Shown here: positions 1 to 64,000 of the stretch, piece after piece
Numbering within the stretch: position 1 is the stretch's first letter
Layout of the letters: each line of letters begins with the position of its first letter
Source of the DNA: a virus
DNA length: 64,000 nt
Direction: 5' to 3' (one strand)
IMG/VR virus record: IMGVR_UViG_3300030107_004238
Coordinates: 7,969 to 71,968 of that record
Notes under the pieces: model-generated
Seen by the model: only the letters and a program-made list of their open reading frames with translations
What the model was told of the DNA's origin: nothing
Database searches by the model: none
Program-made: the position numbers and the translations under genes

Positions 1-1416
1 GATATACAAGGATTAGATACAACAATAGATTGGAAAAACACTGGAGATAATAGTTATGATGGTGAAAAATTATCTTTATTAGTTCATGATGAAAGTGGTA
101 AATGGGAAAGACCCGATAATATATTAAATAATTGGCGAGTTACAAAAACATGTTTACGATTAGGTAGTAAAATAGTTGGTAAATGTATGATGGGCTCGAC
201 CTCAAACGCATTAGATAAAGGTGGAGACAACTTTAAAAAACTTTACAACGCTTCCGATGTCACACAAAGAAATAGAAATGGTCAGACAAAATCTGGTCTA
301 TACTCTTTGTTTATCCCAATGGAATGGAACTACGAAGGATTTATTGACGAGTTCGGATTTCCTGTATTTAATAACCCTGACACAGATGTCCTCGGGCCAG
401 ATGGTGAATTAATAGAGTATGGTATAATAGATCATTGGAACAACGAGGCTGATGGTTTAAAAAGTGATCATGATGCTTTAAATGAGTTTTATAGACAGTT
501 TCCAAGAACTACAGAACACGCGTTTAGAGATGAAGCATTAAATAGTATATTTAATCTAGTTAAGTTATATGAGCAAATAGATTATAACGAAGAAATGACT
601 AGAACAATAGGGGTTTCTACTGGTAATTTTCAATGGATAAACGGTATTAAAGATTCAACAGTAATATTTTATCCAGATCCAAAAGGTAGATTTAGAGTTA
701 GTTGGGTGCCCCCGCAAAAAATGCAAAATAGGTATTATATTAAAAATGGTATAAAATATCCTTCTAATGATCATTTAGGAGCTTTTGGATGTGACTCGTA
801 TGATATATCAGGAACTGTAGATGGTAGAGGTTCTAAAGGAGCATTACACGGTTTAACTAAGTTTAGTATGGATGAAGCTCCAACTAATCAGTTCTTTTTA
901 GAATATATAGCTAGACCACAAACCGCAGAGATATTTTTTGAAGATGTTTTAATGGCGTTAGTATTTTATGGAATGCCAATACTTGCAGAAAATAATAAAC
1001 CTAGATTATTATACTATTTAAGAAGAAGAGGATATAGAGGCTTTAGTATGAATAGACCAGATAAACTATGGAATAAATTATCTGTAGCGGAAAAAGAAAT
1101 AGGTGGTATACCAAACTCTAGTGAAGATATAAAACAAGCTCATGCGGCGGCAATTGAAATGTATGTGCAAGATCACGTAGGTATGAAAGGAGACGGTTCT
1201 TTTGGTAATATGTATTTTAACAGAACGCTAAATGATTGGGCTAAATTTGATATAAATAAAAGAACAAAATTTGATGCTACAATTAGTTCTGGTTTAGCAA
1301 TAATGGCTTGTAATAGGCACTTATATAGACCCAATGCTCAAATAGAAAAACCTAAATTAAACATAAATATTGCCAAGTATAACAATCAAGGTAATACATC
1401 AATAATTAAAAAATAA
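1..1416 (+). CDS. terL: Terminase large subunit (5'-truncated by window edge)
   Basis: Frame 1 is open from base 1 (DIQGLDTTIDWKNTGDNSYDGEKLSLLVHDESGKW; Walker B LLVHDE). C-terminal RNase H-like nuclease motifs GCDSYD, ILAENN, KFDATISSG. Directly upstream of portal. Confidence 0.9.
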   Translation, partial: DIQGLDTTIDWKNTGDNSYDGEKLSLLVHDESGKWERPDNILNNWRVTKTCLRLGSKIVGKCMMGSTSNALDKGGDNFKKLYNASDVTQRNRNGQTKSGLYSLFIPMEWNYEGFIDEFGFPVFNNPDTDVLGPDGELIEYGIIDHWNNEADGLKSDHDALNEFYRQFPRTTEHAFRDEALNSIFNLVKLYEQIDYNEEMTRTIGVSTGNFQWINGIKDSTVIFYPDPKGRFRVSWVPPQKMQNRYYIKNGIKYPSNDHLGAFGCDSYDISGTVDGRGSKGALHGLTKFSMDEAPTNQFFLEYIARPQTAEIFFEDVLMALVFYGMPILAENNKPRLLYYLRRRGYRGFSMNRPDKLWNKLSVAEKEIGGIPNSSEDIKQAHAAAIEMYVQDHVGMKGDGSFGNMYFNRTLNDWAKFDINKRTKFDATISSGLAIMACNRHLYRPNAQIEKPKLNINIAKYNNQGNTSIIKK

Positions 1417-1418
1417 AT

Positions 1419-3812
1419 ATGGCACAATCTGTTAACAGTTATTTTCCTAGTCAAGTTGTTAGCGACATCGAAAAGATGAGTTATGATTATGGATTAAAAA
1501 TTGCGAAAGCTATAGAGGAAGAATGGTTTAAAAAAGATAATACCAGAAATAGATACGTAGCTAATAAAAACGACTTTCATAAATTAAGATTATATGCTAG
1601 AGGCGAACAATCTATTCAAAAATATAAAGATGAGTTATCTATAAATGGTGATTTATCTTATCTTAATTTAGATTGGAAACCAGTTCCTATTATTCCAAAA
1701 TTTGTAGATATTGTGGTTAATGGAATGGCTGAAAGAACCTATGATATAAGAGCATATTCTCAAGATCCTTTTGGCGTAACTAAAAGAACTACTTATATGG
1801 AAAATATTTTAAGCGATATGCGTTTAAAAGATTTTCATGAAATGGTTAATAATGAATATGGTATTGATTTATCAAAAGCTGATTCAGATGAAGAGCTTCC
1901 AGGTACAAAAGAAGAATTAGATTTACACATGCAGTTGAGTTATAAGCAAGCCGCAGAAATAGCTGAAGAACAAGCTTTGGAGATATTATTTAATGGAAAT
2001 AACTATGATTTAATAAAAAAGAGGTTTTACTATGATCTTACTGTTTTAGGTATTGGTGCTGTAAAAACCTCTTTTAATACTTCAGAAGGTGTAACAATAG
2101 ATTATGTTGATCCTGCTAATCTAGTTTACTCTCACTCAGAATCACCTTATTTTGATGATTTATATTATGTTGGTGAGGTGAAAGAGATACCTATAAACGA
2201 ATTAGTAAAAGAATTTCCACATTTAGAGCATAAAGAATTAGAAGAAATAGTAAAAACTGGTGATAATAACAGTGCTAGATATAGTAGTAATATAAAAGAA
2301 GACAACAATAAAATAAAAGTTTTATATTTTAACTATAAAACTTATATGAACGAGGTTTACAAATTAAAAGAAAGTGGTACTGGTGGAGAGAAAATATTAG
2401 AAAAAGATGATCAATTTAATCCTCCAGAAGGAATGGATGGAGAGTTTAGTAAATTGATGCGGTCAATAGAATGTTTATACGAAGGAGCCTATATATTGGG
2501 TACTAAAAAATTACTTAAATGGGAGATGGCTAAAAACATGATGCGTCCTAAAAGTAATTTTACAAAAGTAAAAATGAACTATGCTATTGTTGCTCCTAGA
2601 ATGTACGAAGGTAGAATCGAATCTTTAGTAAAACGTATAACAGGTTTTGCTGATATGATTCAATTAACGCATCTTAAGTTACAGCAAGTGTTGTCTAGAA
2701 TGGTTCCTGATGGTGTTTTTTTAGATGCTGATGGTTTAGCTGAGATCGATTTAGGTAATGGAACTAATTACAATCCACAAGAGGCGTTAAACATGTTTTT
2801 CCAAACTGGTAGTATCATTGGTAGATCAATGACTCAAGATGGTGAAATGAACGCTGGAAAAGTACCTATCCAAGAAATATCTGGAGGTCAGGGTGCTGGT
2901 AATAAAATGCAAGCTCTTATAGGTAATTATAATTATTACTTACAAATGATAAGAGATGTGACCGGATTAAACGAAGCTAGATCAGATTCTCCAGATCCAG
3001 ATTCTCTTGTTGGTATACAGAAACTTGCCGCGGCTAATTCTAATACTGCTACAAGACATATATTACAAGCTGGTCTTTTTTTAACAACAGAAGTTGCAGA
3101 ATGTTTATCTCTTAGAATATCTGATATTATTGAATATTCTCCAACTAAAGAAGCTTTTGTTCAGGCAATAGGTACACATAATGTTGCTACTTTAGAAGAA
3201 ATGAATACATTGCATCTTTATGATTTTGGTATATTTTTAGATTTACAACCAGATGATGAAGAAAGACAGTTATTGGAGAATAATATCCAAATGGCTATTC
3301 AACAACAACTTATAGATCTTGAAGATGCTATTGATCTTAGAGAGATTAAAAATATAAAGTTAGCAAATCAACTTTTAAAAATACGTAGAAAAAAGAAGCA
3401 AGAAAAAGATCAGCAAATGCAGCAAGAGAATATGCAGGCTCAAGCACAAGCCAATAGTCAAGCTCAACAAGCTGCCGCTCAAACTGAAGTTCAAAAAAAC
3501 CAAGCTAAAACCCAAGCTGAAATACAACTAGAAACCGCTAGGGCTGAATTAGAAAAAAGTAAAAGTGAACATGATTTTTTATTGAAAAAAGAACTAATGA
3601 ATCATGAGTTTGGACTGCAAATGCAGTTGAAACAATTAGAGATAGGAGGAGCAAGTTGGAAAGAAAAAATGAAAGAAGATCGTAAAGACGAAAGAACAAA
3701 AATCCAAGCATCTCAACAAAGCGAACTTATAGACCAAAGAAATAATAAAAAACCACCTAAAAATTTTGAAGAAACAGGTGATGATATATTAGGAACGGGT
3801 TTTAGTTTATAA
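1419..3812 (+). CDS. Portal protein
   Basis: 797 aa following terL; LDWKPVPIIPKFVDIVVNG motif typical of Bacteroidota podovirus portals; Q-rich coiled-coil C-terminus like the P22 portal barrel. Confidence 0.85.
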   Translation: MAQSVNSYFPSQVVSDIEKMSYDYGLKIAKAIEEEWFKKDNTRNRYVANKNDFHKLRLYARGEQSIQKYKDELSINGDLSYLNLDWKPVPIIPKFVDIVVNGMAERTYDIRAYSQDPFGVTKRTTYMENILSDMRLKDFHEMVNNEYGIDLSKADSDEELPGTKEELDLHMQLSYKQAAEIAEEQALEILFNGNNYDLIKKRFYYDLTVLGIGAVKTSFNTSEGVTIDYVDPANLVYSHSESPYFDDLYYVGEVKEIPINELVKEFPHLEHKELEEIVKTGDNNSARYSSNIKEDNNKIKVLYFNYKTYMNEVYKLKESGTGGEKILEKDDQFNPPEGMDGEFSKLMRSIECLYEGAYILGTKKLLKWEMAKNMMRPKSNFTKVKMNYAIVAPRMYEGRIESLVKRITGFADMIQLTHLKLQQVLSRMVPDGVFLDADGLAEIDLGNGTNYNPQEALNMFFQTGSIIGRSMTQDGEMNAGKVPIQEISGGQGAGNKMQALIGNYNYYLQMIRDVTGLNEARSDSPDPDSLVGIQKLAAANSNTATRHILQAGLFLTTEVAECLSLRISDIIEYSPTKEAFVQAIGTHNVATLEEMNTLHLYDFGIFLDLQPDDEERQLLENNIQMAIQQQLIDLEDAIDLREIKNIKLANQLLKIRRKKKQEKDQQMQQENMQAQAQANSQAQQAAAQTEVQKNQAKTQAEIQLETARAELEKSKSEHDFLLKKELMNHEFGLQMQLKQLEIGGASWKEKMKEDRKDERTKIQASQQSELIDQRNNKKPPKNFEETGDDILGTGFSL

Positions 3813-3838
3813 ATTATTAATTATTATTATATTATATC

Positions 3839-5107
3839 ATGGAAGAAAATAAAGAAAGCGTAATTGAAGAGATGGTTGACGAAACTACTTCTCAAGAGCA
3901 AAAAACAGAAACAACTGAAAAAGTTGAACAACCAAAAACAGAACAGTCAAAAGATGAAAATATTACTAAAGTTGATTTTAGTAATTTCAAACCAAGAGAG
4001 GTAGAACAAACTGTTTATAAAGTAGATTTAAATAAACCACAAAAACCAGAAGAAAATGAAACTAAAGAAGATAATACTAACGAAGGAGGAGTCGTTGAGG
4101 ATGTTCAATCCGAGAACTCCGGGGCCACACAAGAACAAAAAGAAGTACAACCGGAAGCAGAAACACAAGAAACTCCAGTTGTAGAAGAGGTTACAGAAGA
4201 AGAAGAAAAAGCTGCTGACGCAATTGAAGAACAAGCAGCAGAAGCAATAGCAGAATCTCAAGCTACTGGAAAGCCTTTACCAGAAAATATTCAAAAACTG
4301 GTTAACTTTATGGAAGAAACTGGTGGTGATTTAATTGATTATGTAAGATTAAATCAAGATTATAACAAGTTAGATGACTCGTCTGTATTGAGAGAATATT
4401 ACAGACAAACAAAGAAACATTTAAATGATGAAGAAATTAACTTCCTTATGGAAGATTCGTTCTCTTATAATGAAGAAGAAGATGAAGAAAGAGATATACG
4501 AAGAAAAAAATTAGCGCTAAAAGAGCAAGTTGCCAGCGCTAGAGCCCATTTGGACGGGCAAAAGTCCAGGTATTATAAAGAATTAAAAGCTGGATCGAGA
4601 CTCACTCAAGAGCAACAGAAAGCTGTTGATTTCTTTAATAGATACAAAGAAAACTCAGAAAAAACGCGTTTAAAAGGCGAAACACTGACTAATGTTTTTG
4701 AGAAAAAAACAAATGAATTTTTTGGAAACAAATTCAAAGGTTTTGAATATAATGTTGGGGAAAAAAGATTTAGGTTTAATGTCAAAGACGCTAATAAAGT
4801 AAAAGAAACACAGAGTGATGCTGGTAATTTTGTTGGAAAGTTTCTAAACAAAAAAACTAATGCTTTAGAAGACGCTGCTGGTTATCATAAAGCTTTATTC
4901 ACAGGGTTAAACGCTGACGCAATCGCTAAACATTTTTATGAACAAGGTAAGGCAGATGCTATGAAAGATAGTGTTGCCAAAGCAAAGAACATCGATATGA
5001 AACCTAGACAATCACATGGACAGGCTCAAAATATTGGTGGTCCAAAGTTTAAAGTGTTAGGTGATAATTCTGCAGGTTTTAAATGGAAAATTAAAAACAA
5101 TAAATAA
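3839..5107 (+). CDS. Putative scaffolding protein
   Basis: Very acidic disordered N-terminal half, helical C-terminal half, located between portal and capsid. Confidence 0.65.
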   Translation: MEENKESVIEEMVDETTSQEQKTETTEKVEQPKTEQSKDENITKVDFSNFKPREVEQTVYKVDLNKPQKPEENETKEDNTNEGGVVEDVQSENSGATQEQKEVQPEAETQETPVVEEVTEEEEKAADAIEEQAAEAIAESQATGKPLPENIQKLVNFMEETGGDLIDYVRLNQDYNKLDDSSVLREYYRQTKKHLNDEEINFLMEDSFSYNEEEDEERDIRRKKLALKEQVASARAHLDGQKSRYYKELKAGSRLTQEQQKAVDFFNRYKENSEKTRLKGETLTNVFEKKTNEFFGNKFKGFEYNVGEKRFRFNVKDANKVKETQSDAGNFVGKFLNKKTNALEDAAGYHKALFTGLNADAIAKHFYEQGKADAMKDSVAKAKNIDMKPRQSHGQAQNIGGPKFKVLGDNSAGFKWKIKNNK

Positions 5108-5125
5108 CTTTAAAATAAATATAAA

Positions 5126-6610
5126 ATGGCAATTACAGCAGGAGATAATTTGAATATAACGCCAGCAGCAAGACAAGCTACGTTATCTACAAATTATCTA
5201 GATTTTACGACAACTGATGGCTCAGGAGCTGACGGTTGGGCACAACAGTATTTACCAGATTTAATGGAAAAAGAAGCTGAAGTCTTTGGAAAAAGAACTG
5301 TTTCTGGATTCTTATCTCAGGTAGGTGCAGAAGAGGCAATGTCCTCAGACCAAGTAGTTTGGTCAGAACAAGGTAGGTTACACTTAACTTTTACAGGTAC
5401 AGTTGGTACTGCTAACATTAGTACTATTCAACTAGATTTAGATGTTGATGGACAAGATGTTGGTACGGACCACGGTGTAAGAATTGGTGATACAGTTTTA
5501 TTAGCTTCAAGCGCTGGAAAAACAGTTAGAGGTTATGTTTCAGTAATTGATTGTGTAGGCGCGGCGGACGCATCTGCACATACTTCTGCAACAGATTTTA
5601 TCGTGGTAAGACCTTACAACTTCCAACACTTAGACGATGCAGGTTTTGGTGATTCAGATAATATTACTATGATGGTTTATGGTTCTGAATTCAAGAAAGG
5701 GGTTACTGGTTTTGATAGAGCTAACGAACCATCTTTCAAATCTTATAGCAACAAACCAGTTATTATCAAAGACATGTACCAGGTTTCAGGATCTGATACT
5801 TCTGCGATTGGTTGGGTTGAAGTTACAGGTGAAGAAGGACAAACTGGATATCTTTGGTATTTAAAAGCTGAAGGTGATACTAGAGCACGTTTTACTGATC
5901 ACTTAGAGATGACATGTATTGAAGGTCAAATGGCTAGCGGTAATTCAGATGTTGACGCTACTCTTTTCGCAGCTGGTAAACCAACAGGTACTGAAGGTTT
6001 ATTCTCAGCTATAGAAGATAGAGGTAATAAATCATCTGGTATTACTGGTATCAACGCTTCTACTGATTTAGCTGAATTTGATGCTATCTTAGCTGAGTTT
6101 GATAAGCAAGGTGCTATTGAAGAAAACATGATGTTTGTTAACAGAGCAACTGCTCTTGCAATGGATGACATGTTAGCTTCAATGAATTCTTATGGTGCTG
6201 GTGGTACTTCTTACGGAGTATTCAACAATTCAGAAGATATGGCGCTTAACTTAGGATTCTCAGGTTTCCGAAGAGGTTCTTATGATTTCTATAAGACTGA
6301 TTGGAAATACTTAAACGATGCTGGTACAAGAGGGGCGATTAACTCTAGAGATACTGTTAACGCAGTAAGAGGTGTTATGATTCCAGCTGGTGTATCTTCA
6401 GTTTATGATGAGATATTAGGTAAAAACCTTAAACGACCATTCTTACACGTTCGTTATAGAGCTTCACAAATGGAAAGCAGAAAATTCAAAACTTGGATTA
6501 CTGGTTCTGTTGGTGCTGCTACAAGCGACATTGATAAGATGCAAGTAAACTATTTATCTGAAAGATGTCTAGTTGTACAAGGTGCTAATAACTTCATGTT
6601 ATTGAACTAA
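5126..6610 (+). CDS. Major capsid protein
   Basis: 494 aa after scaffold; WAQQYLPD, WSEQGRLH, LGFSGFRRGSYDFYK and C-terminal YLSERCL motifs; followed by a terminator. Confidence 0.85.
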   Translation: MAITAGDNLNITPAARQATLSTNYLDFTTTDGSGADGWAQQYLPDLMEKEAEVFGKRTVSGFLSQVGAEEAMSSDQVVWSEQGRLHLTFTGTVGTANISTIQLDLDVDGQDVGTDHGVRIGDTVLLASSAGKTVRGYVSVIDCVGAADASAHTSATDFIVVRPYNFQHLDDAGFGDSDNITMMVYGSEFKKGVTGFDRANEPSFKSYSNKPVIIKDMYQVSGSDTSAIGWVEVTGEEGQTGYLWYLKAEGDTRARFTDHLEMTCIEGQMASGNSDVDATLFAAGKPTGTEGLFSAIEDRGNKSSGITGINASTDLAEFDAILAEFDKQGAIEENMMFVNRATALAMDDMLASMNSYGAGGTSYGVFNNSEDMALNLGFSGFRRGSYDFYKTDWKYLNDAGTRGAINSRDTVNAVRGVMIPAGVSSVYDEILGKNLKRPFLHVRYRASQMESRKFKTWITGSVGAATSDIDKMQVNYLSERCLVVQGANNFMLLN

Positions 6611-6619
6611 TCAATTTTT

Positions 6620-6659
6620 AAAAGAGAGTGGGGCTAGTCTCCACTCCCTTTTATTTTTA
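6620..6659 (+). terminator. Rho-independent terminator after the capsid gene
   Basis: AAAAGAGAGTGGGG-ctagt-CTCCACTCCCTTTT imperfect stem followed by a T-rich tract. Confidence 0.8.
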
Positions 6660-6682
6660 TTAATTTTATTATATATTATATT

Positions 6683-7522
6683 ATGGCAAACGAAAGAATT
6701 AGGTTTAATGATAGTTCTAATACGAATCAATCATCACCTAAACAAACAACAGGTTCTATACAAGAACCAAAACAAAAAGAAACTCCAAAACCTGAACAAA
6801 ATTGGGTGATTAAAGATAGAATGTATTATTTAACCGGTGGAAAAGCGCCTTTATCTCATATTATAAAAGCAGCAGATATTTTTTATTTTGATGAAGAAAG
6901 AGGTTATGAAAGAGAGTTGAAATATACTAGAAATCAACAAACTCCTTTTGTAGATGAAATGAAAGGAGAGCATAGATTAGATCATATTATTTTTAGAAAT
7001 GGATCTTTATTTGTTCCTAGAAATAAACAAGTGTTACAGAAATTATTATCTTTGTACCACCCTATGAGAGGTAAATTATTTTTAGAAGCAGATCCTGTTA
7101 AAAAAGCAGAAAATCAAATAGATGTAATTCAATTAGAATTAGAAGCTTTAAATGCTGCTCAAATGCTAGATGTTGATATGGCGGAAGCTGTTATGCGTGT
7201 AGAGTTGGGTTCTAAAGTATCTACGATGAATTCTAAGGAGCTTAAACGTGATTTACTTATATATGCTAAGAAAAACCCTAAATTGTTCTTAGATTTAGTA
7301 AATGACGATAATGTTTTACTTAGAAACATGGGTATTCGAGCTTGTGAAAAAGGTATAATTAAACTTTCTCCTGATCAAAGAACTTTTAAATGGGGTTCTA
7401 ACGACAGAAAATTAATGAGTGTTCCTTTTGATGAACATCCTTATTCAGCTTTAGCTCAATGGTTTAAAACTGATGAAGGTATGGAGATTTACTCCAATAT
7501 TGAAAAACGATTAAATTCGTAA
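6683..7522 (+). CDS. Hypothetical phage protein (post-capsid position)
   Basis: 279-aa ORF flanked by terminators; no catalytic motif recognised. Confidence 0.7.
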   Translation: MANERIRFNDSSNTNQSSPKQTTGSIQEPKQKETPKPEQNWVIKDRMYYLTGGKAPLSHIIKAADIFYFDEERGYERELKYTRNQQTPFVDEMKGEHRLDHIIFRNGSLFVPRNKQVLQKLLSLYHPMRGKLFLEADPVKKAENQIDVIQLELEALNAAQMLDVDMAEAVMRVELGSKVSTMNSKELKRDLLIYAKKNPKLFLDLVNDDNVLLRNMGIRACEKGIIKLSPDQRTFKWGSNDRKLMSVPFDEHPYSALAQWFKTDEGMEIYSNIEKRLNS

Positions 7523-7528
7523 CAACCC

Positions 7529-7566
7529 TAATAGAGTAACCACTCTTCGGGGTGGTTACTTTATTA
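7529..7566 (+). terminator. Stem-loop terminator with C(UUCG)G tetraloop
   Basis: TAATAGAGTAACCACT-CTTCGG-GGTGGTTACTTTATTA. Confidence 0.8.
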
Positions 7567-7579
7567 TAATATAAAAAAT

Positions 7580-9328
7580 ATGGCAATAAGTATAGATACG
7601 GTATATCAAAAAGTTTTAGCAATTGCTAATAAAGAACAAAGAGGCTATATAAATCCTCAACAATTTAATCTATTTGCTAATCAAGCACAGATGGATATAT
7701 TTGAAGATTATTTCTTTAAATTAAACCAAGTAGAGTTTGGTCAAAAAAATAGCACACAATATGCTGATATAAAAAATATATTGCTAGAAAAAATACAAAA
7801 CTTCGAAAAACGAAGTGATCTTATATACTCTCAAACGGGTGAAAATCTTCACTCAACATTTACTTTCCCTTCAGATTTATATCGATTAGGTTCTGTTAAG
7901 TATTTAACAATAGGTTCTAATTTATGTACAGATCCTAATTTTAACGATACTAGTGGTAATAACTTAATAACTGGTAATAGTAACGCATTTACTTTTAGTT
8001 CAGGTAGCGATCTTCAATCTAGTGGTCTTAGTACTTCAACGTGGTATGCAACCGATCCGTCAATATCAATAAGTGGTGGAAAATTAACTTTTACAGATAC
8101 TCATGAACCAAAAACCGCTTATATCGCTTATGATTTTAATCCACATAAAACATATAAAATTACTCTTACATTAAGCAACTTTACAAAGGGTGGTTTAGGT
8201 TTTATTGTTAATCCAGGGGCTAGTTGGAATTATACTATAGGTGGAGTTGAACTCGGTTATTTCGCCTCGTTAAACATTATGTCAGCTAACAATGTTACAA
8301 TTGATCCTACCGAGGGAATAGTTAGAGGAAATGGAACACATACTTTTATAGTAAAACCTAGTAAAGTATCGAGTGCTCCTTGGATTACAAGTCCATTAAA
8401 CCAATCTACCAACGGTGTTTTTCATTTGAAATCAACTAGTTGTACGTCTTCATCTGATGAGTTGTCATGCCAAGTTGATGATGTTAAAATCCAGGAAGTT
8501 GGTAATGAGTGGACTATAAGACCTGAAAATTCTTGGCAATTTGGAGATGGACACGATGCTCAAGGATTTCAAACGGAATATCCAGATCAAAACGGGAATC
8601 GCTTAAACAAAGCTTGGGGTAATGATGATTTAAGTGGTAATGCTTTAGAATCTGCGGGTTATATTGAAAACGCGATGTCATTAGTAGAAGGTAATACTTA
8701 CTCTATAACATATACAGTAGATAATGCTACAGCTGGGAAATTATATTTAGGAAATCATTTAGCAGAATCTATTATAGGTAATGAGCTAGATGATGGTACA
8801 AATGATAATATGGTTTTATTCGATGCTAGTAATATGGTAAATGGTAAATATACGAAATATTGGGTTCAAGGTAGTAGTAACACAACTAAGTTAAGTATAT
8901 TTAGACAAAAAGCTTTTGATGGATCAATTACAGATATTATAGTTAGACAAGTTGCAGCTGAAACAGAAGGATGTGTTGTGGAACAAGTTAGAGGTAATGA
9001 TATAACATATTTATTAAGTTCTAAATTAGCAAAACCAACATTAAAAAGACCTGTATATATAAAAGGAGAAAACGGTATAAACGTATACCCAAAATCAATA
9101 CAAGATGGCATAAGTGCTAATTATATAAGAAAACCTAACAAAGTAGAATGGAATTATACAGAAGTAAATAGTGTTGCATTATATAATAGTTCTACATCTA
9201 CAGATTTTGAACTTCACGACTCAGAAGAAAATACTTTAGTAATAAAAATATTAGCATTAGCTGGTATAGGTATAAAAGACGGAGAATTACTACAAGTTGC
9301 GTTGGCTAAAGAAGCTGAAACTAAATAA
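7580..9328 (+). CDS. Tail ring / head-tail adaptor protein with inserted beta-sandwich domains
   Basis: N-terminal VYQKVLAIANKEQRGYINPQQFNLFANQAQ and C-terminal YIRKP..V.W / DFELH.SEE..LVIKIL ring-protein motifs bracket a Ser/Thr/Gly-rich insert of several hundred aa. Confidence 0.65.
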   Translation: MAISIDTVYQKVLAIANKEQRGYINPQQFNLFANQAQMDIFEDYFFKLNQVEFGQKNSTQYADIKNILLEKIQNFEKRSDLIYSQTGENLHSTFTFPSDLYRLGSVKYLTIGSNLCTDPNFNDTSGNNLITGNSNAFTFSSGSDLQSSGLSTSTWYATDPSISISGGKLTFTDTHEPKTAYIAYDFNPHKTYKITLTLSNFTKGGLGFIVNPGASWNYTIGGVELGYFASLNIMSANNVTIDPTEGIVRGNGTHTFIVKPSKVSSAPWITSPLNQSTNGVFHLKSTSCTSSSDELSCQVDDVKIQEVGNEWTIRPENSWQFGDGHDAQGFQTEYPDQNGNRLNKAWGNDDLSGNALESAGYIENAMSLVEGNTYSITYTVDNATAGKLYLGNHLAESIIGNELDDGTNDNMVLFDASNMVNGKYTKYWVQGSSNTTKLSIFRQKAFDGSITDIIVRQVAAETEGCVVEQVRGNDITYLLSSKLAKPTLKRPVYIKGENGINVYPKSIQDGISANYIRKPNKVEWNYTEVNSVALYNSSTSTDFELHDSEENTLVIKILALAGIGIKDGELLQVALAKEAETK

Positions 9329-9337
9329 TAAAAAAAC

Positions 9338-10597
9338 ATGGGATTACTAGACAATTTAACACAAGAAGATTATTATAACGGAAGTGATTTTGGTAGCTAT
9401 CAATTTATCTCTTTAGATGATATTATAAATAACTTTATGATAGCTTATGTTGGAGAAGATAATTTAATACCAAAAGTAAAAATGCCTATTGTTGCTTTTC
9501 ATGCACAAAGAGCTTTAGCTGAATTATCTTTTGATACTTTTAAATCTGTTAAATCTCAAGAAATAGAATTGCCATCATCTTTAACAATGACGCTACCGCA
9601 TGATTATATTAATTACGTGAAATTATCTTGGATGGACAGTGCTGGTATAGAGCATATAATATATCCAACAAGTAAAACATCTAATCCTAAGGCTATAGAT
9701 CAAAACACAGACGGTTCTTATAAATCTTTTACCGAAATGATAACGTATCCAGATCTAACAACATCTTGGGCTCACGGAACCACAAATATAACACAAAATA
9801 CTTCTGCTGGTACAATTACGTTTCCCGCAGACGATACGTATTCTTCGATATCTTTACCTACACTAACTAAGGGTAATAAATACGAAATAACTATAACTGT
9901 TGATTCTATCGCTGCTGGTGTTAATGTGTTTTTATCAAACGAACCAACAACTAATGCGGATAAATTAACTTATCCTAGTAACGGTTTAAATAAATGGTAC
10001 AATCCAATAACATCTACAACTGGTACTCATAGTATAGAATTTATAGCAAATAAAACGAGTGTTACGTTATATTCGTCTCCTTATAGTGGCGCTGTGGTTT
10101 TATCAAGTGTTAAATTAGTTAGTACTGATTTAGAATATCAATCAGAATCTAATACTTGGGAAAAATATAAAGATAACACACCTGCTGAAAATCAAGAAAA
10201 GTATGATGACGATTATTATGTAACCGCCTTAGGACAAAGATATGGTTTAGAACCTTCCCATGCACAAGTTAATGGTTCTTATTATATAGATGACAATACA
10301 GGAAAAATACATTTTAGCTCTAATTTAAAAGGTGAAACAATCATATTAAAATATATAAGTGATAGTTTAGGGACAGATGGGGAAATGCAAGTGCATAAAA
10401 TGGCAGAAGAAGCAATGTACAAATGGATAGCCTATGGAATATTATCAACTAGAGTTGGTATACCTGATAATGTTATTATGAGATTAAGAAGAGATAGAAC
10501 TGCTGAAACTAGAAAAGCTAAATTAAGATTGTCTAACATAAAATTAGAAGAAATTACTCAGACATTAAGAAACATGTCAAAACACATAAAACACTAA
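9338..10597 (+). CDS. Tail ring / tubular structural protein with insert
   Basis: YQFISLDDIINNFM, LPHDYINYVKLS and VHKMAEEAMY...AKLRLSN motifs; central beta-rich insert. Confidence 0.65.
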   Translation: MGLLDNLTQEDYYNGSDFGSYQFISLDDIINNFMIAYVGEDNLIPKVKMPIVAFHAQRALAELSFDTFKSVKSQEIELPSSLTMTLPHDYINYVKLSWMDSAGIEHIIYPTSKTSNPKAIDQNTDGSYKSFTEMITYPDLTTSWAHGTTNITQNTSAGTITFPADDTYSSISLPTLTKGNKYEITITVDSIAAGVNVFLSNEPTTNADKLTYPSNGLNKWYNPITSTTGTHSIEFIANKTSVTLYSSPYSGAVVLSSVKLVSTDLEYQSESNTWEKYKDNTPAENQEKYDDDYYVTALGQRYGLEPSHAQVNGSYYIDDNTGKIHFSSNLKGETIILKYISDSLGTDGEMQVHKMAEEAMYKWIAYGILSTRVGIPDNVIMRLRRDRTAETRKAKLRLSNIKLEEITQTLRNMSKHIKH

Positions 10598-10600
10598 TAC

Positions 10601-13600
10601 ATGCCTGAAATCAAAAATACTTTTTTAGGTGGTAAAATGAATAAAGATCTCGATGAGAGACTTTTGCCTAAAAACGAATATAGAGATGCTTTAAACGTAG
10701 AGGTTTCAACATCACAAGGTGATGATGTTGGGGCGCTGCAAAATACTTGGGGAAACACGGTTCAGTCCAATTTAAGTGATATTATCTCAGGTGGTAAATG
10801 TATTGGTTCTATTGTTAGTAAAGAAAAGGACAAAATATATTGGTTTATAAAAGGCGATGATGTTGATGCTATTGCTGAATATGATATAAAATTAAGAAAT
10901 GTTTCTCCAGTTTTAGTAGATTATGGTATGGAAGATACCTATATACAAAGTTTCACATCTACTACTTTAAACCCAAACGCCATAGGGAGTGGAGCCCCTG
11001 TATGGAATGAGATTACAATTTGGGATTCACAAGGTGGTTGGAGTAACGCCTCACCAGAATCACATGGTACAGAAGGTAAATCTTGGGATATTACAGGTGG
11101 CAACGCTACTGCTGTTTGGGGTAGAGCTGGTAATATGAGGTTATTTGTGGATGAAATAAATCTTATAGAAGGCTACGAGTATGAAATAGAATATGAAGTT
11201 ACTATTTTAAGATCAGATCAAGAGAGTGGTGTATATTTAACTAATCATGGGCCAAAAGGGGAGAACGTAAGATTAGATGTTGAATCTTCTGGTGTTAAAA
11301 AAACACGTTGGGTACAAGGCGATTATGTTGGTGGCTCGGGTCACCAAAGAGATAATGCAGTGTGGATACACCACAATTCTTTAACCGCTAATAACAGTGC
11401 CTTTTCTATAGATAATATTAGAATAAGACAAGTTAATAGATTTTTAAACTTTGAAGACGTAGAGTATATAACCGGTATCAATATTTTGGACGGAATGTTA
11501 TTTTGGACAGATGGACAAAACGAACCTAAAAAAATCAATATAGAAAGATGTAAAGCTGGTTCCTATGATATAACTAATTTTAGTACTACAACTTTCGTAG
11601 GACCTGAACTTGTCAATAATGGTTCTTTTACTGGAAACGCTAATGGATGGACGAATTCTGTTGGCACTAGCTTGCCAAATGCGGGATGGGATTATAATTC
11701 TAATAATATTATAGCGGTCAGTGTAACCTCAGGGAAAGCAATTCACGATAGAAATGCTAATATCAAGCGTGGTAAAACATATCAAATAACTTTTGATATT
11801 TCTAGTTGGACAGGTGGAGCAATTAAACCTGTTTTAGTAGACGAATATAGTTCTCGTACTATAATGAATACCTCGATCAGTGATGGTGTTGATGGTACAA
11901 AAACATTTATAATAACAACAGGACTTACTAACGACACGCACACTGTGTATAATCTACACACTGCTTATACGTATGCAAGTGGTTTTTATTTAATTTGTGA
12001 TTGGGGTCCTTTGAATTGTATAATAGATAATATATCTGTTAAAGAAATTGCTTTTGATTGGAATCGAACTACTAAAGTAAAAGATGCTACAGGGTCTTAT
12101 ACAAGAAATATAACTGAGGAAGATATTACTTTAATAAAAAAATATCCATTAAACGCTCCTAACATGAGGTTGTTTTCAACCACTAAACCAGAGGGTAGTG
12201 TAATTGATAGTTTTTGTGAAACAACATATAATACAACGTATAATTATGGCACACCTATGCTTGATGGAAGTGGTGATACTATACGTTGGATGCAAGCCAT
12301 ACAATTCACTTTAGCTAAAGATGCTATTGGTCATACCCATACAAAAGGTATAACACCAAGCCAAGTTGATCAATTGGTACAGATTGATATTTCCAATGCT
12401 ATGCTCGCGAGTTTAGATTCAAACACGCTTGGCTCTACCGTTCAACACCCTTTATATCTTGATGATAAATATAATCCAGCTGATCCAACTAGATGGAAAA
12501 CTGGTAATTCATTATACGTTGATAATAGTTTTACTAATCAAGAAGATTATCATAAACATGCTTGGCAAATGTGGTGTAGTATAAACGAGCATTTTCCACA
12601 TCACGTTTGGCTTATTAGAGAAAGTGGGGGTCTTGATAGTGGATATTTAGTGAATCAAGATAAAATAGGTGGAAGACTTTACGTGAGAATGAGTACTAAT
12701 CGGCATACTTTTGATGATCAAATGCATGATTTTAAGAAAGGATCTAGAATTACTGTAGGTTCTTGGGGTTATAATAACAACGCTTCTTTTTGGACATATA
12801 AAAACGAAGATGACGAGATAGTAGTAAAACCACCTGGTACAAAAGCTGTAGAATATAATCACGGGCCAGACGGTAAAATAATCACTGATTCTCAAGGGAC
12901 ATTATTTGAACCATCTATAATCAATCCAGAAGACCATTATACTAATTCAGTTGGAAAGTTTGGTAGTGGTTGGTCAGGTGATGGAAATCGTTATATAGGT
13001 AACATATCAACAACAACAACAACGCAACACGGGGCAATCTACCCATCACCAGGAGTTGCTCTAAATGTTAATGGTAGTGGTACTGACGGTTATCAATATT
13101 TACACGATGTTGTTCAAGGATTACAAAAAGGTTATACATATACAGTTAGAGCTAAATTTACAATAATAGATGATCAATTAAATGATACTACCAGACCTGC
13201 CGCAGGTTTTTCTCACTTAAACGCGAGAGATAGTGAGCAAATGTCGACTACAAATTTACAATTAAGCCACACTGCGTCTCACGGTGGTTCTACTAATATA
13301 TATATTATTAATAAAAATTTTGAGGCACGAAGTACGGGTACGTTATCACTTTTCAAACGTAACGGCGTTAGTGTTATTGTAAGTGAATTACAATGTAGAG
13401 CGGTTTATTCTAATCCTATAAGAATAAATCCATTGGTATTTTCTCCAAAACCTGATTATGAAGTTGGTGATCTTGTTAAAATGACTAATGTTAAAAAAGC
13501 ACCTAATGGAGATGATATAAATGTTGTTGTTAAATTAAATAAAGAAATTAATAACGCTTTTCAAAATATTGGAACTACAGATCAAGATATAAAAAGTTGG

Positions 13601-16600
13601 AAACATAAAACTGATACTCAACCCGGTGGTGGTGGTAATTGGGTTACGGATGATGGCGAAAGAGCAGCTTATCCTGAAACCTGGGCAGATGGACATGCTC
13701 ATTCAACAACATGGTCTGGAACTGAAAATTGTAAAATCAATGACCCTGATTTTAGAGTAAGTACTAGTAGTTATCTAACTGCCATACAAGGTGGGGATGG
13801 AGGAGATTTATCTTTTTCTGGCGGTACCACTGATTTAAATGATGGTTCTACTAATACTGCTGATTGGACTACTGGATTACAAATGATAAAAAATGGTAGT
13901 TTTAATTCTGCTGAACCAAGTGATTCTAATAAACTATCTTACTGGTACGAAGTATATAGCGACGCTAGTGGTAGCGAGGATCTTGGAAGCTGGGAATGGA
14001 ACCAAAGCGGTGAAGTACAAATAAATAACCCGTCCGCAAGTTCAACTGTAGGGAGTGGACCAGCCAAGCAGTGGGCGAATATACAGCAAATTAATTTTGG
14101 AGACGACACTACAGACAGATCATCTAATGATAGATTATTTTTTGAACCAGGTGGTGAATACAAATATCGATTTACAGTAAGTAATGTAACTGGTACGAGT
14201 GGTGCGGGAATGTTTATTCGATTATATAACAATTGGGGCTACGCACAAACTGCTACTACTAATACTGGTACTAAACCAGGTTGGAGCGTTGGTGATGGAA
14301 GCAGTGATGATCAATATGGCGTAATAACGTTTCGAGATTGGGTTAGTAGCGGTGAAAATGTTCCGGCTGGTTGGAAAGAGAGCGCTTTAGATGATGGTAT
14401 AAATAGAAACAAAGTGATATTTCATGTAAATAATCCACATCAAAACGATACAAGTCACGCCGATCACGAAAGATTAGATACTTGTACGTTAGCACGTGTT
14501 TACGTGTGGGCTAATAATAATATTAATAGAGTAAATTGGGGAACTAACGTGGGTGGTGGAATGGACGTTATAACCGGTACAACCGCTCAAATAGTTTCTT
14601 ATCCAGCTAGAGCAGACGGTGTTAGAGGCGCGGGTACTGGAACGTTTAAGTTGGTAGAGGGTAATTATTATAGAATGGATTATAAAATATCTAGTACTAA
14701 CTACGTGTCATGTGGTTTTAATATTGCTAACCCAGTTGATGAAAGCTTATCAGGTTCTGGCTGTTATATAGCGCTTTGGAAGCATTGTGCTCACGCTATG
14801 CATAATTTATTAGGTAATTACAAACAAGAAGGACTTACTTATTTAGACGTAGAAAACGGGACACACACAGTATATTGGCAGCAAGATAAAGATGCAAATC
14901 AATTAAGTATTTTATTAGGACGTGGTTTCGCTGGTAACATAGACGATATTGAGGTATATGATGTTACTGTGACTAAAACAGATATGGGTAAAGCTGGTAG
15001 CAATGATATTAGAAAAATGTTTAACGCTGAGATAGTCTCAATAGATAGTAGTTTAGCACAGTTACCACCTGAAGATCATACTAAGTGGGAGTGTGAGTTG
15101 CTAGACGAAGAACCTATATTTAAAAAAGTATTTCCTAGATTTGCTTATAGATGGAAATATAAAGATGGTGAATATTCCGCTATATCAGCTTTTACAGAGG
15201 TTGCTTTTGTACCTGATAATGATTATAAATATGATGCTAAAGATGGTTATAATTTAGCTATGGAAAACCAAGTTAGACGTGTAATATTAGATGATTTTGA
15301 CACTATGCCCCACGATGTTGTTGAATTAGATATTCTCTATAAAGAATCTAATAGCAATAGTATATATACTTTCACTACAATAAAAGGATCAGATTTAGAT
15401 AATTTTAGTAAATACGAAATTACTAAAGAAAAATACCACGCCTTAGTTGAAAGCAAGCAGTTATTACGTCCTTATGATAATATACCTAGAAAAGCTAAAG
15501 CACAAGAGATTTCTGCAAATAGAATTATATTTGGAAACTATACTCAGCAATACGATATAACACCTTCAGATGAACCAACTATAGAAGCATCGTTAATATC
15601 ACAAGGAGTGCAATCAGCTATTCAATCTAGAAAAACAATTAAATCTATAAGAGAATATCAAGTCGGTATTAGTTATCTAGATAAATATGGTAGACAATCC
15701 CCGGTTTTTTCTTCTGAAAATGGTTTAATACAGATTGATCAAAAGAATGCTAAAGATGCTAATTCTATTATCGCTGGTATAAATAATTTTCCTCCAGACT
15801 GGGTTACACATTATAAATACTATATAAAAGACAACGCGGCTTCTTATTACAATATATCTTTAGATAGATTTTGGCAAGCAGAAGAAAGTAACCACGTGTG
15901 GTTGTCTTTTCCTTCTAGTGATTTTAACAAATTATCTGTTGATGATTATTTAATATTAAAAAAAGGTCATGATACTGATAAAGCTTTAGCGCCTTTAAGA
16001 ACAGCTAAATATAAAATTTTAGCCAAACAAGGTAACGCCCCAGAGTTTATAAAAATGGTTAGAAAATCTATTGGTGGTAGAATATACAACACCGATGGAA
16101 AAGGATTACATTTTTTCACACAAACTAGTTACAATGGTAATTCAGGATTTTATCCTAGTAAAAATAAAACTACTTTTAGATTAAAAGGTAGTGTTGTACA
16201 CGCTAACAATGCTTTTAAGGAAGCTGTTATAGATGATCAAACAGGTAGATATATAAGAATAGGTAAACAAAGCGGTGGTAGAGCAAGTTATTTTTCTAAA
16301 TACTACGAAATACTACATATATCACGTACAATGTCTCCAACGGCAGACTCTTCAACTGCTGACGTTTGGAATCAAGATGACGCATATTATGAGTTTACTT
16401 TAGTAGAACCTTTTGATGATGATATTAGCTTTGTTGGCACTTCTTATACTGCTAGTAGAAAACTATTTATAGAATATTATAGAGAAGAAATTATTGATTT
16501 TGATAACGCGTATGAAGGTAAGTTTTTTGTTAAAATTGCAAAAGACGCGGCGTTTGACACGCATGTTGGTCAAAAGCAGAAAATTGAAGATTCTGGATAT

Positions 16601-19600
16601 AATATAATAAATGCACAAGACGCGTATTGGGCGCATGTTTATGAAAACAGCGCTAATAATACAAACGCTGATAAAGGGCAAGATACTGATGATTGGTTAT
16701 GGATAAGAAGAGTTTGGGGTACTGATGCTAATGGTGACCCTGAACTTCAAGCGGGAAATTTTGATTTCCACGTAAGTTCAGATGGTGCAGGTTATGATGC
16801 TACAACTTTAGATGGTGCTTACAACGGTAGCGATGTAGCTGAGTTCCCTGCCGTGTTAGCTAAAACAATAGATATAACTGCTTCTGGAGCTTCTTCTGCT
16901 ACAACTTGGGACAACCCATATACACAGGATTGGACGGGTACTTGGAGAAAAGAAGATTGGGGGAAACAAATTGATGGAAGTGTACCGCAAAGATTTTGTA
17001 TTGATCAAAGTTGGTCTTGGAATTGGTCTACTGGTAACGACGCATATAATGGTTATAAAGCTACAGAGTTTAACAGCAGGATAGGTCATGGGTTCATAAT
17101 AGGTAATTCTTGGTGTTCGTTTAAATTCGCTGGTATTGGAGAGATAGATGAAGGTACTGATAATACCGCAGGTAGTGCTACTGATGGTGGTACAAATACC
17201 GAACCAGATCCAAGCTCTAGCGATATAGATACAAACACTTGGAATGATGCTGGTGATGGAGAATTATCTGCCCAATGGTTTGATAATCACCCTTTATTAC
17301 AATCTTTAATAACAGAAGGAACGCAATTCAAATGGCAAGACGATCCTTCAGAAACAGTGTATACAATTCTAGAAGTAAAAAACAAAGGAATTATTCAAAA
17401 TTATGATCATAAACTACCAAATGGACGTAAATATGGTACTTCTATAGACGGTTATATATTAGATAAAAGCAAAGAGAACTTTGGTTATAGAATAGATTTA
17501 ATTTTAAACAAAACAATTGTTTGGAGTCCAACCGCGACGATTGGAAATGGTACTGGTTATAATACTGATGGTACACATTCACCATTAACTGCCTTTACTG
17601 ATAGCGCTGCTGGTACAACTTCACAAATTCAAATAGTAGAAAAAAGACCTAGTGAAAAAGCTTATACAAGTTTTAATCCAGCGGTTTTTGAAATAGAACC
17701 AAAAGAAAGAGTTGATTTAAATCTTTATTACGAAACTCCAGAAACTGGAATGGTATTACAAGATGGAATGTATATAGAAGCACTTAATAACACATCTGTT
17801 AATGACGAGGCTTACAATGTTGCTGGTGGTAATTATTTTTCTGATGTAAACGCTGGAACTATATACAAACCAGGTGGTAGTTACGCTTTGCCTTATGCTA
17901 AAATTTTTGGTGATGAAATGTTAGATAACTCTGATTTTGCAACAGCTGATTCAGGTACTAATACAGGAGCGGCTAAGTGGACTATTAATGACACGCCAAA
18001 CATAACAGCAACACATGACGCTACTAATCATAGGTTAGAAGTTATAAAACCTAACGGCGCCAGCGGAAGTTTTAATAATTTACAGTACGATGGCGATGGT
18101 ACTTCGGGTGGTGATCTTATTACTTTTCAAGATGGAGCAACATATGAAATACTACTTGATATAGAACATTTAGACAATGATGAAAATAATTACGGAGGTA
18201 CTCCAGAGTCAACCAAGTTGATAGTTAGAGGTCATGATGGTAGTGCTTGGACATCATACTATCCACTTAATCCTGGCGTTAATTGGCAAGCTGTCCCACC
18301 CTCTACATCACCAACAAAACACACATTCCAATTCACGTGGGATAGTTCACAAACAGGTGCATCTGGTAACCAAGCAAAAATATTTATAGAACTTACAGAT
18401 AGCACTACTAATTACAAAAAGAAATTAATATTAAATAACTTTTCTCTTAAAAAGGTTGAATATGACGAAACAAAACCGGTGTGTAGAATTATACATGGAG
18501 AGGGTTATGATTGGATGAATAGTAGTTCGAGAATATTTAGAATAAACAAAAACACTTGGGACGATGCGCCTCTTTTTCCAGAGATATACACACCTGGTCA
18601 AGATCTACCTTTAGGTATAACGATTAGACTCTCTAAAAGAGATCAATCTGGTAGAATCAAATATTATAAAGATTACTTGTTACCTACAGAACAGTTTGTA
18701 GCAGATAATCCTGAAAATATATTTATACCTTTGGAAACTTTAAAATGGCACAACGCTTTTGCTTTTGGAAATGGTGTTGAATCTAATAGACTAAGAGATG
18801 ATTTTAATGCGGTTACAATAGATAAAGGCCCTAGAGTTTCTACAACTTTAGAAGAAACATATAAAGAAGAGTATTTAGGTAGTGGTTTAATATTTTCAGG
18901 AATATATAACTCAACAAGTTCTGTAAACAAACTTAATCAATTTATTGCCGCTGAAAGTATAACAAAAAGTTTAAATCCAGAATACGGAAGTATACAAAAA
19001 CTATTTACTAGAAATACTAATATAGTTGCTTTTTGTGAAGATAAAATTTTAAAAGTTTTAGCAAATAAAGATGCTCTATATAACGCAGATGGTTCGGTAC
19101 AAATGACAGCTACAGACAAAGTCTTGGGACAAGCTATACCTTTTGTTGGTGAGTATGGTATATCAAGAAATCCAGAATCATTTGCAAATTTCGGTTATAG
19201 AGTTTATTTTACCGATAGAGATAGGGGCGCGGTGTTAAGATTATCCGCTGATGGGTTAACACCAATATCTGATAAAGATATGATTAGTTACTTTAAATAT
19301 AATCTACCAAACAACAATACAATGATTGGTAGTTATGATGAAAATAGAGATACTTATAATTTAACTTTAGACGAGACAACTGTAAGTTTCTCTGAAAAAG
19401 TAAATGGGTGGACAAGTTTCAAATCTTTCTTAGCTGAATCTGGTACTTCTATAAACGGAGAATATTATACATTTAAAAATGGTGATATATGGAAACATCA
19501 CACAAATGCTTTAAGAAACAATTTTTACAATACACAATATGAAAGTACTGTTAAGTTTATGTTTAATGATTTAGTTGATGAAATTAAAAACTTTAACACT

Positions 19601-20791
19601 ATTAATTATGAAGGTAGTACATCTAGATTATATGAAAAAGAAACTGGTCAAGAAAATCAACTGTTAAAATCAGGTTGGTATACTGACTCTATAATTACCG
19701 ATTTAGAATCTGCTGAAGTTGCTAGTTTTAAAGAGAGAGAGGGTAAATGGTTTAACAATATAACAGGTATAACAAAAACAGAAACAGATATAGATATTAA
19801 AGATTTTACATCGCAAGGACTGGGTGTATTACTTGGTATATCAACTAGTCATGCGAACTATAAAACTCTATCTATAAAAGCGATTACACCGAGTTCTGAA
19901 CCAGAAGTCGATGCTGTTACTAGTGGTAGTGGTGTTAATTATAATCCTGGCAGTGGAACAGTTGTTGATTTTAACTATCCTGAAGATACTGTTTATTTAG
20001 AAGATACTATAAATAACACAACAGGTATTACTGTTGAAAACGCAACACAAATATCATGGATTGAACACACTGCAAATACACCTCAAGATACAGATGGACC
20101 TGGTTTATATTATATAACTAATATTATTGGTGGGTTACAAAGAGGTAATAGATACTATATAGAAGCTGAAATAGAAAACTACTCTGGTAGCGCTACATCT
20201 GGTTTTTATGGGGCTAATATGGTTGATGGTAGTGCAATTAACACTGCAGAAAGAAATGATAATGGAAAAATTTATCGATATTTTACATATAACGATAATA
20301 AGTATTCTCAAGGAACGTTTGGTGAGCAAGGTGAAGGTATACATTTTTATAAAAGCGCTGAAACTAGTGGTACGGTTAAAAATATAAAATGTATAAATAT
20401 AACACCTAAGGTTGATGATGTTACTTTTGTGGTAAACACATCTTCAACGGATAGAACACAAACAACTACTGAGATAAAAACAAATAAAGAGGTTGGTTCA
20501 ACAGGTCTAGTGGCAACAACCCATGATTTTTATATACATAGTCAAACTGTTAACGGTTTAAAGTATGCTGTAGCAGCTAGTCAGTTTCAGGTTAGAAGCT
20601 CAAACGACATGGTAGAAGTTGGAACAATTACAGATTTAGGAGCGGGAACATCAGGGTCGGGTTACTATGCTAATGTTGTTAAAATACCTATTACCGTGAA
20701 CTATGGTGTTTCATCAGATCCGTTTCCAGATTTTAATATAGAATCTTATTTAAATATAATTGGCGAACCAACTTTAGCAATAGATCAATAA
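10601..20791 (+). CDS. Tail stabilisation / nozzle protein (P22 gp10-like position), greatly expanded
   Basis: N-terminal F..GKMNKDLDERL.P..EYRDALN; LFWTD..NEPKKIN; FPRFAYRWKY; C-terminal GNGVESNR, EYGISRNPESFA, GWTSFKSF. Many beta-sandwich inserts between these blocks. Confidence 0.75.
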   Translation: MPEIKNTFLGGKMNKDLDERLLPKNEYRDALNVEVSTSQGDDVGALQNTWGNTVQSNLSDIISGGKCIGSIVSKEKDKIYWFIKGDDVDAIAEYDIKLRNVSPVLVDYGMEDTYIQSFTSTTLNPNAIGSGAPVWNEITIWDSQGGWSNASPESHGTEGKSWDITGGNATAVWGRAGNMRLFVDEINLIEGYEYEIEYEVTILRSDQESGVYLTNHGPKGENVRLDVESSGVKKTRWVQGDYVGGSGHQRDNAVWIHHNSLTANNSAFSIDNIRIRQVNRFLNFEDVEYITGINILDGMLFWTDGQNEPKKINIERCKAGSYDITNFSTTTFVGPELVNNGSFTGNANGWTNSVGTSLPNAGWDYNSNNIIAVSVTSGKAIHDRNANIKRGKTYQITFDISSWTGGAIKPVLVDEYSSRTIMNTSISDGVDGTKTFIITTGLTNDTHTVYNLHTAYTYASGFYLICDWGPLNCIIDNISVKEIAFDWNRTTKVKDATGSYTRNITEEDITLIKKYPLNAPNMRLFSTTKPEGSVIDSFCETTYNTTYNYGTPMLDGSGDTIRWMQAIQFTLAKDAIGHTHTKGITPSQVDQLVQIDISNAMLASLDSNTLGSTVQHPLYLDDKYNPADPTRWKTGNSLYVDNSFTNQEDYHKHAWQMWCSINEHFPHHVWLIRESGGLDSGYLVNQDKIGGRLYVRMSTNRHTFDDQMHDFKKGSRITVGSWGYNNNASFWTYKNEDDEIVVKPPGTKAVEYNHGPDGKIITDSQGTLFEPSIINPEDHYTNSVGKFGSGWSGDGNRYIGNISTTTTTQHGAIYPSPGVALNVNGSGTDGYQYLHDVVQGLQKGYTYTVRAKFTIIDDQLNDTTRPAAGFSHLNARDSEQMSTTNLQLSHTASHGGSTNIYIINKNFEARSTGTLSLFKRNGVSVIVSELQCRAVYSNPIRINPLVFSPKPDYEVGDLVKMTNVKKAPNGDDINVVVKLNKEINNAFQNIGTTDQDIKSWKHKTDTQPGGGGNWVTDDGERAAYPETWADGHAHSTTWSGTENCKINDPDFRVSTSSYLTAIQGGDGGDLSFSGGTTDLNDGSTNTADWTTGLQMIKNGSFNSAEPSDSNKLSYWYEVYSDASGSEDLGSWEWNQSGEVQINNPSASSTVGSGPAKQWANIQQINFGDDTTDRSSNDRLFFEPGGEYKYRFTVSNVTGTSGAGMFIRLYNNWGYAQTATTNTGTKPGWSVGDGSSDDQYGVITFRDWVSSGENVPAGWKESALDDGINRNKVIFHVNNPHQNDTSHADHERLDTCTLARVYVWANNNINRVNWGTNVGGGMDVITGTTAQIVSYPARADGVRGAGTGTFKLVEGNYYRMDYKISSTNYVSCGFNIANPVDESLSGSGCYIALWKHCAHAMHNLLGNYKQEGLTYLDVENGTHTVYWQQDKDANQLSILLGRGFAGNIDDIEVYDVTVTKTDMGKAGSNDIRKMFNAEIVSIDSSLAQLPPEDHTKWECELLDEEPIFKKVFPRFAYRWKYKDGEYSAISAFTEVAFVPDNDYKYDAKDGYNLAMENQVRRVILDDFDTMPHDVVELDILYKESNSNSIYTFTTIKGSDLDNFSKYEITKEKYHALVESKQLLRPYDNIPRKAKAQEISANRIIFGNYTQQYDITPSDEPTIEASLISQGVQSAIQSRKTIKSIREYQVGISYLDKYGRQSPVFSSENGLIQIDQKNAKDANSIIAGINNFPPDWVTHYKYYIKDNAASYYNISLDRFWQAEESNHVWLSFPSSDFNKLSVDDYLILKKGHDTDKALAPLRTAKYKILAKQGNAPEFIKMVRKSIGGRIYNTDGKGLHFFTQTSYNGNSGFYPSKNKTTFRLKGSVVHANNAFKEAVIDDQTGRYIRIGKQSGGRASYFSKYYEILHISRTMSPTADSSTADVWNQDDAYYEFTLVEPFDDDISFVGTSYTASRKLFIEYYREEIIDFDNAYEGKFFVKIAKDAAFDTHVGQKQKIEDSGYNIINAQDAYWAHVYENSANNTNADKGQDTDDWLWIRRVWGTDANGDPELQAGNFDFHVSSDGAGYDATTLDGAYNGSDVAEFPAVLAKTIDITASGASSATTWDNPYTQDWTGTWRKEDWGKQIDGSVPQRFCIDQSWSWNWSTGNDAYNGYKATEFNSRIGHGFIIGNSWCSFKFAGIGEIDEGTDNTAGSATDGGTNTEPDPSSSDIDTNTWNDAGDGELSAQWFDNHPLLQSLITEGTQFKWQDDPSETVYTILEVKNKGIIQNYDHKLPNGRKYGTSIDGYILDKSKENFGYRIDLILNKTIVWSPTATIGNGTGYNTDGTHSPLTAFTDSAAGTTSQIQIVEKRPSEKAYTSFNPAVFEIEPKERVDLNLYYETPETGMVLQDGMYIEALNNTSVNDEAYNVAGGNYFSDVNAGTIYKPGGSYALPYAKIFGDEMLDNSDFATADSGTNTGAAKWTINDTPNITATHDATNHRLEVIKPNGASGSFNNLQYDGDGTSGGDLITFQDGATYEILLDIEHLDNDENNYGGTPESTKLIVRGHDGSAWTSYYPLNPGVNWQAVPPSTSPTKHTFQFTWDSSQTGASGNQAKIFIELTDSTTNYKKKLILNNFSLKKVEYDETKPVCRIIHGEGYDWMNSSSRIFRINKNTWDDAPLFPEIYTPGQDLPLGITIRLSKRDQSGRIKYYKDYLLPTEQFVADNPENIFIPLETLKWHNAFAFGNGVESNRLRDDFNAVTIDKGPRVSTTLEETYKEEYLGSGLIFSGIYNSTSSVNKLNQFIAAESITKSLNPEYGSIQKLFTRNTNIVAFCEDKILKVLANKDALYNADGSVQMTATDKVLGQAIPFVGEYGISRNPESFANFGYRVYFTDRDRGAVLRLSADGLTPISDKDMISYFKYNLPNNNTMIGSYDENRDTYNLTLDETTVSFSEKVNGWTSFKSFLAESGTSINGEYYTFKNGDIWKHHTNALRNNFYNTQYESTVKFMFNDLVDEIKNFNTINYEGSTSRLYEKETGQENQLLKSGWYTDSIITDLESAEVASFKEREGKWFNNITGITKTETDIDIKDFTSQGLGVLLGISTSHANYKTLSIKAITPSSEPEVDAVTSGSGVNYNPGSGTVVDFNYPEDTVYLEDTINNTTGITVENATQISWIEHTANTPQDTDGPGLYYITNIIGGLQRGNRYYIEAEIENYSGSATSGFYGANMVDGSAINTAERNDNGKIYRYFTYNDNKYSQGTFGEQGEGIHFYKSAETSGTVKNIKCINITPKVDDVTFVVNTSSTDRTQTTTEIKTNKEVGSTGLVATTHDFYIHSQTVNGLKYAVAASQFQVRSSNDMVEVGTITDLGAGTSGSGYYANVVKIPITVNYGVSSDPFPDFNIESYLNIIGEPTLAIDQ

Positions 20792-20792
20792 T

Positions 20793-21854
20793 ATGGCGAA
20801 CGTAACAATAAAAACAAATCTTCTTAATATAACGGATAGTCAAAGTTCTACTACTTCAGTATCTTTAGACGGTGTTCCAAATACTAGCTCTGCTATAATA
20901 ACTAGTAGAAAGTTTACACCTAATACTGATTGTGTTTTTAGTAAAGTACCAGTTATTAGTTTTCAAAAAACTAGTGAACCAAATAATTATAACTATACTT
21001 TAGCTAAAGACACTGTAGATAATTCATATACATTTACTGTAAATTATAGAAGACCATTAACAACATTACCAACAACAGATGTTATCGAGTTTTTTGCCGA
21101 GGCAGTAAATAGTAAAGTGGTTACAACTGGTAAAATTTATAGTTATAAAATGAATATCTCTGATATACGTCCAAAAGGAGAGTCTAGATTATTACAGGTT
21201 TTTGGAGATCATAATACTAAATTTAAACTAGCTGTTACTACACATCCTAGATTGTCGCCTGAAGCTAGAGCTCAATTTATACAAAAAGAAGAGATAGCTA
21301 CTATACCATTAAATGGTAAATTCGAAAAAGCAATAAAATTTCCAGAATCATCATTAACTCTTGAATATAGAATTTTACTAAGTGAATTTAAAAGTGGTAC
21401 TTTTAGTGGCCAACTTACAAAAACACCAACAACTATATTTATAGATCAATGGCCGTTACAACAAACTAAATTAGAAATAATAGAAACCAGTGACACTAGT
21501 TGGACTTTACCAGCTAATACTGTTACAAATAAATATTATTATTTTTCTAACACTAGAGGAGCTACTACACATAAAGCAGCTTTTTCGTTCTCGTGTTCAC
21601 ATTCTAATGCTATATCTGCTGACGGAACTTTTACAGCAGATGATTTTACACAGGTTACAGGTCAAAGTTCAACAAACACTGATCCAACAGTAGCTTCTAT
21701 AGTGTCATATGATAATTTAACGTATACTATAGATAATAGTCCTAGCCCAAAAACAGTTGTAATATCAGGAGAGATTACAATAAAGCACGGTTATGATGCT
21801 GGTGGACATACGTATATAACTTTAAATATTAATGATATTTTAAACCACGCATAA
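20793..21854 (+). CDS. Putative virion structural protein (beta-rich)
   Basis: Thr/Ser-rich 353 aa, tightly packed in the tail operon. Confidence 0.55.
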   Translation: MANVTIKTNLLNITDSQSSTTSVSLDGVPNTSSAIITSRKFTPNTDCVFSKVPVISFQKTSEPNNYNYTLAKDTVDNSYTFTVNYRRPLTTLPTTDVIEFFAEAVNSKVVTTGKIYSYKMNISDIRPKGESRLLQVFGDHNTKFKLAVTTHPRLSPEARAQFIQKEEIATIPLNGKFEKAIKFPESSLTLEYRILLSEFKSGTFSGQLTKTPTTIFIDQWPLQQTKLEIIETSDTSWTLPANTVTNKYYYFSNTRGATTHKAAFSFSCSHSNAISADGTFTADDFTQVTGQSSTNTDPTVASIVSYDNLTYTIDNSPSPKTVVISGEITIKHGYDAGGHTYITLNINDILNHA

Positions 21855-21855
21855 T

Positions 21856-22257
21856 ATGGCAACAGCAACTTTAACATTACCAAATCCAATAAACGTGTCA
21901 TTACAAGCTAAACCAACAAATGTTGCTAACAATACAACTAACATTGATAACGGTGCTTGGGATATTATATATTTCGTTAGAATTGACCCTATAACACAAA
22001 AACAAACTGGAGATATATATAGATTTGGTAAATGTATTAGTTTGTCTAAGGGGGCAAAACATTACACCATTGTGGTTGATATTGACGCGGAAGCGCAAAC
22101 ACCAAATGGTGGGGACTATGTGTTTTTTGGTAAAGAGAATAAAATAAATATATCTGGCGTTAGGGGTTATTATGCTGAAGTTGAAATGAAAAATGATTCC
22201 ACATCAAGAGCTGAATTGTTTTCTGTGGGTTGCGAAATGTCTCCTAGTAGTAAATAA
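21856..22257 (+). CDS. Putative tail structural protein
   Basis: INVSLQ N-terminus and SGVRGYYAEVEM.N....AELF.V C-terminus, recalled from related phage tail modules. Confidence 0.55.
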   Translation: MATATLTLPNPINVSLQAKPTNVANNTTNIDNGAWDIIYFVRIDPITQKQTGDIYRFGKCISLSKGAKHYTIVVDIDAEAQTPNGGDYVFFGKENKINISGVRGYYAEVEMKNDSTSRAELFSVGCEMSPSSK

Positions 22258-22285
22258 TACTCAAAAAGTGTAACTATATATATAC
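22250..22285 (+). promoter_or_regulatory. Class B promoter-like motif (GTAAA-N13-RTGTAA-x-TATA)
   Basis: GTAAA-taatactcaaaaa-GTGTAACTATATATATAC upstream of the GNAT/ejection genes; same N13 spacing at 51548-51583(-) and 60275-60310(+). Confidence 0.6.
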
Positions 22286-22308
22286 TAAATTATATAAAAT
22301 TAAATAAA

Positions 22309-22743
22309 ATGGAAAAAAATTATATTATTCGCCCCGTGCGAGTAGAAGACTATCCCACTTTAATTAAATGGTGGGAATATTATAAAGATATTGAAGTTCC
22401 TGATTCTGGATTATTACCAAACAAAGGATTAGGAGGGTTTGTAGTTGAGAAAGAAGGTAAAATAATAGCCGCAGCATACGTATATTTAACAAATTCAGAT
22501 ATAGGATATGTTGATTATTTAATTTCAGATCCAGATTACAAGAACAGAGATAGATACGAAATGATTATCGATTTAATCCAAACATGTTCTGAAGTAGCCT
22601 TGGAAGAAGGTTGTAGAATGGTTTGGGCGATGACAACATATAAAGGTGTTGTTAGTAGATGCCAAGAGTTAGGGTATAATGTATTACCTGAAAAATACCA
22701 TCTTATATACACACATCACAAAGCTTATGAAAAACTAAAATAA
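22309..22743 (+). CDS. GNAT-fold acetyltransferase-like protein (copy 1)
   Basis: IRPV..EDY N-terminus, GFVVEKEGKIIAAAY, YLISDPDYK; occupies the position before ejection genes that is usual in podoviruses. Confidence 0.7.
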   Translation: MEKNYIIRPVRVEDYPTLIKWWEYYKDIEVPDSGLLPNKGLGGFVVEKEGKIIAAAYVYLTNSDIGYVDYLISDPDYKNRDRYEMIIDLIQTCSEVALEEGCRMVWAMTTYKGVVSRCQELGYNVLPEKYHLIYTHHKAYEKLK

Positions 22744-22750
22744 AAATAAT

Positions 22751-24673
22751 ATGGGTAGCAAAAAGAAACCATCAACTCCAAAATCAAGTTTAGGATCTGG
22801 AACAGTCGCGAAATACGAAGATATGTATATGAAGCAAAAGTATGAAAACCCATACTTAAATCTTCAAAATACAATGGAAGGCGTGGTTAATCCATTTGCT
22901 AGCGCTACTAATGTATACGCTGGCATGGAAAACACAATGGCTGATAGAGCAAATCCTTATGCTGGCATGGAAAATCCTTATGCTGATAGAGCAAATCCTT
23001 ATGCCGGTATGACAAACGAATATGCAAATGTAGCTAATGCTTACGAAGGTATGGGTAATGTATATAGTGACATGGAGAATCAATTCGAGGGAATGGAAAA
23101 TGTATTCGCTGATCAACAAAACGTATTTGCTGGTGCTCAAAATCAATACCAAGGAATGAAAGAGCAATATGCTGATATGAAAAACGAATATACCGGTATG
23201 GAAAATCAGTATGCTAATTTAAAAAATCAATATGCTGGTATGGAAAACCAAATGGAAGAGCTTGGTGTTTCAACAGAAGCCGCGGAATTTGCTGCTCAAA
23301 AACAATCTCAAGCAAGAGCGGATATAATGGATGCTCTGTCTGGTTCTGCTGGTGGATCTGGTATAGCTGGTTTAGCACAAACATTAGCAAATCAAGCTTC
23401 AGAAGACGCTAGATCACAATCTGTAGACATAGCAAGACAAGAGGTTGATAATGAAAAAATGAGAAAACAAGAAGCTACTAGAATTGACATGTTACAAAGA
23501 GGTGAAGCCGCTAAACTTGATCAATTAAGAGCTGGAGAACAAGCTAGATTAGAACAAATGGAAGCTGGTGAAGCAGCGAGAATAGAAGGATTAAAACGAT
23601 CGGAAAGAGGTGATATAGACAGATTAACAAGGGGTGAAGCCTCTAGATTAGACACTATGAGAATGCAAGAGGAATCGCAAATGCAAACTAGAGAGTTACA
23701 AGAAAAAGCGAGACTTGGAACGTTAAGCGCTACAGAAGCATCTAGATTAGATCAACTTGAAAGAGGTTATGCTGGTGATATGGATAGATTAGTAAGAGGT
23801 GAAACAGCTAAATTAGATTTAATGACAGCTGATAAAGCAATGCAATTAGACGCGATGAAGAGAGATTGGGCCGATCAAGATGATTTAAGAACAAGAGATT
23901 GGGCTGGAGCACAAGATTTAAGACAGAGAGATTGGGCTGACCAAGCAGATAGAGACGCAAGGATAACCGCAATGGATTTAGATAGACAGCAAAGAGATTA
24001 TGCTGGACAATTACAACAGCAATATTTAGGCACAGAGCTTAGTCTTGATTTAGCTACAAGAGGTATGGATCACGAATTACAAATGAAGGAAAGAGAGGGT
24101 GATATATATGTACAACAATTGGAGCAAGATAGAATATCTACATTGTTACAAGCTTCATTAGGTGGTGCCGCTGCTAGCAAACAAGCTTCAGCAACAAGAT
24201 CTGCTGGTAGAAGTCAGATGGTAAGTACTATTGTAACTAAAGTGATAAAAAAATGTTTACCTAAAGGAACTCTTATAGATACATTAGAATCACCTATAGC
24301 AATAGAAAATATAAAACCTGGAGATATTATTATTGGCTACGAAGGAATACCAGTAAAAGTTTTACAAAAACATGAATACTTAGAAGACCCTACTTCAAAA
24401 AGATTTTATGAAATTACAATTAAAGATAAAGACACGGTAAGAAAAGTTAATTGTTGTGACATGCATAAGGTTAGTGGAATAAGGGCTAAAGATATAAAAG
24501 AAACCGATGTTGTTAGTGTTAGAGTGTATAATGGAGTTGAGTTTAGTTATGATCTATTAACTCAAGATATGGGTTACAGAATAAACGGCGTGCCAGTCAA
24601 TAGTATGATTCCAGAAATGAAAGAAGACGTTGTTAAACTTCAGAAAAAATTAAAATCAATAAATAATAATTAA
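22751..24673 (+). CDS. Putative ejection (pilot) protein with 7-aa and 11-aa repeats and a C-terminal Hint domain
   Basis: N-x-Y-A-G-M-E heptads; AGGSGIAGLAQTLANQ; GEAARLDQLxR 11-mers; C502-LPKGTLI...IENIKPGD...YDLLT...YRINGVPVNS Hint signature. Confidence 0.7.
   Translation: MGSKKKPSTPKSSLGSGTVAKYEDMYMKQKYENPYLNLQNTMEGVVNPFASATNVYAGMENTMADRANPYAGMENPYADRANPYAGMTNEYANVANAYEGMGNVYSDMENQFEGMENVFADQQNVFAGAQNQYQGMKEQYADMKNEYTGMENQYANLKNQYAGMENQMEELGVSTEAAEFAAQKQSQARADIMDALSGSAGGSGIAGLAQTLANQASEDARSQSVDIARQEVDNEKMRKQEATRIDMLQRGEAAKLDQLRAGEQARLEQMEAGEAARIEGLKRSERGDIDRLTRGEASRLDTMRMQEESQMQTRELQEKARLGTLSATEASRLDQLERGYAGDMDRLVRGETAKLDLMTADKAMQLDAMKRDWADQDDLRTRDWAGAQDLRQRDWADQADRDARITAMDLDRQQRDYAGQLQQQYLGTELSLDLATRGMDHELQMKEREGDIYVQQLEQDRISTLLQASLGGAAASKQASATRSAGRSQMVSTIVTKVIKKCLPKGTLIDTLESPIAIENIKPGDIIIGYEGIPVKVLQKHEYLEDPTSKRFYEITIKDKDTVRKVNCCDMHKVSGIRAKDIKETDVVSVRVYNGVEFSYDLLTQDMGYRINGVPVNSMIPEMKEDVVKLQKKLKSINNN
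22840..23250 (+). repeat. Degenerate 21-bp tandem coding repeat
   Basis: Near-identical units, e.g. GCTGATAGAGCAAATCCTTATGC at 22940 and 22982; encodes about 19 N-x-[YF]-x-x-x-x heptads. Confidence 0.8.
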
Positions 24674-26031
24674 TGGCAGATCAAGGAATAGTAAACGCAT
24701 ATAATAGATATTTTCAAGCACAGGAACAGGCTGATTTAATGTCTGATCCGTTTTACCAATTTACAATTATAGCTACCCAAGCAGCTCAAGAATGGATGCA
24801 ACATAAGGTTAAATTAGAAGAAAAAGCTGGTAAATATGCCGCGCGTTATGAAGAAGGAGCTGAAACAGCTTTGATAAACGCAATGGATGGATTAAATCCA
24901 CAGGCTTCTCAAGTTGTTAATGATGTATTAGGACAGTTAAATACTCAAATGGATGTAGCAAAGCAACAAGGTGATAAAAATAAAATACGAGCTTTATATT
25001 CAGATGCTCAAAGATTAGCTAGTCAATTAAAAAAAGTAAATGGACTTACTACAGAGCATTTAAAAGCTATTAAAGCCGGTACATATTCTAAAGGTGCAGA
25101 TAGAACAAAACTAGATCAATTAGTTGATAAAGACAACGAGTTGTCTTACGAATTGTTTGTCGAAAGTAATCCAGAAAATGAAGGGTATTTAAATCCAGTA
25201 ATTAGATTAAAAGATGCCAACGGGGCTGTAACAACTGTTGGATTAGATGAATTAGACGAAGGTAATGTTATGAGAGCTGATGCTGTTGCTGATAATTGGG
25301 ATAATGCTATAAACACTAGCGTTAAAGCAGCGCTTGAAAGTGGTGATCATAAATTTGATGAGGCAAAATATAGAAGAACAATTGATAAATTGTTAGCTAA
25401 TAAAGACACTTTAATTTCAGCCGCTCACGATGATTTATTTGGGCAAGACAAAACTATTGCCGAAATGTGGAGAGAAAGTCATAAAGGTAAAAATGATAGT
25501 TGGATGAATGTGTGGCAGAAACACGACTCAATTGATGGCGCTGTAACTGGTATGGACGAAGCTGGTGGTTTTAACGAAACCGAGTTAAGAGAATATGTGT
25601 CTGGTAAAATGATGCAATTTGCTAAAGAAGATTATCAATCTCAATTAAACTCGAGATTAAAGAAAATGAGAGCTGGTAAAAATAATGGTGGTAGCAATAG
25701 CGTACAAGTTGGCGCTCATAGATATATGGATAAAGAGGTTGTTAGTACTATTAAAAACAATATACAAAATAGAACAAAAATAGATTTAGGCGGGGGACAA
25801 CAATATATACCTCAATCAAACGGCACTTGGCTTATTGAAGGTGGAGAGAATAATGGAGATGTTATAGGAATGGATCCAAATGGAAATGTATTACCAGAAC
25901 ATAGAATAATGCAATCATTAATAGCTACCTTAGCAAGTTTTGAAGAAATGCCGTTTATACAATTAAAACCATCATTAGGTTTTACACAATTATACGCTCC
26001 AAATAACACACAATATAACTCAAATAGATAA
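24673..26031 (+). CDS. Putative internal virion / ejection protein
   Basis: 452 aa, helical; start overlaps the upstream stop (TAATG); lies between the pilot protein and the giant protein. Confidence 0.55.
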   Translation: MADQGIVNAYNRYFQAQEQADLMSDPFYQFTIIATQAAQEWMQHKVKLEEKAGKYAARYEEGAETALINAMDGLNPQASQVVNDVLGQLNTQMDVAKQQGDKNKIRALYSDAQRLASQLKKVNGLTTEHLKAIKAGTYSKGADRTKLDQLVDKDNELSYELFVESNPENEGYLNPVIRLKDANGAVTTVGLDELDEGNVMRADAVADNWDNAINTSVKAALESGDHKFDEAKYRRTIDKLLANKDTLISAAHDDLFGQDKTIAEMWRESHKGKNDSWMNVWQKHDSIDGAVTGMDEAGGFNETELREYVSGKMMQFAKEDYQSQLNSRLKKMRAGKNNGGSNSVQVGAHRYMDKEVVSTIKNNIQNRTKIDLGGGQQYIPQSNGTWLIEGGENNGDVIGMDPNGNVLPEHRIMQSLIATLASFEEMPFIQLKPSLGFTQLYAPNNTQYNSNR

Positions 26032-26036
26032 ATAAT

Positions 26037-29000
26037 ATGTTTGAAATTTACGAGGTCAATGGACAACGATATGAAGTTAGTCCTGATCAACTAGAAAAAT
26101 TCTTTAAAGATTTTCCCAATGCTACTAAAGTGGGAAAGACAAGCGACTCTGCAAGTGCGGACCCGACTGCGGAGTCAAGCGATATGGGGTCCATATTGGA
26201 AAATGGTTCTTTGGCATTACCAGAAGCGAAAGACAGCAAGGATATAGTAAGAAATTTACCTCTAATAGATGATGCTGTAACTTATGACAAAGATCCAGTT
26301 TTAAAAGAGAATATCTTAAATAGTTTTTTTAATACAGACAATCTATTTAGACCTAGAGCTATTGACGAAACTCAAGCACCCGTAACCTTTAGCGGTATTG
26401 ATAGACCTAGTTATGGTATACATAGTAATATAACAGTACAAGGCACAGATACTGAATACAAAAACACAGAAGAAGAAGATTTAATAAATTATTTTGGAAA
26501 AGACAAATATAATTTATACAAAAAATATTTAGAAACTGGAGATTTAAAAACAGAAGATATACCAGAAAATCTTTCAAAAGGTTTTGAGGATATTAAAAAT
26601 GAAGAAACGTCTAAAAGATCTAGTCGTCTAAAAAAACTATACTTAGACCAAAATGACCATATTAAAATCGGTGATAGTTTTTATGATGGTGTTGCTATGG
26701 ATGAGGACGAAAGGGGATTATATTCAACTGATTTTATAGATTTATACGGCGAACAGGAAGATCTAGCAAAAGAACTAACTAGCGGATGGAGAGATCACAG
26801 AGGTTATACAAGTAACAAAACTGTTTTCCAAACACAGAAACAAAAGAAAGGTATTGCTGAGAAAACTGTTAAAATGCAAAATCAATACTTAACAGATTTA
26901 TCTACTGTTTTAGAAGAAGATTATGCTGCTTATGAAGAATATTTGAAAAGCTTAAATATTAAATCAGTTGATGATTTATCAACATTTATTAACGATCCCA
27001 ATATAGATATAAATACTAGAAAAGAAGTTTTGGCTAAAAATAGAGTTATGTCAAAACGTTTAAATGATTTTAAAACAATGGCTACTAAGTTTGACGATAG
27101 AGTAGCTGCGCTAAGCGCTTTAGATAAAAGTTACGATTGGGGTTATAGAGTAGGTTTATCTATTGAAAGAGATATATTTGGAGAGCTTTTTGGAGCTGGT
27201 AAGGCTATAGTAGCACTAGGCGCTCAAGAAACACTTGGTAAAGATTCTGAAATTTCAAAATATTTAAAAGATAGTTATGTTTCACATATAGATTATGTAG
27301 AAAGTTTAAAACAGAAAAAGGAAGCTAATTTACCACAGGATACTAAATTTGAAGATATTAACAGTTGGAATAGTTTCGGTGATTTTGTTGGAGAACAGCT
27401 TGGAAATAATATACTTAGTGTATCAACAGCTGGTGCATATGGTTTAGCAGTTAAGACCGGTAGTAAGCAAGCTGCTAAATGGGCGGGGAGAGCGGTGTTA
27501 GGTACTTTCTTTGGCGTTGAAGGAATGGGAAAGGTATCTGAAATGGAAATCGCTCAAAAACATGCTGCGGAAAACATAAAGTTTATAGATGAGGCTTTAG
27601 CTGATGAGAACACAACTCCAGATGTTAGAATAAGGTTGGAGGAGCAAAAAGAATTTAATGAAAAAGCTTTAAACTATAGTCAAGCAGAAAGAGCTTTTAT
27701 GGGGATGACGTATGGTGGTATTGCCGCTGTTGCAGAAAGAATGGGTACTATGCGTTGGATTGAAGATTTATATGGCACATCTAAAGTAGTAGGTCCGTTA
27801 ACGTTTAAATCAGGTTTACATCGTGCTAAAAACTTTATATTAAAAGTGCCTGGTACAGAGATGCTAGAGGAAACTGCAACGCAGGTCGGTCATAACTTAA
27901 TGGACGTTTTGATATTAAAAGAAAATAAGAGTTTAATAGAAGGGCTTGATCCAGATTTCTTCGCTAGTGTCTTTGTAACATCTATGGCTATAGGTGGACC
28001 TGGTGTTGCTGGGGGAGTTCGTAATGCTTTTAGAGGCGCTCTTCAAACAAGAGAAGAAACTAAAAAATTTAGAGATTTAAAAAGCGAATATGCAGAAAAT
28101 CATTTTATACTAAACCAAAGTCACAATAGATCACAGGGAGGTATAAATAAAAAACAAGCTGATGTTATTAAAGCTAGACAAGCAGAAATACTAAAAGAAA
28201 TTGAAGTACACGACATAAGTAGTTTTAATAAAATAGCAGATCTTGACAGTAAACAAGTAGAAAATCTTTTTGAAGTAGATAGAAAGCAAAGAGAAATATG
28301 GAAAAGAAATGCTCAATTAGGAGCTATTGGAAAAGAAAATAAGTCTATACTAAGAGAATCGAAAAAACTAAATAAAGAATATAACGATTTGCAATCTGAA
28401 AAAGACGCTATATTAGAGTCTCCAGCTAGAAAAAGAGAAGACAAACTAAAAGAAACCGCTAAAGAACAAGGATTAGAAGAAAGCGCCGCGATGAAACAAG
28501 CTTGGAATTATGGTAGAGCCGCTTATTATGACAATTTAGTTAAAGGGTTAGGTAGTAAAGTAAAGCGATTTGATGGCGAAAACATGGAACAAGATCTAAA
28601 TAAGTATTTAGACGAGGCAATCAAATCTGGTAAGTTAAAAGATAAAAAGTTAAAAGACGGAACTGTTATTACGGCTGAGATGCAAAAGAAACAAATAATA
28701 GAATCTGCAAAAACAAAAAAGAATTTAGATGGTAGCTTAAATATTGGTGCTAATGGAACGTTTGTTGGTAATGATATTATAACTTTTGAAAATAATAGAA
28801 GGCTTAACATGCTTTATGGTAATGATTTGGAAAAAGCTGACGCTATGCAAGTTGCTATCCATGAATTGCAGCACAAGTATGATATAAATAAGGGATTGGT
28901 TAAAGACGGTAAAGTTGTTGCTTCTCATAAACCTCTAGTAACAGCACTAAAACAACACGTGAAAGAGCTATATAAAAGAGGTGATATTGATAAGAAAACA

Positions 29001-32000
29001 TATAACCAATTTAAACAAAGAGTAGATCAATACAGTGATAAAGTAAATAAAAATAAAGTTGTTGATCAAACAGAATTATTAACATTATTAGGTACAATGA
29101 AACGTGCTGGAATGTTAAAAGAAGAAAAATCATCTCCCTTGTACGCTGCTAAATCTTTTATAAATAAAGTAAGAGCAATGGTTCATGGTGATAACCATAC
29201 GTTGTTAGATATGAATACAACTAAAGATGTGTTAAGATATATAGACACGTTTAACAAAAGAGTTGAGCAAGGTAAAAAAGTAGCAGCCACAATACCTGAG
29301 GAAGAAGCAATAAGTAAATTATCTAAAGGTATGACTAATAAAGCCGCTTCTGACAATGTTCAGCGTATATACGAAGAACAAGGTGAAGGTGGCGCTATGG
29401 ATATTATAGAACAGTTTAAACCTATTACGAGTAGAATAGCGGAAAGAAGAAGAGAGGCTCCTAATTATGATAAGGAACTTTTAATGAGTGAAATTGAAAT
29501 AGGTGAAAGAGGTATATTGGATTTAATTAGGGAATACAAACCAGAATCAGGAGTGCCGTTAGCTGCTTATATAAATAAGTTTTTACCAGCGAGAGCTATT
29601 GAGGCATCAAAAAGAGTATTGGGTGAAGAGTTTATCGAAGATATATCAGAAAGAGTTGATATAGCAGCTGAAGAAGTTACACAGGAGGTTAAAACAAAAC
29701 CTAAGAAAAAGAAAATAGTTTTAGCAGATAGATTAGGTGTTACAGAAGAAGTCGCAAAAGCTATTAAGAAAATAATGCCTAAAATAGATTTTAATAAAGA
29801 GACTTTTAAAACTTTAAAAAATCAAATTCCTGAGATAACAGGCGAGATGTTTGGTATAGCTCCTAAAAAAATAAAAAACCTAGCTAATTTAACAAAAAAA
29901 GAGTTACAATCAGCCCAAATGTTTATTAATAAAAACGCAAATTTATTAATCAATATGTTACCAGAGGGTGCTACAGCCGGTGGTACAGCCACAGGTGTTC
30001 CCAATACTTTATTAAAAGCGTTTTATACTAAAACTGATAGAGCTAAAATGGTTAAAACTGGTAGTAAAGCTGGTTTAGCAGTACAGCAAAAAAATAAAAT
30101 AGATAAAAAAGAGTTTTTAGAAACATTTGGTATTATAGATGGTAAACCTATCCGTACAGATAGAAACACATCAGCTAGAGTATTAGCATTAGCTAATTTA
30201 ACTGGTAAAATGATAACCAACCAAGCTGTTAGACAATCGTTAATTAGCGGCGGTAAAACCGTAGGTGAGGTAACTTCTTTGTCAGACGGTAAGTCTGTGA
30301 CCATGTTTAGTTTAGGTAGCAGAATAAAAGTAACTGGTCCAATCTCTGAACAAGCGCAAAGATTAGCAGATCAAATAGGTAAAAAAGCCACGTATGATAA
30401 TATGGTTAAAGCTGCTGGTTTAGATATAGATACTGGCGAGTTAAAATTAAAACCTATAGATTTAACAACTGAAAAAGGACGGCAAGAATATATTGGTTTT
30501 ATTGTAGAGGTATTAGCACCTGTGTTTCCTAAAGATATTTTACTTGCAATGTCTGGTTCTTTTGCTAGAGGGGATAGTGCAATTGAAAAAGCTAATAAAA
30601 ATAAGTTTTTATTCCAAAACAAAGAGCAGTTTGAAATATTTTTAGAGACGCTAGAAGCAACGGGTGTTGTTTTTGGACAAGATATGACGGTAGAAGATAG
30701 AAATGATATATTAAACGCTATTAAACGTGAAGGTTATGGCAAAGCTACTAGTAAAACGCAAAATAAAAAAATGAAGGATGAAGATCTTAAAGCTAGTAAA
30801 AAAAGAGGCTTTAAGTTAATATGGAAAAGTATACAAGATAATATTCAAAATGATCAACGTACTATACCTGGCTTTGCACTTATGCTTTCTTCTTCTAGTA
30901 GGTTCCAAGGACATTTTACTAGAACTGGCGCTATTATTGATTTTGTTAATAGTTTAACTGGAAAAAATAGAGAAGAACACACGTCCCCCATAACAGCTCT
31001 TGGTAAATATTTGTTTTTGCACGCAATAACTGGTGATTTATTTACAGGTGGAAAAAATAGCATATTTGAAAACGCAACTAAATCTTACTTTCAAGGTTCT
31101 TTACCAGTTTTTATGGATAATAGATTAAAACTAAAAGGTAGTTATGATTACTCATCATTACCACCAATAGAACATTTAGAAGGTATATTAAAAGGTGATA
31201 TATCAATATGGGCTAGATACTTTCATCCTAATGTAAATAATAATTTTAATACAGATCTTGACTCGATGTCTAAAGAAGATATTGCAAATGAGTTACATAA
31301 AATAGGTGGTATAAATCCTAACGTTATATACTTAGCAAATGGAAACACTATAGCTCAAGAGTTTGGTGTTGATGTAAACGTTAAAATAACACCACAAATA
31401 GTGGCGGCACAGCAAGATTTAATATACAGGATGGCCATTGGAGAAAAAATTAGCAAAAGCAAAATAAAATCAGTTCTTGATTCTGCTGTTAATTTAAAAA
31501 TTGAAAAAAATTTAAAAGAAAATAAAACATTAAATGATGCCGCTGTTCAAGGTAGAAAAATCATTAAGGAATCTAAAGGTATTACTGTTTTAGATTTTGA
31601 TGATACACTAGCAACAACTAAGTCTGGTGTTAGAGCAACTATACCTAATTTAGATGGAACACCGAAACCTGGTAGAAAAGCTATACTATTAGCTGGTGGG
31701 GCTGGTAGTGGTAAATCAAATGTTGTTAAACAGTTAGGTTTAGTTAAAGATGGTTTTAAAGTTGTTAATCAAGATATAGCCTTAGAATGGTTAAAGAAAA
31801 ACGCTGGTATACCTACAGATATGAGAGATTTAACTAGGGAACAACTATCTACACTTGGTAAACTAAGTTGGGAAGCTAGAAAAATTGCAAAAAGAAAGTA
31901 TGGTAAATTTAAAGGTCAAGGAGATGGGGTTGTAATTGATGGTACCGGAGGATCTGTTAAAAACATTCAAACACAGAAAGCAGAATTAGAAGCTGCAGGT

Positions 32001-34718
32001 TACGATGTTCAAATGTTATTTGTAGAAACATCACTGGATGTAGCTTTAGAAAGAAATAAACTTAGAAAAGAAAGATCATTAAGAGATAGTATTGTAAAAA
32101 GAAACCACGAAGCGGTACAAAAAAATAAATCTGAATTTAAAGAAATATTTGGCAAAGGATTTACAGAGATTAATACAGATAACTTAAAACAAAACGATCC
32201 AATACCAGCTAATGTATCAAATAAGATAAATGAATTTGTTACTGGCTATGAAAAAAGAAGATTAGATGCTGAAGAATTCGCTAGAGAAGGAGCTGACTTA
32301 CTAGCGCAGGGAGCTAAGTTTGATTTTTCAGAATTTAACGTTGTCATGGAAGGACAAACAGCACCATTGTTTAACAAGGCAATGAAATTACAAGATAAGT
32401 TTGGTAGTAAAGATATGTTCGTGTTAACAGCTAGACCAGCAGAATCAGCGCCACATATACATGAATTTTTAAAAGCTAATGGTTTAAATATACCATTAAA
32501 AAACATAACTGGTCTTGCTAATTCTACTGCAGAAGCTAAAGCGCTTTGGATAGCTGATAAAGTTGGTGAAGGTTATAATGATTTTTATTTTGCTGATGAT
32601 GCTTTGCAAAACGTTCAAGCTGTACAAAACATGTTAGATCAATTCGATGTTAAGTCTAAAGTCCAACAAGCTAAGATTAATTTTAGCAAAGGAGCTAAAG
32701 TACAGTTTAATGATATAATGCAAGACGTAACTGGCATTGATTCTAATAAAAGATTTTCATTGGCAAAAGCTAGAAAACGTGGAGAAAAGAAAGGAAGATT
32801 TAGACCTTTTATTCCACCATCACATGAGGATTTTATAGGGTTATTATACAACTTTATAGGTAAAGGAGAAAAAGGTAATCAACATAGAGACTTCTTTGAA
32901 AAGAACTTAATAAAACCATTGAATAGAGCTTATAATGAATTGAATGCTGCTAAACAAGTTATATCTAATGATTATAAAAACTTGATAAAGAAGTTTCCTG
33001 ATACTCGTAAAAAATTAACAAAGAAAACTCCAGATGGTGATTATACTTATGGTGACGCTTTGAGAGTATATCTTTGGGATAAGGCTGGGTTTGAAATACC
33101 GGGTATGTCTAAAACAGATGTAAAAGAATTAACTGATTTAGTAAAGTCAGATCCTAGTTTACAATCATTTGCGGATGCAGTTGGTTTAATATCTAGACAG
33201 AAAGAAGGGTATACAAAACCAAAAGAAGAGTGGGAAGTAGGTGATATAAGAACAGATTTAGCGGATGCTACTATGGACACTGGTAGACAAAAGTTTTTTG
33301 GAGAGTTTATAGAAAATGCAGATATAATTTTTGATAAAGAAAATTTAAATAAAATAGAAGCTGCTTTTGGAAGAGACTTTAGAGAAGCTTTAGAAGATAT
33401 GTTATACAGAATTAAGAATGGTAGAAAGAGGCCAACTGGTAACAACAAACTTGTAAATAGATTTACTGAATGGATAAACGGAGCTGTTGGATCAACAATG
33501 TTTATAAACACTAGATCAGCCGTATTACAGCAATTATCTATGGTTAACTTTTTAAATTTTGAAGACAACAATATATTTACAGCTGCCAAAGCTTTTGCAA
33601 ATCAAAAACAATTTTGGAAAGATTATGCTAAAATATTTAATTCAGATTTCCTAAAACAAAGACGGTCAGGTATAGCTTTTGATGTAAACGGCGCTGAATT
33701 AGCTCAGGCAGTATCTAAGTCTAAAGAGCCTTTTAGAGCCGCTATAAGACATTTATTACAAAAAGGTTTTATATTAACCCAGTTAGGTGATAGTAATGCG
33801 ATAGCTATGGGTGGTGCTACATTTTATAGAAATAGAGTTAATAAATATTTAAAAGATGGTTTAAGTCAGAAGGAAGCCGAGACAAGAGCTTGGGATGATT
33901 TTGTTGCGATAGCTGAAACCACGCAGCAATCAGCTAGAGCTGATATGACATCGGGACAGCAAAATTCACCTCTTGGTAAATTTATATTAGCTTTTCAAAA
34001 TGTTACTTCTCAGTATAACAGAATAATGAAAAAAGCTGGTTTGGATTTAATCAATAGAAGAAAATCACCACCTTATACTAGCCAAGTAAAAAGTGATATG
34101 GCTAATATTTCTAAAATAATATATTACGGGGCTATACAAAACGCTGTGTTCTATGGGTTACAAACAGCTTTATTTGCAATGATGTTTAGTGATGATGAAA
34201 AAGACGAAGAATTCTTTAAAAAGAAAAGAGATCGGGTGATTCATGGTAGTATAGATAGTATACTAAGAGGTATGGGTGTTGGTGGAGCTATAATCTCTAC
34301 GCTTATAAACACAGCTATGAAATTTGCAGCTGAACAAAATAAAGATTGGAATAGTTCAACTAGCATCTTAATGAATGAATTACTTCAATTATCACCACCT
34401 CTTGGTATTAAAGCTAGAAAACTAACTAGTGCTGAAAAAACACTAAAATATAATAAGAAGACTATTGAAAAAATGGATACGTTTGATTTAGAAAACCCGC
34501 TTTGGGAAGCTACATCAAACATTGTTGAGGGCACAACAAACGCTCCAGTTAACAGATTGCATAGATTAGTTACAAATACTGGAGAAGCTCTTAACGCTGA
34601 AAATGAATGGTGGCAAAGATTAGCATTGGGCTTAGGATGGAGCACTTGGGATGTTGGTATAAATACAAAGGAAAAATTGAAGAAGAAAAAGAGTAAAAGA
34701 AAAATTAGATTAAATTAA
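26037..34718 (+). CDS. Giant polyvalent (putatively virion-ejected) protein: TM-like segments, HExxH motif, sigma-70 region-2-like domain, HAD phosphatase with nested P-loop kinase
   Basis: IHELQH (~28857); PITSRIA...GILDLIREYKPESGVPLAAYINKFLPAR (~29420-29600); VLDFDDTL (~31590); GGAGSGKS (~31695) with VVIDGTG and VETSLDVALERN; VLTARP (~32421); FADDALQNV (~32590). Confidence 0.75.
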   Translation: MFEIYEVNGQRYEVSPDQLEKFFKDFPNATKVGKTSDSASADPTAESSDMGSILENGSLALPEAKDSKDIVRNLPLIDDAVTYDKDPVLKENILNSFFNTDNLFRPRAIDETQAPVTFSGIDRPSYGIHSNITVQGTDTEYKNTEEEDLINYFGKDKYNLYKKYLETGDLKTEDIPENLSKGFEDIKNEETSKRSSRLKKLYLDQNDHIKIGDSFYDGVAMDEDERGLYSTDFIDLYGEQEDLAKELTSGWRDHRGYTSNKTVFQTQKQKKGIAEKTVKMQNQYLTDLSTVLEEDYAAYEEYLKSLNIKSVDDLSTFINDPNIDINTRKEVLAKNRVMSKRLNDFKTMATKFDDRVAALSALDKSYDWGYRVGLSIERDIFGELFGAGKAIVALGAQETLGKDSEISKYLKDSYVSHIDYVESLKQKKEANLPQDTKFEDINSWNSFGDFVGEQLGNNILSVSTAGAYGLAVKTGSKQAAKWAGRAVLGTFFGVEGMGKVSEMEIAQKHAAENIKFIDEALADENTTPDVRIRLEEQKEFNEKALNYSQAERAFMGMTYGGIAAVAERMGTMRWIEDLYGTSKVVGPLTFKSGLHRAKNFILKVPGTEMLEETATQVGHNLMDVLILKENKSLIEGLDPDFFASVFVTSMAIGGPGVAGGVRNAFRGALQTREETKKFRDLKSEYAENHFILNQSHNRSQGGINKKQADVIKARQAEILKEIEVHDISSFNKIADLDSKQVENLFEVDRKQREIWKRNAQLGAIGKENKSILRESKKLNKEYNDLQSEKDAILESPARKREDKLKETAKEQGLEESAAMKQAWNYGRAAYYDNLVKGLGSKVKRFDGENMEQDLNKYLDEAIKSGKLKDKKLKDGTVITAEMQKKQIIESAKTKKNLDGSLNIGANGTFVGNDIITFENNRRLNMLYGNDLEKADAMQVAIHELQHKYDINKGLVKDGKVVASHKPLVTALKQHVKELYKRGDIDKKTYNQFKQRVDQYSDKVNKNKVVDQTELLTLLGTMKRAGMLKEEKSSPLYAAKSFINKVRAMVHGDNHTLLDMNTTKDVLRYIDTFNKRVEQGKKVAATIPEEEAISKLSKGMTNKAASDNVQRIYEEQGEGGAMDIIEQFKPITSRIAERRREAPNYDKELLMSEIEIGERGILDLIREYKPESGVPLAAYINKFLPARAIEASKRVLGEEFIEDISERVDIAAEEVTQEVKTKPKKKKIVLADRLGVTEEVAKAIKKIMPKIDFNKETFKTLKNQIPEITGEMFGIAPKKIKNLANLTKKELQSAQMFINKNANLLINMLPEGATAGGTATGVPNTLLKAFYTKTDRAKMVKTGSKAGLAVQQKNKIDKKEFLETFGIIDGKPIRTDRNTSARVLALANLTGKMITNQAVRQSLISGGKTVGEVTSLSDGKSVTMFSLGSRIKVTGPISEQAQRLADQIGKKATYDNMVKAAGLDIDTGELKLKPIDLTTEKGRQEYIGFIVEVLAPVFPKDILLAMSGSFARGDSAIEKANKNKFLFQNKEQFEIFLETLEATGVVFGQDMTVEDRNDILNAIKREGYGKATSKTQNKKMKDEDLKASKKRGFKLIWKSIQDNIQNDQRTIPGFALMLSSSSRFQGHFTRTGAIIDFVNSLTGKNREEHTSPITALGKYLFLHAITGDLFTGGKNSIFENATKSYFQGSLPVFMDNRLKLKGSYDYSSLPPIEHLEGILKGDISIWARYFHPNVNNNFNTDLDSMSKEDIANELHKIGGINPNVIYLANGNTIAQEFGVDVNVKITPQIVAAQQDLIYRMAIGEKISKSKIKSVLDSAVNLKIEKNLKENKTLNDAAVQGRKIIKESKGITVLDFDDTLATTKSGVRATIPNLDGTPKPGRKAILLAGGAGSGKSNVVKQLGLVKDGFKVVNQDIALEWLKKNAGIPTDMRDLTREQLSTLGKLSWEARKIAKRKYGKFKGQGDGVVIDGTGGSVKNIQTQKAELEAAGYDVQMLFVETSLDVALERNKLRKERSLRDSIVKRNHEAVQKNKSEFKEIFGKGFTEINTDNLKQNDPIPANVSNKINEFVTGYEKRRLDAEEFAREGADLLAQGAKFDFSEFNVVMEGQTAPLFNKAMKLQDKFGSKDMFVLTARPAESAPHIHEFLKANGLNIPLKNITGLANSTAEAKALWIADKVGEGYNDFYFADDALQNVQAVQNMLDQFDVKSKVQQAKINFSKGAKVQFNDIMQDVTGIDSNKRFSLAKARKRGEKKGRFRPFIPPSHEDFIGLLYNFIGKGEKGNQHRDFFEKNLIKPLNRAYNELNAAKQVISNDYKNLIKKFPDTRKKLTKKTPDGDYTYGDALRVYLWDKAGFEIPGMSKTDVKELTDLVKSDPSLQSFADAVGLISRQKEGYTKPKEEWEVGDIRTDLADATMDTGRQKFFGEFIENADIIFDKENLNKIEAAFGRDFREALEDMLYRIKNGRKRPTGNNKLVNRFTEWINGAVGSTMFINTRSAVLQQLSMVNFLNFEDNNIFTAAKAFANQKQFWKDYAKIFNSDFLKQRRSGIAFDVNGAELAQAVSKSKEPFRAAIRHLLQKGFILTQLGDSNAIAMGGATFYRNRVNKYLKDGLSQKEAETRAWDDFVAIAETTQQSARADMTSGQQNSPLGKFILAFQNVTSQYNRIMKKAGLDLINRRKSPPYTSQVKSDMANISKIIYYGAIQNAVFYGLQTALFAMMFSDDEKDEEFFKKKRDRVIHGSIDSILRGMGVGGAIISTLINTAMKFAAEQNKDWNSSTSILMNELLQLSPPLGIKARKLTSAEKTLKYNKKTIEKMDTFDLENPLWEATSNIVEGTTNAPVNRLHRLVTNTGEALNAENEWWQRLALGLGWSTWDVGINTKEKLKKKKSKRKIRLN

Positions 34719-34719
34719 T

Positions 34720-35802
34720 ATGAAAAATATAATATCTATTTTATTAATGTGTATAGCATTTTCATCTAGTGCGCAAAAATGGGATTACAATAGTTGGTTT
34801 AAAAAGACCACTAAGTTTTCAACTTTATATGCTGCTGTTAATGGAGGTACCTCTTTATCAGATGTAAATGTGTTTTCTGTAGATAACGGCCTGTCAACAC
34901 AAACCATAGAAACACCTTATGATTATAACTTAACACTAGGTGTTCGTAAAATTGCAAGATTTGGTTATGAAAATAAAGCTAAAGCTTTTTACGATGGTAC
35001 TGAAACAAATTATAGTGATGCTGCTAGTGTTGGTAAAGTAAAAGGATTAGAATATTTATTTGAAATAGATATTAAACGTCAAGAGGGTGTAGACTATTTA
35101 GATCAACATCATTTTATTAGATATAGCTCTGATGATAATTGTGATGGTCCTTTTTGTGTAAGTCATTTTTCTATGAAAGTTGAGTACTTGCAAGATGGTT
35201 TTGCTGATGTAGAGTATTTTGAAGCTTCAGAGAGATATAGATATAAATATAGTGGTGATTTAGCTTTTAGTATAGGATTAACACAAAGGTTAGCAGAACC
35301 GTATGGTTATGATCCTTTAGCGGAGTGGATATTGGACAATGGAAACATACACTATACTTATTTGGCTTTACAAGAGGGTTATAATGTAGACGTATATAAT
35401 TCTATTTATACAGACCCCTCTGGTGAGGTAGTAGCTACAAGCCCAGAAGTTTGGGAAGCTGTTGTGATACCACAAATGTTATCTAATTATGTAGATAAAA
35501 AAAGAAACTCTTTAAGCAGAATAATGCAACAATCTTTAGTTTTAGGATTTGATTATTACAAGTATACTAAAAATAGATGGTTACACGCTTGGGGAAGTGT
35601 CATGCCCTTACACTATAATGACGGGAGAGAGTTTATGTATCATAACTACGTGGGAGGACAATGGAACGACTTCGCTGGCGGTATAATATTTGGACAAAAA
35701 ATGAGCAAACAATTAGGTGTATTTATTGAAGGAAAGTATAATAAATATTGGAATCGTGAATGGTATGATTTTAAGTGTGGAATAAATTATGTAATCTTTT
35801 AA
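34720..35802 (+). CDS. Putative outer-membrane beta-barrel protein with signal peptide
   Basis: Sec signal MKNIISILLMCIAFSSSA/Q; aromatic-rich alternating strands; C-terminus YDFKCGINYVIF ends in Phe (beta-signal-like). Confidence 0.6.
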   Translation: MKNIISILLMCIAFSSSAQKWDYNSWFKKTTKFSTLYAAVNGGTSLSDVNVFSVDNGLSTQTIETPYDYNLTLGVRKIARFGYENKAKAFYDGTETNYSDAASVGKVKGLEYLFEIDIKRQEGVDYLDQHHFIRYSSDDNCDGPFCVSHFSMKVEYLQDGFADVEYFEASERYRYKYSGDLAFSIGLTQRLAEPYGYDPLAEWILDNGNIHYTYLALQEGYNVDVYNSIYTDPSGEVVATSPEVWEAVVIPQMLSNYVDKKRNSLSRIMQQSLVLGFDYYKYTKNRWLHAWGSVMPLHYNDGREFMYHNYVGGQWNDFAGGIIFGQKMSKQLGVFIEGKYNKYWNREWYDFKCGINYVIF

Positions 35803-35821
35803 ACTATAATAAAGTATAAAA

Positions 35822-36100
35822 ATGGCAAAAGAATTAAATGAAGACACAGGGTTTACAATAAGTGTAAAAACCTTAATAGCAATAGGGTTTGCTATGGCAA
35901 GTATAATAGGTATGTGGTTTATGTTACAAGCTGATATAGCTGAAGCAAGAGAATTACCAGTCATACCTCCTGATGAGGTTACTCGTATGGAATTTGATAT
36001 GAAAGATCAAATGATACGTCAAACTATTATGACCACTCAAGAAGACGTTAAAGACATAAAAAAATCTATAGAGAAAATAGAAGATAAACTTTATAAATAA
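35822..36100 (+). CDS. Single-pass membrane protein with C-terminal coiled coil
   Basis: TM segment LIAIGFAMASIIGMWFML; DVKDIKKSIEKIEDKL heptads. Confidence 0.65.
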   Translation: MAKELNEDTGFTISVKTLIAIGFAMASIIGMWFMLQADIAEARELPVIPPDEVTRMEFDMKDQMIRQTIMTTQEDVKDIKKSIEKIEDKLYK

Positions 36101-36111
36101 AATTAAATTAA

Positions 36112-36480
36112 ATGAAAACAATAGGTACTACTTGGAGAATTTTTAGTTTGTACATGTTAATTATTATCGCTATGATGATCATAAGCGCAACACCTGTTAA
36201 CGCACAGATCAAAGTAATACAGTTTAACGCTGAGTGGAACAAAGCGAACGGTGTTGATTGGATACAAAGTTTAACCGATTGCAACACTATAGCTTATGTA
36301 GATGTTGGTAAAGACAAAGAGGCTCAAACAAAATATAAAATAGCGGTTTTACCTACTGTTATAATATTTAAAGACAACGAAGAAGTTGCTAGATTCCAAG
36401 CTGATTTATCATTTAAAATGGTAGCAACAAAAGAGGAGATACAGGAAGAAATAGATAATCAATTAATGAGTGACTTTTAG
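36112..36480 (+). CDS. Exported thioredoxin-fold protein lacking CxxC
   Basis: Signal peptide ending PVNA/Q; VIQFNAEWN in place of F-x-A-x-W-C-x-x-C; YKIAVLPTVIIFKDNEEVARF cis-Pro region. Confidence 0.65.
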   Translation: MKTIGTTWRIFSLYMLIIIAMMIISATPVNAQIKVIQFNAEWNKANGVDWIQSLTDCNTIAYVDVGKDKEAQTKYKIAVLPTVIIFKDNEEVARFQADLSFKMVATKEEIQEEIDNQLMSDF

Positions 36481-36481
36481 T

Positions 36482-36703
36482 ATGTGGAAATTATTTCAAG
36501 ACAAAAACGATATAAATGAAAAGAATATAATTGGCTTTATATCTTTTGGAGTAATGGTGTTATTTGCAATTACAGATCTTATAACTAGTTTCATATATGA
36601 GAACGGAACGTTAGTGATTAATGATACAATATATAATTCTTTTGTTCTTGTAACACTAGGGTGTTTTGGCATTAGTACATTTGAAAAAATTAAAACAAAA
36701 TAA
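36482..36703 (+). CDS. Small two-TM membrane protein (holin-like)
   Basis: Two hydrophobic helices and a basic C-terminus; likely start MWKLF at 36482. Confidence 0.55.
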   Translation: MWKLFQDKNDINEKNIIGFISFGVMVLFAITDLITSFIYENGTLVINDTIYNSFVLVTLGCFGISTFEKIKTK

Positions 36704-39700
36704 TGAAAAAGATTTTATATTTACTAGGATTAATAATATTAATATCGTGTAGCGCACAAAAAAAATGTTGTGCACAGGTAAACACCTTTCCATGGGTGTA
36801 TGACTTTGAGAGTATTATAGGATTGGAACAAGAAGTGAATGATGATGGTGATTGGTGGTTAATGCAAGGTCCAACAACTTCTGTTAACACTGGTCCTCCA
36901 GGAGATCACACTTATGGCAATGGTATTTATTATTATGTAGAATCTTCTTCGCCTAACTTCCCTAACAAAACGTTTGTGGCGTATACACCTAAATTTGATG
37001 TATCACAAACACCAGGTAAAGTGTTATCTTTCTGGTACCATATGTATGGCGCTGCTATGGGTGATTTGGAGGTTGGTTATATAGATAATGGTGGTTATAC
37101 AAGTTTAGGTGTTATATCTGGGAATCAAGGGAATCAATGGAAATTCGCTTACTACCCTATAGCCGCTACAGATTCTTTTACAATAGCTTTTACAGCTGTA
37201 ACTGGTTCTAGTTATACTAGTGATATAGCTATAGATGATATAATGGTTAGCGATCCGTTTAACGTTGTGTTTGGTTGTACTGATATTGTTTCTTCTAACT
37301 ACGATTCAACAGCTACGCATGATAATGGTAGTTGTATTTATTATTTTGGGTGTATAGATCCTACAGCAACTAATTATAATCCTTGGGCAAATGTTGATGA
37401 TGGTAGTTGTGTGCAAAACGTTTCTTGTGACACAACCCAATCTTTAATTGATGTGGCTATAAAATTAGACAATTGGCCTAGTGAAACTTCTTGGGAAGTA
37501 GTAGCTAATGGTAGCGTGATATATTCTGTTCCAACTGGTACTTATGATTACACACAAACAGGACAAACAGTACACACGCAGGTTTGTATACCTATAAGTG
37601 ATACAATAGTATTTACGATTAACGATACTTATGGTGATGGTATTGGAGGTGGTTCTGTAGTTGGTAGTTGTTTAGTAACTAACTTAGATTGTGAAGACAC
37701 ATTATTCTTATTAAGTCCACCAAATTTTGGATATACAGCGTCGTCTAACCCATATATATCTGATACTTGTAACAATGATAGTATTGTATTTGGCTGCACA
37801 ACTCCTAGTTATTTAGAATATGATTCTTTAGCTACACACGATGATGGAAGTTGTATGACATTAGCTACTTATGGCTGTACAGATCCAGCTGCATTTAATT
37901 ATGATCCAGCAGCTGATAGAATGCTGTTGACATCGCCTTGTACTTACGATTTAATACTGTATGATGATGGTGGTGATTCATGGGGAGCTTGTTGGTTAGG
38001 TGTTGAGCAGGGGGATTCTTTATGGCAATTTAAAATAGATCAAAATGGAGTTTATTCTGATACGTTTGCATTAACACTTAATTCTAACGACGAGGTGTAT
38101 TTTTACTACTTTGAAATACCTACACCTCAACAGAATCCACAACAGCTAGATATACAAACAATACAAAACTCTTTTAAAGTAGAAAACAATTATGGAGTTA
38201 TAATACACGAAGGTAATAATCCTTGGCCTGGTCCAAATGAAAATAAATTAAGAAATTATAGAAACGCTCTAGATATATATGAAGCGCAACCATTCTGTGG
38301 GGTCGAATGTATACCTGTTGTTGTAGGTTGTATGGATAGTGTAGCTTACAACTATAATGATTTAGCTAATACCAACGACACTTGTTATTACAACCCCGGT
38401 TGTACTAACCCAGGGTACTTAGAATATTATACACAAAATTATACAGCAGATATAGATGATGGGAGTTGTTTAACCTTAGCAATATTTGGTTGCACAGATT
38501 CCACTGCTTTTAATTATAATAATACAGCCAATGTAGACAATGGTGGGTGTATCGCGATAGTACTAGGGTGTATGAATTCTTTAGCTTTTAATTACAATCC
38601 TCAAGCTAATACACCTGATACTTGCATACCAGTTATATATGGCTGTACTTCCCCTATCGCTTTTAACTATGATAGCTTAGCTAATACAGATGATGGTAGT
38701 TGTATAGGGGTGGTTTATGGGTGTACTGATAGCACAATGTGGAATTTTATGCCTAGTGCGAATGTTGATGATTCTAGCTGTATACCATTTATCTATGGTT
38801 GTATGGATCCTACTATGTTTAATTATGATCCAAGTGCTAATACAGACAACGGGGCGTGTATACCATTTGTTTATGGGTGTATTGATTCTACAATGTTTAA
38901 TTACGATCCATTAGCGAATACCGATAATGGAAGTTGTATTCCATTTATTTATGGATGTACTAATCCAATAGCATTGAATTACGATCCTTTAGCTAATACC
39001 GATGATTTCTCTTGTGTGTTACCTATATATGGATGTATGGATTCTACAGCGTTTAATTATAACCCACTTGCTAATGTAGATAACGGAAGTTGTATTCCTA
39101 TTATATTAGGATGCACGGATCCAACGGCGTTAAACTATTGTGATAGTTGTAATACAGATGATTTTAGTTGTATACTTCCTATATATGGATGTACAGATAG
39201 CACTATGTTTAATTATAATCCTTTAGCAAATGTTGATAACAATTCCTGTATCCCTTATATTTATGGCTGTACTGACCCTAGTATGCTTAATTACAACCCT
39301 AACGCTAACACCGAAGACTTCAGTTGTGTTCCTTATATTTATGGGTGTACTGATAGTATTGCTCTTAATTATGATTCACTTGCTAATACTGACAATGGCT
39401 CGTGCATTTCTATTGTTGAAGGATGCATGGACCCTTCAGCGTGGAATTATGATATACTAGCTAACGTTAACGATTCTAACTCTTGTTTGTATAACGCCGG
39501 TTGTGTTACTGGCGCAGGAAACCCTTATTGGTTAAATGATCCTTGCTACGCTTGGGTTATTTCAGTAGATGATTACTGTTGTGAAAACGAATGGGATACA
39601 ATATGCCAAGCTACTTATAATTATTGTGAAGGAAGCTGGTTAGGGCCAATACCAACTAGATTAAGTTTAGAAGATTTAATTGTTTACCCAAATCCAACTA

Positions 39701-39879
39701 GCGATAAAATAAATATAAACAAAAAAGTTGACATTAGATTAATTAATACCTTAGGGGATGTGATTATATTAAAAAACAATATAAACGTCTTAGACGTGTC
39801 CTATTTAAGTCCTGGAATGTATACAATACAAATAATGTATAAAAATAAATCTTTTGTAAAAAGAATTATTAAAGAATGA
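36703..39879 (+). CDS. MAM-domain, Cys-repeat protein with a type IX secretion (type A) C-terminal sorting domain
   Basis: Signal peptide / possible lipobox LISC; MAM motifs GPPGDHT, LSFWYHMYG, GNQGNQW, DIAIDDI; about 19 GCTD..A.NY...AN.DDGSC repeats; CTD VYPNPTSD...LSPGMYTIQI...KRIIKE. Confidence 0.85.
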   Translation: MKKILYLLGLIILISCSAQKKCCAQVNTFPWVYDFESIIGLEQEVNDDGDWWLMQGPTTSVNTGPPGDHTYGNGIYYYVESSSPNFPNKTFVAYTPKFDVSQTPGKVLSFWYHMYGAAMGDLEVGYIDNGGYTSLGVISGNQGNQWKFAYYPIAATDSFTIAFTAVTGSSYTSDIAIDDIMVSDPFNVVFGCTDIVSSNYDSTATHDNGSCIYYFGCIDPTATNYNPWANVDDGSCVQNVSCDTTQSLIDVAIKLDNWPSETSWEVVANGSVIYSVPTGTYDYTQTGQTVHTQVCIPISDTIVFTINDTYGDGIGGGSVVGSCLVTNLDCEDTLFLLSPPNFGYTASSNPYISDTCNNDSIVFGCTTPSYLEYDSLATHDDGSCMTLATYGCTDPAAFNYDPAADRMLLTSPCTYDLILYDDGGDSWGACWLGVEQGDSLWQFKIDQNGVYSDTFALTLNSNDEVYFYYFEIPTPQQNPQQLDIQTIQNSFKVENNYGVIIHEGNNPWPGPNENKLRNYRNALDIYEAQPFCGVECIPVVVGCMDSVAYNYNDLANTNDTCYYNPGCTNPGYLEYYTQNYTADIDDGSCLTLAIFGCTDSTAFNYNNTANVDNGGCIAIVLGCMNSLAFNYNPQANTPDTCIPVIYGCTSPIAFNYDSLANTDDGSCIGVVYGCTDSTMWNFMPSANVDDSSCIPFIYGCMDPTMFNYDPSANTDNGACIPFVYGCIDSTMFNYDPLANTDNGSCIPFIYGCTNPIALNYDPLANTDDFSCVLPIYGCMDSTAFNYNPLANVDNGSCIPIILGCTDPTALNYCDSCNTDDFSCILPIYGCTDSTMFNYNPLANVDNNSCIPYIYGCTDPSMLNYNPNANTEDFSCVPYIYGCTDSIALNYDSLANTDNGSCISIVEGCMDPSAWNYDILANVNDSNSCLYNAGCVTGAGNPYWLNDPCYAWVISVDDYCCENEWDTICQATYNYCEGSWLGPIPTRLSLEDLIVYPNPTSDKININKKVDIRLINTLGDVIILKNNINVLDVSYLSPGMYTIQIMYKNKSFVKRIIKE
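38320..39490 (+). repeat. About 78-bp (26-aa) Cys-rich tandem coding repeats
   Basis: Consecutive YGCxDxxxxNYxPxANxDxxSCIP units, divergent at DNA level. Confidence 0.85.
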
Positions 39880-41141
39880 AATGGTTAGGTGCTCACGTAT
39901 GGACATTAATAACTAAGTTTTACGGTCCTGTACATCTTCCAGGTATAGAAGAAGAGGAAGATGATGGTAAATACTTACACATAGCTGATGGTTACAAACT
40001 TGGTTGGATGAGTGCTACTAGTTTTAAAGCTGCGCTAGGTATTTCAGATAATGAAATTATAGATTGGACCGTTGATCAAGGGGCTACTAATATACATGCT
40101 AATAATTATACAAATACCACATATTCAGCTGGTGATTTATTAGATTTAGATACAACAACCTTTAACGTTGATTTATCCGAGTTAACGGATGGTACAGCAG
40201 ATGTTGTTGGTAGTACTGATGAATTAGTTTACTTAGATAATGGTGTTCAAAAACGAAAGCAAATAGATGAAATTAAACTAGGGCAATTTAATAATGATCA
40301 AGGTTGGACCTCTAGCACCGGAGATATAACACGTGTTTCTATCTCGGCAGATGACGAAAATAATGTTTTAGTAAATTCTGGTAATGCAGATTTTCCTCTA
40401 CTTGGTGGGGAAGGTATAACTACCTCTATAGACAGTACAGATGTAGTAATATCCGCGGAACTTGCCACAACAAGTAACAAGGGTGTAGCTAGTTTTGATA
40501 CTAATGATTTTAGCGTGAGCAGTGGAGCTGTTAGTTTAAGAGATTTATCAACGTCTCATATAGCGGCAGGTACATTGGTAATTGAATCAGAAGGAATAGG
40601 TAGTAATGATAATGATACTACCATACCAACTTCAGCAGCTGTAAAAGATTACGCTGATACAAATAGAAAAACTAGTAGAATAAGATTTGTTACCGCTAAC
40701 TTTAAAGATGACATGGGAACAACTGAAACGTTTATACCATTAGCGGCTGTACCAGAGGAAAAAACAACACTTACAAATGAGCAATCTGCTATAATAATGC
40801 CCACAAGTGGATATGTAAAAGAAGTTATAGTAAGAGCACATTATCCATCTGGATATACTTCAGAAAATATAGTGATCAAAGTATATAATAGACCTAAAAA
40901 TAAAAAAATGAACAGTGCAACTCAAATTGGTAGCGATATAACTATAGCCGCTCCACTTCAAGCAACAACTGATGACGATAACACTAGAAGTACTGGCGAT
41001 TTAGGAACATCTTATCCTTGGAGCAAATGGGACGCTTTAGGTATGAGTTTTACATGGCAAAGCACTGGTCCTACAGGTTCTACAGATAAAACATATATTA
41101 CAGTGGTATTACAAGAAAACATAACCGATTTAGGTTATTAA
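39876..41141 (+). CDS. Putative tail fibre / virion accessory protein
   Basis: IIDWTVDQGATNIHANNY, GDITRV, GGEGITT, ATTSNKGVASF, NDNDTTIPTSAAVKDY motifs typical of phage fibre shafts. Confidence 0.6.
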   Translation: MKWLGAHVWTLITKFYGPVHLPGIEEEEDDGKYLHIADGYKLGWMSATSFKAALGISDNEIIDWTVDQGATNIHANNYTNTTYSAGDLLDLDTTTFNVDLSELTDGTADVVGSTDELVYLDNGVQKRKQIDEIKLGQFNNDQGWTSSTGDITRVSISADDENNVLVNSGNADFPLLGGEGITTSIDSTDVVISAELATTSNKGVASFDTNDFSVSSGAVSLRDLSTSHIAAGTLVIESEGIGSNDNDTTIPTSAAVKDYADTNRKTSRIRFVTANFKDDMGTTETFIPLAAVPEEKTTLTNEQSAIIMPTSGYVKEVIVRAHYPSGYTSENIVIKVYNRPKNKKMNSATQIGSDITIAAPLQATTDDDNTRSTGDLGTSYPWSKWDALGMSFTWQSTGPTGSTDKTYITVVLQENITDLGY

Positions 41142-41143
41142 TA

Positions 41144-41168
41144 ATAAATAAATAAATAAATAAATAAA
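41144..41168. repeat. (AAAT)n microsatellite in intergenic spacer
   Basis: ATAAATAAATAAATAAATAAATAAA immediately before the ATG at 41171. Confidence 0.8.
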
Positions 41169-41170
41169 TT

Positions 41171-41533
41171 ATGGCAACATTAACAGCAAAATTAACATTA
41201 ACAAGTAGTGATACTGGTACATCTGCTTTAGACGCTTCTACAACTAGCGTTTTAACGGTTACACTACCATCTTCAAATATTTCTAGACAAAGTATTGCAA
41301 CTGGTAGCGCGCAATCAATAATAGCGTCTAACAGTTCGTTTTCTTATGTTTATCTAAAGAATGTTTCTGGAACAGGTTCAGATCCATGGGTACAGATAAA
41401 ACTAGGTGGAGATGCTAAAATAAAACTTAGAGTAGGTGAATTCGTTTTTCTACCTTTATACAGCTCTCAAGTAGTAGAAGGTGAAGCTCAAGTAGGTGCT
41501 TGTACAGTTGAATACGGATATTGGACAGTGTAA
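41171..41533 (+). CDS. Small beta-sandwich structural protein
   Basis: MATLTAKLTL; YVYLKN; L..GEF.FLP; VEY motifs. Confidence 0.55.
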   Translation: MATLTAKLTLTSSDTGTSALDASTTSVLTVTLPSSNISRQSIATGSAQSIIASNSSFSYVYLKNVSGTGSDPWVQIKLGGDAKIKLRVGEFVFLPLYSSQVVEGEAQVGACTVEYGYWTV

Positions 41534-41536
41534 TAA

Positions 41537-41965
41537 ATGGCTAGGTCTATAAGAGATTACGAAGCTTCTGACGCTTTTAGAAGGGCGAAAACAACAAGTA
41601 TAAGAGAGCAAATTGAAAACCCTATATTAAGCCAGACTTCAGGAAAAACAACTTACACAGCTATATCTGGTACTAGTTTAACAACAATATCAAAAAGATA
41701 TGTAGCTAAATCCATGTTGATATGTAACACGGGTACCGTGGATACACAGGTCACATTATATTTAAATAGACCCGGTGGTAGTCCAGATCATACAGCTATA
41801 TTATTTAAAACATGGTTACCAACTGGTACTTCTATTGCGTTAAACTCAAGCGAATTAGCTTTTGATGACACAGAAGAAGCTAATGCTGACGTAATGAATT
41901 ATTACAGTATCAAATTAGATGTAGCTGCCGGTACTCCAACAATAGACATAACAACAAGAATTTAA
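41537..41965 (+). CDS. Small beta-rich hypothetical (likely structural) protein
   Basis: SMLICN...VTLYL...LP.GTSI.L pattern; position in the structural arm. Confidence 0.5.
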   Translation: MARSIRDYEASDAFRRAKTTSIREQIENPILSQTSGKTTYTAISGTSLTTISKRYVAKSMLICNTGTVDTQVTLYLNRPGGSPDHTAILFKTWLPTGTSIALNSSELAFDDTEEANADVMNYYSIKLDVAAGTPTIDITTRI

Positions 41966-41969
41966 TAAG

Positions 41970-42425
41970 ATGATAAGTAAACATATTTCGTATAAAGAAG
42001 GTGTGTATAGCAGAACAGCGACGCGCAGGGGAATTGACAATGTTCCAAATGATGAGCAATTAGCAAACATGGAATTAGTTGCCAAAGAAGTGTTTGAACC
42101 ACTTAGAGCTTATGTCAATGGGCCAATAAAAATAAATAGTTTTTTTAGATGTCCAGAGCTTAATAAAGCTATTGGTGGATCTAAAACATCTCAACATTGT
42201 AAAGGTCAAGCTATGGATATAGACGATACTTTCGGTAGAATGACTAATGCCGAAATGTATCATTTTATAAAAGAGCATTTAGATTTTGATCAAATGATAT
42301 GGGAGTTTGGAGATGATGATAATCCTGATTGGGTACATGTTAGTTATGTATCTCCTGAAGCCAACAGAAATAGATGTTTAAAGGCTTACCGTAAAAATGG
42401 TAAAACTAAATATATGGTAATTTAA
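41970..42425 (+). CDS. Peptidase M15 (Zn D-Ala-D-Ala peptidase-like) endolysin
   Basis: INSFFRCPELNKAIGGSKTSQHCKGQAMDI and WVHVSY (H, D, H zinc ligands). Confidence 0.9.
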   Translation: MISKHISYKEGVYSRTATRRGIDNVPNDEQLANMELVAKEVFEPLRAYVNGPIKINSFFRCPELNKAIGGSKTSQHCKGQAMDIDDTFGRMTNAEMYHFIKEHLDFDQMIWEFGDDDNPDWVHVSYVSPEANRNRCLKAYRKNGKTKYMVI

Positions 42426-42482
42426 CAATTATTTAATATAGAAACATATAAGTTACATGAATTGTGATGTAATTACAATATC

Positions 42483-42560
42483 ATGGAAACACACAAAATA
42501 GATATTAGTCCTATTATATATATAGCGCTAATGATCACTATCTTTATGGTAGCAATATAA
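42483..42560 (+). CDS. 25-aa single-TM microprotein
   Basis: METHKIDISPIIYIALMITIFMVAI*, read manually between the endolysin and the terminator. Confidence 0.45.
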   Translation: METHKIDISPIIYIALMITIFMVAI

Positions 42561-42594
42561 AAAAAGGGAGTAACTTTCGTTACCCCCTTTTGTT
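42559..42594. terminator. Bidirectional rho-independent terminator
   Basis: AAAAAAAGGGAGTAAC-TTTC-GTTACCCCCTTTTG between the two convergent genome arms. Confidence 0.9.
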
Positions 42595-42596
42595 AT

Positions 42597-42791
42597 TTAG
42601 AACTGTTTGTTCTTCTGTGATTGGACCTCTATTCTGATCTCTTGTGCTAGTTCTTTAATAAGCTGCATGGCTTTTCTAACCCGCGTTCCAGCGGAATTAT
42701 TTCCATCAACAAATTTTGTAACATCACCTTGAGTATCATTAATAACATTTTGTAGGTTATCATAAAGGCCGTCTAATTGATTAAACGCCAT
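42597..42791 (-). CDS. Histone H1-like (Hc1-family, Bacteroidota type) small protein
   Basis: GNNSAGTRVRKAMQ.IK.LAQEIR..V matches the GNKAAGTRARK-type motif. Confidence 0.75.
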   Translation of the reverse strand: MAFNQLDGLYDNLQNVINDTQGDVTKFVDGNNSAGTRVRKAMQLIKELAQEIRIEVQSQKNKQF

Positions 42792-42822
42792 AATTTAATT
42801 TGATTTAAGTTATTATATTTAA

Positions 42823-43062
42823 TTACTTTTTAACGCATTTATCGCATAAGAAAAAATACATAATAAATACTAAAGCTAATAGTCCTGAAAATCCAGCACC
42901 ACCAATTCCGTTTACTAAATTTATAAAATTAGTAATTATATCCATATTAAATACTTTAACTCCTGTTAATAATTGCCATAAAATTGTTACTGGTACAAAA
43001 GCCATCATGATAGATACTAATCCACCGAAAAACTCTGTACAATACTTCATTACTTTTTCCAT
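42823..43062 (-). CDS. Small two-TM membrane protein
   Basis: Two hydrophobic segments; GFSGLLALVFIMYFF. Confidence 0.65.
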   Translation of the reverse strand: MEKVMKYCTEFFGGLVSIMMAFVPVTILWQLLTGVKVFNMDIITNFINLVNGIGGAGFSGLLALVFIMYFFLCDKCVKK

Positions 43063-43084
43063 TTTGTTATGTTTTAGTTAATAC

Positions 43085-43519
43085 TTAAAATTTATAAGAT
43101 AGTCCTAAATTAAATTTACCCTCTCTATCACCATCTGCATTTTCTTTCATAGACATTACATAGTAAGGGTCAATTGAAAGACTTTTCCAAACGTTAAAAG
43201 AATAACCTAATCCTAGTTCCATTTTATCCATCATTTTATCTTCAGACTCAGATACATAATTATATACACAAGTAGCCCAAGCTCCTGATTTGTGTATTAT
43301 ATATCTACCTAACAACTCGTAGTTTTCCTCACCATCTCTAGTAAGTCCAACAGTTAGTTTGTCATTAACTTGATAAAGAACACCGATTTTATCTGTGAAA
43401 TTATAAGTAGTTTCACCTACGGTATCTGTAACCTCGTTAACAGTAGTTGTTACTGAAAACTGTGCTGATGCAATAGTAGTAATTAAAGCACACAACGTAG
43501 TTAAAAATAATTTTGTCAT
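43085..43519 (-). CDS. Small (about 8-stranded) outer-membrane beta-barrel protein
   Basis: Signal peptide ...TTIASA/QF; LGLGYSF; C-terminal FNLGLSYKF beta-signal. Confidence 0.75.
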   Translation of the reverse strand: MTKLFLTTLCALITTIASAQFSVTTTVNEVTDTVGETTYNFTDKIGVLYQVNDKLTVGLTRDGEENYELLGRYIIHKSGAWATCVYNYVSESEDKMMDKMELGLGYSFNVWKSLSIDPYYVMSMKENADGDREGKFNLGLSYKF

Positions 43520-43534
43520 AATTAATTGTTTTAG

Positions 43535-45409
43535 TTAAAGGCTTGTTATTTCGCATGATCCACCGGCACAAGCCAATTCGCCTGATAGATCGGTATTGTC
43601 AGCATCTTCTATTACATTTTCTAAACTTATGTTATGTAATTTAGAAACTAATTTATCAAACTCTTTTTTAGTTATATCTTCAAAAGGAGCTTGAGTATAT
43701 GTTCCACCATCATAAGGTAAAACAGATAAACCATTGTAACACTCTCTATTATCCCACATCCATTTACCAGCTTTATTCCACTCATCTTTTCTTAAGCTAA
43801 TTGTAGCAGATACATTATGGGTATTTGAACCAATCCTATGACCAGTTTTAACCCATTCAGTAGCAACTCTTTTAACTCTTTTCAACAAGTCAAAAGCAGA
43901 TTCAGTTCTTAATATAGAACCTTTAGGCGCTGATTGTGGTATTTCGATAACAGCCGTGTCGTGTGGTCTAAAATATTCATCTTGTACTAATTCTGGATGG
44001 TGTATAGCAAGATATTTATATATAGCCTCGTTTTTACCTACACGAAGTCTTCTAATATAATAATCGTTGTGCCAAGCATGAATACCTGAAGATGTTCCAA
44101 GCACAAGAGATGTTGTCCCTGCTGGTTTAACACATGTTGTTCTAGCAGCTTTATTTATCCCTATTAGTTTTGCTACTCTCGTGTTTTCTCTTTTTACGAT
44201 ACTTGCAGCGGCCTTCATATCCAGCGGGAGCACAGCGGCACTCGCGATTCCTGTCATTGACACACCTATAAGTGCGTCTTTCTCTGTTGTTTCTTGCCAT
44301 ATTTCTCTTAGATAGTGGAATTCCGTATAACCTGCTTGAAGCGTTCCAATGAAGGCTGCAGCTTTAACTCGATCATTCAGGTCTTCTTGGTCTGTGACGT
44401 CACTTACATTAACTTCACACAGATTACAGAACTGATAAGGCCTTAGTGCTATTTCACAGCAAGGATTAGTTCCCCAATCCTTATCATGGTTGAAATATAT
44501 TCCTGGTTCACCAGCCCCGGATAATTCAATACGTTTCCACAAATCTAAGAAAAATTCTTTAGTAACTTTGTGTCGCATTAGTACAGCAGAGTTATTTGCT
44601 CTACCTCTTTGTGGGTTTTTTTCCCACCAACTTCCAGATTTACACGAAATCATTTCTTCATCATATGCTGAAAACAAACTTATTAACGCTGCTCGTCTGA
44701 TACCACCAGCGAGTACAGCATCAGCAATATGACAAATAATATCATGGACTTCAAGAGTAGTAAGTTGTGTTCCATCTTGTTTTGATTCTAGTATTCCTTT
44801 TATTTTTACAATACATTCTTTTAAAGGTTGAGGTCCTGGTGCTTTTCCACCTGAGGTCACAAGCATAGCTCCCTTTGGTCTAATATCAGAATAATCAAAT
44901 TTTATCTTAGATGATCTCTTAGAGCCTAAATAAGACTTAATTAAAACTTTTATTGCATCTGACCAACCCTCAATACTATCTCCAATAACAAATCTTCTAG
45001 TTCTACCTTGAAATGGTTTTGTTATATGTGGAAGAGAGGTAATATGATGTCTTTGAACACTATAACCAACACCGCAACCAGATAGCAAAAGGAACATACA
45101 CTCACTAAAGCTATCGACATGATCGATAGGTAAGTAACTACAGTTATATAATCTATTCGGACTGATTTCAATTGGCTTACCACTAAACTGAAGCGAACGC
45201 ATACTTGGTAAAACTTTTTTCTTATAGACATATCTATATACTTCTTCTATTTGATTAAATAATTTTGGATATTTTTTTTGGTGCATTTCCTTGTTTCTTG
45301 AGACTAGTTCTTCCCATGTTTCTCTTCTATTGAGTTCTGGAAGATACTTAGCATACTTCATGTAGATTGTTAAATCTGAAAGTATTTTTTTATTAAGATC
45401 TTTATCCAT
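43535..45409 (-). CDS. nrdJ: Class II (adenosylcobalamin-dependent, monomeric RTPR-type) ribonucleotide reductase
   Basis: YNCSY, GCGVGYSV, GGIRRAALI, GEPG, TNPCCEI, FCNLCE, TCVKPAGT and C-terminal LACAGGSCE; no beta-subunit gene adjacent. Confidence 0.9.
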   Translation of the reverse strand: MDKDLNKKILSDLTIYMKYAKYLPELNRRETWEELVSRNKEMHQKKYPKLFNQIEEVYRYVYKKKVLPSMRSLQFSGKPIEISPNRLYNCSYLPIDHVDSFSECMFLLLSGCGVGYSVQRHHITSLPHITKPFQGRTRRFVIGDSIEGWSDAIKVLIKSYLGSKRSSKIKFDYSDIRPKGAMLVTSGGKAPGPQPLKECIVKIKGILESKQDGTQLTTLEVHDIICHIADAVLAGGIRRAALISLFSAYDEEMISCKSGSWWEKNPQRGRANNSAVLMRHKVTKEFFLDLWKRIELSGAGEPGIYFNHDKDWGTNPCCEIALRPYQFCNLCEVNVSDVTDQEDLNDRVKAAAFIGTLQAGYTEFHYLREIWQETTEKDALIGVSMTGIASAAVLPLDMKAAASIVKRENTRVAKLIGINKAARTTCVKPAGTTSLVLGTSSGIHAWHNDYYIRRLRVGKNEAIYKYLAIHHPELVQDEYFRPHDTAVIEIPQSAPKGSILRTESAFDLLKRVKRVATEWVKTGHRIGSNTHNVSATISLRKDEWNKAGKWMWDNRECYNGLSVLPYDGGTYTQAPFEDITKKEFDKLVSKLHNISLENVIEDADNTDLSGELACAGGSCEITSL

Positions 45410-45539
45410 GCCAAATTGTAATACAAAGATCTATAAAAGGAAAATATAAAACGTGATTTGTTTTGGACTTTTCTTTGTATGACCTGAATCCTATTAATAT
45501 CCCAGGGTAAAACCCTAAACTAAATTCCCAATCTTTCAT
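45402..45539 (-). CDS. 45-aa hypothetical protein
   Basis: MKDWEFSLGFYPGILIGFRSY...HVLYFPFIDLCITIWHG*, read manually; fills the gap and overlaps the nrdJ start. Confidence 0.6.
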   Translation of the reverse strand: MKDWEFSLGFYPGILIGFRSYKEKSKTNHVLYFPFIDLCITIWHG

Positions 45540-45544
45540 TTAAT

Positions 45545-45997
45545 TTAATTTTTTTTAGTTATTAATTTAATTACTTCGTCACATTCTTTTTGATTCTGAG
45601 GTTTATATAAGGTTACATGTTTTAAATTATCATTAACATATTTTTTAAACATTTTCCATCGAATTGGAAAACTTTCATTTGCTCTACCCTTACATTCTAT
45701 TATAAACGAGTCACTTACAAAGTCTGGTGTGTATTTAATGGGAAGTACTTTTTTGCTACCTCTATTTACCAAATCACCCTTACCATTACTTTGTCTTTCA
45801 TAACTTTCGTTTTTAAACTCAAAACCTTCTTGAACAATATATGTTTGGCCTTCGTACTTAGCTTTTATTTTAGCTTTTTTTAAAGCCATATACATATATT
45901 TTTCTAAACCAGAAGCAAACTTGATCCCGTCGAATGTGACTTTCTTTGCTCTGACGGGACCACGTTTTCTTTTATACTTCTTTTTCATTTGACACAA
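45545..45997 (-). CDS. T7 endonuclease I-like PD-(D/E)xK nuclease / junction resolvase
   Basis: FASGLE, YE, YTPDF, IIECKG. Confidence 0.8.
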   Translation of the reverse strand: MCQMKKKYKRKRGPVRAKKVTFDGIKFASGLEKYMYMALKKAKIKAKYEGQTYIVQEGFEFKNESYERQSNGKGDLVNRGSKKVLPIKYTPDFVSDSFIIECKGRANESFPIRWKMFKKYVNDNLKHVTLYKPQNQKECDEVIKLITKKN

Positions 45998-46301
45998 ACG
46001 GGTTTTTCATTGACTTTAGCTCTTCTATTTCTTCTCGAGCAGTTTGTATGTATAGCACAGCGTCCATAAGTTCTTCTTGTATATCTGTTAAATATCCATA
46101 CAAATCTTTCATTTTAAACCTACGCTCGTCATCTAATGTTGATCCATATTTTTCATAACCAACGTCTGATCTTGATACAAATTTATCAACTACATTTTTA
46201 ACAACTGGATCACGGAAGCCATAAGACTCTCTACATGTGATACCGTTTTTACCATCCATTATTTCTCTATCACTCATATTAATCTTTTTTAAATGTTCCA
46301 T
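45972..46301 (-). CDS. Small all-alpha NTP-pyrophosphohydrolase-like protein
   Basis: RSDVG.EKYG.TL and QEELMDAVLY acidic helix; true start is probably MSDREI (~46277). Confidence 0.55.
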   Translation of the reverse strand: MEHLKKINMSDREIMDGKNGITCRESYGFRDPVVKNVVDKFVSRSDVGYEKYGSTLDDERRFKMKDLYGYLTDIQEELMDAVLYIQTAREEIEELKSMKNPFVSNEKEV

Positions 46302-47157
46302 TATCCATTTTACCCGTTCTGTCTTTGATTTCGTTATAAGCTTTAACTATGCACTCTTCAATAGACACACCCATCAATTCGGAGAAATTAGTTAATACAA
46401 CAACCATATCACCAACAGCATCTATACCTTGTTCTAAATCCTCTTTTAATATAGCTCTACCTAATTCTCCAGCTTCTTCCATTAATTTAATATACTGTGT
46501 TTTTGGGTCTCCTTTTTCATACAAACCTCTTTCATCAGCCCAAGCTCTAATTAAATCAAAATAGTTTGAATCAGATTCTTTTTTATGTTTAGCTTGTACG
46601 CCTGTTGGAGATAATGCTCCAGATATAGTTTTTCCATCATACATATCTTTAGGTTTTTCTTCTTGCTTAACGATTGGTTCTATATTACTATAAGGATCAT
46701 TATTATCATAATATCTAGCAAAAGCTTTATTATATATATAACATCTATCTCTATTATACATTGATTGCTTAGCATTTGACATTATCCAATTGATAGTGTT
46801 TTGTGTTAAAACAAATGACCCATGTTCTGTTTCCCATGTCATATCTAAATTATCCATGAGTTGTCCTTTTAATTTGTCAACGGGACACGGGAACGTTGTA
46901 GTTTGTTCTGTTATGTTTATATTCATTTTGTGTTTATTTTTATTAAAATTAAGTTTATTATAAGGGATATCATCTACTCTATACTTATAAAATTTTTGCA
47001 TTATTCTCTCACCTTCAGATATAAAATCTATATCATCAGATGTTTCTATTATTTCGTATTCACCAGGATAATATCCTTGTTGTTTGTGAACACGCTCTTC
47101 AAGGTTAGTTGTTACGCCAATCTTTTTTCCTGGTATGTGATATAAGTAATATGTCAT
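46279..47157 (-). CDS. GIY-YIG-like N-terminal domain fused to a MazG-like NTP pyrophosphohydrolase
   Basis: YYLYHIPGKKIGVTTNLEER at N-terminus; KLMEEAGEL...DAVGDMVVVL...AYNEIKDRTG at C-terminus. Confidence 0.75.
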   Translation of the reverse strand: MTYYLYHIPGKKIGVTTNLEERVHKQQGYYPGEYEIIETSDDIDFISEGERIMQKFYKYRVDDIPYNKLNFNKNKHKMNINITEQTTTFPCPVDKLKGQLMDNLDMTWETEHGSFVLTQNTINWIMSNAKQSMYNRDRCYIYNKAFARYYDNNDPYSNIEPIVKQEEKPKDMYDGKTISGALSPTGVQAKHKKESDSNYFDLIRAWADERGLYEKGDPKTQYIKLMEEAGELGRAILKEDLEQGIDAVGDMVVVLTNFSELMGVSIEECIVKAYNEIKDRTGKMDNGTFKKD

Positions 47158-47846
47158 ATTTTATCGTTATATAAATGCATATTATGTGCAAAATGATAAT
47201 ATACGCCTGGTTCAATATTTAATTCATTAGAGATCATCTTTTGCAGCTTAGAGAAACAATATTGATCATTACAAAAACCATACCAAAGATCATTACTGCG
47301 CATTGTTACACACATGTCTAGTCTACCATGTAATATTGTGAATTGTATCGCGTAAGTACAAGGCGTATCTTTTTCATATTGCTCATGTTCTTTACCATCA
47401 TATATAGATATAGTAGCATGTCTAGTATCTTTATTGTTTTTTAGTTTTTCTACAATATAATCTATTTGTGATTTTTCAGCATAATCTCTACGTTGCCATT
47501 GCCAACCATAATTAGAATTAACTTTACCAGCATCATTAGCCATACGTTTCCATATTTCGGGTACCTTACCATATATTTTACCAAGTTCAAAAACGTAAGG
47601 TATTCCTGTTAAATACCATTGCCATTCAGCTTCGGCATAATCTAATTTCCAATTACGCTCTTTATTTATTATCTTATTATCTTGTGAGTCTGTAATATAA
47701 AACCCAACATTAAACAAGGCTTTAGTATCTGCAAAATCTATACCTTCTTGTATTATACGATCATGTAAGTATTCGTATGCTTCATTCGCGTTTCTAAAGA
47801 CTTTATTATTTATTGTATTTATCATAATAATATTTATAGTATTCAT
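47154..47846 (-). CDS. Thymidylate synthase superfamily; dCMP hydroxymethylase/methylase-like
   Basis: NYGWQW, catalytic PCT, MRSNDLWYGFCND, NMHLY; Asp at the specificity position. True start is probably MINTINN. Confidence 0.85.
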   Translation of the reverse strand: MNTINIIMINTINNKVFRNANEAYEYLHDRIIQEGIDFADTKALFNVGFYITDSQDNKIINKERNWKLDYAEAEWQWYLTGIPYVFELGKIYGKVPEIWKRMANDAGKVNSNYGWQWQRRDYAEKSQIDYIVEKLKNNKDTRHATISIYDGKEHEQYEKDTPCTYAIQFTILHGRLDMCVTMRSNDLWYGFCNDQYCFSKLQKMISNELNIEPGVYYHFAHNMHLYNDKI

Positions 47847-48090
47847 TAACTTTTTCGTGTACTTTTTCGTCTTCGTATGTATTTGGATCTTCGTGAATAT
47901 TACCGTTTATATTTATATGTACTTTCCATTTACTCATATCGTTTTTCCAATCAGGAATAATACCCACACCTATTTTAGCGTGTGTTAAACACCAACCTAT
48001 AATTTTCATTTCTTCTTTCGACCACGTTTTATCTGGCGGTTTTCTACTAGGTGATTTATACCATTTTTTAAATGCCATTATGCTTCCCAA
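47806..48090 (-). CDS. Hypothetical protein
   Basis: ORF overlapping its neighbours in the operon; no motif recognised. Confidence 0.6.
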   Translation of the reverse strand: MGSIMAFKKWYKSPSRKPPDKTWSKEEMKIIGWCLTHAKIGVGIIPDWKNDMSKWKVHININGNIHEDPNTYEDEKVHEKVNEYYKYYYDKYNK

Positions 48091-49793
48091 GGCATTGGTC
48101 CACCATCTTCAACTATTGATTCATATGGAATAAAAGAGCCAGAGCGTGGTTCCCAAGTAAAATGAGATTCAGCACCATTTTCACCAAGATTTTGGAATTT
48201 AACCTTAAGTACTTTAACTTTAGTAGTTTTAGCATCATAATCTCGATGTACTAAAAGTCCATGGTAACTAGCATCATACCATTCACCTCCACCTTTAATA
48301 TTATACATAGTAGGTTCTTCAATTTTCCCGTCTTGTCCTTTATACATTTTAGTTGGGTGTGCTACGATAAAAACTAATACATCATACTTTTTACAAAAAG
48401 TTTCAATCTTAGCTAAATAATCCATTGTGTAACGGTTAACATCATCTGACACCGCGTTTGCGTCTCTTATCTTGTTAAATGGATCAATAACCAAACATTT
48501 AATACCTTTACGTTTAACTAATTCAGCACCTTTACGTAATACAGATTCTAAACTATATTTATCCATATCAATAAAAAAGTAATTATCGTTTACGTGATCT
48601 GCTACTTCTTTCCATTTACCACCACCTATATCTCCTGCTGATGGCATATCTTGCCATGTTTTCCTCATTAATTTATGGGCATGGAGATATACTGGTTGAT
48701 TTTCTGGACTAGCATACGCAGTTTTCCAGCCATAGTTATTATTGTAACCAACAACCATTTGATCAACAAAGTCAGACTTACCGCTACTAGGGATACCAGT
48801 AACAGTAATAAACTGCCCAGTGTAAGTACTAAAAATCTCATCAAAGTTTTTAAGTCCAATTTGGAAACCGGGTTTAAAACCGTTTTTAACAAAGTCTCTA
48901 AGCTCATCTTCAACATCTTTTAAAGTTGACACATTTTCTAATGGTACCGGTCGTGAGTTGTGTATAGCACTTCTCAACGCATCAGCACCGTGTTCCAACA
49001 AAAAATCATTCGCATCTTTATTACCGTTGAAATCTATAAGATAACATACTTCTGCTCCTAAACGCCTAACAAGTTCTCGTTGTAACATTTGACCAGGTTC
49101 GTCCTGATCTACAGCTAATATAATTCTAGTTTTGTCATCAAAATAATCAATACAATTATCTAAGTAATCTAAATTGTTATTATTTAATGTAGCTCCATTT
49201 GGTACTGATATTGCGTTTGGTATTCCAGCTTCATGTAATGCTAGTACATCCATTTCACCTTCAACTATAACACAGGTATCATAACCTATAATACTATTGA
49301 TATTATAAAATACTTTTTCAGCTCCTTTGTAAAGCTTAAAGTTTTTTCTACCATCTCTATATTTCACATTAATCAATTGATCACCTATGAAATAATTAAA
49401 TTGAATAGTATTTTCTTTTTTACCTGTTTGAGGCATAAACTCAGGACCTTCAGCAACCTGAAGATCTCTAAGTGTTTGCTTTGATATACCTCTTGTTCCA
49501 AACCATGTTTCAACATTCGTACTTACCTCGTTAAAGTTGGCTGGCGTATCCGGTCTAACATAGACTCGTTCGCTACTGCCTTTGCGTTGATAAGTATGAA
49601 GTTGAAACGTTTTGTTACAGTTGTGACAGGTACCGAGACCACGTTCCCAATCATAAGAAGAACATTGTGCCTTCTGATTTTTAGGTTTCCTAGTGTGAGA
49701 GCACAAGGGACAAGTCCCTTGCGTAGCTCCCTCTTTTAGGCCGTGTTGATTGAATACATCAATAACAAATCCATTGATCTCTTCTCTATTCAT
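48078..49793 (-). CDS. Primase-helicase (T7 gp4/Twinkle-like)
   Basis: Zn finger CPLC...CHNC; TOPRIM IVEGEMD and DQD; SF4 helicase GIPSSGKS, LVIDP, VAHP. Confidence 0.92.
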   Translation of the reverse strand: MNREEINGFVIDVFNQHGLKEGATQGTCPLCSHTRKPKNQKAQCSSYDWERGLGTCHNCNKTFQLHTYQRKGSSERVYVRPDTPANFNEVSTNVETWFGTRGISKQTLRDLQVAEGPEFMPQTGKKENTIQFNYFIGDQLINVKYRDGRKNFKLYKGAEKVFYNINSIIGYDTCVIVEGEMDVLALHEAGIPNAISVPNGATLNNNNLDYLDNCIDYFDDKTRIILAVDQDEPGQMLQRELVRRLGAEVCYLIDFNGNKDANDFLLEHGADALRSAIHNSRPVPLENVSTLKDVEDELRDFVKNGFKPGFQIGLKNFDEIFSTYTGQFITVTGIPSSGKSDFVDQMVVGYNNNYGWKTAYASPENQPVYLHAHKLMRKTWQDMPSAGDIGGGKWKEVADHVNDNYFFIDMDKYSLESVLRKGAELVKRKGIKCLVIDPFNKIRDANAVSDDVNRYTMDYLAKIETFCKKYDVLVFIVAHPTKMYKGQDGKIEEPTMYNIKGGGEWYDASYHGLLVHRDYDAKTTKVKVLKVKFQNLGENGAESHFTWEPRSGSFIPYESIVEDGGPMPWEA

Positions 49794-50102
49794 CTAAAAC
49801 GGTAGATCTTCTTCAGTCGCAGCAGGAGCAGACGCTGGGGCTGATTGATTATCTCTTGGGGCAACTTCAACATTGTTTCCATTAGTCCAAACTACCTTTA
49901 CATTACCAAGATAAGTTTTAGCTGCTTTCGCATCTCTTTCTTCCTTAGTTTGCTCTACAACTACAGGGCCTTGATTACCAAACTGATCTGTTTCGTCATT
50001 CAAAGTAATTGTAATTGGTAAGTATTTACCCTTTTTACCTACAAAGATTTTATCTTTAGGTATACTATTAAGGTTAATACTTGTTTTAATAATACTTGCC
50101 AT
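49794..50102 (-). CDS. Putative single-stranded DNA-binding protein
   Basis: Small beta-rich domain, flexible linker and acidic C-terminal EEDLPF tail. Confidence 0.7.
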   Translation of the reverse strand: MASIIKTSINLNSIPKDKIFVGKKGKYLPITITLNDETDQFGNQGPVVVEQTKEERDAKAAKTYLGNVKVVWTNGNNVEVAPRDNQSAPASAPAATEEDLPF

Positions 50103-50104
50103 AA

Positions 50105-50272
50105 TTAATAATTATTTATTTGGTTAAACATTCTGGTTAATTGCTCTTTAGTAGCACCAGTGTTTCTTCTTAAATTATCTACAGCTTTTACATGGTTCTG
50201 ATTCGCGTAGAAATTATTAACACTAGTTTTAACACCACTAACAGTGCATATTCTTGATTTAGTTCTTGCCAT
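50105..50272 (-). CDS. 55-aa hypothetical protein
   Basis: MARTKSRICTVSGVKTSVNNFYANQNHVKAVDNLRR...*, read manually; fills the gap exactly. Confidence 0.6.
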   Translation of the reverse strand: MARTKSRICTVSGVKTSVNNFYANQNHVKAVDNLRRNTGATKEQLTRMFNQINNY

Positions 50273-50282
50273 GATTTTTGGT

Positions 50283-51014
50283 TTAAAGGGTTTTGCTTAT
50301 GAAATACTGTTTAGGATCAAAATCCTTGGTCTTATAAAACAAGTCATAAGCTTCACTTGCTTTACGTACCTTATCTTCTCCTTTTTCATAAAACTGAGGA
50401 GAACAATCAAACATACCAATTTGATGGGTATTCTTATCGATAACTATAAATAAAAACTCATATCCGAATAATTTACTATAAATATAAGCTTGTGAGTCAT
50501 AGTTAAATTTAGACGCTGACCATTGAAACTTCTCAATGTCTGCTGTTGTTTTTAAATCAATGATTAGTTTTTCATCATGATTAACAATATCTGCTTTACC
50601 TTTCCATTTATTATTAAATAATTCTGTAACCATAGGTACTTCATACTCAACATTACCTAATTGTATAAGATCTCTACATATATCGTTAGCCATAACTTTA
50701 TCTCTCATTAATTCAATTGTATCTACTTCGTGTTGTAGTAGACAAAGCTCACCACCTGCAACGTCTTTATATTGTTTGGTATTTCTAGTTGTAGATTTAA
50801 CAACCTTAAACTTCTCGAGTTTATCTGGCTCTAATATACAAGTGTGGAAATATCCACCAACTAAAAATGCTGGAGATGGTTTACTTGGTTCAAAAGCTCT
50901 TAATGGATCTTTTAATAATCTACCAACGTGTGAGTTAGACAAAAACTGATTACCAAATTCTCCATAATAATCTTCATCGTTTTTAAGCTTTTGTAATATC
51001 TTTTCTTTGTTCAT
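50283..51014 (-). CDS. RecE/ExoVIII-like PD-(D/E)xK exonuclease (DUF3799-like)
   Basis: LSNS, G..FHT.ILEP, KGKADI, IIDLKTT, YDSQAY.Y. Confidence 0.8.
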   Translation of the reverse strand: MNKEKILQKLKNDEDYYGEFGNQFLSNSHVGRLLKDPLRAFEPSKPSPAFLVGGYFHTCILEPDKLEKFKVVKSTTRNTKQYKDVAGGELCLLQHEVDTIELMRDKVMANDICRDLIQLGNVEYEVPMVTELFNNKWKGKADIVNHDEKLIIDLKTTADIEKFQWSASKFNYDSQAYIYSKLFGYEFLFIVIDKNTHQIGMFDCSPQFYEKGEDKVRKASEAYDLFYKTKDFDPKQYFISKTL

Positions 51015-51531
51015 CTGTTATTTTATATTTAGATTCAATAGCTTCTATTTTACCACCAGCAGCTATATATTCTTTAGCTTTTTTAATTTGTTCTTTTGTT
51101 ATAGTTGGTTTAGCAGCTTGTTTAATCTTATCAATAGCTTTAGATGGTTTTTGAGAATCAGCATCTTCTGTATCATCAATAAGTAATAGATTACCTAAAG
51201 CATATTTCTTACCATAAGTTGACGCGGCACCAAACTGCTGAGCGGTTTGCATACCTTTCTGATTAAGGTCTACACCTACTAGAGCGGTCGCGTGTATAGC
51301 ATTCTCGCCATCTGATATTGTTGCTGTTGATTTCATTGTTGGAACAGGGTCAACTGAGATTATTTCTTCATTTATTGTAACAGTAACGCCTTGTTCAATT
51401 AAGAAAGGCTTTATAGCCTCTAAGATATCTTCTGATTTTCGGAAATAATATTTACCGAATGAATTATACGAAGACTTTTTTGCTTTTAGCTTTGTTTGTA
51501 TGATAGCTAATTTTTGGTTTAATTCTTTCAT
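50983..51531 (-). CDS. erf: ERF-family single-strand annealing protein
   Basis: FGKYYFRKSEDILEAIKP; Q.FGAASTYGKKYALGNLLLIDDTEDAD. Confidence 0.85.
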   Translation of the reverse strand: MKELNQKLAIIQTKLKAKKSSYNSFGKYYFRKSEDILEAIKPFLIEQGVTVTINEEIISVDPVPTMKSTATISDGENAIHATALVGVDLNQKGMQTAQQFGAASTYGKKYALGNLLLIDDTEDADSQKPSKAIDKIKQAAKPTITKEQIKKAKEYIAAGGKIEAIESKYKITDEQRKDITKA

Positions 51532-51547
51532 ATTTTTGGTCTTTGGT

Positions 51548-51583
51548 GTATATATATAATTACACGTTTTTATTCACTTTTAC
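51548..51583 (-). promoter_or_regulatory. Class B promoter-like motif
   Basis: Minus strand GTAAA-agtgaataaaaac-GTGTAATTATATATATAC upstream of the erf/replication operon. Confidence 0.6.
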
Positions 51584-51602
51584 ATTTATCACCTCACTTA
51601 AC

Positions 51603-52361
51603 TTACAGGTAATCAAGCACTTGCGAGTGATCTACATTTTCTATTAATTTATCTACTGCTTGCTTTTTTAATTGTGAAACTCTAACATAAGAACTGTTGC
51701 CTTCAATACCTATTTTATTAGCTATCTCTGTAGCGGAATGTTTTTCGCAATCAAGTCCATAACTTAATCTTAACACCTCAAACTCTTTATCTGTTAAGTG
51801 TTGTTTTAATAAACTTGTTAGATATAAATTCAATAAAGTCATATTATATGGTTCACTTTCGTCTGGTATTTGATATATCATATTAGAATCATCGTTTGGT
51901 CCTTCATCTATACTTAAAAAGATAGAGTTAAAAAACATAGCTACCATCTTTTTGTTTTTACCAAAGTTCTTACGTATTTCATTATACATATGTTCTGGTA
52001 TTCTAATATCGCCTCTATTAATATCTATACCTCTTCTAATTGCTCCTTTAATTCTTTTAGAAAAGAAAGACTTTAAAGTTTTTTCTATATCATCAGATTT
52101 TTCCAATACTTCTCTATCTAATCTATCTACTGCTTTTTTTAATCCTACACTTCCTTCTTGTATCAAGTCTAATATACTCATAACTCCCGATGCTTGTTGT
52201 GATGTTGAGAATTTTCTAGCTATATTTTCTACAAGTGGCAGAAAAATTATTACTAATTCTTCTTTTGTGTATTCATTCCATTCTTTTTTACCTATTCTTT
52301 TTATAGATGCTTCTACATCATTTTTATATCTAATATAATTTTGTATATTATAGTTCTTCAT
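51603..52361 (-). CDS. Phage sigma-70-family RNA polymerase sigma factor
   Basis: LPLVENIARKF, DLIQEGSVGL.KAVDR (region 2), IRIP, and LTDKE.EVLRLSYGL...RVSQLKKQAVDKL (region 4). Confidence 0.9.
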   Translation of the reverse strand: MKNYNIQNYIRYKNDVEASIKRIGKKEWNEYTKEELVIIFLPLVENIARKFSTSQQASGVMSILDLIQEGSVGLKKAVDRLDREVLEKSDDIEKTLKSFFSKRIKGAIRRGIDINRGDIRIPEHMYNEIRKNFGKNKKMVAMFFNSIFLSIDEGPNDDSNMIYQIPDESEPYNMTLLNLYLTSLLKQHLTDKEFEVLRLSYGLDCEKHSATEIANKIGIEGNSSYVRVSQLKKQAVDKLIENVDHSQVLDYL

Positions 52362-52794
52362 TTTTGTGTTTTTTATAGATCAATTCTAATGTTGACGGCC
52401 AATCTAAACATCTTTGAGCTGTGCCAAACCAAAGCCATGTGCCTTTAAAATCTGGTTGTCCTCTCCATCTACTATCATCAATTAAAATATCTCCGATTAA
52501 TAAATCTTTTCTATGTGTTAATATTAGTTTTCGTTTTAACCATGGGAAATGTTCTGCTAACCACTCTCTTTTAGCTCCCCATTCTGATGGTCTATCCCAT
52601 GGTGGTGTTGATGCTATAAATATATCGAAATCTTTATTTAATTTTATTAGTGCATCTTGTGCGCCAGGTATTATTTCTAAATTTCTATAATCTACATGTT
52701 TATCTGGTCTGTGTTTCCAACCACCTTCATCTGCTGCTTTTTTAAAGTTAGCTATAACACCATCCATATCTATAAATATTATTTTTTTACTCAT
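52348..52794 (-). CDS. 5'(3')-deoxyribonucleotidase (NT5C, HAD family)
   Basis: FIDMDGVIANF; K..WL.EHFP; LILTHRKDLLIGDILIDD. Confidence 0.9.
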   Translation of the reverse strand: MSKKIIFIDMDGVIANFKKAADEGGWKHRPDKHVDYRNLEIIPGAQDALIKLNKDFDIFIASTPPWDRPSEWGAKREWLAEHFPWLKRKLILTHRKDLLIGDILIDDSRWRGQPDFKGTWLWFGTAQRCLDWPSTLELIYKKHKNEEL

Positions 52795-53413
52795 TTAATT
52801 GTTGGTTTAATAATTCTTTTTCTCGTTTTAATTCTGTACACATATTTCTATGTATTGTTCTAGTAGAACAGTCTAATAATCCAGCTACTCTACTTATAGT
52901 AATCTTCTTACTTGATTCGTTTAAATCTATCATGCATTGATAAATATCATCTGGATGTATCTTTTTAGATCTACCTATCAACTCTCCTACGATACGTAGT
53001 TTCTCTTCTTTACTAATTCTAGTAAATGGTTTGAATATAACTTTACGTAGTTTATTTTTAGGTGGTTCATCTAAGTCTAACATACTAACCTCATATACTA
53101 TCTTACGTAGTAGTTCAACGTGTATAGCAAAAGAAATAAAACCATTAGGTTTATGACATATTACCTCTGCTAGTTTCATAAAATCATCTTGATCTAGTTG
53201 TGGGTTAAGATACCAAAGAACAAGCAGATGCCACTTGAGAGATTTATACGTAGTTATTTTGGCGGAAGATCTGAATAGCTCATAGCATTCATGAGTGCCA
53301 TTTAGATAAAACATATATACTTCGTTCTCTTGATCTGGTATATCTGTTATTGGTTTTCTACGGTATACGATGCGACGATCGTTTAGGTATTTAAGGTTTC
53401 TCTCGTGTGACAT
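52787..53413 (-). CDS. Putative DNA-binding protein with C-terminal HTH
   Basis: KITISRVAGLLDCSTRTIHRNM helix-turn-helix. Confidence 0.7.
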   Translation of the reverse strand: MSHERNLKYLNDRRIVYRRKPITDIPDQENEVYMFYLNGTHECYELFRSSAKITTYKSLKWHLLVLWYLNPQLDQDDFMKLAEVICHKPNGFISFAIHVELLRKIVYEVSMLDLDEPPKNKLRKVIFKPFTRISKEEKLRIVGELIGRSKKIHPDDIYQCMIDLNESSKKITISRVAGLLDCSTRTIHRNMCTELKREKELLNQQLNE

Positions 53414-53647
53414 TAGCCTATTACTTATTATATTTAGGGGCTGTTGTCACAGTCCCCTTTGGTTTCAATGTTGCAATAATTATCCTTGTTTCGTTATCAT
53501 TAGGATATTTTATTTTATTCCAATTATCTATTCGTTTGATTAATTCTTTATTCATTTTGATATTTAATTATCTTTTCTAATACTTTTACTAATTTAGTTA
53601 AGGCTTTAGTTAAGTCGCTAATGTCCCTATACATTTGTTGTTGATTC

Positions 53648-53782
53648 TTATTCATTTTCTTTTTCTTTAGTTGAATACCATCTTATTTCTTTATCACCAT
53701 CCCACTCTGTAATTACGTGTACCCTATTACTACAAGAAGATAATACAACCAACAATATCGCTATTTTAATTATTTTATTCAT
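53648..53782 (-). CDS. Small lipoprotein
   Basis: MNKIIKIAILLVVLSSC lipobox; real start is internal to the tracked 53648..53866 ORF. Confidence 0.65.
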   Translation of the reverse strand: MNKIIKIAILLVVLSSCSNRVHVITEWDGDKEIRWYSTKEKENE

Positions 53783-54656
53783 AATTTCTAATACATTTAA
53801 ATAATGGATGTCTATAACTACCAGCTTTTGTACGTTCAAAGAAAGTAAAGGTAGCACGTTGGCCAATATAATCGCTTATATTATCGAGCATATCAGCAAG
53901 ATCCTTGTAGGTATACCCCTTGCCCGGTGGACAACCGAACTCTATACCTTCGTCATCTTGCATTATGAACTTACCAAGCGTGCCAGTCCTTTTTCCTTTA
54001 CCATCTAAATAACCAATGATTGTAGCTTCGGCATCGCTGAAGTCTTTGAATTTACGTAGATTGTGAGAACGTTTGCATTTATAAGTACCGTTGGTACGTA
54101 CAATAGAGCCTTCGTAACCTGTATTTAAATTCATTTGATGAATAGCTCTAGCTTGATCTTCGCTACATATATTTTTAGTAGTAGACACATGCTTAATACA
54201 GTGATTGCGTGGTACAACTTGAGTAATAAATCTATTACGCTCTTCAAATGTCATAGTTTCATCTATTATATCATAACAATGAAATTGTACATTCTCAGCT
54301 GATATAGATCTATCCTCGTCTGTTGGTTTTGTTTTTCTGACCATAGATATGATAGATTCAAAATCGTCTCTAAAATCGTGATTATACAACTCACCATCAA
54401 GTATAACATTAGGGTATTTAAAAAAGAAAGGTTTTAATTGTTCTAATATATGATCTATATTTTTCCATTCTTTACCTGTGCGTGAGTATGCTGTTACTCT
54501 GACGCCAGGTATAGGATAACCAGAACTTGAGTAATCTGGCTCAGCCTGTATCACACATCTAACACCATCTAATTTTGGTTGTATAAATACTGGTTTATCA
54601 TAATCTATTGGTTTATCGCTTACTGGATAAGCTAACATTGGTTTTTTTCTCATCAT
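53775..54656 (-). CDS. lig: ATP-dependent DNA ligase
   Basis: PMLA, QPKLDGVR (motif I), LDGELY, FHCYD, YEGSIVR, LRKFK; OB-fold ending SYRHPLF...R. Confidence 0.92.
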   Translation of the reverse strand: MMRKKPMLAYPVSDKPIDYDKPVFIQPKLDGVRCVIQAEPDYSSSGYPIPGVRVTAYSRTGKEWKNIDHILEQLKPFFFKYPNVILDGELYNHDFRDDFESIISMVRKTKPTDEDRSISAENVQFHCYDIIDETMTFEERNRFITQVVPRNHCIKHVSTTKNICSEDQARAIHQMNLNTGYEGSIVRTNGTYKCKRSHNLRKFKDFSDAEATIIGYLDGKGKRTGTLGKFIMQDDEGIEFGCPPGKGYTYKDLADMLDNISDYIGQRATFTFFERTKAGSYRHPLFKCIRNYE

Positions 54657-54994
54657 TATTTATATTTTTTAAGTATTTTATTTACTTGATCCATTCTGTT
54701 TTTGATAATAGCACATTTTTCATATTCTTCATCTTGTTTGCATATATCCATTAGTGTTAATAATTTAGCTGCTTCGCCTAAAGCCTCTATTTCTTCTGAC
54801 AACTCTAAATCTTTATATGGTTGCCAAGAGGTTTCAGTACGGTTAACGTGATTAAACCAATCTTCCATAGATTTTAACTTAACCATTCGGCTAACTATTT
54901 TAACAGCTAAAGCGTTTAATCCAGCATCATCTAATTTTGAATCTTCTAATGCTTTTAATATTTGTTTGTTTGTTACCCTTTTATTATCCGTCAT
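54656..54994 (-). CDS. Hypothetical protein with UVR-like C-terminal helix pair
   Basis: EEYEKCAIIKN motif. Confidence 0.55.
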   Translation of the reverse strand: MTDNKRVTNKQILKALEDSKLDDAGLNALAVKIVSRMVKLKSMEDWFNHVNRTETSWQPYKDLELSEEIEALGEAAKLLTLMDICKQDEEYEKCAIIKNRMDQVNKILKKYK

Positions 54995-55379
54995 AATTCG
55001 TATTTTGTTTGTATTTTTCTATTAATTTATCTGGTCTCCCTACAAAGATACATTTATCTTCATCTTTTCCAATATATTGATTGCAATCTTTACAATATCT
55101 TGGAAAACTTACTTCAAATATACTTATCCAAGCGCCGGCATCTGGTTTTTGCCACACATAATATATATATTCTAGATCACCGTGTTTTGTATCTAAATCT
55201 TCTATTTCCCACCTATTTATTTTACCGTAATTAGTAAAACATTCAGCTATTTCTACTCCCAATCCCTCAGGATAACCATCACTATGCACGTAAAACTGTG
55301 CGTGAATTTTTTCTGGATGCTCGTTAAACGTTACTCCTTCTTCACGTGTAGCGAATCTAACTTGTGCTCTTGTACTCAT
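54984..55379 (-). CDS. Phage hypothetical protein (YxHxDGYP type)
   Basis: MSTRA, YVHSDGYPEGLG, DLEYIY. Confidence 0.7.
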   Translation of the reverse strand: MSTRAQVRFATREEGVTFNEHPEKIHAQFYVHSDGYPEGLGVEIAECFTNYGKINRWEIEDLDTKHGDLEYIYYVWQKPDAGAWISIFEVSFPRYCKDCNQYIGKDEDKCIFVGRPDKLIEKYKQNTNYDG

Positions 55380-55381
55380 AT

Positions 55382-56167
55382 TTATTTTGTTATTATATTT
55401 TCTATATAGTTCATAAAATCATCAAATATTGTTATTCCTTTTATATAACTATTATTATTATCTTTTATTTTTCCGTTTGTTATCTTACCATTTCTTTTTA
55501 AATCTTTTATAGCTAATTTAACGTCTTTTGGATTATGAGAGTTATAAAAATAATAATCTCTATTAAAATTTAACTTTTTCATATGTTTAAATGGACACCA
55601 ACGTTGTTCTATTTGTTTTACAGCATTTAACATTCTTAGAATAGGTAATATATTTAATAATATGTTATCTTTTTCTTTATAATCTTTTATTTTGTTTAAT
55701 ATAGGATTTAAATATATATCTTCACAAATTAAATTAGAATAATGCTTATGTTCTATAAAAAAAGGCTCATATAAATCTAACCATTCTTCAAGTAACAATG
55801 GAGTTTTTAATTTAGATATTTTATTCTCATCATTACTAATTTCTAAAATTGTATCATAAAATATTTCCATTCCACCATTACAGATACTACACCAATCACA
55901 ACCTATTTTATTATCTCCATCTACAAACCTAGTAAATGAAATGTAATTATATATATCTCCTTTTTTAAACTGCTTTAAGGTTTTCATTGTTCTAACTACT
56001 TCTAATATTAATTCCATATTAAAATAATTAAAATCAATTAAAGTTAACTCATTTTCATTTACTTCTGGAATAATATCATAAAGAAAATCTATTCTTTCTT
56101 TACTTTCTTCTGGTATTTTATCGTAAGTAATATTAATAATATTTAGATCTTTTTCTTTTGTGCTCAT
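55382..56167 (-). CDS. Hypothetical protein, very AT-rich
   Basis: 261-aa Ile/Asn/Lys-rich ORF, visibly lower in GC than its neighbours. Confidence 0.6.
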   Translation of the reverse strand: MSTKEKDLNIINITYDKIPEESKERIDFLYDIIPEVNENELTLIDFNYFNMELILEVVRTMKTLKQFKKGDIYNYISFTRFVDGDNKIGCDWCSICNGGMEIFYDTILEISNDENKISKLKTPLLLEEWLDLYEPFFIEHKHYSNLICEDIYLNPILNKIKDYKEKDNILLNILPILRMLNAVKQIEQRWCPFKHMKKLNFNRDYYFYNSHNPKDVKLAIKDLKRNGKITNGKIKDNNNSYIKGITIFDDFMNYIENIITK

Positions 56168-56441
56168 AATATTTACTTTTTAATCTTTCAATAATTGCTC
56201 TACCAGTTGCTGTATGAAAACCATAACTATGTGTAAACATACCTTTAATAGGATCATTGAAGAATAATAATCTCATAAAATCTTTTGGTTCTGCAGCTTT
56301 TCCAAAATAAGTATTAGAATACTCATTTGCAACTTCATTACATGCTGCAGCTATTGAAATAGGGCAATGTATTAACTCTTCATCTGACCTATAAGACATG
56401 TAACTTTTTACGTTATTACTCGTTAGTTTCATCTTTTTCAA
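56133..56441 (-). CDS. Hypothetical protein
   Basis: ORF in the early operon; THSYGFHT..GR motif. Confidence 0.6.
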   Translation of the reverse strand: MKKMKLTSNNVKSYMSYRSDEELIHCPISIAAACNEVANEYSNTYFGKAAEPKDFMRLLFFNDPIKGMFTHSYGFHTATGRAIIERLKSKYYEHKRKRSKYY

Positions 56442-56757
56442 TTTTAAATTGGTTTTCTACTTTAGTTACTATTGCTTCTACTAACTCATAAGCATCAGTA
56501 AAGGTTAAGTCGCTGAGTTCTAGCTTGTTATCGTAACTTAGATTAAACTCATATTCAAACATACCACAATCAAATTCATAATCTTCTACCGCTTTATTTA
56601 TTGTATCATTAATGATATCCATTGTAGTACTAGATATAACTGGTTTGTTAGCGTCTTCTAATTCTTTTTGTTTAGCTTTTAAGTCCATATTTAATTGACC
56701 TATTTTATCTTCTAAGCCTTTGCATGTGGCTTCTAACATTTCTTTTGTTTCTGACAT
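56416..56757 (-). CDS. Hypothetical acidic / coiled-coil protein
   Basis: First ORF downstream of the class A motif at 56773-56807. Confidence 0.65.
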   Translation of the reverse strand: MSETKEMLEATCKGLEDKIGQLNMDLKAKQKELEDANKPVISSTTMDIINDTINKAVEDYEFDCGMFEYEFNLSYDNKLELSDLTFTDAYELVEAIVTKVENQFKIEKDETNE

Positions 56758-56772
56758 TTTATTTAATTTTAT

Positions 56773-56807
56773 TATATTATCCTACTTTATTCGTATTTAT
56801 ATTGTAA
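56773..56807 (-). promoter_or_regulatory. Class A (early) promoter-like motif
   Basis: Minus strand TTACAA-ta-TAAATACGA-N8-GGATAATATA. Confidence 0.75.
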
Positions 56808-56808
56808 A

Positions 56809-56904
56809 CGAGATCGGGCAGGTGTGGTTCATTGAGTTTCAAGCACATGCCTGTGGTCTGTTATCTCTTTTGCTTTATCCTGCCGTTAAACCACCCTCAC
56901 CTCG
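56809..56904 (-). ncRNA. Candidate structured intergenic RNA
   Basis: GC-rich gap; CGAGGT/ATCTCG and GGCAGG/CCTGCC stems; crossing GTGGTT/AACCAC pairing. Confidence 0.4.
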
Positions 56905-57042
56905 TTATTCGTACCATACTCCGTATACTTTAACTCCTTTAGTCTCGCAGTATAGTACTCTTTTCTTTTCTTTCTTTTCCTTTAACTGGCTTTTGTCCCA
57001 ATACTTTGGATTTTTGCTGTTCAATTTTTTCTTTTTCGGCAT
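56905..57042 (-). CDS. 45-aa Lys-rich hypothetical protein
   Basis: MPKKKKLNSKNPKYWDK...GVKVYGVWYE*, read manually. Confidence 0.6.
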   Translation of the reverse strand: MPKKKKLNSKNPKYWDKSQLKEKKEKKRVLYCETKGVKVYGVWYE

Positions 57043-57102
57043 ATTCTTTTAGGTTTTGTTCTATTTTATTATTGTCTTTTGTAAAAAATTCTATTATTTT
57101 TC

Positions 57103-57633
57103 TCATATTACATTGTATTTATGTCCATTTACTATTACTTTTACTTCTGGCGTAGTATTTTCTACTACAGCATTTCTAATATCATTTTCATACTTCCATT
57201 TAGGTATATAATCACCATCTGCCACTCTATTAGCATTTTTAATGTAATAGTTTTTAAGACAATAGCTTATTAAATACTCTAATCTATCTATCTCTATTGG
57301 TATTAATTTACAAGTTCTTGTAGTCCATTGAGTGTATAGTGGTCTACCCATACTATCTTTTCTACCTGAATCAAAAAACTCTGGTTCGCTATCAATTCTT
57401 TTATTTAATTGAAAATTACTACGTGTACTCTTACCTTGATTTCTTACATAACCAGTTTTAAAACTAGCTACTTCAATTAATATACCACTATCTTGGTCTT
57501 TTATTGGTAATTTCCAAACTATTGTACCATTTTTACTTTGTCTTGTCGTGCTAATATCCATTATTCCTAGTAAATCCATCTGCTCTAGTACCCTAGCATA
57601 TCTTGGATCACTATTGTATTCTTTTCTATTCAT
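57103..57633 (-). CDS. Hypothetical protein
   Basis: 176-aa ORF; TTRQ.KNGT and F.TGYVR motifs. Confidence 0.65.
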   Translation of the reverse strand: MNRKEYNSDPRYARVLEQMDLLGIMDISTTRQSKNGTIVWKLPIKDQDSGILIEVASFKTGYVRNQGKSTRSNFQLNKRIDSEPEFFDSGRKDSMGRPLYTQWTTRTCKLIPIEIDRLEYLISYCLKNYYIKNANRVADGDYIPKWKYENDIRNAVVENTTPEVKVIVNGHKYNVI

Positions 57634-57634
57634 A

Positions 57635-58057
57635 TTATTTATCGTAAGTATATATTATTTTATAATCATCTTCTAAAACATCAATATTAATATCTTTAGC
57701 TATTTTAGTCATATTTTTTACAAGTTGCTTGTTACTTGTCATAGCCATAACTCTTTCACAGCCATTTTTAACAGCTATTTTAGTAACATAAGTTCCTAAT
57801 TTGATTAATATATCATTTCTATCATCTTCTCTGTAATTAGGATCTGCTATTAAGTAATCTACATATCCTATAGCAGAGTTTGTTAAGTATAAAAAAGCTG
57901 AAGCTATTAACTTATTATCTTTTTCTACTACAAATCCACCTAATCCTTTATTAGGTAATAGAGTTGATTTTGGTATAACAACACCATATTTCTCGTGTAA
58001 TTTCCACCATTTTATCAATTCTTGATAATCTTCTATTAAAATTGCTCTTATTTTCAT
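57635..58057 (-). CDS. GNAT-fold acetyltransferase-like protein (copy 2; paralogue of 22309..22743)
   Basis: Shares LIKWW, LLPNKGLGGFVVEK and YLTNS.IGYVDYLI.DP.Y with copy 1. Confidence 0.75.
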   Translation of the reverse strand: MKIRAILIEDYQELIKWWKLHEKYGVVIPKSTLLPNKGLGGFVVEKDNKLIASAFLYLTNSAIGYVDYLIADPNYREDDRNDILIKLGTYVTKIAVKNGCERVMAMTSNKQLVKNMTKIAKDINIDVLEDDYKIIYTYDK

Positions 58058-58058
58058 A

Positions 58059-58232
58059 TTATTCAGCTATATAAGTGTAACCTTTGTATTTAAACCACTC
58101 ACTAATGCCTTCTTTATCTGTTTGCCACGCAATACAACCAAAATTTGCAGGTAATTCACATATTTTATATGGTTTATAAGTAACACCATCTAACATTATT
58201 TTGTCTTTCTTTAAAAATTTTATTGTTTTCAT
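58059..58232 (-). CDS. 57-aa hypothetical protein
   Basis: MKTIKFLKKDKIMLDGVTYKPY...WFKYKGYTYIAE*, read manually. Confidence 0.6.
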   Translation of the reverse strand: MKTIKFLKKDKIMLDGVTYKPYKICELPANFGCIAWQTDKEGISEWFKYKGYTYIAE

Positions 58233-58238
58233 ATCTAT

Positions 58239-58454
58239 TTATTTTAACATTGTACCATAACCTCTACGACGAGTCATCTTAGCTATTCGAGCAGCATCAC
58301 TACTTGACATAATCTGTATGGAATTACCGGTTTTATGGTATGTTACAGCAGAACAGCCATATTTTTCGGTCTGAGAGCAGCCGATACACACCTTATAGCC
58401 AAGATTAACTCGTTGTATTGGTATTATATTTTGACATTTACAAATCATATTCAA
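58239..58454 (-). CDS. Small Zn-finger protein
   Basis: CxC...IP..R..LG...CxxC, resembling the DksA/TraR C4 finger; YHKTGN. Confidence 0.65.
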   Translation of the reverse strand: MNMICKCQNIIPIQRVNLGYKVCIGCSQTEKYGCSAVTYHKTGNSIQIMSSSDAARIAKMTRRRGYGTMLK

Positions 58455-58455
58455 T

Positions 58456-58490
58456 TATATTATCCAATAGTAATCGTATTTAGTTTGTAA
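58456..58490 (-). promoter_or_regulatory. Class A (early) promoter-like motif
   Basis: Minus strand TTACAA-ac-TAAATACGA-N8-GGATAATATA. Confidence 0.75.
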
Positions 58491-58559
58491 TTCATTCACT
58501 ATCACGTATATACCTTATCATTGTAAGCACTATAAACGCTAATATTACCCAACCTAACA

Positions 58560-58721
58560 TTATTTACAACCTCTACTATATTGCTTATTAAGTTCAGTGA
58601 TACCACACGCATGGTGAGGAGCGGTTGTTCCGCAACTTGATAGTAATATTATTGAAAATATTGCTACCATTATTAGTTCTGCTACATTTTTCTCTACAAT
58701 TCTTGTCATTTTATTCATCAT
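58560..58721 (-). CDS. Small lipoprotein
   Basis: ...LIMVAIFSIILLSSC-GTTAPHHACGITELNKQYSRGCK*, read manually; LSSC lipobox. Confidence 0.6.
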   Translation of the reverse strand: MMNKMTRIVEKNVAELIMVAIFSIILLSSCGTTAPHHACGITELNKQYSRGCK

Positions 58722-58871
58722 TTAATTAATATTCTGTTGTTCCATTTTTCTTTCTTAATTTAGCAAGAAACTCATCTAATTCTCGCAATGCTATTTCTTT
58801 TTCTTTCATTTCTTCAAGTATCATTGCACCTGGAATTTCCGCTGGTTTCTGTATGTATATTTTACTTTTCA

Positions 58872-59138
58872 TTAATCTAAATTATCTCTATTATCTTTTA
58901 ATATTCCACTCTTTTTATCTAATTCTATGCAATTAGCTATTGCTTTTGCCATTAAATCTTCTTCAGGTTTTACTTCATTTGCCCATATTTCTTCAGCTTT
59001 TGACATAATTTCATAGTCATTTTGTGGAGTTAATATACTATAATAACCTAAGTGATGTTCTTTGCCGTAGCTATCGATCACGTTGACACTATAATGAGTA
59101 TTACCTTGATACTTATTTATCTTTATTTGTCTACTCAT
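58872..59138 (-). CDS. Hypothetical protein
   Basis: 88-aa ORF in the early cluster. Confidence 0.6.
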   Translation of the reverse strand: MSRQIKINKYQGNTHYSVNVIDSYGKEHHLGYYSILTPQNDYEIMSKAEEIWANEVKPEEDLMAKAIANCIELDKKSGILKDNRDNLD

Positions 59139-59295
59139 GAGTAATAGGAGTTTTATGTTTTATTAGATTACCATTTTCATCACGAGTAAATGTTACTTTG
59201 AATAACTTATAGCCATCTGCTATTAATCCTTTTTCAATATTAGTTATAACTTCACGAGTAACATCTTCTCCTGTTATTTTATTTATTACTTTCAT
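59131..59295 (-). CDS. 54-aa hypothetical protein
   Basis: MKVINKITGEDVT...PITHE*, read manually; overlaps the next start. Confidence 0.55.
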   Translation of the reverse strand: MKVINKITGEDVTREVITNIEKGLIADGYKLFKVTFTRDENGNLIKHKTPITHE

Positions 59296-59327
59296 AATAA
59301 TATATTTTATAAGTTAATATTTATTTT

Positions 59328-59470
59328 AGTAGTAGCGTGAGAATCGAACTCACTTATATACCATAACTACTGATACTCATTCGCATTCTTTATAAGTCGC
59401 TAAACAAGTGGAACTACGACTTTGCCCACCACTCGCTAATCAGCACTTCACGAGTGGTATTTTGCGGACT
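59328..59470 (-). ncRNA. Candidate structured RNA: twin hairpins plus a tRNA-like T-arm element
   Basis: ACCACTCG/CGAGTGGT, AAGTCG/CGACTT, AGTAGT/GCTACT and GTGAG-TTCGATT-CTCAC. Confidence 0.55.
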
Positions 59471-59479
59471 AATTACTGC

Positions 59480-59701
59480 TTACTCGCAGATTTCTCTTGC
59501 CAACATTGGCACATTATTACTAGCAGTATATGACTTATACTTTTCCCAACACGGTAGAGTTTCTAGTTTTGACTTCATTACTTCAAACACTTTGTCGTGA
59601 TTATAAGTGGCAGATTTACCATTTTTGAAGTTTACTGTTATTACTGCATTTTTGCCTATTAAGGACTTTCTTACTACGAATCTTTTACTTTTTAATTCCA
59701 T
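59480..59701 (-). CDS. Hypothetical early protein
   Basis: KRFVVRKSLIG...YNHD...CW.KY.SYT; directly downstream of a class A motif. Confidence 0.7.
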   Translation of the reverse strand: MELKSKRFVVRKSLIGKNAVITVNFKNGKSATYNHDKVFEVMKSKLETLPCWEKYKSYTASNNVPMLAREICE

Positions 59702-59739
59702 ACTTTAATTATTTATTTAGTTATTAATTTATTTACATT

Positions 59740-59774
59740 TATATTATCCATTTAGTCTCGTATTTACATTGTAA
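59740..59774 (-). promoter_or_regulatory. Class A (early) promoter-like motif
   Basis: Minus strand TTACAA-tg-TAAATACGA-N8-GGATAATATA. Confidence 0.75.
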
Positions 59775-59866
59775 AAGTATATTGTTTGTTTATTATATAA
59801 TTTACTATTGTATGTACTGCGCGACTTCTCTCATTGTATAATTTCTTTTTATTTATTATTTACATA

Positions 59867-59901
59867 TATATTATCCAATATGTGTCGTATTTAGTTTGTG
59901 A
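59867..59901 (-). promoter_or_regulatory. Class A (early) promoter-like motif
   Basis: Minus strand TCACAA-ac-TAAATACGA-N8-GGATAATATA. Confidence 0.75.
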
Positions 59902-60274
59902 AAATTAGTTATATAAAATATAAATAGTAGTAATGATTGAACATGAATACACATGGTGAATACGAATCAACGTGGATAATATGAATGAACGTGATCGACG
60001 ACGGCGGAACGGAAACGCCAAACGATTACGACGGTTTAATCTGGTTGAACGGGGCCCGCGAAGAAAATTTCGGTTTTTCTGGGAACACCCGGCTGGGGGA
60101 GAGGGGGCTACACCATCCCCCAAAATATGTAATATTTTTTTATATGACAATAGGTAGTTAATATAGGTAGAGTAACTGGCTAATGTCACTCTTTACCTAA
60201 GGATATTACTAGGGTAATATCTAGGATTAGAGATAGGTTAGTAGAGATAGGGAGTAATAGGCAATTGTCATAAT
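59902..60274. other. Divergent non-coding control region (candidate origin / packaging site / genome end)
   Basis: Coding strand switches here; GC-rich island 59990-60121; TGACA/TGTCA motifs; GATATTAC-tagg-GTAATATC hairpin at 60202-60221. Confidence 0.55.
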
Positions 60275-60310
60275 GTAAAAAATTACTTTACCATGTAATC
60301 TATATCTATA
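60275..60310 (+). promoter_or_regulatory. Class B promoter-like motif
   Basis: GTAAA-aaattactttacc-ATGTAATCTATA at the head of the + strand arm. Confidence 0.55.
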
Positions 60311-60567
60311 TGGGAGAAGCAAACAAAACATACACTGGTCCAAATGGAGGAAAACAGAAATTAACTGTTAAAGCTAGGAAAAACAAACAAGCTAGAGATA
60401 AAAAGCAAGCGATGTCAGAGGAAGGCAAACATAATAAAAGAACTGCACAGGTTTTCAGAAGAAATATAAAGAACATCGATATGGATAATAAAGATGTGCA
60501 TCACAGCTCAGACGGATCAATGAAGTTAGTAAGTAGAAAAGCTAATCGAGGACATCACTTGACATAA
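60310..60567 (+). CDS. Small basic HNH-like protein
   Basis: KDVHH..DG...LVSRKANR beta-beta-alpha-metal-like motif. Confidence 0.55.
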   Translation: MGEANKTYTGPNGGKQKLTVKARKNKQARDKKQAMSEEGKHNKRTAQVFRRNIKNIDMDNKDVHHSSDGSMKLVSRKANRGHHLT

Positions 60568-60592
60568 ACAATAACAATATACATAAAATACT

Positions 60593-61879
60593 ATGGGAAG
60601 ACGTAGACGTAGAAGAAAATCAAGACCGGCCAAAAGACAAGCAACACCTAACCGGCCACCATTAACAGGTACTCAGGCTGCTAAAGCGGCAGTTGTTAAA
60701 AAAAGAGGCGCCGCACAGCAAAAACAACAAGCGGTTAAACAACAGCAAAAAACTGTAGATATACAAGGAAGACCAGCAGCGCAAGGAACTGGAACACCAC
60801 CACAAAGACCCGCACGAGCACAAGCAAAACCGGTTAGAGGAGTGAGAAACGGACAAGCTGTAGCTGAAAAGAAGCTTGCACAGAGAAAAGGAGGTGGAGC
60901 ACCTTCACAAGTAGCATCAACCGTTGCTAGAAAACCTGGAGGAGGTGGAGGAGCTGTTAAAGGAGGCCAAATACCAACATCACAACCTCGTCCTGGAAGA
61001 GGTAGAGGTAAAGGAGGTCAAAGACCAGTAGATCAAGGTAGTGGCGGAAGAGAATTCGGTGGAGGATTTAGAAATAGAGGTTTTGGAATGGGTAGAGGAG
61101 AAAGAGGTTATGGTATGGGTAGAGGCCGTGGTGGTATGGCGGGCGGTGATATGCCTGATTTTATGGGAGGTCAAAAACCCCAAATGTTTCAAGATAGAAT
61201 ACGTGGTGAACGTGCAACATTCGGTATGGGTAGAGAAGGTAGAGGATTTGGTATGGGTAGAGAAGGTAGAGGAGGAATGATTGGTAGACCAAACCCTTAT
61301 GCTGACGCAGGGGTTACCCGGATGCCATCAAGATGGGGAGGAGAAGGTCCACCACCACCTAATGCAAGAGGCGGTGGAAGAGCAGAAGTAGCGATGTTAC
61401 CAAAAACTCCAGCAGATTACCAAAGAGAGCAAGCAGCAGGTCATGGAGGTGTGTTACGACCAGGTAGAGGCGGTGGAAGACCACAAGCACCTACTAGTGG
61501 ATATAATCCAGCAACTGGAAGAATGGAATACACAGGTGGTTCACCTGGAAACTTCAGTCGTAGAAACCAAGGTAGAGGTGGTGGATTTGCCAATAGAAGA
61601 GCTAGAGCCTTCCCAAGAGCAGGTGCAATGAAGAATATGGCGCCAACAGGGGTTATGAAATCTGACATACGTGCTAAAGAAAATATAGAAAGAATAGGAA
61701 TTTCACCATCCGGTATTCCAATTTATGAATTTAATTATATAGGTGATAATAATAGATATAGTGGTGCGATGGCACAAGACTTGTTAAAAATAAATCCTGA
61801 TGTAGTATCAATGGGTACTGATGGACATTACATGATAGACTATAATAACATCGATGTAGACATGCATCTAATAAATTAA
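60593..61879 (+). CDS. Arg/Gly/Gln-rich disordered protein with a C-terminal peptidase S74-like intramolecular chaperone domain
   Basis: RRRRRK N-terminus; GFGMGR repeats; C-terminal SDIRAKENI..IG.SPSGIPIYEFNY...GAMAQDL...IDY..IDV. Confidence 0.75.
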   Translation: MGRRRRRRKSRPAKRQATPNRPPLTGTQAAKAAVVKKRGAAQQKQQAVKQQQKTVDIQGRPAAQGTGTPPQRPARAQAKPVRGVRNGQAVAEKKLAQRKGGGAPSQVASTVARKPGGGGGAVKGGQIPTSQPRPGRGRGKGGQRPVDQGSGGREFGGGFRNRGFGMGRGERGYGMGRGRGGMAGGDMPDFMGGQKPQMFQDRIRGERATFGMGREGRGFGMGREGRGGMIGRPNPYADAGVTRMPSRWGGEGPPPPNARGGGRAEVAMLPKTPADYQREQAAGHGGVLRPGRGGGRPQAPTSGYNPATGRMEYTGGSPGNFSRRNQGRGGGFANRRARAFPRAGAMKNMAPTGVMKSDIRAKENIERIGISPSGIPIYEFNYIGDNNRYSGAMAQDLLKINPDVVSMGTDGHYMIDYNNIDVDMHLIN

Positions 61880-61885
61880 AAAGAT

Positions 61886-62866
61886 ATGCCAAAAGTAAAA
61901 GGAAAAAGTTTCCCATATACACCAGAAGGTGAAGCTGCAGCAGCAGAGTATGCGGAACAACAAGCAGGTGCTCCATTTCAAATGAGAGCTAAAAAATACG
62001 GAAATAGTCCAATGCAAAAGAACTTTGGTTCTAGTTTGGCTATTAATAAGAAACTAGATAAGGATAGCATGGCTGGTGGCTTAACTGGTCAACCAAGTGG
62101 TGAAACCGGTAAGATTGGTGAAGGACCAATGAGAAAGAACTCACCTATGAAAAAAGGAGGAGCAAAACCTACTGGAGGTGCTAAAAAAGGTGGTGTAAAA
62201 CCTACTAGTAATTATACTATTAAGAATCCTAATCAAAAATTTAAACCTCTTGATCCTAAATTCCAATCTCCAGCACCAGGTTCTAGTAACGTAATAAGGA
62301 AAAAGGGAGGTTCTAAACCATTTATAAAGAATCCAAAACTATCGGACAAAGCAGCATTAGCTCAGCAAAAGAAGTTTATGTCTGGATTTAAAAATCCTAA
62401 AGAATCACAAGTTGGAAAATTCGTGGGTGGATTTGGAAAAAGCTTAAAACAACTCGGTAGTCAAGTAGATAGTGGTATTAAGAAAGTTGGTTCTAATATT
62501 AAAACTGGTAAACCATTAGTTACTGGTACTTATATGGGTAAAGGTGGTGCAGAACTTAAGAAAAAGAGAGCTACGGAGTGGAAAAATAAAAATAAAAAAC
62601 AAGACGGTGAATTATTAAAAAACATTAAGAAAACAAACGCTCCTACAGTTAAAAACCAAACTGTTAAAAAGAAAAAACCTGTTAAAAAGACAACTTCTAA
62701 GGTAAGAACCTCTGGTGTGCCAACAAAAAATGTTAAACCGTATAGTAAAAGAAAGAAAAATACAACAAGTACAACTGTACGTCCACCTTTAAAAGGCGCT
62801 GGAAAAAAGGCAAAATCAGGATTTGATCCTAAAACAGGAACATTTAATTTTCCTTGGATGAAATAA
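61886..62866 (+). CDS. Lys-rich basic low-complexity protein
   Basis: MPKV.GK.FPYTPEG..AA N-terminus; SPM[QK]K motifs; highly basic. Confidence 0.7.
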   Translation: MPKVKGKSFPYTPEGEAAAAEYAEQQAGAPFQMRAKKYGNSPMQKNFGSSLAINKKLDKDSMAGGLTGQPSGETGKIGEGPMRKNSPMKKGGAKPTGGAKKGGVKPTSNYTIKNPNQKFKPLDPKFQSPAPGSSNVIRKKGGSKPFIKNPKLSDKAALAQQKKFMSGFKNPKESQVGKFVGGFGKSLKQLGSQVDSGIKKVGSNIKTGKPLVTGTYMGKGGAELKKKRATEWKNKNKKQDGELLKNIKKTNAPTVKNQTVKKKKPVKKTTSKVRTSGVPTKNVKPYSKRKKNTTSTTVRPPLKGAGKKAKSGFDPKTGTFNFPWMK

Positions 62867-62924
62867 TAAAAAAATAGGGAAAGACCCTAAACCAAGTCAA
62901 TATTAACCAAAAAAAACCAAAAAA

Positions 62925-63218
62925 ATGACTTATTTATACTACAAGACTAGTACATATACTAGCAATGCAAAACCGAATGAGAAAACTATTAACCAGTGGA
63001 CACATCTAGCTAACAAAAAAAACTGGAGAATCACACAATTACCGAATGGATTTTACCAAACGGAAGTAAATGATCCAGAATCTGACAAAGATTGGCATGA
63101 TGTTACACGTCGAGAGACCATAGAAGGCGCTGAAGCAGCAATTAACGGCAGCGTTGACCATTTCTCAAAGAAATTAGAGGCTACAAAAGGACCTAAAGTA
63201 GTAAAAACATTCGAATAG
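62925..63218 (+). CDS. Hypothetical protein upstream of GroEL
   Basis: NWRITQLPNGFYQTE...W.DVTRRETIEGAE.AI. Confidence 0.7.
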   Translation: MTYLYYKTSTYTSNAKPNEKTINQWTHLANKKNWRITQLPNGFYQTEVNDPESDKDWHDVTRRETIEGAEAAINGSVDHFSKKLEATKGPKVVKTFE

Positions 63219-63247
63219 AAGTACAATTTAATTAAATTTAATCAAAT

Positions 63248-64000
63248 ATGGAATATAATCATCCTAGCGAGATTATTAAAGACTTAAACTTTGGTAATCA
63301 AGCTAAAGATAAGATAGTTGCTGGTGTTGAAAAACTAGCAAAAGCAGTAAAATCAACCTTAGGAGCGTCTGGTAAGTGTGTTATTTACGAAGACGGAAGA
63401 GGTAAACCGGTCATAACAAAAGATGGTGTAACCGTGGCAGAAAGCGTAGTCTTATATGACCCGGTTGAAAATATGGGTGCAACCCTTATTAAAGAAGCTG
63501 CTAGAAACACAGTGAGAGAAGCAGGTGATGGTACTACTACAGCTACCGTCCTTGCTGAATCTCTACTGAAAGAAATAAATAAAGATGAGAAATCATCTAT
63601 TAGAGATATAAAAATCGGTATAAAATCCGGTCTTACTAAAGTAAATAATTACCTTAATAAGATTTCTGTCAAGATCGAGGGCGATATGCTGGAATCTGTT
63701 AGTTCGATTAGTTGTAATAATGATGAGGAACTAGGAAAGATTATAGCAGAAGCTTATACTAAAGTGGGTAAAGACGGTGTGGTATTAATGGAAGAGTCTC
63801 CAACTGAACAGACATATGTCGAAGTTGTAGATGGTGTGCAAATCGACTCAGGACTCACATCACCACATTTCGTTACTGATAAGGATAAGGAGTTGTGTGA
63901 ACTCGATAATCCGTTAATACTTATAGTATCTTCAGAAATACCAAATATAAGAAAAATACAATCAATATTAGAGCATGTTATTAAAAATAAACGTTCTTTA
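63248..64000 (+). CDS. groEL: Chaperonin GroEL-like (3'-truncated by window edge; absent from the ORF track)
   Basis: Manual translation: LAKAVKSTLGASGK...ITKDGVTVAES...ENMGA.LIKEAA...AGDGTTTATVLA...VGKDGVV. Confidence 0.92.
   Translation, partial: MEYNHPSEIIKDLNFGNQAKDKIVAGVEKLAKAVKSTLGASGKCVIYEDGRGKPVITKDGVTVAESVVLYDPVENMGATLIKEAARNTVREAGDGTTTATVLAESLLKEINKDEKSSIRDIKIGIKSGLTKVNNYLNKISVKIEGDMLESVSSISCNNDEELGKIIAEAYTKVGKDGVVLMEESPTEQTYVEVVDGVQIDSGLTSPHFVTDKDKELCELDNPLILIVSSEIPNIRKIQSILEHVIKNKRSL

Follow-up and report, generated by a model that had tools for sequence, protein, structure and literature searches.

How does a phage that encodes no recognisable RNA polymerase switch on its first genes? 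The question is raised by the window studied here (the whole stretch of 64,000 nucleotides that was analysed), which comes from a phage genome of ~72 kb (71,968 bp). A peptide resembling region 2 of sigma-70 lies in the middle of a giant ORF of the virion module, and a conserved motif precedes a second, free sigma gene (Table 1). An earlier note proposed that the phage injects a sigma domain that redirects host core RNAP to early promoters, which then express the second sigma. As a whole, this interpretation is partly supported by the analysis below.

Table 1. Features of the window discussed in the text.
Feature	Position (nt)	Strand	Basis
Muzzle-like tail protein, 3,396 aa, marks the virion module	10601..20791	+	PF25729 crAss_MUZ_C, E 3.7e-7
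Exact class B copy, upstream of the ORF cluster whose last gene is the giant one	22268..22285	+	motif scan
Giant ORF, 2,893 aa, multidomain cargo/ejection-type polyprotein	26037..34718	+	ORF list, translation
HExxH (HELQH, aa 942-946), candidate zincin protease site	28860..28874	+	motif scan
Upstream junction L-S-K, aa 1095-1097 (family form [F/M/L]-S-K)	29319..29327	+	homologue alignment
Predicted sigma domain-2-like helical bundle, aa 1101-1199	29337..29633	+	AF2, VIA-align, Foldseek, BFVD, ESM Atlas
Acidic-then-basic linker, aa 1200-1228, predicted disordered	29634..29720	+	pLDDT
Conserved basic domain, aa 1229-1405, no known fold	29721..30251	+	model pLDDT 88.1, pTM 0.84
Downstream junction M-F-S, aa 1423-1425	30303..30311	+	homologue alignment
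HAD phosphatase-like domain with inserted P-loop kinase	within 31572..32681	+	AAA_33/Zeta_toxin match
Third junction F-S-K, aa 2216-2218, after the HAD/kinase domain	within 31572..32681	+	homologue comparison
Class B motif GTGTAAnTATATATATAC, directly downstream of the free sigma gene	51548..51565	-	motif scan
Free sigma-70-family gene, 252 aa	51603..52361	-	Sigma70_r4 E 1.8e-5, Sigma70_r2 E 7.9e-5
Class A motif, 2 mismatches	54980..55012	-	motif scan
Class A motif, exact copy	56773..56805	-	motif scan
Class A motif, exact copy	58456..58488	-	motif scan
Class A motif, exact copy	59740..59772	-	motif scan
Class A motif, exact copy, ACAA-N2-TAAATACGA-N8-GGATAATATA	59867..59899	-	motif scan
Class A-like motif with 3 mismatches, pointing rightward out of the divergent control region	59951..59983	+	motif scan

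The giant ORF and its sigma-like segment

The giant ORF is the fifth downstream of the muzzle-like gene, and its product has 922 homologues (90%-identity clusters) at E ≤ 0.001, one of which carries an SLT domain (PF01464). At the level of the gene, it has the features of the virion cargo/ejection (polyvalent) proteins, namely a position after the muzzle-like gene, an invariant HExxH, a kinase within a HAD domain, the SLT-bearing homologue and repeated junction motifs. PhicrAss001 encodes cargo and RNAP-associated proteins after its muzzle gene, and mass spectrometry detected these in virions (PMC10172136); synteny with these cargo genes supports packaging of the protein studied here. By analogy, we infer that it is a packaged and ejected virion cargo, and in this marine flavobacterial phage it is probably packed into the particle.

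The protease-like HExxH that the earlier note saw near the sigma-like segment is found there as HELQH. H942, E943, H946 and E1013 are invariant in 19/19 aligned homologues and HExxH is present in 238 of the 265 family proteins, fragments counted, while no Pfam family matches this region of the giant protein. Further towards the C-terminus, the AAA_33/Zeta_toxin match from Pfam covers aa 1880-2033, and the kinase insert is missing from the homologue consensus of the HAD domain.

The sigma region-2-like peptide, which had been placed at 29340-29660, is present within that interval at aa 1123-1189 (nt 29403-29603). Residues 61-156 of the AF2 model (aa 1100-1195) form a block with pLDDT 84-97, predicted to be a helical bundle that runs from region 1.2 to region 2.4 as in sigma domain 2; aa 1101-1199 cover stretches resembling regions 1.2 and 2.1-2.4. 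When the model was aligned with VIA-align against 48,161 chains, sigma28 (6pmj_F) came first with Z 8.0, rmsd 2.5 and 76 aligned residues, followed by the SigE N-terminal domain (8b3z_A, Z 7.8), a sigma70 fragment (1sig_A, Z 7.7) and SigB (8x6g_H, Z 7.5). Many sigma-2 structures lie at Z 6-8, a range that, by VIA-align's own caution, small helical bundles can reach by common arrangement; going by entry titles, sigma or RNAP-sigma structures fill at least 25 of the first 29 rows. Foldseek against the PDB gave the same picture, with 48 of the 50 listed rows being sigma or RNAP-sigma, every E-value being at least 0.055. In BFVD the top row is a homologous giant protein, with phage sigma factors after it (sigma is named in 7 of the top 15 rows), and in the ESM Atlas PF04542 (Sigma70_r2) is assigned to 26 of 30 named neighbours, with scores of 0.96-0.97. 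The sigma-2 fold suggested by the earlier note is thus supported by all four comparisons, and the resemblance of the modelled segment to sigma exceeds chance at the level of the fold.

A hand alignment to the sigma consensus starts with a D-x-V-x-x-x-Y-x-E-x-G stretch like region 1.2 and ends in a helix like region 2.3/2.4, in which Y1178 is nearly invariant and position 1182 mostly aromatic. The VIA-align end points on 1sig_A (model 66-157, chain 113-446) are consistent with it. The bundle has a net charge of -4. A co-fold of the segment (A4 residues 1-112) with residues 200-380 of RPOC_FLAJ1 (Swiss-Prot), a range set from E. coli numbering to take in the clamp helices, scored 0.21 without controls against a mark of 0.32, a value that weighs neither for nor against docking.

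Sequence profiles are silent on the segment. Pfam gave no match at E ≤ 10 for the segment or the whole giant protein, and none of 63 family members matched Sigma70_r2 at the same threshold. A six-frame PF04542 search of the genome found the free sigma gene as its sole match. PF00140 (region 1.2), searched in six frames at E ≤ 10, matched control genomes and nothing here, the likeness to region 1.2 being a short motif seen by eye. Searches of PDB sequences by phmmer and by profile returned no sigma, and the alignment of the segment family with the free-sigma family by hhalign reached Prob 5.6% (BLASTP between segment and free sigma, E 71). NCBIfam gave a single weak SigK row (E 0.014, 14.9 bits against a cut-off of 298). 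Since no sequence profile detects the domain, homology to sigma rests on the fold and on language-model features.

Across five related genomes no other part of the giant protein is as well conserved as the sigma-like segment (51-75% identity, against 22-58% for the remainder); the free sigma has 53-64%, the portal 54-67% and the capsid-like protein 50-62%. The module that contains it has 410 representatives at 50% identity. In 80/80 viral loci the segment is part of a giant ORF that extends at least 605 aa upstream of it, with no free-standing form among them. Some short hits, P0148 and P0264 among them, have the module near the N-terminus and may be split genes or contig ends. Among 50,697 phage records, blastn and tblastn of the region found no match, and the whole giant protein gave kinase-domain matches only. 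The module is missing from the portal-related Maribacter phage Panino, MW202828 and Flavobacterium phage elemoA, as judged by a profile search without a positive control in the same run.

Downstream of the bundle, a linker (pLDDT <50 for model residues 160-183) leads to a domain of net charge +15 with 41-52% identity to five relatives. Its conserved residues are mostly K, R, N, T and Y, not acidic, and it probably binds nucleic acid. The closest structures to its model were distant (best VIA-align Z 4.3, best Foldseek E 1.8, best Atlas score 0.81). There were also weak homeodomain/POU rows (Z 3.1-3.8). Neither sigma-4 nor sigma-3 was found by PF08281 on the genome or by structure search of aa 1225-1410, the model of which gave no sigma rows in VIA-align or Foldseek, which leaves -35-type recognition and flap binding without an explanation. 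Distant relatives lack a short helix pair at aa ~1229-1250.

The bundle, linker and basic domain are bracketed by junction motifs. The upstream one reads [F/M/L]-S-K or -R in most of 19 close homologues and is looser in a set of 50 sequences, while the downstream one is MFS in 19/19 close homologues; of 50 aligned sequences, 39 cover this position, and 36 of these read MF[S/T/A/E]. Such motifs also flank extra inserted modules in the homologues P0003 and P0008. This repeated bracketing fits release of the module as a separate piece.

The free sigma gene and the early motifs

The free sigma gene named by the earlier note was confirmed by matches to Sigma70_r2 and Sigma70_r4. It is present in 5/5 related genomes tested and has at least 8,000 homologues, all 8,000 scored candidates lying at E ≤ 0.001. 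A motif of 27-33 bp, class A, occurs where the leftward early region begins and upstream of this gene, here and in five mapped relatives; an early motif in that position had been claimed, and it holds up well, being kept in 9 of 10 related genomes. In G001 and G005 a further copy lies downstream of the sigma gene. The three portal-related outgroups all lack both the module and the free sigma, and class A is essentially absent from them (one match with 3 mismatches). Class B is found just downstream of the free sigma gene in G006 and G003 as well.

The 3' block of class A contains the canonical-looking -10 hexamer GATAAT, ~20 bp from a -35-like TTACAA, and there are ~27 conserved positions in total, including a 9-bp block in the would-be spacer. 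At 15 of 42 class A sites (6 genomes), the ATG of an ORF of at least 30 codons stands at position 14, counting from the first G in GGATAAT, and hence 7 nt behind GATAAT, which is the canonical distance from -10 to +1. Judged by its letters, class A looks like a promoter for bacterial RNAP.

The 20 sequencing runs listed for positions 52000-60500 of the window are marine metagenomes, with no RNA run among them. Exact class A also occurs in 18 stretches of bacterial genomes, mostly short marine MAG contigs, where by a rough estimate ~4 would be expected by chance; these may be mis-binned phage pieces.

What the module might do

The reading that we favour, tentatively, is that the module at aa ~1098-1425 is a divergent sigma-like factor, delivered by the virion, that starts transcription from class A. 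The polyprotein would be packed in the virion and ejected alongside the DNA, and a module of ~325 residues, composed of the acidic sigma-2-like bundle, the disordered linker and the basic domain, would perhaps be excised at the [F/M/L]-S-K and M-F-S junctions by the conserved HExxH domain. The bundle would then dock on host core RNAP at its beta-prime clamp helices, and the first transcripts would start at class A promoters through the -10-like GATAAT of the 3' block. These transcripts would include the free sigma gene, the product of which would take over. A broader version, which we regard as rather doubtful, is that very abundant marine flavobacterial podophages without a polymerase of their own inject such a cut-out sigma-like factor and run a two-sigma cascade from the virion with leaderless transcripts. 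The new basic DNA-binding domain would here substitute for sigma-3/4, and host core RNAP would be reprogrammed onto a conserved early promoter of ~30 bp.

Alternatively, the bundle might dock on host RNAP without setting promoter specificity, either as a decoy that displaces host sigma (host shut-off) or as a tether of RNAP at the entering DNA end, with class A being read by the host holoenzyme or the free sigma. We consider this unlikely, while the fold evidence is identical for it, the missing sigma-4 agrees with it, and GATAAT is correctly spaced from the start codons. For the Cellulophaga phage phi14:2, whose host belongs to the same family, a preprint reports that the host's RNAP recognises an "extended tripartite motif" and that the enzyme of C. 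baltica works from T7 A1, a promoter of sigma-70 type (10.1101/2020.03.07.982082); the host primary sigma could therefore read GATAAT. The earlier description of class A as a non-host promoter-like motif thus stands only in part, as the conserved motif is real but the premise that it is foreign to the host is weakened by GATAAT and the phi14:2 precedent. Host holoenzyme alone or the free sigma could be the reader, and because the module and the free sigma always occur together (both, like class A, present in the 5/5 relatives), co-occurrence does not separate them. On the other hand, ~27 conserved positions, a 9-bp block in the spacer and the gap of ~20 bp between TTACAA and GATAAT are a poor fit to a plain primary-sigma promoter. 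Because the free sigma gene comes after the class A cluster, its product cannot start the first round unless it is packaged too. Furthermore, the Bacteroidota primary-sigma consensus, which we take to be TTG-N17-21-TAnnTTTG and from which real promoters may deviate, shows no enrichment, occurring 4 times in the window and 7.7 times in mononucleotide shuffles.

It would be more surprising, and we think it quite improbable, if the sigma-like fold were used without RNAP, for scaffolding or packing of cargo, for binding of a host anti-sigma-type partner as by the sigma-like domain of PhyR or, with the basic domain, for general binding of DNA or RNA. The silence of the sequence profiles, the Z-scores within the range of common helical arrangements and the constant embedding in a giant ORF would all agree with such a use. 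Against it, sigma entries rather than generic helical bundles dominate three independent lists as well as the language-model neighbours, the segment is the part of the giant protein under the strongest conservation, and it occurs together with the free sigma and the promoter motif, as a package.

The earlier note had seen no DxDxD, and none is present in the giant ORF or in the 3,396-aa ORF upstream; a six-frame scan of the whole genome for D[FYWLIVM]DxD in ORFs >150 aa found it in the capsid-like ORF only. Among 265 homologues of the giant protein, 56 contain DxDxD at scattered, mutually unaligned places. PF00623 has no match in the genome, and PF00940 has none either there or in its control genomes. 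A regex search of four large virion ORFs for what we take to be the single-subunit RNAP motifs (T/DxxGR, A, B as RxxxKx7YG, and C) gave no motif B and no ordered set, and profile searches of PDB sequences matched no polymerase. That the giant protein nevertheless hides an unrecognised phage RNAP, with the bundle as its promoter-melting part and class A as its promoter, is very improbable given these searches and the non-acidic conserved residues of aa 1229-1405, even if several class A copies share AATACGA, the spacer CACTAT and GG with the T7 class III consensus and the constant 13 nt between GG and ATG would suit a transcription start at GG as well. In its favour, too, ~1,600 residues of the crAss-like gp66 RNAP have no known fold (10.1101/2020.03.07.982082).

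Comparison with known systems

Sigma-70 domain 2 and the bundle share the same predicted fold, with ~76-90 residues aligned at Z 7.5-8.0 and rmsd 2.5-3.0, and the order of helices is the same, and the bundle is acidic. By the hand alignment, its last helix has the conserved Tyr and the mostly aromatic position at the place where sigma reads and melts the -10 element. Members of the sigma-70 family are free factors of 20-70 kDa, whereas the bundle is silent to profiles and sits in the middle of a 2,893-aa protein, followed not by a sigma-4 but by a basic domain without a known fold.

T4 gp55 is a minimal late sigma of sigma-2 type without sigma-4 that recognises an A/T-rich, -10-like element. 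Chain F of 7d7d, which we infer to be gp55 from the entry title and chain length, aligned with the bundle at Z 6.5 and rmsd 3.1 over 90 residues. As a free late protein made after infection, gp55 needs gp33 and the sliding clamp, whereas the domain described here, in a putative virion protein, would act first. In PhyR a sigma-like domain lies inside a larger protein, mimics sigma-2 and sigma-4 and binds an anti-sigma, so the fold can be used otherwise than as a sigma factor; nothing in the present data points to an anti-sigma partner.

Phages are known to begin early transcription with the host holoenzyme, with a complete injected RNAP (N4, crAss-like and phiKZ-like phages) or with injected enzymes that modify the polymerase (T4 Alt). 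The RNAPs that crAss-like phages and N4 carry in their virions are ejected to start early transcription and have a catalytic centre, as in gp66 of the crAss-like phage phi14:2, a giant virion RNAP with the catalytic DFDID (10.1101/2020.03.07.982082). The RNAP-associated proteins gp47/49/50 of PhicrAss001 are likewise virion cargo (PMC10172136). Together with gp66 and the N4 enzyme they resemble the giant protein in size and in their place in the virion module after the tail or muzzle genes, but the giant family has no conserved DxDxD; compared with the injected RNAPs, it would bring a specificity or docking part and not the enzyme.

Also close are the polyvalent proteins, giant and multidomain, which are injected with DNA by phages and conjugative elements and often combine kinases and nucleic-acid-binding domains with a zincin-like peptidase presumed to set the other domains free (Iyer et al. 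2017, PMC5512222). The word "sigma" is absent from the main text of that survey, and neither there nor in our literature search did we find a sigma-type docking and melting module that is delivered as part of a virion protein; among the polyvalent proteins, a sigma-like domain would be a payload of a new kind. If our reading is true, the module would be a minimal sigma that relies on a new DNA-binding domain, and it would explain how genes are switched on in RNAP-less phages whose genes lack obvious host promoters. The family carrying it is large, and the hypothesis can be tested directly with a defined module of 325 residues and a defined DNA motif of 33 bp. Beside the injection of an RNAP and the use of host sigma, such phages would represent a third strategy.

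Fold of the sigma-like segment

The peptide that the earlier note had read as a sigma-70 region-2-like domain lies within a 2,893-aa ORF, here called the giant protein (see the table), in a segment spanning aa 1101-1199. Sigma70_r2 was absent from the Pfam results for both the whole giant protein and the segment alone, even at E<=10, and was matched at that threshold by 0 of 63 family members. NCBIfam returned a single SigK row for the segment, at 14.9 bits. In six-frame translation of the genome, PF04542 matched only the free sigma, a separate sigma-70-family gene, and PF00140 gave zero matches. When the family profile was compared with PDB sequences, sigma was not among the matches, and hhalign of the segment family against the free-sigma family gave a Prob of 5.6%.

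Structure and language-model comparisons, on the other hand, pointed to sigma. The AF2 model of aa 1040-1430, computed from 50 aligned sequences, contains a block with pLDDT of 84-97 across aa 1100-1195. VIA-align was searched against 48,161 chains with rows classed by entry title, and sigma entries filled at least 25 of its first 29 rows. The best were sigma28 (Z 8.0, rmsd 2.5, 76 aa), the SigE NTD (7.8), the sigma70 fragment 1sig (7.7), and SigB (7.5), and further rows included SigR, sigma32, SigA domain 2, SigC, RpoS, AlgU, and others. Among the matches listed by Foldseek against the PDB, 48 of 50 were sigma or RNAP-sigma entries, every E-value being at least 0.055, while against BFVD a homologous giant protein came top (E 1e-6) and phage sigma factors next. 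Of 30 named neighbours in the ESM Atlas, 26 carried PF04542 with scores of 0.96-0.97, a score of at least 0.95 being expected by chance about once in 100 according to the tool. On 1sig_A, the end points given by VIA (model 66-157 vs chain 113-446) were consistent with a hand alignment running from a region-1.2-like stretch through a region 2.3/2.4-like helix that bears the nearly invariant Y1178, with the region numbering as we take it to be. Besides Y1178, the residues counted as invariant are E1152, Y1167, N1180, and R1186. Because the structure searches and the language-model features agree, we accept the modelled segment as sigma-2-like. The region-2 assignment holds for the fold (AF2, VIA-align, Foldseek, and ESM Atlas) but is not returned by the sequence profiles.

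Architecture and conservation of the giant protein

An acidic-then-basic disordered linker joins the segment to a second domain, aa 1229-1405, which was modelled confidently (pLDDT 88, pTM 0.84). Neither the PDB (best Z 4.3, best Foldseek E 1.8) nor the ESM Atlas (best score 0.81) contained a match for this domain. Its net charge is +15 vs -4 for the sigma-like bundle, its conserved residues are chiefly K, R, N, T, and Y, and it is a putative nucleic-acid-binding domain. Sigma-4 was found neither by profile search of the genome nor by structure searches with a model of aa 1225-1410.

The module formed by the two domains (aa ~1098-1425) is bordered by recurring short motifs. Upstream of it, most of 19 close homologues have [F/M/L]-S-K or -R; downstream of it, all 19 have M-F-S, and 17 have F-S-K after the HAD domain. 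In P0003 and P0008, two homologues that contain additional modules as inserts, the inserts are flanked by more KFSK copies. The junctions are looser in the wider 50-sequence set, where 36 of the 39 sequences with residues at the downstream junction read MF[S/T/A/E]. HExxH (aa 942-946) and E1013 are invariant in 19/19 homologues, and these residues together with the repeated junctions would fit a polyprotein cut at the junctions. The HAD phosphatase-like domain encloses a P-loop kinase of the AAA_33/Zeta_toxin type (aa 1880-2033). This insert is lineage-specific, given that the consensus of the 19 homologues retains the HAD but lacks the kinase.

Of 4,297 candidate proteins for a query of aa 1060-1360, 922 passed E<=0.001, and the 120 matches listed were 55-98% identical and 1,789-3,400 aa long. 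At this threshold, searching all representatives clustered at 50% identity yielded 410. At 80 of 80 viral loci the segment was embedded in a giant frame extending at least 605 aa upstream; in the 56 loci that no contig end cuts short, the frame continues for at least 1,118 aa downstream. Against five complete related genomes the segment showed 51-75% identity, the highest within the giant protein, whose other parts were at 22-58% or undetected. In the same comparison this equals or exceeds the values for the free sigma (53-64%), portal (54-67%), and capsid-like protein (50-62%); ribonucleotide reductase, primase-helicase, and terminase rank higher (70-81%). The free sigma has very many relatives in metagenomes: each of 8,000 scored candidates reached E<=0.001, and among the 120 matches listed, own cluster included, identity was 71-100% and the length nearly always 252 aa.

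Coordinates of features in the window
Feature	Position	Strand	Remark
Inverted repeat, T-run	6610-6683	+	immediately 5' of ORF 6683
Inverted repeat, T-run	7522-7580	+	immediately 5' of ORF 7580
Class B motif GTGTAAnTATATATATAC	22268-22285	+	exact copy, 5' of ORF cluster ending in giant gene
Giant ORF, 2,893 aa	26037-34718	+	five ORFs after muzzle-type gene
Peptide of earlier note	29403-29603		aa 1123-1189 of giant ORF
HAD phosphatase-like domain	31572-32681	+	aa 1846-2215
Class B motif GTGTAAnTATATATATAC	51548-51565	-	exact copy, directly 3' of free sigma gene
Free sigma, sigma-70-family, 252 aa	51603-52361	-	profile match
Class A, T7 class III-like	58456-58488	-	
Class A, start-stop 3' flank	59740-59772	-	
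Class A, start-stop 3' flank	59867-59899	-	
GroEL-like chaperonin gene	63248-64000	+	extends past window end

Early motifs and their company

The early promoter-like motif reported previously, ACAA-N2-TAAATACGA-N8-GGATAATATA (class A), was recovered in 4 exact copies and 2 with 2-3 mismatches, vs 0.00 expected. Its placement upstream of the free sigma gene was likewise borne out, with five leftward-facing copies there; one copy faces rightward out of the divergent control region. The core was found in 5/5 related complete genomes, at 5-10 copies each with 0 in the reversed control, and in 4/5 more distant genomes, the one without it being 82% complete. The order in five mapped genomes is motif cluster, ligase, 208-aa ORF, free sigma, ERF, and primase-helicase, with one extra class A copy farther downstream in G001 and G005.

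The consensus of 41 full-flank sites from six genomes is TTACAAACTAAATACGA-N8-GGATAATAT. Counted from the initial G of the final block, the ATG of an ORF of at least 30 codons lies 12-18 nt away at 22 of 42 sites, and at exactly position 14 in 15 of the 42. With GATAAT taken as the -10 hexamer, position 14 coincides with the canonical +1; many early messages would then be leaderless, and class A would be a promoter for a bacterial RNAP whose -10 reader is of the sigma-2 type. At 9 of the 42 sites in the six genomes, (A/G)TG TAA, a start codon then a stop, stands at a fixed distance 3', in a conserved ATGTAAATAA stretch after the leading class A copies in each early region. The exact core also occurs in 18 stretches of bacterial genome records, mostly short marine MAG contigs labelled Bacteroidetes, Flavobacteriaceae, Alphaproteobacteria, and others; a 117-kb Flavobacteriaceae contig carries two copies. 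These are probably phage contigs binned with bacteria.

Class B, the second promoter-like motif, occurs at the matching post-sigma spot in the relatives G006 (63329) and G003 (53907) and may be a target of the free sigma.

Three portal-related outgroup phages (Maribacter phage Panino, MW202828, and Flavobacterium phage elemoA) contained neither the module (0/3) nor a PF04542 sigma (0/3), and class A was represented by a single 3-mismatch match in 1/3. Therefore, module, free sigma, and class A motif travel together. In MW202828.1 and Panino a giant ORF (3,859 aa and 1,829 aa, respectively) stands in the corresponding position and shows no detectable similarity to the giant protein; neither phage has a sigma gene. 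The content of the cargo slot seems to be exchanged from lineage to lineage.

Readers of class A and comparison with known systems

It had been proposed that an injected sigma domain starts a two-sigma cascade from the virion. This proposal is supported in part. All of its components are found and are conserved as a set, but besides the injected module class A has two simpler candidate readers, the free sigma and the host primary sigma. We tentatively favour, at somewhat less than an even chance, a sigma-like module that would be delivered, dock on host RNAP, and contribute to the firing of class A. For the host primary sigma, class A geometry is a poor fit to a plain promoter, since the -35-like TTACAA lies ~20 bp from GATAAT with a 9-bp invariant block in between, and what we take to be the Bacteroidota promoter consensus was not enriched in the window. 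In its favour, the preprint 10.1101/2020.03.07.982082 describes an 'extended tripartite motif' of phi14:2 read by host RNAP, and the use of T7 A1 by C. baltica RNAP.

Two further readings keep the fold and differ in its use. That the bundle docks on RNAP without promoter reading is unlikely in our estimate, and a purpose unrelated to RNAP appears a little less likely again. A phage polymerase hidden in the genome is very improbable, kept alive by some class A copies that resemble what we presume to be the T7 class III promoter (AATACGA, CACTAT in the spacer, and GG), e.g., G005 3446-3472 (-). No single-subunit RNAP was detectable in the genome, and the ordered set of motifs that we assume for such enzymes was absent from the four large virion ORFs. 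PF00623 gave zero matches in the genome, as did PF00940, for which control genomes were equally silent. The earlier statement that DxDxD is missing holds for ORFs >150 aa, save for one instance in a capsid-like ORF.

The source virus record (71,968 bp, window at 7969-71968) was rated complete by CheckV, and the rightward genes of the window encode terminase, portal, capsid-like protein, further virion proteins, and a 3,396-aa muzzle-type protein bearing the crassvirus muzzle C-terminal domain. Two G+C-rich inverted repeats followed by T-runs look like terminators between virion genes. The portal is 43-53% identical to those of Flavobacterium, Cellulophaga, Maribacter, and Tenacibaculum podophages, and another ORF in the window carries a type IX secretion sorting domain; therefore, the host is most likely a member of the Flavobacteriaceae. 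The phage encodes a GroEL-like chaperonin; genes for GroEL and GroES occur in Panino and MW202828 too.

The architecture of the giant protein matches the 'polyvalent protein' theme of PMC5512222, the main text of which never mentions sigma. A lytic transglycosylase domain is present in one homologue of the giant protein. The post-muzzle genes of PhicrAss001 encode cargo and RNAP-associated proteins, which mass spectrometry detected in particles according to PMC10172136. Judged from the genes, the giant ORF occupies the position of these post-muzzle cargo genes, and by analogy we infer that the giant protein would be packaged in the virion.

Follow-up and report, generated by a model that had tools for sequence, protein, structure and literature searches.

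We found that a thymidylate synthase (TS) homolog of a marine phage has, at each of the diagnostic positions that have been published, the residue of T4 dCMP hydroxymethylase, and that a gene for a protein with a MazG domain adjoins it. On balance we favor the reading that the homolog is a dCMP hydroxymethylase with a MazG dCTPase as its partner, and that the phage has unglycosylated, restriction-resistant DNA containing 5-hydroxymethylcytosine (5hmC). Since a T4-like active site is combined with an adjoining MazG pyrophosphatase, the phage DNA probably holds modified cytosine. The window, the stretch of 64,000 nucleotides that was analyzed (positions 7,969 to 71,968 of IMG/VR record IMGVR_UViG_3300030107_004238), belongs to a complete genome of 72 kb, and the host is probably a member of the Bacteroidota.

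Synthesis of 5hmC at the nucleotide level as an anti-restriction measure has been textbook knowledge since T4. In T4, gp42 works with the dCTPase gp56, the dNMP kinase gp1 and glucosyltransferases, and gp56 feeds the hydroxymethylase and lowers the competing dCTP. The initial annotation had proposed a cytosine-modification module for this phage, with either 5hmC or 5-methylcytosine (5mC) as the modified base.

Active site of the TS homolog

The TS homolog (47154..47846, minus strand) has 230 residues as called; its start codon is uncertain, since relatives start near residue 8 or 15. It is the single match to PF00303 in the genome (E 1.7e-23, 83.6 bits, cut-off 24.3). A search of the PDB returned 116 TS-family sequences at E<=0.01, of which the best was T4 dCMP hydroxymethylase (1b49, E 4.3e-17), followed by B. 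subtilis ThyA (5.1e-15) and MilA (1.2e-13). Together with residue tables and a tree, these matches mark the protein as a TS-family enzyme and a predicted dCMP hydroxymethylase.

The motif of most interest is M182-R-S-N-D186-L-W-Y-G-F-C-N-D194. It had been noticed at the outset that an Asp stands eight residues after the Asp of the RSxD element, at the place of Asp179 in T4 dCMP hydroxymethylase and Asn177 in E. coli ThyA. Both points were confirmed: the two residues are D186 and D194, invariant in 120/120 close relatives, and D194 aligned with T4 Asp179 in HMMER and with E. coli Asn177 in MAFFT. In the accessible part of a report on 5-hydroxy-dCMP synthases (NAR 2026, PMC13326640), N177D is tied to dCMP as the substrate, L143D/E to a hydroxymethyl product and D169N to 5-hydroxy-dCMP synthases.

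The other key residues of the homolog are E74, W99, S111, Y113, R142, D160, C163, T164, R183-S-N-D186, H224 and Y226. C163 and E74 correspond to the catalytic Cys (C148) and the general-acid Glu (E60) of T4 gp42. The hydroxymethylation signature, stated in the available portion of PMC6400193 as Asp145 with Ser94-x-Tyr96, and as Asp or Glu at Cys-3 with Ser/Thr-x-Tyr, is present in full (D160 at Cys-3, S111 and Y113); the D145N mutant described there was inactive. S184 of the RS motif and R142 are of the deoxyribose type, this Ser and Arg marking deoxyribose over ribose in the excerpt at hand of PMC5175136, where the CMP-preferring MilA has Ala and Lys. D186 keeps the Asp of E. coli position 169, and Cys+1 is Thr164, neither His nor Asn.

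T4 gp42 (PDB 1b49/1b5e/6a9a; EC 2.1.2.8) has the same TS fold and is identical to the homolog at Glu60, Ile81, Trp82, Ser94, Tyr96, Arg123, Asp145, Cys148, Thr149, Met-Arg-Ser-Asn-Asp171, Gly, Asp179, His216 and Tyr218, whereas the overall identity is about 30% and the homolog is 16 residues shorter. T4 Arg124, the second phosphate-binding Arg, is replaced by His143, and Cys192 and Asp228 stand in place of Arg177 and Arg220, which in T4 bind the folate tail. The SPO1 and ViI-like enzymes likewise depart from T4 at position 124, where they have Gln. Only 4 residues follow the His-Leu-Tyr of the homolog, compared with 28 after His-x-Tyr in T4 gp42, and this is the shortest C terminus among the characterized enzymes compared. 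The idea that the C terminus had moved into the next ORF was rejected because an HMM of the middle domain of that ORF scored <=2 bits on all 12 TS-family rows. RB69 gp48, which is experimentally active (PMC13326640), has only 12 residues after its H-x-F motif, and a short C terminus is therefore compatible with activity.

Conservation, phylogeny and the predicted product

The whole active-site signature was unchanged in the 120/120 close relatives. When 150 representatives of 50% clusters were taken, 22/150 were fragments without the motif; among the 128 with the motif that were counted, Asp177 was found in 126/128, Asp at Cys-3 in 123/128 and Asp169 in 128/128. Asp194, which has its counterpart in every close relative and in nearly every representative, is therefore not a chance residue.

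A phylogeny with T4 gp42, Xp12 and ThyA had been suggested in the initial annotation. We rooted the tree on E. coli ThyA, the sole true ThyA in it; T4 and RB69 joined on long branches, which calls for caution. E. coli ThyA and the Xp12 TS homolog branched off first (two rows), and a branch with SH-aLRT of 100% united all enzymes with Asp at Cys-3, including that of our phage. The SPO1 and ViI-like dUMP hydroxymethylases formed a clade of their own (98), and the phage enzyme fell outside it, in a 19-row clade (97). E. coli ThyA and the Xp12 homolog lie outside the 100% branch, and the phage enzyme is not sister to T4 gp42.

The Xp12 TS homolog (QNN97214.1, annotated "thymidylate synthase"), which we take to be the dCMP methylase of the 5mC phage Xp12, shares Asp at position 177 with the phage enzyme. 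However, its residues at Cys-3 and Cys+1 are Asn and Pro where the phage enzyme has Asp and Thr, and its C terminus is full length, with 61 residues after His-x-Tyr as opposed to 4. Of the two bases proposed at the outset we keep 5hmC rather than 5mC because the phage enzyme has both Asp at Cys-3 and Ser-x-Tyr, Cys-3 is Asn in the Xp12 homolog, and Xp12 lies apart on the tree. The active site accordingly predicts 5-hydroxymethyl-dCMP as the product, not dTMP, 5-methyl-dCMP or 5-hydroxy-dCMP. Cys163 would attack C6 of dCMP, which Asp194 would hold, and the one-carbon unit would come from methylene-tetrahydrofolate. Asp160, together with Ser111 and Tyr113, would activate a water that hydrates the exocyclic methylene to 5-hydroxymethyl-dCMP, and this step would stand in for the hydride transfer by which a methyl group arises.

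It is quite unlikely that the enzyme acts on dCMP but adds another C5 group (5-methyl, 5-hydroxy or the product of an undescribed chemistry), which would leave the DNA modified with something other than 5hmC. Asp177 fixes only the cytosine substrate, and the residue rules are fallible: RB69 gp48, with Asp177 and Glu143, carries out an unexpected flavin-dependent hydroxylation that yields 5-hydroxy-dCMP (PMC13326640). RB69 gp48 and DLP3 gp80, both 5-hydroxy-dCMP synthases in that report, resemble the phage enzyme in being short, in Asp177, in an acidic Cys-3 residue and in belonging to the same broad clade, and differ from it in that their genes adjoin arabinosyltransferase and kinase genes; the loss of T4 Arg177 and Arg220 and the very short C terminus would also suit a different chemistry. 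On the other hand, all 5-hydroxy-dCMP synthases given as tested in the accessible part of the report have Asn at position 169, RB69 gp48 and DLP3 gp80 included, whereas the phage enzyme has Asp (D186). The presence of Asp at Cys-3 and of Ser-x-Tyr likewise speaks for the hydroxymethylase, as do the differences from the Xp12 homolog at Cys-3 (Asn there) and Cys+1 (Pro there) and the place of that homolog outside the 100% branch.

Among cultured phages, the closest homolog was gene 32 of Bacteroides phage BF486P2, annotated as deoxycytidylate 5-hydroxymethyltransferase, apparently by an automatic procedure. It has 226 residues, 42.8% identity to the phage enzyme, the GFCNDQYCFSKL motif and a place in the same 19-row clade. 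BF486P2, unlike our phage, has a second TS homolog and a trimeric-type dut nearby, and no MazG was found in its locus by HMM.

The MazG fusion protein and neighboring genes

The next ORF (46279-47157, minus strand) encodes 292 residues, and its ATG overlaps the stop codon of the TS homolog (ATGA). It had been described as MazG-like; we located the MazG domain at the C terminus, by PF03819 and VIA, of a fusion of three domains, the other two being a T5orf172/GIY-YIG-like domain and a middle domain.

The MazG domain (residues about 196-292; 46282..46572, minus strand), an NTP pyrophosphohydrolase domain and candidate dCTPase, scored 22.4 bits against PF03819 (cut-off 22), and this family matched 23/23 fusion homologs (best E 6.1e-8). 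In VIA the domain scored Z 10.1 against 1yvw (82 aligned, rmsd 2.9) and Z 9.8 against 1vmg, and the Foldseek matches included dCTPases (DCTPP1), S-2L MazZ, HisE and MazG alike. In searches with the whole model of the fusion protein, the Foldseek and VIA matches were filled by this domain. E227, E228, E231, D246 and D250 are invariant, which we read as an intact metal-binding site. The RB69 and DLP3 dCTPase models resemble DCTPP1 and MazG structures in the accessible Table 1 of PMC13326640, as does the domain described here. The same MazG type is common in phages of Streptococcus, Staphylococcus and Paenibacillus, and in phages without a TS homolog; its assignment as a dCTPase is plausible but unproven. 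T4 gp42 and the phage enzyme are thus both accompanied by an NTP pyrophosphatase gene, although in our phage the MazG domain is fused to two other domains and sequence comparison detected no similarity between the fusion protein and T4 gp56. If the domain acts on dCTP, it would release dCMP and PPi, feeding the hydroxymethylase and lowering the competing dCTP as gp56 does in T4.

The N-terminal domain (residues 1-70; 46948..47157, minus strand) matched T5orf172 below threshold (E 0.0033, 18.3 bits, cut-off 20) and MUG113 with E 0.0052. Among fusion homologs, T5orf172 matched 5/23 (best E 2.6e-4) and MUG113 2/23. The model (pLDDT 82-92) has a beta-beta-alpha-beta-alpha order compatible with the GIY-YIG type, and Atlas leads likewise suggest the T5orf172/GIY-YIG type. 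The middle alpha/beta domain (residues about 76-155; 46693..46932, minus strand), known from alignment and a model of pLDDT 84-94, is conserved, with M78, N81, T83, T86, T88, F89, W124, R138, Y140, Y142, N143, K144 and A145 invariant. It had no Pfam match, and no similarity to TS C termini was found.

The operon order is conserved, the fusion gene being next after the TS homolog in 78/80 related loci. A profile scan of genome contigs for TS-MazG linkage gave 16 loci, 8 of them from the same phage group; the one independent adjacency among the 16 was in an unrelated contig (L102), with stand-alone MazG ORFs directly upstream of the TS homolog. A linkage search with P0140 as the query returned one locus. 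In more distant or annotated loci, MazG was absent from 13/22 scanned, some of them short.

The ORF beyond the fusion gene (45972..46301, minus strand) had been put forward as a second all-alpha NTP pyrophosphohydrolase, and this assignment found no support. Its product is a helical protein of 109 residues with an invariant D-x-QEE-x-MD-x-x-LY motif, present in 77/80 related loci and modeled as two long helices. Neither Pfam nor NCBIfam matched it, and its PHROG matches were without function. Sequence and profile searches of the PDB were both negative, an hhalign comparison with the MazG protein returned a probability of 0.4%, and BLASTP and HMM comparisons with T4 gp56 and the neighboring MazG found nothing. 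Atlas returned viral hypotheticals only. Foldseek gave nothing with E below 6, which is weak evidence because the pLDDT of the model is only 68.5.

The adjacent endonuclease of the initial annotation (45545..45997, minus strand) is a DUF1064 protein (PF06356, E 1.5e-9), whose sole nuclease-type label is phrog_190 "Holliday junction resolvase" (E 6.2e-13). It is present in 76/80 related loci, a syntenic neighbor that we do not link to base modification. The ribonucleotide reductase (43535..45409, minus strand), also correctly recognized, is of class II (adenosylcobalamin type), with matches to PF02867, PF21995, phrog_367 (E 6.8e-134) and TIGR02505 RTPR (E 1.5e-85, 287.8 bits, under the cut-off of 340). 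Of the reductase models, that of the monomeric triphosphate reductase fits it best, its probable role is dNTP supply, and it is adjacent in 33/80 related loci. The NT5C nucleotidase that had been noted nearby is indeed present (52348-52794), but it lies outside the conserved module, being found in 0/80 related loci.

Possible incorporation into phage DNA and spread of the lineage

Pfam scans and a Walker-A scan of the complete genome revealed no gene for a dNMP kinase, a glycosyltransferase or a DNA polymerase, which extends to the whole genome the earlier remark that neither a glycosyltransferase nor a dNMP kinase was visible in the window. The Pfam scans gave no kinase family and no glycosyltransferase family, and the 4/267 ORFs that matched Walker-A included no small stand-alone kinase. 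T4, in contrast, has a kinase, a glucosyltransferase and a polymerase. Since many ORFs are without a family match, such genes could be hidden; an AAA_33/Zeta-like domain lies within a protein of 2893 residues. Because no phage kinase or polymerase was found, we propose that host kinases would phosphorylate hmdCMP and that the host replisome would incorporate the product, the class II reductase supplying dNTPs. Phage DNA made in this way would contain 5hmC without glycosylation and would resist cytosine-dependent restriction.

A bolder version, which we consider doubtful, is a minimal two-gene 5hmC pathway in a flavobacterial-type phage group that ranks among the commonest in the ocean. The trimmed hydroxymethylase and the nuclease-like/MazG fusion would suffice for the exchange of cytosine for unglycosylated 5hmC, all else being left to host kinases and the host replisome. 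The T5orf172-like domain would attack unmodified host DNA and the MazG domain would remove dCTP, uniting the roles of T4 EndoII and gp56 in a single polypeptide. As one option within this version, the kinase-like domain of the 2893-residue protein could provide the phosphorylation step that is missing.

There is also a small chance that 5-hydroxymethyl-dCMP is made but not incorporated in bulk, the outcome being partial substitution or manipulation of the nucleotide pool. The searches for a kinase, a glycosyltransferase and a polymerase were all negative, and the MazG domain is a candidate dCTPase only. A dedicated kinase serves T4, RB69 and DLP3, and in E. coli the TS homologs of RB69 and DLP3 alone led to no more than traces of incorporation, with clear peaks when the kinases were added (PMC13326640, accessible part). 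Nevertheless, the invariance of the catalytic positions in 120/120 relatives and the retention of the cassette in 78/80 loci argue for a selected function. In addition, Asp177 TS homologs ranked first among the markers of contigs surviving selection for fully modified cytosine in MetaGPA, according to the available part of the report (eLife 2021, PMC8670742).

The MetaGPA samples included sewage and coastal viromes. On the metagenomic contigs enriched for cytosine modification, Asp177 TS homologs co-occurred with a PF01503 pyrophosphohydrolase, and modification was likewise linked to the presence of DNA ligase domains (PMC8670742, same part); the association of TS with a pyrophosphohydrolase is thus previously reported. 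Our genome has the same domain pair, a TS homolog with Asp177 and a pyrophosphohydrolase, together with a DNA ligase. The pathway characterized in that part of the report adds a carbamoyltransferase, whereas none was found in our genome.

That the protein is instead an ordinary dUMP enzyme (thymidylate synthase or dUMP hydroxymethylase) in a phage with canonical cytosine is highly improbable: the genome has no other TS, and JGI sources label the relatives, and PHROG the matched families, "thymidylate synthase," but residue 177 is Asp and not Asn, Cys+1 is Thr and neither His nor Asn, the SPO1 and ViI-like dUMP hydroxymethylases differ in that both Cys+1 and position 165 are Asn, that Asp is lacking at 177 and that they make up a clade of their own, and the homolog falls far below the cut-offs of all 7 NCBIfam TS equivalogs (best 73.6 bits versus 174.55). 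The expectation that a cytosine-type TS homolog would be misnamed thyA agrees with these labels and scores.

If the favored reading of a dCMP hydroxymethylase with a MazG partner is true, pipelines that label such genes thyA overlook a marker of base modification, and a small enzyme (230 residues as called) would be obtainable for hmdCMP production. It could then also be tested how a modified nucleotide enters DNA without a phage kinase and polymerase. 5hmC DNA would be present in a marine phage lineage of very high abundance, and analyses of ocean viromes by restriction, bisulfite/EM-seq or nanopore would be affected. The lineage is regarded as very abundant because the protein search with the TS homolog gave at least 8000 candidate matches, IMG/VR held 571 relatives, and part of the window was present in 20 marine sequencing runs from 9 studies. 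These runs are stored as contigs and carry no base-modification information. Our literature search on the DNA chemistry of the lineage found no paper, and no chemical or enzymatic data for the phage group. Megablast of 43000-50000 against deposited phages gave no close relative, and the tRNA and Rfam scans were both empty. An uninformative scan for promoters and terminators counted 24 promoter-like sites with 37.4 expected. In one RNA-library run (X19), an observation that is not proof of transcription, contigs of 90-99% identity were seen across all 30 bins.

A predicted dCMP hydroxymethylase

The ORF at 47154-47846(-), the only thymidylate synthase (TS)-family gene in the whole genome, encodes a 230-aa protein that matched PF00303 (E 1.7e-23). 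For this protein, all seven NCBIfam thymidylate-synthase equivalogs were far under cut-off, and the best of its 116 PDB matches was T4 dCMP hydroxymethylase (E 4.3e-17), followed by B. subtilis ThyA (5.1e-15) and MilA (1.2e-13). The initial annotation had recognized a dCMP-type Asp in the protein, and this reading held: in MRSND-LWYGFCN-D, Asp194 is located 8 residues past Asp186 of the RSxD motif, and HMMER aligned this whole stretch to RSNDVVFGFRND in T4 dCMP hydroxymethylase.

It was reported that Asp at the position of E. coli ThyA N177 leads to dCMP specificity, that an acidic residue at L143 accompanies a hydroxymethyl product, and that Asn at D169 is the mark of flavin-dependent 5-hydroxy-dCMP synthases (PMC13326640). 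In the T4 enzyme, the Asp three residues before the catalytic Cys (Cys-3) was described as activating the substrate water, with the D145N mutant being dead, and the hydroxymethylation signature was stated as Asp at Cys-3 plus Ser94-x-Tyr96 (PMC6400193). Deoxy-specific enzymes were described as having Ser and Arg, and the CMP preference of MilA was attributed to their replacement by Ala and Lys (PMC5175136).

Annotated records supplied the references (T4 gp42, E. coli ThyA, the Xp12 TS homologue, RB69 gp48, SPO1 gp29, and five further phage homologues), and residues were called both from their alignment with the query and by alignment-free motif reading. The query has D160-x-x-C163-T164, S111-N-Y113, M-R183-S-N-D186, G190, and D194, together with E74, I98, W99, R142, H224, and Y226, and T4 gp42 is identical at every one of these diagnostic positions. 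In contrast, E. coli ThyA has Leu, His, Gln, Cys, and Asn at the diagnostic sites, the Xp12 homologue has Asn at Cys-3 and Pro at Cys+1, RB69 gp48 has Asn at 169, and the SPO1 and ViI-like dUMP hydroxymethylases have Asn at Cys+1 and 165 and a residue other than Asp at 177. The query differs from T4 gp42 at Arg124 (His143 in the query), Arg177 (Cys192), and Arg220 (Asp228), and only 4 residues follow its His-Leu-Tyr; the corresponding tail has 28 residues in T4 and 12 in the RB69 enzyme, which is active experimentally. By its residue pattern, the TS homologue is very probably a C5 enzyme specific for cytosine, and most likely a dCMP hydroxymethylase.

The diagnostic signature was invariant in the closest 120 database relatives (77-94% identity). 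Among the nearest 150 cluster representatives (50% identity), 22 were fragments without the motif; the 128 motif-bearing representatives had Asp177 in 126, Asp at Cys-3 in 123, Asp169 in 128, and Thr at Cys+1 in 117 cases. A quick maximum-likelihood tree was then inferred from 57 rows, made up of 12 for the references and query, 2 close relatives, and 43 representatives; the last were drawn from the 104 with lengths of 200-350 aa, which left out 61 eligible representatives and 46 that were off-length. A single true ThyA (E. coli) served as the outgroup. A branch with 100% SH-aLRT grouped all enzymes with Asp at Cys-3, leaving E. coli ThyA and the Xp12 homologue outside, while the SPO1 and ViI-like enzymes formed a separate clade (support 98). 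The query fell within a 19-row clade (support 97) together with gene 32 of Bacteroides phage BF486P2. The phylogeny with T4 gp42, Xp12, and ThyA that had been proposed as a check set the query apart from the latter two but gave no sister grouping with T4, since T4 and RB69 joined elsewhere on long branches.

A MazG fusion protein and conservation of the gene neighborhood

The start ATG of the next ORF, at 46279-47157(-), overlaps the TS stop codon (ATGA). Its 292-aa product has three conserved parts with a variable disordered linker between them (alignment A2; model pLDDT 79). Residues 1-70, of beta-beta-alpha-beta-alpha order, matched T5orf172 and MUG113, both GIY-YIG-clan families, below threshold; the same region matched T5orf172 in 5 of 23 homologues and MUG113 in 2 of 23, and the Atlas leads concur. 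Residues ~76-155 form a confidently modelled alpha/beta domain with no family match. Residues ~196-292 are a MazG domain, matched by PF03819 in all 23 homologues, with invariant E227, E228, E231, D246, and D250. By VIA, this domain gave Z scores of 10.1 to 1yvw and 9.8 to 1vmg, and the Foldseek listing for the model also included DCTPP1, S-2L MazZ, and HisE. Such fold likeness does not define the substrate, and the dCTPase role is a candidate one. The same MazG type was found in 1043 phage records, mainly of Streptococcus and Staphylococcus phages. In the candidate pathway, the fusion would stand in for T4 gp56, although no similarity between its MazG domain and gp56 could be detected.

The initial annotation had proposed two NTP pyrophosphohydrolases here. 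The MazG domain bears out one of them. The second, a conserved 109-aa ORF at 45972-46301(-) with an invariant D-x-QEE-x-MD-x-x-LY motif, had no match in family, profile, or fold searches, so the pyrophosphatase label was not adopted.

Among 80 related IMG/VR loci (TS identity 60-94%; many truncated by contig ends), the TS homologue was found in 79, the MazG fusion in 78, the 109-aa ORF in 77, DUF1064 in 76, the primase-helicase in 71, RNR in 33, and the ligase in 30; since the loci are a single lineage, these counts reflect conservation, not independent linkage. An NT5C-type 5'(3')-deoxyribonucleotidase (52348-52794, minus strand), which the initial annotation had noted near the module, is inserted between the gene for a sigma factor and one for a 208-aa protein. 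BLASTP matched it in none of the 80 loci, and the two flanking genes abut directly in one locus (L012). It is therefore an accessory gene of the present genome, and a link to the module does not hold.

In a second scan of 22 more distant or annotated loci, 8 were MAG-binned members of the present phage group, and MazG was absent from 13. In one independent contig (L102), a pair of stand-alone MazG ORFs lies immediately upstream of the TS homologue. VPE25 and BF486P2 carry dut in place of MazG. In Enterococcus phage VPE25 (5992-9905), the genes that come after a TS homologue with Asp177 and Asp at Cys-3, annotated as thymidylate synthase, are dut, a T4-like beta-glucosyltransferase gene, and one resembling a nucleotide-sugar synthetase; this arrangement suggests glucosylated 5hmC in that group. 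In Agathobaculum phage AB434P2 (3838-4500), the gene annotated 'deoxyuridylate hydroxymethyltransferase' has Asp177 and Thr at Cys+1, a cytosine-type signature, and the annotation is probably wrong as to substrate.

A candidate 5hmC pathway

Monomeric triphosphate reductases produce dNTPs directly, and this type was the nearest model for the RNR, at 287.8 bits (under the cut-off of 340). MazG would then convert dCTP to dCMP, the TS homologue would make 5hm-dCMP, and the remaining steps to its incorporation would fall to the kinases and replisome of the host. The enzyme assignment is based on tested sequence features; the other steps we infer. The module is a credible candidate for a 5hmC pathway of the T4 kind, stripped of the kinase, glycosyltransferase, and polymerase.

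Pfam scans of ~45 ORFs genome-wide, many of them matchless, detected no dNMP kinase, glycosyltransferase, carbamoyltransferase, dCMP deaminase, or DNA polymerase, in line with the initial annotation for the first two. A Walker-A scan of 267 ORFs agreed on the kinase, with four matches: the primase-helicase, two giant structural proteins, and one peptidase (chance). The sole kinase-like domain detected in the genome is an AAA_33/Zeta_toxin-type P-loop domain (Walker A GGAGSGKS) at residues 1880-2033 of a 2893-aa protein in the structural block (26037-34718, plus strand).

The literature search found no chemical study on DNA of this phage lineage. In MetaGPA, where contigs were selected experimentally for carrying modified cytosine, the top marker was reported to be Asp177 TS homologues, which co-occurred with PF01503 pyrophosphohydrolase; an association with modification was also reported for ligase domains (PMC8670742). 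The candidate module is consistent with this picture.

Genome, host, and repeats

The IMG/VR virus record is 71,968 bp (CheckV completeness 100%), with the window covering bases 7969-71968 at ~32% G+C. The two ends of the record overlap inside the GroEL gene, which means that the assembly is either circular or terminally redundant, and it was read as a closed genome. GroEL, which spans the contig ends, and GroES are both phage encoded (window 63248-64000 and, outside it, G000:C1:36-1662 of the whole record). Structural genes run rightward at 1-42.4 kb, and replication and nucleotide genes run leftward at 43-58 kb. Also outside the window is a 137-aa SET-domain protein (G000:C1:5964-6374; locus L109; PF00856, E 6.4e-9).

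A host within the Bacteroidota is probable: the primase-helicase shares 40% identity with its counterpart in Cellulophaga phage phi10:1, and a 1058-aa protein (36703-39879, plus strand) has a MAM domain at its N-terminus and a type IX secretion sorting domain (Por_Secre_tail, E 7.3e-10) at its C-terminus. The latter is an export signal specific to Bacteroidota and is unusual in a phage gene. Part of the stretch was present in 20 marine metagenome runs from 9 studies. A 3396-aa ORF (10601-20791, plus strand) matched the crAss-virus muzzle-protein C-terminal domain (PF25729, E 3.7e-7), hinting at a crAss-like tail organization.

A 27-nt motif, TATATTATCCA-N4-GT-N-TCGTATTTA, occurred in 5 copies with <=3 mismatches, versus 0 expected (100 shuffles), at 56773-56799, 58456-58482, 59740-59766, and 59867-59893 on the plus strand and 59957-59983 on the minus strand. 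The copies occupy intergenic gaps among the leftward early genes as well as the AT-rich divergent region 59700-60500, where inverted arms and a direct repeat of 48 nt are also present, and the motif may be an early promoter, operator, or origin element.
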